From Myxococcales bacterium (GTDB taxonomy: Bacteria > Myxococcota_A > UBA9042): a stretch of 18,669 bases of DNA. The stretch covers positions 1-18,669 of the forward strand of contig JBBISH010000120.1 in assembly GCA_037441385.1 (NCBI GenBank), in the 5' to 3' direction. This document shows positions 1-18,669 of this stretch, one piece after another (position 1 is the stretch's first letter; every line of letters begins with the position of its first letter). Below the pieces are notes generated by a model. It searched no databases, was not told where the DNA came from, and saw only the letters and a program-made list of their open reading frames with translations. The position numbers and the translations under genes were made by a program.

Positions 1-94
1 GTCAAAGGACTACGAAGAGACGATCGCAAGCAGCAAGGCCTGGATGACGCTCGCCATGATTCGCCTCATCACGGCACGGCTCGGGGCTGAATAA
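1..94 (+). CDS. IS5-family (IS1031-like) transposase, C-terminal fragment (starts before the window)
   Basis: Frame +2 reads SKDYEETIASSKAWMTLAMIRLITARLGAE*, matching the RRLSKDYE...LAMIRLM..RL C-terminus typical of IS5/IS1031 transposases. Stop TAA at 92-94. Confidence 0.85.
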   Translation, partial: SKDYEETIASSKAWMTLAMIRLITARLGAE

Positions 95-109
95 TATGTA
101 CACACCCTC
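1..109 (+). mobile_element. Right end of an IS5-family insertion sequence
   Basis: TATGTACACACCCTC (95-109) follows the stop; its reverse complement starts GAG, as IS1031-group ends do. TGA at 110-112 fits a TNA target site. The left end is outside the window. Confidence 0.7.
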
Positions 110-210
110 TGAGTTGTCCCGACTCGCTCGAGTCGGTGTTGCGCTCGCTACCTGGGGTCCAAACGGTCGTGTGGGCACACAGTGCGCTGACCGAACTGGG
201 CTGATATGCG

Positions 211-266
211 CCCTGGTTCGGGCTCAAAGAACTACCTAAGCTTCCGATCCGAATGCGAACGGCTGG
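211..266 (+). repeat. Degenerate partial copy (right half) of repeat family A
   Basis: CCCTGGTTCGGGCTCAAAGAACTACCTAAGCTTCCGATCCGAATGCGAACGG aligns with CCCCGGTTCGGGCCCGAAGAATTGCCCGAGTTTTCGATCCGATTCGGACGG of the 2547-2678 copy. Confidence 0.7.
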
Positions 267-270
267 GGCG

Positions 271-546
271 TCACTGCTTCTCGCGGCGCTGCTGGTCGTC
301 GTCCGCGGGCGCGTCGCCGCCGTGCCAGTTGCGAAATCGCTCCAGGAGCTCGGTCTTGACCGCTGCCGGGATCGGCTCCTCGGGCAGCTTGCCCGTCAGG
401 CGCACGGTCTGGCGCACCTGCTTGAGATACATGCGACAATTTCGGCACATACCGACGTGCATCTGAAACGCCAGCCGCTGGCCCAGGCCCAGGCGGCCTT
501 CCAGGTACTCGGTTACCAGCTCCGTGAGCTGCGCACAGGTCATCAT
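271..546 (-). CDS. Zinc-finger (zf-HC2/ZAS) anti-sigma factor
   Basis: MTCAQLTELVTEYLEG...HVGMCRNC has an N-terminal Cys plus HxxxCxxC. ATGA overlap with the upstream sigma gene. Confidence 0.9.
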   Translation of the reverse strand: MMTCAQLTELVTEYLEGRLGLGQRLAFQMHVGMCRNCRMYLKQVRQTVRLTGKLPEEPIPAAVKTELLERFRNWHGGDAPADDDQQRREKQ

Positions 547-1169
547 GGCGTGCTCCCCAACTGCGCAGCCAGCGCCGCCCGCAACCGCGTGCGCGCGCGA
601 TGCAGCAGCACCCGCTGATTGGTCTCGGTGATGCCCAAGAGGTTACAGACTTCGTCGCTTTCGAGCCCCTCGACATCGCGTAGCGTCACGACAAGACGCT
701 GGTTGGCCGGCAGTTCGGCGATCGCCCGCTCCAAATGGGCGACGAGCTGACGGTCCCCAAGCGCCGTCTCGGCGTCTTGCCACGCCACGGGAGGCTGCGC
801 CCAGCGGCCACGGGCATCGAAGCGGTCGGCGATCGCCGAGGTGGCGTAATCGTCCACGCTCATGTCGACCGGCAACATCCGGGCGTCGCGAACACCGCGA
901 GTACGCGCACGATTCGCCAGAATATGCAGCAGCCACGTCTTGAAGCGGGCCCTGCCCTCAAAGCGGTCGAGCCCACGCACCACGGCCAGCCAGGTGTCTT
1001 GGGCAACGTCTTCAGCGGCGGCAGGATCGCGGACGAACGCGCGGGCGGTGCGCAGCAGGGTGCTGTGATGCCGCCCGACCAGGGTAGCAAACGCCGCTTC
1101 CTCCCCGCCGCGAGCGCGCTCGACCAGTTCAAAGTCGTCGTCTGAGATGGTTTGTCGGGGCCGTACCAA
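543..1169 (-). CDS. ECF RNA polymerase sigma-70 factor
   Basis: Region 2 AEDVAQDTWLAVVRGLDRFEGRARFKTWLLHILANRAR and region 4 LPANQRLVVTLRDVEGLESDEVCNLLGITETNQRVLLHRAR. Start taken as TTG at 1169 behind GAGGAAAGAC (uncertain). Confidence 0.92.
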   Translation of the reverse strand: MVRPRQTISDDDFELVERARGGEEAAFATLVGRHHSTLLRTARAFVRDPAAAEDVAQDTWLAVVRGLDRFEGRARFKTWLLHILANRARTRGVRDARMLPVDMSVDDYATSAIADRFDARGRWAQPPVAWQDAETALGDRQLVAHLERAIAELPANQRLVVTLRDVEGLESDEVCNLLGITETNQRVLLHRARTRLRAALAAQLGSTP

Positions 1170-1260
1170 GTCTTTCCTCGCCCACTGCCTGCATCTGGAC
1201 CTCTCCAGGCTATACACAGTCGCGAGAAGGGTGCAAGCGCCGCCAATTCGTGCCTGGGTG

Positions 1261-1290
1261 TGTAACGCCTTTGCCGCTGGCGAGACCATA
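1261..1290 (+). promoter_or_regulatory. Possible ECF-sigma promoter for the cytochrome gene
   Basis: TGTAAC at 1261-1266 resembles ECF -35 elements and lies in the divergent sigma/cytochrome spacer. No clear -10 element. Confidence 0.25.
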
Positions 1291-1352
1291 CCGGCGAAGC
1301 TGCAGCGCGCCGGACCGCTGGGGTACGCCGCCGTTGCACGTAGGGAGTAATC

Positions 1353-2033
1353 ATGAATTCGAGTGCTTTGTGGATGTCCCGGACCCTCCGCTCTTTCTCC
1401 GCTGCCGCCCTGTGCACGGCGGCTTGTGCGGCCGCGCCGGTTGGGCTGGCGGGCTGCAGCGACTCCGCGTCGGCGACCGCGACCGATACCAGCGCGAGCA
1501 GCGCCGACACCGCAGGCAGCGGCGACAGCGCCAGCAGCAAGGACAGCGCCAGCAGCAAGGACAGTGCGGGCGGTGGCGATACGGCGATGACCATGCCGCC
1601 CACGGTCGAACCGTCGGCCGAGACCAAGGCCCTGTTCGATCAGATCAAGACCTACCACAGCTGGGACAAGTTCGCTGAGAACAACACCCCCAAGCTGTCG
1701 GACTCGCACATGAAGATGTGGGTCGTGACCTACTACAATACGGTGGTCAAGGACGCCATCGCCAACAAGACCCTGCCGCTGCCCGAGGGTGCGATCATCG
1801 TCAAAGACAACGGTAGCAGCGCCACCGACCCGATGCCGATGCCCACCATCATGGCCAAGAAGAATGGCAAGTGGTACTGGGTCGAGGGCACCCCCGACGG
1901 CAAGGTCGTGGTGGACGAGATGATGGACAAGGGCAAGCCGCTCGAAGGCTACGACGTCAAGATGTGCACCGGTTGCCACGGCGCGCAGAAGGACAAGAAC
2001 GACTGGATCTTCGTGCACGATTTCAGCAAGTAG
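1353..2033 (+). CDS. Cytochrome P460/c'-beta family c-type cytochrome, probable lipoprotein
   Basis: RBS AGGGAG, signal peptide with LAGC lipobox, Ser/Ala/Asp linker, LPEGAIIVKDN motif, and a C-terminal CTGCH heme-binding site followed by NDWIF. Confidence 0.8.
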   Translation: MNSSALWMSRTLRSFSAAALCTAACAAAPVGLAGCSDSASATATDTSASSADTAGSGDSASSKDSASSKDSAGGGDTAMTMPPTVEPSAETKALFDQIKTYHSWDKFAENNTPKLSDSHMKMWVVTYYNTVVKDAIANKTLPLPEGAIIVKDNGSSATDPMPMPTIMAKKNGKWYWVEGTPDGKVVVDEMMDKGKPLEGYDVKMCTGCHGAQKDKNDWIFVHDFSK

Positions 2034-2059
2034 CCGGGCGGGGTGTCGGGTGAGGTAGA

Positions 2060-2233
2060 ATGACGGCACCCGCCCGACGCACGCCATCTTGGTGATTGCC
2101 GACATCAGCGGCCACACCTCCTTTATCAAGCACAGAAATATCAGCTTGGTGCACGCGGAGGCGATCGTCACGGCGCTGCTCGACGCCGTGATCGATCGCG
2201 CCGAACGCCCCTCCCCTGCGCCTCGCCAAGTCA
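2060..2233 (+). pseudogene. DUF2652-like (nucleotide-cyclase-like) gene remnant
   Basis: AILVIADISGHTSFIKHRNISLVHAEAIVTALLDAVID resembles DUF2652 N-termini. The RBS-preceded ATG at 2060 is out of frame with it, there is a second shift near 2212, and the gene is cut off by a repeat at 2234. Confidence 0.6.
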
Positions 2234-2381
2234 TGTCGATTCCGTCTACATCGGCTCGAAAACTCCGGCAATTCTCCGGCCCCGAACCGGAGTTCGGACA
2301 AGACATTCTCCGCGCATCCGAGCCTGCGAATTCGGCGCGGCGAGTCGCTGTAGGCGCTTGTTTGCGACCCACTTGGGGCTA
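2234..2381 (-). repeat. Hybrid repeat: family B left arm joined to family A right arm
   Basis: The minus strand begins TAGCCCCAAGTGGGTCGCAAACAAGCGCCTACAGCGACTCGCCGCGCCGAA (cf. 13475-13525, 15837-15885) and ends CCGGTTCGGGGCCGGAGAATTGCCGGAGTTTTCGAGCCGATGTAGACGGAATCGACA (cf. 2622-2678). Confidence 0.75.
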
Positions 2382-2417
2382 TACATGCTGACGGAGATCG
2401 AACATCACCGTTATTTC

Positions 2418-2524
2418 GTCGCCGCGCGTCGGCCGACTAGGACGCGCGCTTGGCGACCCACCCAGCCCAAAGAACCCAGCACTGCGCCAAACCGATGACG
2501 TTAGACATCGGTCAGGCTGTATAG
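2418..2524 (+). repeat. Repeat family B, right part
   Basis: GCGCTTGGCGACCCAC...CCCAGCACTGCGCCAAACCGATGACGTTAGACATCGGTCAGGCTGTATAG aligns with 13541-13619. Confidence 0.8.
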
Positions 2525-2546
2525 AGCCGATCAGTTTGAACTTTCA

Positions 2547-2678
2547 TACGAACCCCGTCTGATTCACGCCTGTACGGCTTCTCTGAACCGGTCTGCAACC
2601 GGCGAGAATCAGGCGGGGACCCCGGTTCGGGCCCGAAGAATTGCCCGAGTTTTCGATCCGATTCGGACGGAACTGGTA
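2547..2678 (+). mobile_element. 132-bp MITE-like element (family A), full copy
   Basis: TACG...GGTA ends with imperfect terminal inverted repeats, flanked by TCA (2544-2546) and TCA (2679-2681). About 117/132 identical to 9251-9382 by manual alignment. Confidence 0.8.
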
Positions 2679-2716
2679 TCACAGGGAGCATCGCGTAGCT
2701 GTCGGGCCAGCGTGGC

Positions 2717-3061
2717 CTACGAACGGCCGGCGTTGCTTTCGCGCGGATGGGCCGCGGCCATGGCCGCCCGCAGACGCTGCTCCAATTCAGGCGTCAGGGT
2801 CGTGGCCGCCGGCTCGATGGGCTCGCGGACCAGAGTCCGCAGTTGCCGTTGGTGGTGTTCTTGGTCGCGGCAAAAGCCGCACGCCAGCCGGTGCAACGCC
2901 AGCTTGACCCGCACCCAGGTGCTGGGCGGGCGGTCCATCGCCGCCGATGCGAGCTGCTGAAACTGCTCACAGCTCAACCAAATCCACGGCATACGCTGGA
3001 TCATCCAGCGCTCGACGCGCACCATCAGCGTCGCGGGCGCACTAGGCTTCAGCTCGGTCAT
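2717..3061 (-). CDS. Zinc-finger (zf-HC2/ZAS) anti-sigma factor
   Basis: MTELKP...LSCEQFQQLASAAMDR...LALHRLACGFCR (C...HxxxCxxC). ATGA overlap with the sigma gene. Confidence 0.85.
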   Translation of the reverse strand: MTELKPSAPATLMVRVERWMIQRMPWIWLSCEQFQQLASAAMDRPPSTWVRVKLALHRLACGFCRDQEHHQRQLRTLVREPIEPAATTLTPELEQRLRAAMAAAHPRESNAGRS

Positions 3062-3618
3062 GACGCCCCCCAGTGCTGCTGCAGGCAGGTCCGCAAGTGC
3101 TGGCGCGCCCGATAAAGGAACACGGCGACGCTTTGCCGCGCCAGCCCCAGCAGCTCTGCGACCTCGTCTGGCTCCAACTCGTCCAACTCGCGCAAGACAA
3201 AGACGTCGCGAACTCGCTCGGGCAAGTGATCCAGGCACCGCTGAAGGTCTTGCCGCAGTTGGCGGCGCTCGACGGCATCGGCATGGCCCAACCGGCCAAG
3301 GCCCTGGTTGGGATTGCTCCGCCACAGGCCGTCGGCATCAAAGACCTGCCCGTCGTGCTCGTGCTCGGTGGGCGCTTGCGGCTGGGCGTCCGCTGGATGG
3401 CGGCGCTTCCAGCGGTAATGGTCGTAAATCTTGTGGCGCATGGTGGCAAACAGCCACGGCCGCAGCGGCGCGTCGACTCCCGTTGGCGGCTGCACGACCG
3501 CGGCAACCAAGACTTCTTGGAGAAGATCTTCGGCGGTCGCTTCATCCGCCACCCGCGCTCGGGCGTAGCGCAGCAGCGCTGGAGCTTCGGCAAGAATCGC
3601 CTGGTGACTCCACGTCAT
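3058..3618 (-). CDS. ECF RNA polymerase sigma-70 factor
   Basis: LLRYARARVADEATAEDLLQEVL, WLFATMRHKIYDHYR, and LDHLPERVRDVFVLRELDELEPDEVAELLGL...LYRAR. Confidence 0.92.
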   Translation of the reverse strand: MTWSHQAILAEAPALLRYARARVADEATAEDLLQEVLVAAVVQPPTGVDAPLRPWLFATMRHKIYDHYRWKRRHPADAQPQAPTEHEHDGQVFDADGLWRSNPNQGLGRLGHADAVERRQLRQDLQRCLDHLPERVRDVFVLRELDELEPDEVAELLGLARQSVAVFLYRARQHLRTCLQQHWGAS

Positions 3619-4471
3619 CGCCCCGCTCGCTCCCCTGCGCGTGGACCAGCCAACCGCGCGCTTGCCAGTGGTGGAACCAGCCCTGCAGCGGGCCGGCGTC
3701 CTTGTCTCGCAAGCGGCCTGCAGTGGTCAGTTGCCCCAGGGCCGTGGCGACACTGCGATTGTCCGCCACAGCGCGCAGTACGGCAAGCGGTCGGGGGGCA
3801 ATGGTTTCCACCGTGATTCGCCCGTTCGTGCGGAACACCACTAGGTTTTGGGGAGTTGCCACCTGCGCCGCCAACCGACGCCACACGCCAGGCTGCCACC
3901 AACGCCGATAGGCGGCCAAGATACTGTGCTCGGTCTGCAGTAGGTTCACGTGGGGCGCCAGCGCCACTTCAGCGGAAAACAGCTCGTCTGAGCGAATCGG
4001 CTGACCGTCTGCCGCCTCGAAGCATTGACACTCGGCCACCTCAAGGCGGGCCACGTCGAGCGCCAAGCCACGGATTGCTCCCAACTCTGGCCGTTTGGCG
4101 ACGAAATCGGGAAACTGGTTCGGCAGGTGCCGCAGGGTGGCACTGCTGGGCGGTCCGGCCAACAAGTAGGCCTCGAACAGCGCGTCGGCCCGGCGTTCGC
4201 CCAAGACCACGCGCAGCGCAGGTAGGTCCTCGCGCATCGAGTCGAGCAGCCGATACCAATACTGCCCGCGATACGTCTCTAGGCCTTCGGCGCGGCTCGA
4301 GAAAGGCAGATCAGCCAGCAGCGCTTCCGCGCGCCTCAAGACCGCCGGGTCGGGTTGGCGGTGGCCGGCGTCCAAGTCCGCGCGCTCCCGGCTGTCGCCG
4401 GTCAGCGGCTGCTGCAAGGCTGCGGCAAATTGCCGCTGAATCATCAGCAGATCATGGGGATCACGCGGCAT
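3542..4471 (-). CDS. DUF2063-like MNIO partner/chaperone protein (HvfC/BufC-like)
   Basis: QRQFAAALQQP, GLETYRGQYWYRLLDSMREDLPAL, PPSSATLRHLPNQFPDFV, DVARLE. Directly downstream of DUF692 and overlapping its stop. The start is one of three repeated ATGs (4471, 4486, 4501). Confidence 0.85.
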   Translation of the reverse strand: MPRDPHDLLMIQRQFAAALQQPLTGDSRERADLDAGHRQPDPAVLRRAEALLADLPFSSRAEGLETYRGQYWYRLLDSMREDLPALRVVLGERRADALFEAYLLAGPPSSATLRHLPNQFPDFVAKRPELGAIRGLALDVARLEVAECQCFEAADGQPIRSDELFSAEVALAPHVNLLQTEHSILAAYRRWWQPGVWRRLAAQVATPQNLVVFRTNGRITVETIAPRPLAVLRAVADNRSVATALGQLTTAGRLRDKDAGPLQGWFHHWQARGWLVHAQGSERGDDVESPGDSCRSSSAAALRPSAGGG

Positions 4472-5336
4472 GGGCCACCTCGGCATGAGCCACCTCGGCA
4501 TGAGCCAACTCGGCCGTGCGCTCCGGCGGCCAGTACTGGCGAGCCTTGGCGGCCTCTGCCAGCAATTCGCCCAGCGGCGGAATACGGGCGTCCCACTCCA
4601 GCAGGGTCGGCTTGGGGCCGCCAAGGGCCATCGCCTGGGCGTACAGGTCCCACACGGGCTCGGCAACAGGGTGGTCATGGGTATCGACCGGCAACTGCCG
4701 ATGCCGCGCGTGGCCCGCGATGTGGATCTGCCGCACTCGGTCGTGGGGCAAGGACGCGATGTACTCGGCGGGGTCAAAGCCGTGATGCAGCGCCGACACG
4801 TACACGTTATTGACATCCAAAAGGATTCCACAGTCCGCAGCCTCAACCACTTCGCTAAGAAACTGCCATTCGGTCAGCGTCGACTCGGCGTAGCCCACAT
4901 AGGAGCTCAGATTTTCGAGTAGGAACGGCCGGCCCAGCTCGCCCTGGACGCGCCGGGCCGCCTCGGCCACGTGGCGAACCACCGCAGGCGTGTAGGGCAG
5001 CGGCAACAAGTCGTGGCTGAAGTGGCCATCAACACTGCCCCAGCACAGGTGATCGCTCACCCACGGCACGTCCAGCTCGTTGGCCAGGCCCTTGACGGCC
5101 GCGAGGTGCCCAGGATCCACGCCCTGGGCCGAGCCGACGTACAGCCCAACACCGTGCATGACCAGGGAATAGTGCTGGCGGATGGCGGCCAAGTTGGCGC
5201 GGGCCACACCACCGGCTACCAAATAGTTTTCGCTAATGATCTCGAACCAATCGACGGCCGGGAGCGTGCGCAGAATCTCGGCAATGTGCACGGCGCGCAG
5301 TCCTACGCCGACGCTACGCTGGGCAATGGGCGACAT
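4461..5336 (-). CDS. DUF692 family multinuclear non-heme iron oxidative enzyme (MNIO)
   Basis: GVGLR, DWFEIISENY, MHGVGL, WVSDHLCW, HDLLPLPYT, LLENLSSY, LLDVNNVYV, QIHIAGH, VDTHD and LLEWD motifs. GGAGG RBS before ATG 5336. Confidence 0.96.
   Translation of the reverse strand: MSPIAQRSVGVGLRAVHIAEILRTLPAVDWFEIISENYLVAGGVARANLAAIRQHYSLVMHGVGLYVGSAQGVDPGHLAAVKGLANELDVPWVSDHLCWGSVDGHFSHDLLPLPYTPAVVRHVAEAARRVQGELGRPFLLENLSSYVGYAESTLTEWQFLSEVVEAADCGILLDVNNVYVSALHHGFDPAEYIASLPHDRVRQIHIAGHARHRQLPVDTHDHPVAEPVWDLYAQAMALGGPKPTLLEWDARIPPLGELLAEAAKARQYWPPERTAELAHAEVAHAEVAHAA
4467..4511. repeat. 15-bp tandem repeat x3 at the DUF692/DUF2063 junction
   Basis: GGCATGGGCCACCTC GGCATGAGCCACCTC GGCATGAGCCAACTC. 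Confidence 0.9.
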
Positions 5337-5451
5337 GAGCGGTCCTCCAGAGGGCGCCGCCCACCCCAGACGCTCGATCCGCCTGCCCCTGGCGATGGGC
5401 AAAACGGTCGAGCGTCGGGTGGGTCGTGAGCGGCCGGGTCAGCGGCCGAAA

Positions 5452-5808
5452 CTACTTGCCGTTGCAGCCGTCTTTGCCCGAGCAGTGGCTCTTCTCTTTG
5501 GCCGGCGCGGCGCCCTTGGCATCGGACTTGTCGCCGCCCTTGTCGGCGCCCTTGCAGCTGGCCTTGTCGCCCTTGCCCTTGCACGAGTGCTTGTCGCCGC
5601 CCTTGCAGCTGGCCTTGTCGCCCTTGCCCTTGCACGAGTGCTTGTCGCCGCCCTTGCAGCTGGCCTTGTCGCCCTTGGCTTTGCAGCCGGCCTTTTCGCT
5701 CTTGGGGGCGTCGGCGGCCTTGCCCTCGTCAGCGTGGGCAATCGCGGGAGCCGCGGCCAGTGCACCGGCCATCGCAGCAGTCAGCAAGGTCGTCAGAGTC
5801 TGATTCAT
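5452..5808 (-). CDS. Secreted Cys/Lys/Gly-rich MNIO RiPP precursor (118 aa, 8 Cys, SCKG repeats)
   Basis: GAGGA RBS. Signal peptide MNQTLTTLLTAAMAGALAAAPAIAHA, then KGDKASCKGGDKHSCKG repeats and C-terminal HCSGKDGCNGK. Immediately upstream of DUF692. Confidence 0.88.
   Translation of the reverse strand: MNQTLTTLLTAAMAGALAAAPAIAHADEGKAADAPKSEKAGCKAKGDKASCKGGDKHSCKGKGDKASCKGGDKHSCKGKGDKASCKGADKGGDKSDAKGAAPAKEKSHCSGKDGCNGK
5548..5677. repeat. Perfect 51-bp tandem repeat x~2.5 inside the precursor
   Basis: The unit GCCCTTGCAGCTGGCCTTGTCGCCCTTGCCCTTGCACGAGTGCTTGTCGCC starts at 5548, 5599 and (partial) 5650. Confidence 0.95.
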
Positions 5809-5985
5809 GTCCATGTCCTCGTCGGTCGGCATCGCGACCCGTTGTACTCGGTCCGGCGCCGCTGCCCCTTGCAGCGACTCACCCGCACCCACTGCTACGT
5901 CGCCGCGGGTCGCTGCCGATGAACAGCAGCCGCCGTACTTTTTTGCAGAGGTCGCATTTTTCTTGGACGCAAATGGAGCGCGTCC

Positions 5986-6128
5986 GACGAACCCCACCTG
6001 ATTCACACCTGTCCGGTTTCGGTGCGGTCCCGGTGACCCGATCTGCAACTGGCGAGAATCAGGCATGGATCCCGGTTCAAGGCCGAAGAATTGCCTGTGT
6101 TTTCGATCCGATTGGCACGGAACCGGTA
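5986..6128 (+). mobile_element. Family A MITE-like element, degenerate full-length copy (143 bp)
   Basis: GACGAACCCCACCTGATTCACACCTGT...GGCGAGAATCAGGC...TTTTCGATCCGATTGGCACGGAACCGGTA, with about 11 extra bases and no target duplication. Confidence 0.75.
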
Positions 6129-6185
6129 GGAGATGTCTCATCGCGAATTTCATCGCGAATTTCGGGGTTGTAGTCCTGGCGCACA

Positions 6186-6224
6186 GCCAAACCGATGACG
6201 TTCGCCATCGATCAGGCTGGAGAG
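6186..6224 (+). repeat. Repeat family B right-end fragment
   Basis: GCCAAACCGATGACGTTCGCCATCGATCAGGCTGGAGAG versus GCCAAACCGATGACGTTAGACATCGGTCAGGCTGTATAG at 2486-2524. Confidence 0.7.
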
Positions 6225-7486
6225 TGGGCATGGCTAGACGCCCGCCCCTGGCTCCGGCGAAACGCCGCCTGCAGCGCTGCGGCGTCCAGGTCGGTGTGCG
6301 CGGCCATCCAGGCGAAATCCAGGTCGTCGACCAACGCCGCCATCCGCTGCGTCCACACTTCGCCCAGCTCGCGCAGCCCGGCCTGGTTGTGGCTGGTGCG
6401 GCTCGACTCGGCACTGAGCAGCGGCAGCGACACAAAGGCCAGCGTGAGCAAGCAGGCGAATCGATAGTCGTCGCCCAGGGTTTGTCGCGAATAGTCTTGC
6501 ACGCCCTGGCGCAGCAGCGCGGCGTGGTAGCGGTCGAGCAGCCGCTCGGCGTGAACGCGGCGCACCGCGGGTTCCACGCTCAGCACCAGGAAGTAGGCCA
6601 GGTCGAACACGCCCTTGCCCTTGCGCGCCGCTTGCCAGTCGATGAACACCAAGCGACCGGCGCTGTGGTCGGGCGGGAACAGCAGGTTGCCCACCCGGGC
6701 GTCGCCGTGCAGCACGGTGGTCGGCGCTTGGCCATCGTGGCGCCAGACGGTGCGCAGCAGCTGGCCAAATAGCGCGCGGTCGGGCCCAACGAACTGCTCG
6801 GCCAAGAAGTCGATGACGGCGTTGGGCACGACGGTCAAGAACGCCGTGCGCGGGTCTCGGTCGCGCTGCCAGAAGGCTGCGTGCAATTCAGCCATCGCCT
6901 CGACCACGAGGTCGCACTTCTCGGCCGGACAGCCTTGCCGTTCCGTGACTTCGATCGCGCCGGCCACCCTCTCCATCAGCAAGCACAGATTGCCGCTGGG
7001 GTGCTCGGCGGCAAAGTAGCAGCGGGGCAGCGGCACGTGCCGGTCGCCGGCCAGCTGGCGGTAGACGCCGATTTCCTTGTGGTGGTTGCCCTGCAGGACA
7101 AAGATGGCGTGATCGCGCAAGTGGTTGGCTTTCGGTGCAAATTTAGCGACGACGTGCGCGTCGCGACGATCGCCCGCGGCATCGCGGTAGCCGATGGTCA
7201 CTTGGGCGCACTGCGAGCGAAAGGCGGCGCTGGTCTTGAATGGTTCGACGGAAAACCCTTCAATCGTTGCACCTTTGGGCAGCCCGCCAGCGGCCGTCCA
7301 TATGTCGAGGCACCAGCGTTGGCGCTCGGCCAGCTGGCGCGGGTCGCGGGGAAACGCCAATCGCGGCCGCAGCGTCCGGTCGAGCCAGGAGCTGACCATC
7401 AACACGAACACCGCGACATGGAAAAGCAATTTGACCAAAGCGCTCTCGGCGACCGCGCACTTCGGCCCGCGGTGTGCGGTCAGCAT
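6212..7486 (-). CDS. Aminoglycoside/choline kinase-like phosphotransferase (EcKinase/DUF1679-like)
   Basis: VVAKF, EIGVYR, PLPRCYFA, LLMERV, TVLHGDARVGNLLF, FIDWQ and DLAYFL motifs, plus a hydrophobic N-terminal segment. Start uncertain (ATG 7486 or TTG 7438). Confidence 0.85.
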   Translation of the reverse strand: MLTAHRGPKCAVAESALVKLLFHVAVFVLMVSSWLDRTLRPRLAFPRDPRQLAERQRWCLDIWTAAGGLPKGATIEGFSVEPFKTSAAFRSQCAQVTIGYRDAAGDRRDAHVVAKFAPKANHLRDHAIFVLQGNHHKEIGVYRQLAGDRHVPLPRCYFAAEHPSGNLCLLMERVAGAIEVTERQGCPAEKCDLVVEAMAELHAAFWQRDRDPRTAFLTVVPNAVIDFLAEQFVGPDRALFGQLLRTVWRHDGQAPTTVLHGDARVGNLLFPPDHSAGRLVFIDWQAARKGKGVFDLAYFLVLSVEPAVRRVHAERLLDRYHAALLRQGVQDYSRQTLGDDYRFACLLTLAFVSLPLLSAESSRTSHNQAGLRELGEVWTQRMAALVDDLDFAWMAAHTDLDAAALQAAFRRSQGRASSHAHSPA

Positions 7487-7544
7487 AGCATCGATCGGGC
7501 GGCGATACCGCCGGAGACCGCCGCGTGCGGCATAGGGCCATTTG

Positions 7545-7601
7545 CCGGTTCGGGTCCAAAGCGTGGCTGGGGTTTTCGATCCGATTCGGACGAAACGGCC
7601 A
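7545..7601 (+). repeat. Partial copy (right half) of repeat family A
   Basis: CCGGTTCGGGTCCAAAG...GTTTTCGATCCGATTCGGACGAAAC. Confidence 0.7.
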
Positions 7602-7779
7602 AGATCGGTCCATTGGCCAAAACTCACGGCGGCGACGGCGCCAATTGGCTCCATTGCGTCGAGATCGTTTTTTGCACTTGCGCGCACCAGTCTTTCGGAT
7701 TTTGCCTAAAAACAGCGTGGTTCTAAACCAGCGACCGGAAAATTCTGCGCAAGTCGCGAAAAAATTTCGCGCGGCCGCG

Positions 7780-8808
7780 TTACGGCGCCGGCTCGCCCCG
7801 CTCGGCGCGCCACTCTGCGGCGATCCGCCCCGCCACAAACAGGAACGGAAACGACACGAACAACCCCACAAACCCCAGCAAATGCTCCCAAGCCAGCAGA
7901 CTGAGGATCAGGACAAAGCCGGGCAGCCGCACGTGGCGCGCCGTCAGCCGTGGGTTCAGGTAGTACGACTCGATCTTGTGCAGGACCGCCGTCAGCCCCA
8001 CGAACAGGCCCACGCCCAGACCGCCGCGCACCTGCCACGCCAGGTAGGTCAGCACCGCGCCCGACAGCAGGTTGCCCACGACGGGCACCAGGCTCGACAC
8101 GAAAATCAGCAGCGTCAGCGCGGGGATATGCGGGATGCCCAGCACGACGAGCAGCGGCATCGTCAGGACCGCGTTGCAGGCCGCCACCACCACCTGCAGC
8201 TGCAGCGTCACCACCACGGCGTCGGCCGTGTGCCCCAACCACCGCACCAGCGTGCCTTGCAGCGAGCGCGGCGGCAGCGCCTGAGCAAAGTGCTCGATTT
8301 CGTGGCGCTCCAGCGTGTAGACCACGGCCAAGATCAGCCCGATCACCACGTAGACCAGCGCGTGGCCCAGCGCCGCCAGCCAGCCCACCGCGTTGGCGGC
8401 GTAGTGTTGCGCGCCTTCGACGAGCTTGTGGGTGTCGGGCAAATGTGCTTGCAGCGCCTGGGCTTCGGGCAGCTCGCGCCAGGTGGCAATCCGCTCGGGC
8501 AGGCTCTGCCGCAGCGCCACCACCTGCTGCACGGCCAGACCGGCGCCCAGCCAGCCCAGCACCCCCGCCAGCAGCGCCGCGACGCCCAGCACCAGCCCCA
8601 GCACCGCGCCGCGCTTCCAGCCGAGCCGCGGCTGCAGCCGGTCGAGCAGCCAGCCCAGGGCGCGGGCAAACGCGACAAAAAACACCAGCAGCAGCGCCAG
8701 GTGGCGAAAGAGCAGCAGCGCCCCAACAAACGCCGCCACCGCCAAGGCGCGGTGCGCCGTGGGCTCGGCCAAGAACTCGGCAATGCGATCGCGCGGTTGC
8801 TTGCTCAC
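7780..8808 (-). CDS. AI-2E family transporter (PerM/UPF0118)
   Basis: Multi-TM protein with SLVPVVGNLLSG and LHKIESYYLNPRLTARHVRLPGFVLILSLLAWEHLLGFVGLFVSFP. GTG start at 8808 behind GAGGAG. Confidence 0.92.
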   Translation of the reverse strand: MSKQPRDRIAEFLAEPTAHRALAVAAFVGALLLFRHLALLLVFFVAFARALGWLLDRLQPRLGWKRGAVLGLVLGVAALLAGVLGWLGAGLAVQQVVALRQSLPERIATWRELPEAQALQAHLPDTHKLVEGAQHYAANAVGWLAALGHALVYVVIGLILAVVYTLERHEIEHFAQALPPRSLQGTLVRWLGHTADAVVVTLQLQVVVAACNAVLTMPLLVVLGIPHIPALTLLIFVSSLVPVVGNLLSGAVLTYLAWQVRGGLGVGLFVGLTAVLHKIESYYLNPRLTARHVRLPGFVLILSLLAWEHLLGFVGLFVSFPFLFVAGRIAAEWRAERGEPAP

Positions 8809-9200
8809 GGGCACACTCCTCGCTGCGTAGGGCCGCACCAGAGTAGCGCAGGGCGGAGGTTGGCGTCGAGTCGGCGACATGGACTTGGCGGCGCGCGTCT
8901 CCGCCGTCGGCGTGCAGGCGCGGCGATCAAGGCTCGGGCGATCCAAGCTGTGGAGTTCGAAGGCGAAGTCGACCAGCACCACCTGGCCAACCCGGTTGGA
9001 ATCGCGCAGGACCGCATCGGCCCGCCAGCGCGGTTCGGGTCGCCGCCCGCCCGCAAAATCGCCGGCCAGCGGCGCCTCTTGAGCCTGGACGGGCAGCGCT
9101 GGACGGCAGAGCTGCCAGCAGCAAGCCCAGCGGCAAAATCACCACGGCATGGGGCGTCGCGGGCGTCTTGGGTCGCCGCGGCGGCTAGCGAGGTTGTTGG

Positions 9201-9235
9201 GCGGGGACCCTGGTTTGGGCCCGGAGGATGCGCCC
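9201..9235 (+). repeat. Short fragment of repeat family A
   Basis: GCGGGGACCCTGGTTTGGGCCCGGAGGAT versus GCGGGGACCCCGGTTCGGGCCCGGAGAAT in the adjacent full copy. Confidence 0.6.
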
Positions 9236-9250
9236 AGGTGTCCAGCCTAA

Positions 9251-9382
9251 TACGCACCCCACCTGATTCACGCCTATACGCTTTTTCTGACTCGTTGCGC
9301 AACTGGCGAGAATCAGGCGGGGACCCCGGTTCGGGCCCGGAGAATTGCCCAAGTTTTCGATCCGATTCGGACGGAACTGGTA
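9251..9382 (+). mobile_element. 132-bp MITE-like element (family A), full copy
   Basis: Same length and ends as 2547-2678, flanked by TAA (9248-9250) and TAA (9383-9385). Confidence 0.82.
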
Positions 9383-9385
9383 TAA

Positions 9386-9410
9386 GTGGCAAGTGGCAAT
9401 ACCTGACACC
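9386..9410 (+). repeat. Solo copy of the RAYT-flanking inverted repeat
   Basis: GTGGCAAGTGGCAATACCTGACACC is identical to 18087-18111. Confidence 0.92.
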
Positions 9411-9411
9411 A

Positions 9412-10194
9412 CTACACGACCAGCCGCAACTCGCCCCACAGCACCGGCAACCGCGTCAGCGGCACGAAGAACTGCTCGCCGAATGGGTTGAGACGCAATC
9501 CTTCGTGATCACAGGTGAACATTACACCCGTGTACCACACCGAGCTGGCAGCGGGGAGCGGCGCGGCCTGTTCGACCGCTAGCCCCACGGCGGTGGCCGC
9601 AGCGGCCCAGTCACCCAGGGTTCGCAGCGGCGGCAGCGCCCACAGCTCGGCAAAGCGGTCCAGGTCGTTCGCCTCGGCGAGCAGCGGCGATTCGCCGTCG
9701 AGAAACAAGTCCTTGATGTAGATCCGCCCACCCGGCCGAACGACGCGCGCCAGCTCGCCAAGAAGGCGCTCCACCGGAGCCGCGTAACAGGCGCTCTCGA
9801 ACAGCCACGCACCGTCAAAACTCGCGTTATCAAATGGCATTTCGTGGTAGTCGGCGCACTGCACCGCAACCCGCTCGGCCAGGCCGGCGCTGGCCACCCG
9901 CCGAGCTGCGGCGGCCGCTTGCACCATCGAAATGGTGATGGCCTGGACCCGCAAGCCCGGCACTTCGGCCGCGATGTCGCAGGCTGGACCACCCACCCCA
10001 CAGCCGGCGTCGAGCCAGAAGCTGTGCGGCTGCACTTGCGCCCGCTGCGCCAACGCGAGGTTGGTGTCGCGTGGCCCACCGTGGTCGTCCAGCATCGCAG
10101 CCTGGTGGGTGGCGCCCGCCCAACGCTCGAACGTGGGCGACCAGTGGTCGTAGAGGCTGGCGACTTGGCCGGCCCTGGCCTTGCGATCAGTCAT
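9412..10194 (-). CDS. Class I SAM-dependent methyltransferase (sterol/tocopherol/GPP-MT-like)
   Basis: WLDAGCGVGG, ADYHEMPFDNASFDGAWLFES and RVVRPGGRIYIKD motifs. ATGA overlap with the cyclase gene. Confidence 0.93.
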   Translation of the reverse strand: MTDRKARAGQVASLYDHWSPTFERWAGATHQAAMLDDHGGPRDTNLALAQRAQVQPHSFWLDAGCGVGGPACDIAAEVPGLRVQAITISMVQAAAAARRVASAGLAERVAVQCADYHEMPFDNASFDGAWLFESACYAAPVERLLGELARVVRPGGRIYIKDLFLDGESPLLAEANDLDRFAELWALPPLRTLGDWAAAATAVGLAVEQAAPLPAASSVWYTGVMFTCDHEGLRLNPFGEQFFVPLTRLPVLWGELRLVV

Positions 10195-11675
10195 GGCGGC
10201 GCCTCCAGGGCCGCGACCGGTTGCACCAACTGGTGGCGCAACTGGCTCAGCACCGCTTCGTCTTGTGCGTCCAGATCGATGGACCAGATGGGCGTTTGGC
10301 CGGTCAGGCCGCGGACCGCCACGGCACCGCGGTCCCGGCGCACGATGTCGGGGTGCAGGGCGTCGGCGGTCGCTTGATCGATGAGGATCTGCGTCTCGTA
10401 CCGTTTGTTCAGGCCTTCGAGTCGCGAGGCCAGGTTGACCGGCGGCCCGATGCAGGTGAATTCCATCCGATCGGGCGATCCAACCGTGCCCGACAGCACC
10501 GGACCGGTCGCGATGCCGATGCCGATCGCCAGCGGGGTTCCGCCAAATTGTGCCATGGTTTGTGTGGCCTTGGCCATGTCGATGGCTGCAACCACGGCGC
10601 GGGTCACCGAATCGGGCAGCGGCAGCGGCGCGCCAAAGACGGCCATGAAGCCGTCGCCCAAGAACTTGTCCAGCGTGCCATCGTAGGCAAACAGCTTCTC
10701 GACCATTACGGCAAAGAATTCGTTGAGCACGCCGACCGTGGCCTCGGGCTGGAGGCGCTCGGACATGGCCGTAAAATTGCGAATGTCCACAAACAGGATC
10801 GTGGCCGTCTGCTGCTGGCCCCCCAGGCGGCGGCGCCCAGCGTCGCGCATCATGACCTCGATGGCCTGGCGCGGCAGGTACTTGGCCAACTGCTGGTACT
10901 CTTCGCGGACGGCTTGGCGGTGGGCGGTCGCGTGCTCGGCGCGCAGCAGGAGTTGGCGGCTCAGGCGGGCAACCAACGCCACACCAAAGGCGGGCAACAC
11001 CGTGACAAAGATAGAAAATACGGCATCAGGCAGGTAGATGGCCTTGCCGTCAAAAGTGCTGGTCGTGGCCAACGGCACCAAGCCAAGGGTGGCGGTGTGG
11101 GCGAGCAACGCGCCGTTGAGCGCGAGGGTCCACAGACCACCCTGCACGCAAGCCCAGGGAGAAAGGCGCAGGCCGTTCAAGATGTTGAGGACCGCGAAGA
11201 TCTCCAAGACGCCGCCCTGCCAGTACTCCAGGGCGCCGCCATAGTTGCCAAGCACCGCAACGTAGGTAGCGGCAAGGACAAGTTGATCGATGGCAATGCC
11301 GGTCGAGGCCAGCCAGCGTGGCGCCGCGAAGGGCTGGCGTCGCAGCGCATAGGCCGCCACACCCGCCCACAGCAGCCAAACGACCAGTTGGACACGCAAG
11401 ATCGTGTTGGCCTGGGCAGAATTGGCGTCTGGGGCGGCAATCTGCAGGGCCACGCCAAGCGAGGCAAAAGCAAGCCGCGCGCGGTTGAGCCAGCGCTCTC
11501 CGCGGAGTTGGGCGTGATCGCACGCGGCAAGATAGCGGGCCTCGGCGTCGCGCTGGAGCTGCTCGGTGCCGCGCTGGAGCTGCTCGGTGCCACGTTGGAG
11601 CTGCTCGGTGCCACGTTGGAGCTGCTCGGTGCCGCGCGCGCTCCCGCCGAGTGCATCGCCGGCGAAGGTAAACAC
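10191..11675 (-). CDS. Membrane-bound class III nucleotide (probably adenylate) cyclase, ~6 TM
   Basis: ATILFVDIRNFT, LDKFLGDGFMAVFGAP, IGIGIATG and FTCIGPPVNLASRLE. Lys/Thr at the specificity positions suggest ATP. About six hydrophobic N-terminal segments. GTG start 3 nt after the upstream stop. Confidence 0.92.
   Translation of the reverse strand: MFTFAGDALGGSARGTEQLQRGTEQLQRGTEQLQRGTEQLQRDAEARYLAACDHAQLRGERWLNRARLAFASLGVALQIAAPDANSAQANTILRVQLVVWLLWAGVAAYALRRQPFAAPRWLASTGIAIDQLVLAATYVAVLGNYGGALEYWQGGVLEIFAVLNILNGLRLSPWACVQGGLWTLALNGALLAHTATLGLVPLATTSTFDGKAIYLPDAVFSIFVTVLPAFGVALVARLSRQLLLRAEHATAHRQAVREEYQQLAKYLPRQAIEVMMRDAGRRRLGGQQQTATILFVDIRNFTAMSERLQPEATVGVLNEFFAVMVEKLFAYDGTLDKFLGDGFMAVFGAPLPLPDSVTRAVVAAIDMAKATQTMAQFGGTPLAIGIGIATGPVLSGTVGSPDRMEFTCIGPPVNLASRLEGLNKRYETQILIDQATADALHPDIVRRDRGAVAVRGLTGQTPIWSIDLDAQDEAVLSQLRHQLVQPVAALEAPP
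11550..11636. repeat. 21-bp tandem repeat x4 encoding RGTEQLQ
   Basis: (G/A)CG(C/T)TGGAGCTGCTCGGTGCC at 11550, 11571, 11592 and 11613. Confidence 0.95.
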
Positions 11676-11678
11676 CGG

Positions 11679-11948
11679 CTACACGAGCTTGTTGTAATCG
11701 CCCGCCGTCTGCTTGATCACGGCCACCCGGACAACGTCGATGTGGTGGCGATGCGTGTACAAGTAGCTCCGGGCCTCTTCCGGCATCGCTTCGACGCCGT
11801 GTTTGGCGAGGGCCGTGTGGAATTCTTTTTCGTCTGCGGCGCCTTTGATGGCGGCGGAGAAGTCCGGATTGTGGACGAAGTGACCGATGGCTCGGTAGAG
11901 ATGATCTTGCTCTTGGGCCGAAAGCCGCCGGTCGCTGTGCTGGCTCAT
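11679..11948 (-). CDS. 89-aa hypothetical protein; candidate peptide precursor (ComX-/NHLP-leader-like N-terminus)
   Basis: Strong RBS GGGAGGT before ATG 11948. MSQHSDRRLSAQEQDHLYRAIGHFVHNPDFSAAI...TAGDYNKLV. The gene is well supported; the function is inferred. Confidence 0.75.
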   Translation of the reverse strand: MSQHSDRRLSAQEQDHLYRAIGHFVHNPDFSAAIKGAADEKEFHTALAKHGVEAMPEEARSYLYTHRHHIDVVRVAVIKQTAGDYNKLV

Positions 11949-12063
11949 GATCGTACCTCCCAATGTCTCGCGCCCCCAGTCCGTGCCGAACAACTTGCTC
12001 GCACGGCGGAATCGCTCCAAAGAACGTTGGCAACCGTAGCACCACGCGGCTAGCCCTGCAATA

Positions 12064-13071
12064 TCAGCCGCCGCCGCCGGCCCCGTTCCATGAACGATCC
12101 ATGACGGTGGCCAACAGAGCCGCCTCAATGTCGCCCACCCACCCACTCATGGCCCCACGACGGCGCTCTAGGTGGGCCGCCAACTCGTCGTGACCAGCGG
12201 CGCGAGCGGCCTGGGCAGCGGCACCTGCACACTGATCGGCCAGGGCGACGGTGCGACCGACGCCTGCGACCCCACCGCGCGCCGGGACGACGCGGCCTTT
12301 GGCGTCGGGCTGGCCAAGCAGGACGGCCACGTACGTAGTTTGGCCAGCAGCCGCATCCTGTTCCAGATCCGTCGTATCTTCGAATAGTTGATGGGACTCC
12401 ACCAGCCCAGTGATCGCGGCCTGCAGCGGAGCAATTGCCTGCGGACGACCGGCCCGCAGCAGCAGGGCGTCGCTCGCCAGGGTCATCGGCGCGTAGCGGT
12501 CCAAGGTGGCCGACCACGCCGCGGCGGTCCACGGCTCGCGATCGCGACCCAGCCTGGCTTCCAGGGTCATGGCCTCGGCATACGCCGCCCAGGCGGCTGC
12601 CACCCGCGCGGCCATCGCCACCGCTCGCCGCGGTCCAGCAGCCACCGCCAGTTGCGCGGCATGGGCCGTCAGCAGCGCGGAACCAAGCAGCAGCGCCTCG
12701 GCCTCGTCGCCCAGCTGCTCGTCGATGCGGTCGTCGTGCAGGCGCACCGCCAGATAGCCAAGGACCGCGGACAGGGCCGCCGCCCGCACGGCCCGCCGGG
12801 GGACCGAGTGGCCCTGGCGGCGCAGGTAGGCGGCAGTCCAGGCGGGCAAGACGGCAAGCGGCAAAGTCAAGTCGTTCCAGGCGGGTGTAGGGCGCCCCGG
12901 CCGCGGCAGCCGTAGCTGCTCGATCAGCGCGGAGGCTCGCTCGCGGAGGTGCGACGGCAACGAACCCTGAAAATCATGAAGGTTACGAGCGAGATCCGCG
13001 GCCACGGCGGGCCAAGCGGGCTCGGCACACGGGGTCGGCAAAGCGGGGGCCTGGGGCGAAGCGGGCGACAT
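12064..13071 (-). CDS. Class I isoprenoid-synthase-fold enzyme (ComQ-like prenyltransferase or terpene synthase)
   Basis: First Asp-rich motif RLHDDRIDE followed by ALLLGSALL; second motif HQLFEDTTDLEQDAAAGQTTY. All-helical, Ala/Leu-rich. RBS GGAAGGA before ATG 13071. Confidence 0.78.
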   Translation of the reverse strand: MSPASPQAPALPTPCAEPAWPAVAADLARNLHDFQGSLPSHLRERASALIEQLRLPRPGRPTPAWNDLTLPLAVLPAWTAAYLRRQGHSVPRRAVRAAALSAVLGYLAVRLHDDRIDEQLGDEAEALLLGSALLTAHAAQLAVAAGPRRAVAMAARVAAAWAAYAEAMTLEARLGRDREPWTAAAWSATLDRYAPMTLASDALLLRAGRPQAIAPLQAAITGLVESHQLFEDTTDLEQDAAAGQTTYVAVLLGQPDAKGRVVPARGGVAGVGRTVALADQCAGAAAQAARAAGHDELAAHLERRRGAMSGWVGDIEAALLATVMDRSWNGAGGGG

Positions 13072-13431
13072 CGAATCCTTCCGATCGCAAGCGGTTGGCT
13101 CCACCCGCGGCTGACGCGACCTGCGAGTGGGCGGCGCGCCATTGCCGGACCGATCAGGGTCCTGGCACGGGCCGACAAGGCAGGATAAGGCGAGCCCTCG
13201 CGCCGGTCTATACGGCCGGGCCGATGTCGACCGTCGCCAGCTTGGCGCGGGTCAGGTGCTTTGGGGCCGAGTGGGTGGTCACACGCGCGGACGACACGGC
13301 CGACGGGCGCGGACGGTGCGCGAGGATTGGGGAATTCGACCGGCTTGGGGAGGAGCCTGGCAGAGAAGGCCGGGCAAGCCGGGTGCTCGCGGGGCCAGAG
13401 TACAGAACCCCGCAGTGGAGACTCGACCAAA

Positions 13432-13544
13432 TACTGGACAGTCGTTCAGCAATTCGCCCTGCCGGTTGCGTGTCTGGCCCCAAGTGGGGCCCAAGCGAGC
13501 GCCTCCTGCGACTCGCCGCGCCGAGGTCAAAGGTTCGGACGCGC
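13432..13544 (+). repeat. Duplicated upstream segment, copy 1 (pairs with 15792-15904)
   Basis: Ungapped alignment at offset 2360. The first 44 bp are 38/44 identical and include the near-palindrome CTGGAC-AGTC-GTTCAG. Confidence 0.85.
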
Positions 13545-13619
13545 TTGGCGACCCACTTGGCCCGCAGAGCCCAGCACTGCGCCAAACCGGTGGCGTCAAA
13601 CGGCGGTCAGGCGATATAG
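13475..13619 (+). repeat. Repeat family B, most complete copy
   Basis: Starts with hairpin GGCCCC-AAGT-GGGGCC, has internal inverted repeat CCAAGTGGG.../...CCCACTTGG, and ends GGTCAGGCGATATAG. Parts recur at 2330-2381(-), 2418-2524, 6186-6224 and 15837-15904. Confidence 0.78.
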
Positions 13620-13744
13620 TCTACGGTTCTTGCCACGCACGGCTGGCAGCGCACAGTGCACCAGCAGGCCGCAATGTGGAGCGAACTCTGGACCTTGCGT
13701 ACCCGTGCCACAAGCACGGGCCAAGAGGGCCGTGGGAGTCGAGG

Positions 13745-15778
13745 ATGTGTAAGCCCATGTCGGTTCTAGGGATTATCGGCACCCTGGCAGCGCTGCTGGC
13801 GTGCGGCTGCGGCACAAGGCAGACCGGCACGGGCTTTGCTCCGGTGGTGGCCGGCACCGCCTGCACCGCGCCAGGGGCCGCAGTGTGCACCGCGGTCGGC
13901 GCCAACGGCGCGGTCGTGGTTTGTATCAGTGGGCTGTGGCAAGTCGCCCAAGTCTGCGCCGCCGATGGATATTGTGCCGGCAGCGGCAGCACCGCGAGCT
14001 GTGTTGGCGGCGCGGACGCGGCCACGACCGCGGAAACAGCCGCGACGCCGGACAGCGCGACCCCACCCGACACGGCCGCGCCCGTGGACACCGCCAGCAA
14101 ACCAGACGCTGTCACGACCCTGGACTCCACCGCGGATTCGAGCTGCACGTCGGCGAGTCAATGCGACGACGGTAATCCCTGCACCCAAGACAAATGTCTT
14201 TACGGATCATGCAGTTCTGCTTCGGTCGATGGGCCCAACCCCAACTGCAGCGACGGCGACCCGTGCACAGTCGATGGGTGCTACAGCGGCACCTGCAAGA
14301 GCTTCAAAGATGTGCAACTGTGCGCCGCGGACGCCCAGGACGGCGACACGTCCAAGCCTGCCGACACCCTGCAACCCCCCGACGCAGTGGCAACGGACGC
14401 CAGCGACGGCACTGGGGACACCGCGGGCGACGCCAAGGCCGACGCCCTGAAGCAGGATATACCCACGGAAACAGCCCCGGTCGGCGACATCGACGGCACG
14501 ATCGTCGGTGCCACCGAGATGACGGTCGATGTGCCGTCCGGCGCCCTTGTCGGCCAGGACACCCTGGACCCGACCGGCGACGTGGACTACTGGACGTTCA
14601 CGGGCAAGAAGGGCCAGTTGATCGAGATCCTCGTCCAGTCGAACCAGCAGAACAGCCCCTTCGACCCCCTGACCATCGACAGCATGGTCACGCTATACGG
14701 TCCCAACCAGCAGCAGATCGCCTTCAACAACGACGATCCGTCGCTGAATACCAGCGACAGCGAGCTCGTCACGGTGCTGCCGACCGACGGCACCTACTAC
14801 CTCCGCGTGGAAGAGTGCTTCACCTGGGCCAAAGCCCACCCCACGGCCGGCGCCAATTGCGGCGGCACCGCCGACAAGGATAACGTCGACTATTTGATCG
14901 TCGTCTTCGAGCTCAACCCCGCCGAACAAACCAACATCAGCCCCGAGGCCGGCGAGCCCAACGACGGCGTTCCCACCCCTGCGGGCTACCAGCTCGGCAC
15001 CTACAACTACCTGACGACAGTGATGTACGGCGCGCTGTCGAGCGCCACGGACGTCGACAAGTTCGCGTTTACTCCACCGCCGGACTCCAATGTGACTTCG
15101 GGTCGGCCGACTTGTCACTTCAACGTCGGCCCTCCGGGCATCGATGGCAACGGTTCGACGCTGGATGGCCTGATGGCGTCGATCCGTTCGCAGGCGAGCC
15201 CCGGCGTAGTTTTGGCTCAAGTTGATCTGATGAAAGGCGAAATCTCGTTCCCATGCACCCTGGGACAGGCCTACGTCTTGACCCTGGAGCGCACCGCCAC
15301 CAGCACGGTCGGCAGCGCCGACTTCTACGTGGTCTCGCACTTCGTGGGTGGCAGCAATCCGCTGGAGAAGGCCGAGTCGGCCAACAACACCGCTGCCGGC
15401 GCTGAAGCGCTTGCCTCGCAGCCGAACAGCCAAGGCCTACCCAGCTACTACGTGTCAGGTGACTTGATCAATGGCGCCCAAGACGTCGACTACTTCTCGG
15501 TCACGGTGCCCGCGGGCGCCGTGAAGGGTTCGGTCTACTGCGCCGCACAGAAGAGCGGCTCGGGGCTGGTCGGCTTGACCGCCGAGGTCAAGACCGCGAC
15601 CGACGGTGCCATCGCGGGCGGATCGGCGACCGAAGACCCGGCCAAAGGATTGGCGCTCAAGGGCTTGGCGATACCTAGCGGCACCAGCAAGCTGCTGCTG
15701 AAGGTGTCGGCCACTGGGCAGGATCCCGTCAACACTGGCTTTTACTACCTGTGCGGCATGCTGTTGGCCGGGCCCTAG
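13745..15778 (+). CDS. Cys-rich lipoprotein with CDDGNPCT-type repeats and PPC-like (pre-peptidase C-terminal) beta domains
   Basis: ATG 13745 behind GGGAG/GAGG, LLACGC lipobox, CDDGNPCTQDKC and CSDGDPCTVDGC repeats, and three DVD(Y/K)(W/F) modules such as DVDYWTFTGKKGQ...LPTDGTYYLRV. Confidence 0.82.
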   Translation: MCKPMSVLGIIGTLAALLACGCGTRQTGTGFAPVVAGTACTAPGAAVCTAVGANGAVVVCISGLWQVAQVCAADGYCAGSGSTASCVGGADAATTAETAATPDSATPPDTAAPVDTASKPDAVTTLDSTADSSCTSASQCDDGNPCTQDKCLYGSCSSASVDGPNPNCSDGDPCTVDGCYSGTCKSFKDVQLCAADAQDGDTSKPADTLQPPDAVATDASDGTGDTAGDAKADALKQDIPTETAPVGDIDGTIVGATEMTVDVPSGALVGQDTLDPTGDVDYWTFTGKKGQLIEILVQSNQQNSPFDPLTIDSMVTLYGPNQQQIAFNNDDPSLNTSDSELVTVLPTDGTYYLRVEECFTWAKAHPTAGANCGGTADKDNVDYLIVVFELNPAEQTNISPEAGEPNDGVPTPAGYQLGTYNYLTTVMYGALSSATDVDKFAFTPPPDSNVTSGRPTCHFNVGPPGIDGNGSTLDGLMASIRSQASPGVVLAQVDLMKGEISFPCTLGQAYVLTLERTATSTVGSADFYVVSHFVGGSNPLEKAESANNTAAGAEALASQPNSQGLPSYYVSGDLINGAQDVDYFSVTVPAGAVKGSVYCAAQKSGSGLVGLTAEVKTATDGAIAGGSATEDPAKGLALKGLAIPSGTSKLLLKVSATGQDPVNTGFYYLCGMLLAGP

Positions 15779-15791
15779 AGCCCCGGCCGAC

Positions 15792-15904
15792 TACTAGACA
15801 TTCGTTCAGTAATTCGCTGTGCCGGTCGCGTGTCTCCCCCCAAGTGGGGCGCAAGAGAGCGCCCACAGCGACTCACCGGGCCGAGTTCGACGGCTAGGAG
15901 GCGC
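15792..15904 (+). repeat. Duplicated upstream segment, copy 2 (includes family B left arm)
   Basis: TACTAGACATTCGTTCAGTAATTCGC...CCCCAAGTGGGGCGCAAG...GCGACTCACCGGGCCGAG. Confidence 0.85.
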
Positions 15905-15989
15905 GGAGAAGGTCCAAATCGATCGGCTCCTTGAGCCTGGCCCGGCGCGGCTGCGCACTGGTCGTCGCCAAGAACTCGCGGAGGTAGAT

Positions 15990-17063
15990 ATGCACAAGCA
16001 CCTGTGGAGTATCAGGATCCTTGCCGCGACATCTGTCTTGTTGGCGGTGGGTTGCGGAACTGGCCAAGCCGGGAGGAATCCTGTAGCGGTAGTGGCCGGC
16101 AGCACGTGCGGCACTCCGGGGGCAACGATGTGCACCTTGGTTGGCACCAACAGCGCCGTCTTGGTCTGTGAGGGCGGGCTGTGGCGGGTCACCCAGGTCT
16201 GTGCGCTTGGTGTGTTGTGCGCAGCCACGGGCAGCTCTTTCGGCTGTGTCGTGGGCCCGGACGCCGTGGACGCCTCTGACACCGCGGACATCTTGGCGGA
16301 CACCGCGACACCAGACACCGCGGCGGCGCAGATTTGCACGTCGGCAGGTCAGTGCAGCGACGGCGACCCGTGCACGGCAGACGAGTGCAAGGACGGAACT
16401 TGCCAGCACTCCGCGGACTGGCAGCTTTGCACGGCAGACGCCGATGGCGGCGACACGTTGGCGACCGACACCACCGGTGTGGACGTCGGGGACGCAGGGC
16501 AAGCGGACTCGCCAGATGCCGCGGAGCCTGATGCGGCGGCGGCCCCGGATGCGGGTCCGCCCAACCCGGATGCCATGGCCGACACAGCGGTCGACGCCGG
16601 ATCGGCGGCCAAGTGTAGCCCCAGTTCGACCGCCGTGGACAACTGGAACCTGTGTGCGCCAGAGCCGGTCAACCCCGGTGGCAAGCTGCATGGCGAGGCC
16701 TGCGCAAGCGATGCGGAGTGCCTGTACGGACGCTGCATGTTTGGCCTTCCGCTGGCCGGCTACGACCCGTCCATCGGCATCTGCAGCAAGAACTGCGGGC
16801 TCCAGGGATCGGCGTTTGCGGCGTGCAGCATCGAAGAAGGCCAGCCCACCGCCAACGATGCGTACTACTGCACCCTGGAGAGGAGCACCCAAACGGGCAA
16901 TACCTATCGCAACGCCAACCTGCCCGTATTCAAGATGTGCGCGCACGGCTGCAAGACGAACGCGGACTGCATCGCGTGGAACCCCGCACTGCCCTCGTGC
17001 CTCAAGCAGTCGACCATCTCGCTGTCGACCAACCCAAAGGGGGTGTGCGCGAAGGTGCCGTAG
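15990..17063 (+). CDS. Cys-rich lipoprotein, N-terminus paralogous to 13745-15778
   Basis: GGAGGT RBS, LAVGC lipobox, shared GCGT.Q.G...VVAG..C..PGA..C...GLW.V.QVCA domain, CSDGDPCTADEC repeat, and a different Cys-rich C-terminal domain. Confidence 0.85.
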   Translation: MHKHLWSIRILAATSVLLAVGCGTGQAGRNPVAVVAGSTCGTPGATMCTLVGTNSAVLVCEGGLWRVTQVCALGVLCAATGSSFGCVVGPDAVDASDTADILADTATPDTAAAQICTSAGQCSDGDPCTADECKDGTCQHSADWQLCTADADGGDTLATDTTGVDVGDAGQADSPDAAEPDAAAAPDAGPPNPDAMADTAVDAGSAAKCSPSSTAVDNWNLCAPEPVNPGGKLHGEACASDAECLYGRCMFGLPLAGYDPSIGICSKNCGLQGSAFAACSIEEGQPTANDAYYCTLERSTQTGNTYRNANLPVFKMCAHGCKTNADCIAWNPALPSCLKQSTISLSTNPKGVCAKVP

Positions 17064-17117
17064 GGAATTGGTCTCGCCGTGCAGGCAGCGCGGCGGCCGG
17101 GTTCCTATCACGACCCA

Positions 17118-18111
17118 GGTGTCAGGTATTGCCACTTGCCACATAGACCACCTTCCTCGGCCGAGGACTATCCGCCAGCGCTTGGATCCACGCCCGCAAT
17201 TGCGGGTCGGCGTGGCGCCGGGCCTCTACCTTGGCGATTCTCTTGGATACCTGTGCATGGCTGCTAGCCAGCGCCGCGGCGATGCGGCCGTGGTCAATCC
17301 CGCAGTGCCGACTCAGCCACCACGCGGCCAGCCAACTGGCGGGATTGCCGCGCGGCCCAAACGCTAGTGACTGCAATTGCTCTATGGTTTGCCCAGTTAC
17401 CGCACTGACCGCCTGCAGGGCGTCGGCCAGTTGCCAGAGCGGTTCAGCAAGATTGGGCACGGCCACCGCGCCGGTGCTGCCCGGTGCCCACAGGCGCTTG
17501 GCGTCGAAGTCCTCGGGCGCCGTCGCCGTGCCGTCGCGCACCGAGTCGAAGTACTGGGAATAGTCGGCCTGGCTGCCAAAACTGCTCTGCAATTCCGCGG
17601 TGGTCAACCAGTCGGGCCGGGGCACCGCGCCGACATACGCGGCGTGGCTGGTCCACAAAGGGCTGTCGAACGGCCCCGCCTCGGCCCGCAGCGGATTCTG
17701 ATGCACATACATCAGCAAATGCCGCCAATACGCCTCGCTGTTGACCAACCTGTTGTGGTAGCGACCGCGAAACAGCGGGCCATCCCAGCGGTTTTGCCGG
17801 TTCAGCCGCCGCGAGAACTCTGCCCCCACATGGCGCATCGCGCGTGGCAGTTCGCCGGTCACCGATTCGACCAGCAGGTGGTAGTGGTTCGGCATCAGCG
17901 CGTAGCCGTGAATTCGCACGCTGAAGCGCGGCAACTCGGCAAGAACCGACAGAAACAGCGCGCGGGCCTCGTCGTCCAAGAAGACGGGCTGCCGGCGCGC
18001 GCCGCGGTTCATGACATGGTGGCGGGCCCCTGGAAAGTCAAGCCGTGGAAGTCGCATGGATTCAAGGCTAGCCCCAATGGGGCTATGTGGCAAGTGGCAA
18101 TACCTGACACC
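17118..18111 (-). mobile_element. 994-bp RAYT-type element bounded by perfect 29-bp inverted repeats
   Basis: GGTGTCAGGTATTGCCACTTGCCACATAG (17118-17146) and its exact reverse complement at 18083-18111 enclose only the transposase. No target duplication is visible. Confidence 0.8.
17122..18057 (-). CDS. REP-associated tyrosine transposase-like HUH/Y1 protein with C-terminal DnaA-like HTH
   Basis: MRLPRLDFPGARHHVMNRG, YALMPNHYHLL (HUH), GPLFRGRY, YVHQNP (catalytic Tyr), WTSHAAY, and a C-terminal helix-turn-helix-like IDHGRIAAALASSHAQVSKRI. Confidence 0.92.
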   Translation of the reverse strand: MRLPRLDFPGARHHVMNRGARRQPVFLDDEARALFLSVLAELPRFSVRIHGYALMPNHYHLLVESVTGELPRAMRHVGAEFSRRLNRQNRWDGPLFRGRYHNRLVNSEAYWRHLLMYVHQNPLRAEAGPFDSPLWTSHAAYVGAVPRPDWLTTAELQSSFGSQADYSQYFDSVRDGTATAPEDFDAKRLWAPGSTGAVAVPNLAEPLWQLADALQAVSAVTGQTIEQLQSLAFGPRGNPASWLAAWWLSRHCGIDHGRIAAALASSHAQVSKRIAKVEARRHADPQLRAWIQALADSPRPRKVVYVASGNT

Positions 18112-18123
18112 GGCCCCCGGCCC

Positions 18124-18669
18124 CTACGGCACCGCCGCACACCCCACACACACGGTCTTGAAGTTGGTCACGTCGCACATATGCACCTTGTTGTCCGTCC
18201 CCAAGCACGACGAGCCCGCCGCAAACGCCGCCGTGCAGCCGGTCTTGGGATTGCAGGCGTCCGCGGTGCAGCTGCAGCCGTCGTTGCACAGCACGGCCGC
18301 GCCACCGGTGCACTTGCCCAGCAGGCACTTGTCGCCCGAGGTGCAGGCGTTGCCGTCGTCGCACGCCAGCGCGTTGTTCTTGTGCGTGCAGGCGCCGGCG
18401 GCGTCGCACAGGTCGTCGGTACAGACGTTGCCGTCGTCGCACGGGATGACCTTGGTCGGGGTGCACACGCCCAGTTGGCAGGTATCGCCCAGGGTGCACG
18501 ACAGCCCGTCGCTGCAGGCGTTGCCGGTGCTCGGCGTGAACACGCAACCGCCGGTCTTGGGGTCGCAGGTGTCGGTGGTGCAGGCGACGTTGTCGTTGCA
18601 GACCTTGGCGGGGCCGGCGCCGCACTTGCCCAGGGTGCACACGTCGTTGAGTGTGCAAGCGTTGCCGTC
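18124..18669 (-). CDS. Cys-rich repeat protein (CDDGNxCTxDxC, Dictyostelium-type repeats), 3' part only
   Basis: Open frame to the window edge (DGNACTLNDVC...), with repeated CNDNVACTTDTC, CDDGNVCTDDLC and CDDGNACTSGDKC. Confidence 0.88.
   Translation of the reverse strand, partial: DGNACTLNDVCTLGKCGAGPAKVCNDNVACTTDTCDPKTGGCVFTPSTGNACSDGLSCTLGDTCQLGVCTPTKVIPCDDGNVCTDDLCDAAGACTHKNNALACDDGNACTSGDKCLLGKCTGGAAVLCNDGCSCTADACNPKTGCTAAFAAGSSCLGTDNKVHMCDVTNFKTVCVGCAAVP

Follow-up and report, generated by a model that had tools for sequence, protein, structure and literature searches.

Organization of the gene block

The window, the whole stretch of 18,669 nt analyzed here, carries four co-oriented genes on its minus strand (13071‒9412), encoding an isoprenoid-synthase-fold enzyme (hereafter E), a small peptide, a membrane adenylate cyclase, and a methyltransferase (Table 1). 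The initial annotation had described the last three genes as tightly coupled, and the sequence bears this out with a 3-nt gap between the peptide and cyclase genes and an ATGA overlap, which couples translation of the methyltransferase to that of the cyclase. The exact length of the gap depends on the cyclase start at 11675, since this start has no clear ribosome-binding site and the first 44 residues, including the GTEQLQR repeats, are not present in the orthologues. For E, an alternative GTG start at 13104 would give a protein of 346 aa. No promoter-like or terminator-like site bounding a unit was found around the block. An AI-2E-family transporter gene lies downstream (7780‒8982) and was not found at the other loci.

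Table 1 Features of the four-gene block and their positions in the window.
Feature	Position	Strand	Description
E	13071..12064	-	335 aa; GGAAGGA before ATG
Spacer between E and peptide	11949..12063	-	115 nt; includes the peptide gene's ribosome-binding site, GGGAGG
Peptide (small ORF)	11948..11679	-	89 aa; GGGAGG before ATG; 115 nt past the E stop
Cyclase	11675..10191	-	494 aa; GTG start; 3 nt past the peptide stop
21-bp tandem repeat	11541..11637	-	4.6 copies; encodes GTEQLQR x4 in the cytoplasmic N-terminal cyclase tail
Cyclase membrane domain	10956..11492	-	About residues 62‒240, from hydropathy and model; no family-model match
Methyltransferase	10194..9412	-	260 aa; ATG start overlapping the TGA of the cyclase (ATGA)

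E has the fold and both aspartate motifs of trans-isoprenyl diphosphate synthases

E matches no Pfam or NCBIfam model, and terpene synthase models do not match it either. Its predicted structure (pLDDT 90.3, pTM 0.89) shows the all-α class I isoprenoid-synthase fold. In a Foldseek search of the PDB, the best matches are FPP, GGPP, and polyprenyl synthases (first 3lvs_B, E-value 1.1e-4, TMq 0.61), nearly all of the best 50 are trans-isoprenyl diphosphate synthases, and the structural neighbors are chain-length synthases and not cyclases. A profile of 20 E-family sequences matches the polyprenyl synthetases 4lob (4.1e-4) and 4jxy (0.021), and the alignment places the first motif of the family on VHDDVVDE and the second on AFQIIDDILD. 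The first Asp-rich motif of E consists of D113, D114, D117, and E118, and the second of Q228, D232, D235, and D239; D113, D114, D117, Q228, D232, D235, and D239 are invariant across the 20 sequences. E keeps every metal- or diphosphate-binding aspartate of an active class I enzyme. The confident model and the profile together place E, as an unclassified family, among the trans-isoprenyl diphosphate synthases, and both aspartate motifs are retained.

The initial annotation had called E ComQ-like and proposed structure prediction and HMM comparison. These recover the fold and motifs above, and the fold is common to ComQ-type peptide prenyltransferases, but none of the sequence models searched places E in the ComQ family. 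StheQ has a Gln one turn ahead of a degenerate second motif (Q212, N215, D216, D219; bioRxiv 10.64898/2026.08.29.745113), and PalQ has Q197, D200, and D204 at this motif (PMC10853753). The Gln just ahead of the degenerate second motif of E matches this pattern, in the case of PalQ by comparison with the published description, and is counted in favor of a peptide-modification module.

Among the 148 best relatives of E, three show weak matches to isoprenoid-family models, all of terpene-synthase or SQS_PSY type, and none matches polyprenyl_synt. One of the 148 (P0153) reaches a Pfam cut-off, with 24.0 versus 23.7 bits for Terpene_syn_C_2. In P0025, which is only distantly related, a TOTE-system primase domain is present.

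The small peptide is a divergent leader-type protein

The window peptide has no direct match in Pfam or NCBIfam, NHLP-clan models included, and a direct hhalign comparison with Os1348-type peptides gives a probability of only 13%. Its connection to the clan runs through intermediate sequences. BLASTP links it to the peptide of the syntenic locus L003 (4e-4), and an HMM of the L015 and L016 peptides matches both the L002 and L003 peptides (8e-4) and Os1348-type peptides (9e-9 to 1e-4). These intermediates tie it to peptides that pass the cut-offs of PF14407 (L009 and L013) or NF038399 (L007, L008, L009, and L013). A profile of all nine aligned peptides matches nitrile hydratase alpha (0.0029) and 6lk7 (0.0032). 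On these sequence links, the window peptide is a divergent and distant leader-type member of the NHLP clan, similar to Os1348 and Frankia_peptide. In one curation paper, this clan is grouped with the ComX leader and described as serving many enzyme classes (PMC12353581).

Twelve such peptide ORFs were found beside E genes, all with an ATG start, a length of 70‒89 aa, and a purine-rich GGAG-type stretch just upstream. Eleven start 15‒129 nt past the E stop, and the twelfth is the second of two copies in L016, located after the first. The window peptide ends in AGDYNKLV, and the GDxNxLV tail is common only to the window, L002, and L003 peptides. None of the 12 contains Trp or Cys, and their C-terminal tails share no invariant nucleophile. 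According to a 2026 review, all characterized enzymes of this type target Trp, the sole known acceptor (PMC13290415). Peptide prenylation is thus a presumed reaction, whose acceptor could be neither Trp nor Cys. The earlier comparison of the peptide with ComX is supported by its distant leader-type kinship.

Co-folding of E with the peptide, also proposed in the initial annotation, gave a score of 0.47 (runs 0.67, 0.47, and 0.46) versus 0.00 for the best of three controls. At least 61% of contacts are common to the runs, and the partner has a pLDDT of at least 70. Of 157 solved complexes, 116 reach the mark applied here, as do 2 of 215 mismatched pairs, and a result at or below 0.60 comes from just 18 of the 157 solved complexes and from both passing mismatches. 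The co-fold gave no contacts, which is counted against the module. Overall, the co-fold weakly supports binding of the peptide by E, and the co-fold model may have memorized PalQ‒PalX-like complexes.

The cyclase carries a rare six-helix membrane domain

The cyclase matches PF00211 (9.7e-26). In its model, an N-terminal tail is followed by a six-helix membrane domain, a long linker helix, and a class III catalytic domain (helices 12‒80, 87‒113, 120‒143, 147‒171, 173‒197, and 215‒264, then an α/β domain), as the label "6-TM cyclase" had implied; hydropathy gives five clear hydrophobic segments and one weak segment. Foldseek aligns the model with cyclase domains at TMt ~0.8 and with full-length Rv1625c/Cya (7yzk) over 425 columns. 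D297, K337, D341, N414, and R418 are invariant in eight cyclase sequences. K337 sits at the position that selects adenine, and the Lys there argues for cAMP.

A word-indexed search with residues 45‒250 found only four relatives of the membrane domain besides itself, all with PF00211, and within the data searched the domain occurs only alongside this gene block. This rarity resembles that of the E subclade (six relatives) and is counted in favor of the module. Its polar residues N85, N90, Q96, R112, W121, D130, N144, E150, Y151, R170, and S172 are invariant in the eight sequences. The build is that of Rv1625c/Cya-type cyclases, whose membrane part is likewise without a known ligand (PMC9433096, PMC4821796), but the membrane domain of the present cyclase shows no sequence relationship to any family model. 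The 21-bp repeat (Tandem Repeats Finder score 152, 92% matches) encodes an insertion missing from the L002, L003, and L013 cyclases.

The methyltransferase and the 2-methylisoborneol comparison

The methyltransferase is a RebM/GPPMT-like class I SAM-dependent enzyme (Methyltransf_11, 1.3e-17). Its PDB matches are 3bus (1.6e-20), 6uv6 (1.1e-19), MitM (7e-18), and 5gm1 (5e-17), followed more weakly by the C6-FPP methyltransferase 9tb4 (4.8e-11) and the GPP methyltransferase 4f84 (1.6e-8); another GPP methyltransferase, 3vc1, and BezA (7fbh) are further relatives. The best NCBIfam match is GPP 2-C-methyltransferase (1.4e-13), at 51.3 bits versus a cut-off of 400 bits. Orthologues follow the cyclase in L002 and L003 and stand directly after the peptide genes in L015 and L016.

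The 2-methylisoborneol cluster consists of a cNMP-binding protein, a terpene synthase, and a GPP methyltransferase. The present block likewise combines an isoprenoid enzyme, a methyltransferase, and a cyclic-nucleotide theme, but it has a cyclase in place of the cNMP-binding protein and adds a conserved NHLP-type peptide gene. A pathway of this kind, the alternative offered in the initial annotation, was rejected because the methyltransferase falls far below the GPP methyltransferase cut-off and no terpene synthase model matches E.

Conservation of the block and its signaling partners

The complete order of E, peptide, cyclase, and methyltransferase is repeated in L002 and L003, two Myxococcota MAGs. 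The amino-acid identities to the window are 44‒45% for E, 56% for the cyclase, 49‒50% for the methyltransferase, and 24‒26% for the peptide. Since the flanking genes are unrelated, the arrangement goes beyond chance. Of 17 places, 11 (the window, L002‒L004, L006‒L009, L013, L015, and L016) have a peptide gene directly 3' of E, and the pair recurs in Myxococcota and Actinomycetota MAGs. A signaling gene neighbors the pair at 10 of these 11 places, encoding a membrane cyclase in the window, L002, L003, and L013, a STAND-cyclase in L015 and L016, a STAND-LuxR protein in L004, and a STAND-kinase in L006, L007, and L008. In L009, a P450 gene comes directly after the peptide gene, and a signaling gene is missing. 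Thus, both the four genes and the set of enzyme, peptide, and signaling protein are co-conserved, a point that the initial annotation had proposed to check. Counted against the module, however, are the great abundance of Ser/Thr kinases in Myxococcota and the close kinship of several loci (L002/L003 and L006/L008), which reduces the ten places to some five independent arrangements.

Signaling proteins are missing from all five peptide-less loci, whose E proteins form one clade (support 100/99). L013 groups with the window clade (90/93), and their shared membrane cyclase, despite identities of only 33% for E and 35% for the cyclase, points to long co-retention. Squalene-cyclase-type repeat proteins are encoded close to E in L008 and L009; L004 and L013 show weaker signs of them.

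Relation to known peptide-modification systems

The layout is less unprecedented than first stated, since a 2023 study described the PalP‒PalX‒PalQ system of Paenibacillus alvei, which consists of a histidine kinase, an NHLP-type precursor, and an isoprene-synthase-like prenyltransferase (PMC10853753). Both are small clusters of a remote isoprene-synthase-superfamily enzyme, an NHLP-type precursor, and a membrane signaling protein; PalQ is remote from all named isoprene-synthase subfamilies, and the folded leader of PalX helps binding. However, PalX ends in an acceptor Trp, the sensor is a histidine kinase and not a cyclase, and the pal cluster has another gene order and no methyltransferase.

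ComQ‒ComX‒ComP of Bacillus subtilis and StheQ‒StheX of Sphaerobacter (bioRxiv 10.64898/2026.08.29.745113) share with the block the all-α fold, a first Asp-rich motif with a degenerate second one, and a small substrate gene immediately 3' of the enzyme gene; in Bacillus, a multi-helix membrane receptor, ComP, is encoded alongside. On the other hand, ComX and StheX are prenylated on a Trp near the C-terminus, E matches neither the polyprenyl_synt nor the ComQ model, and the present loci belong to Myxococcota and Actinomycetota. The output would be cAMP in place of a two-component phosphorelay, and a methyltransferase is added. The Os1348 cluster of Pseudomonas sp. Os17 (PMC7726476) and the families NF038399 and PF14407 represent the same clan of folded 70‒90-aa proteins, which are predicted RiPP precursors. 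The window peptide has diverged too far to match NF038399, and the genes after Os1348 encode GNAT, peptidase, and SagB-type proteins and no isoprenoid enzyme.

Proposed mechanism and alternatives

We tentatively favor, at somewhat below an even chance, the reading that the block is a conserved peptide-modification and signaling module like ComQ‒ComX‒ComP and PalP‒PalX‒PalQ. The analogy drawn in the initial annotation holds for the fold, the peptide clan, and the co-conservation, but not for a Trp acceptor or ComQ-family membership. In this module, E would bind an allylic prenyl diphosphate at the DDxxD motif, the folded NHLP-type leader of the peptide encoded downstream would dock on E, and the isoprenoid would be moved onto the short C-terminal tail. 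The methyltransferase would add a methyl group to the peptide or the prenyl chain, and the six-helix membrane domain of the co-transcribed cyclase would read the lipidated product and convert the signal into cAMP; at related loci, a cytoplasmic STAND protein would be the reader. The peptide is probably the substrate of E, prenyl transfer is a possible but uncertain reaction, and sensing of the product by the cyclase is doubtful. Besides the absence of Trp and Cys, of an invariant tail nucleophile, and of family-model matches for E and the window peptide, two further observations count against the module: no gene for a leader peptidase or dedicated exporter is retained together with the block, and the peptide-less sister clade of E adjoins a vanadium-haloperoxidase-like (VCPO/PAP2-like) gene, indicating that the fold can serve small-molecule chemistry.

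The same VCPO/PAP2-like neighbors fit a rather unlikely alternative, a small-molecule terpenoid pathway. Here, E would act as an atypical terpene synthase or would convert prenyl diphosphates in another way, and the methyltransferase would C-methylate either the prenyl diphosphate or the product, as happens on the routes to 2-methylisoborneol, sodorifen, and benzastatin. The NHLP-like protein would be a partner and no substrate, for instance a chaperone, scaffold, or regulator, and the cyclase would have a regulatory role only. The top NCBIfam match and the prenyl-diphosphate-acting PDB relatives of the methyltransferase agree with this, as do peptides lacking Trp, Cys, and a conserved tail, the squalene-cyclase-type neighbors, and the weak terpene-synthase or SQS_PSY matches of three E relatives. 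However, sugar O-/N-methyltransferases (3bus, 6uv6, MitM) match better than the GPP enzymes, whose cut-off is missed widely, E resembles chain-length synthases and no terpene synthase model, and the peptide gene follows E in most places, twice with the methyltransferase gene directly after it. The peptide could also be a RiPP precursor or scaffold that E does not prenylate, with E binding the leader as a scaffold, cyclizing a group that other enzymes have installed, or making a cofactor-like lipid, and with an antibiotic-type product, as proposed for Os1348, instead of a signal. Published work ties the Os1348 member of Pseudomonas sp. Os17, with its GNAT, peptidase, and SagB-type enzymes, to antibiotic activity (PMC7726476), one leader clan serves many enzyme classes (PMC12353581), and L009 pairs the peptide with a P450. 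We consider this improbable, since E retains all its metal- and diphosphate-binding aspartates and all but one of the peptide-bearing places have a signaling protein.

Anti-phage defense, with the cyclase as a Pycsar-type PycC, the STAND proteins as Avs-like sensors, and the other three proteins as accessories, is very improbable. The cyclase does match PADLOC PycC models (best 1.7e-27), STAND NTPases are neighbors in L004, L006‒L008, L015, and L016, and P0025 has its TOTE-system domain, but the PycC match covers the generic class III catalytic domain, the K337 Lys argues for cAMP, the membrane domain is N-terminal as in Rv1625c-type sensors, no cyclic-nucleotide-binding effector was found among the scanned window ORFs, and PADLOC matches neither E, the peptide, nor the two downstream genes. 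Least credible of all is a chance neighborhood of four genes without shared function: the 115-nt gap after E and the missing promoter- or terminator-like sites would allow it, but the close joining of the last three genes, the order repeated between different flanks, and the recurrence of the E‒peptide pair in two phyla speak against it.

Gene organization of the E block

Four co-oriented genes on the minus strand of the window, whose G+C content is ~66%, encode an isoprenoid-synthase-fold enzyme (hereafter E), a small peptide, a membrane adenylate cyclase, and a methyltransferase. The coordinates and the sequence agree with the initial annotation, which described four co-oriented genes with a 3-nt gap and an ATGA overlap. 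The first 44 residues of the cyclase have no counterpart in its orthologues, which is a caveat on its start position. A 21-bp tandem repeat (11541-11637, 4.6 copies, 92% match) gives rise to four GTEQLQR units in the N-terminal tail of the cyclase, and this insertion is absent from the cyclase orthologues of L002, L003, and L013, three of the 16 related loci (L001-L016) obtained from one scan of GTDB genomes. The genes for the AI-2E-family transporter and the EcKL/APH-like kinase were left out of the unit, since neither gave a tblastn match in any of the 16 loci. A scan of 8800-13400 returned no promoter-like site (0.4 expected) and no terminator-like site (3.3 expected), and is therefore uninformative on the transcript ends.

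Coordinates of features in the window and in the related loci L011, L012, and L014
Feature	Place	Coordinates	Strand	Remarks
zf-HC2 anti-sigma-type small protein	window	271-546	minus	directly after ECF sigma factor
ECF sigma factor	window	543-about 1100	minus	sigma domains in C-terminal third only of ORF 543..2372
ECF sigma factor	window	3058..3618	minus	
DUF2063 protein	window	within 3542..4846	minus	
MbnB/TglH/ChrH-family enzyme	window	4461..5402	minus	PF05114, 2.4e-103
Cys-rich repeat protein with signal peptide	window	tail of ORF 5452..6435	minus	MNQTLTT... start, repeated SCKG units
EcKL/APH-like kinase	window	6212..7687	minus	downstream of methyltransferase
AI-2E-family transporter	window	7780..8982	minus	downstream of methyltransferase
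Methyltransferase	window	10194..9412	minus	260 aa; ATG overlaps cyclase TGA as ATGA
Cyclase	window	11675..10191	minus	494 aa; GTG start 3 nt past peptide stop
Small ORF (peptide)	window	11948..11679	minus	89 aa; ATG preceded by GGGAGG; 115 nt past E stop
E	window	13071..12064	minus	335 aa; ATG preceded by GGAAGGA
Cys-rich protein	window	13127-15778	plus	lipoprotein-like signal sequence; N-terminal half similar to that of its neighbour
Cys-rich protein	window	15819-17063	plus	lipoprotein-like signal sequence; N-terminal half similar to that of its neighbour
IS200-like Y1 transposase-domain ORF	window	17122-18093	minus	PF01797, 25.5 bits vs 23 cut-off
Vanadium-haloperoxidase-like gene	L011	2-1165		upstream of E
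Conserved 457-509-aa protein	L011	2099-3628		downstream of E
Vanadium-haloperoxidase-like gene	L012	3267-4835		upstream of E
Conserved 457-509-aa protein	L012	5826-7199		downstream of E
Conserved 457-509-aa protein	L014	4704-6110		downstream of E

E belongs to a family that has no family model

E has no match in Pfam or NCBIfam at E-value ≤ 1, and a single-sequence phmmer search of the PDB returned only an aldolase (E-value 0.17), which is meaningless. Among 5.8 billion proteins, a word-indexed search picked out only six relatives of 39-47% identity, whose names say nothing beyond 'hypothetical protein'. Searching 1.84 billion representatives in full with HMMER yielded 1558 matches at E-value ≤ 0.001, 605 at ≤ 1e-10, and 108 at ≤ 1e-30, the last two counts being representative clusters. 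Among the 148 best relatives, three weakly match isoprenoid-family models, one of which (P0153) alone reaches a Pfam cut-off (Terpene_syn_C_2, 24.0 vs 23.7 bits), and none matches polyprenyl_synt (PF00348) at E-value ≤ 0.001. Judged from profiles and the predicted structure, E is a member of a sizeable unmodelled family that has the fold of class I isoprenoid synthases and stands closest to the trans-isoprenyl diphosphate synthases. The E-family profile finds a polyprenyl synthetase (4lob, E-value 4.1e-4) and a hexaprenyl synthase (4jxy, 0.021), and the two Asp motifs are aligned. The AlphaFold model, built from the alignment of 20 family members, is all-helical (pLDDT 90.3, pTM 0.89). When it is compared with solved structures by Foldseek, farnesyl, geranylgeranyl, and polyprenyl diphosphate synthases come out on top (TMq 0.55-0.62), the best being 3lvs_B (E-value 1.1e-4, TMq 0.61). 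The nearest ESM Atlas clusters hold unnamed Myxococcota proteins and include one generic 'class 1 isoprenoid biosynthesis enzyme' cluster; in another near cluster 47% of the members carry PF00348, which fits the fold assignment and says nothing further.

The residues invariant among the 20 aligned sequences include Gly105, Tyr106, Val109, and Arg110, the first Asp-rich motif (Asp113, Asp114, and Asp117, a DDxxD followed by Glu), and Gln228, Asp232, Asp235, and Asp239 of the second motif. Position 231, where chain-length synthases carry the first Asp, varies (E/T/A/H/D). E thus retains the DDxxD of the ComQ-type enzymes, and its Gln-x-x-x-Asp-x-x-Asp matches the 'pseudo-second motif' of StheQ and Gln197/Asp200/Asp204 of PalQ, although the Gln one turn before the second motif also occurs in canonical chain-length synthases and does not discriminate. 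ComQ, PalQ, StheQ, and the P domain of ChrPC have the same all-alpha trans-isoprenyl diphosphate synthase fold as E. On the other hand, E does not match PF00348, a sequence model for this type of enzyme. The proposed kinship with ComQ-type enzymes stands as to the fold and both Asp motifs, but not as to a family-model match.

Chain-elongating synthases bind isopentenyl diphosphate through Lys/Arg motifs. The 20 aligned sequences have no invariant Lys, which speaks against chain elongation by E, and E also lacks the PF00348 match of the chain-elongating trans-isoprenyl diphosphate synthases. A squalene/phytoene synthase identity, suggested by a resemblance of the motifs, was rejected: chain-length synthases top both the profile and the fold searches, and SQS_PSY appears, below threshold, in one of the 148 relatives. 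The E domain also occurs in fusions, for example with a radical SAM domain in P0152 (691 aa). In P0025 (442 aa) it follows an N-terminal TOTE-system primase-like domain, and in P0050 (702 aa) it is joined to an extra half that has no domain assignment.

The small ORF probably encodes a leader-type peptide

In ComQ-type systems a small substrate gene lies beside the enzyme gene, and a small gene is adjacent to E as well. In 11 of the 17 places (the window and the 16 loci) E is followed after 15-129 nt by a short ORF (70-89 aa) whose ATG comes right behind a purine-rich stretch of the GGAG type (window, L002, L003, L004, L006-L009, L013, L015, and L016). L001 could not be scored, since its contig ends 254 nt past E, and this remainder holds no recognizable peptide-like ORF. 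In L016, two tandem diverged peptide genes (8822-9070 and 9095-9337) follow one E gene, the second of them overlapping at its end with the methyltransferase gene.

Several of these peptides fall into the NHLP clan. Those of L007, L008, L009, and L013 pass the 40-bit cut-off of NF038399 (Os1348 family, NHLP clan) with 50.9-75.9 bits, and those of L009 (54.7 bits) and L013 (52.6 bits) also pass the 48-bit cut-off of PF14407 (Frankia_peptide). The window peptide matches neither model, and the word-indexed search found no close relative other than itself; it is linked to the syntenic L003 peptide by BLASTP (E-value 4e-4) and by a common GDxNxLV tail. An HMM built solely from the Acidimicrobiia peptides (L015/L016) finds the L002/L003 peptides at 8e-4 and the Os1348-type peptides at 9e-9 to 1e-4, whereas hhalign between window-type and Os1348-type peptides gave 13% probability (E-value 0.0021), too weak by itself. 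The joint peptide profile finds nitrile hydratase alpha chains and the 85-aa chain 6lk7, both at ~0.003; the PDB labels 6lk7 as a nitrile hydratase alpha chain, and from its length and label we take it to be Os1348. In the available text of PMC12353581, a single ECOD group of three-helix proteins unites Frankia_peptide, Nif11, DurB, and nitrile hydratase alpha with the ComX leader. The literature found on Franean1_4349 and PF14407 contains nothing on this system. By its position, its family, and its links to relatives, the small ORF of the window is judged to be more than a chance ORF.

The peptides can be aligned over nearly their full length, which leaves tails of ~5-10 residues, and most carry a Gly 5-8 residues before the C-terminus; one might speculate that this Gly marks a leader cleavage site. 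ComQ-type substrates have their Trp acceptor at or near the C-terminus. This residue is missing here: Trp and Cys are each found in 0 of 12 peptides, and no conserved nucleophile is common to them.

The enzyme-peptide pair is conserved beside signalling proteins

The counts in this section cover the 16 loci and the window. Most of the loci come from metagenome-assembled genomes labelled Myxococcota or Deltaproteobacteria, although some labels look unreliable, and three (L004, L015, and L016) are from Actinomycetota. The conservation expected by the initial annotation was observed in the peptide gene after E and in the order E-peptide-cyclase-methyltransferase, which recurs in L002 and L003 with different flanks, where formate-THF ligase and a lamin-tail-domain protein border the block at its two ends. 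In L013, E and the peptide are followed by a 567-aa protein and then the orthologous membrane cyclase. In the Acidimicrobiia loci L015 and L016, a divergent cyclase-domain STAND protein is followed by E, the peptide gene(s), and the methyltransferase. A STAND-LuxR protein lies just upstream in L004, and convergent STAND Ser/Thr kinases are found in L006, L007, and L008. An all-against-all BLAST joins these signalling proteins into a single cluster, linked by their cyclase or STAND modules. A signalling protein accompanies the pair in 10 of the 11 peptide-bearing places, the exception being L009, which has a P450 instead, and none is present in the five peptide-less loci (L005, L010, L011, L012, and L014). 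Because several loci are close kin, we count about five independent arrangements.

In the tree of E, the five peptide-less loci form one clade (100/99), and the window clade and L013, which also carries the membrane cyclase, group together (90/93). E is flanked in L011 and L012 by a vanadium-haloperoxidase-like gene (DUF6851/VCPO_2nd/PAP2) and a conserved 457-509-aa protein, which also follows E in L014. The peptide-less clade seems to represent a distinct use of the E family, in small-molecule chemistry. Squalene-hopene-cyclase-type repeat proteins occur near the E-peptide pair, clearly in L008 (9134-10072, minus strand) and L009 (12415-13659, minus strand) and as a weak signal in L004 (9225-11285) and L013 (9202-10905); they hint at further isoprenoid chemistry, e.g. 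cyclization of a prenyl chain.

Cyclase and methyltransferase

The catalytic domain of the cyclase is of class III (PF00211, 9.7e-26, 90.9 bits vs a 21.9 cut-off), and Asp297, Lys337, Asp341, Asn414, and Arg418 are invariant in all eight cyclase sequences. We take Asp297 and Asp341 to be the metal-binding pair, and Lys337, Asn414, and Arg418 to be the adenine-selecting and transition-state residues. The PF00211 domain and six N-terminal membrane helices are features of the Rv1625c/Cya type. In the model (mean pLDDT 76, pTM 0.46), six helices lead by way of a long linker helix into the catalytic domain, and Foldseek aligned this model with the full-length six-helix cyclase Rv1625c/Cya (7yzk) over 425 columns; hydropathy gives five clear hydrophobic segments and a weak one. 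The membrane part matches no family model, and the word-indexed search found four relatives of it, all cyclases. Many of its polar residues are kept across cyclase orthologues of 35% identity.

The methyltransferase, a class I enzyme, scores best in NCBIfam against GPP 2-C-methyltransferase (51.3 bits vs a 400-bit cut-off), and its best solved relatives are 3bus, 6uv6, MitM, and 5gm1, followed by a C6-FPP methyltransferase and GPP methyltransferases. The PDB labels are silent on 3bus and 5gm1, which we take to be RebM and the prenyl C-methyltransferase TleD, respectively. The pathway like that of 2-methylisoborneol, once raised as an alternative for the block, fails on both of its enzymes: the block has no GPP 2-C-methyltransferase equivalog, and E matches no terpene synthase model.

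Proposed function of the block and competing explanations

The anatomy of the block resembles ComQ-ComX-ComP, the comparison originally drawn, and PalP-PalX-PalQ is closer. As in the block, the latter combines an isoprene-synthase-fold enzyme that stands apart from the named subfamilies with a precursor of the NHLP type and a signalling protein of the membrane (PMC10853753). In the most likely scheme, E would dock the folded leader of the peptide and attach an isoprenoid, taken from a diphosphate donor, to the short peptide tail, the methyltransferase would tailor the product after prenyl transfer, and the cyclase, or the STAND protein in other loci, would be functionally coupled to these steps, perhaps as a sensor. 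The data support the fold of E, the clan of the peptide, the architecture, and the co-conservation; that the peptide is the substrate of E, the reaction itself, and the sensing are inferred. Co-folding of E with the peptide, both as alignments, scored 0.47 (runs 0.67, 0.47, and 0.46), with 0.00 for the best of three controls and the verdict 'weak support'. In the calibration, 116 of 157 solved complexes reached the mark for this verdict, as did 2 of 215 mismatches, and scores of 0.60 or less account for 18 of the 157 solved complexes and for both passing mismatches. The contact agreement of the runs was at least 61% and the partner pLDDT at least 70, values that may reflect model memory of like complexes.

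The main objection to peptide prenylation is chemical, because the peptides lack Trp, Cys, and a conserved nucleophile, while every characterized enzyme of this type targets Trp according to the available text of a 2026 review (PMC13290415). The same gap between the Trp-targeting precedent and the peptides keeps a small-molecule terpenoid pathway, in which the small partner is not a substrate, a serious rival; the peptide-less sister clade of E and the prenyl-diphosphate methyltransferases among the relatives of the methyltransferase favour it. A Pycsar or other defence module was suggested solely by the match of the generic cyclase domain to PycC models (1.7e-27). We reject this explanation because the effector is missing: no scanned ORF of the window has a cNMP-binding domain.

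Returning to peptide prenylation, a further-reaching reading joins all four genes in a pheromone system of Myxococcota and Actinomycetota, in which an NHLP-type peptide devoid of Trp and Cys is lipidated by the new E family on a new kind of acceptor, methylated, and sensed directly by the membrane domain of the six-helix class III cyclase or, in sister loci, by the TPR part of the STAND proteins, whose outputs are swapped among cyclase, kinase, and LuxR. We consider this joint reading improbable.

Significance

The E family, its pairing with the peptide, and the cyclase-linked version are undescribed in the literature searched, which was mainly non-subscription and covered main texts. E represents a sizeable family that has no family model and is paired with a leader-type peptide missing the sole known acceptor residue. 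If the prenyl-transfer scheme is true, the reaction of E would probably be new peptide-lipidation chemistry, because the peptide lacks the only acceptor known for this enzyme type. The available texts of PMC4821796 and PMC9433096 propose the six-helix anchors of adenylate cyclases as orphan receptors. Under the same scheme, an anchor genetically tied to a biosynthetic block would gain a concrete candidate ligand, and since one enzyme-peptide pair occurs beside STAND proteins with cyclase, kinase, or LuxR outputs, different outputs may share a single sensed molecule. The joint pheromone reading, if true, would for the first time match a six-helix cyclase anchor, as receptor, with a natural ligand, and would give the first example of a peptide quorum signal with cAMP as its output. 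If the small-molecule rival is true, the block would still be an unassigned terpenoid pathway.

Other features of the window

A second RiPP-type operon, unrelated to the E block, lies at 3058-5800 on the minus strand. It comprises, in this order, a Cys-rich repeat protein, an MbnB/TglH/ChrH-family enzyme, a DUF2063 protein, and an ECF sigma factor, a layout that we take to be that of bufferin-type copper-binding peptides. The rest of the ORF 543..2372, which ends in another ECF sigma factor, is probably non-coding, because the sigma domains occupy only its C-terminal third. In the Cys-rich protein at 13127-15778, a PPC domain occurs together with a Dictyostelium-type repeat. A 2222-aa protein of L001 is full of this repeat and clusters by BLAST with the minus-strand ORF 18124-18669 of the window.
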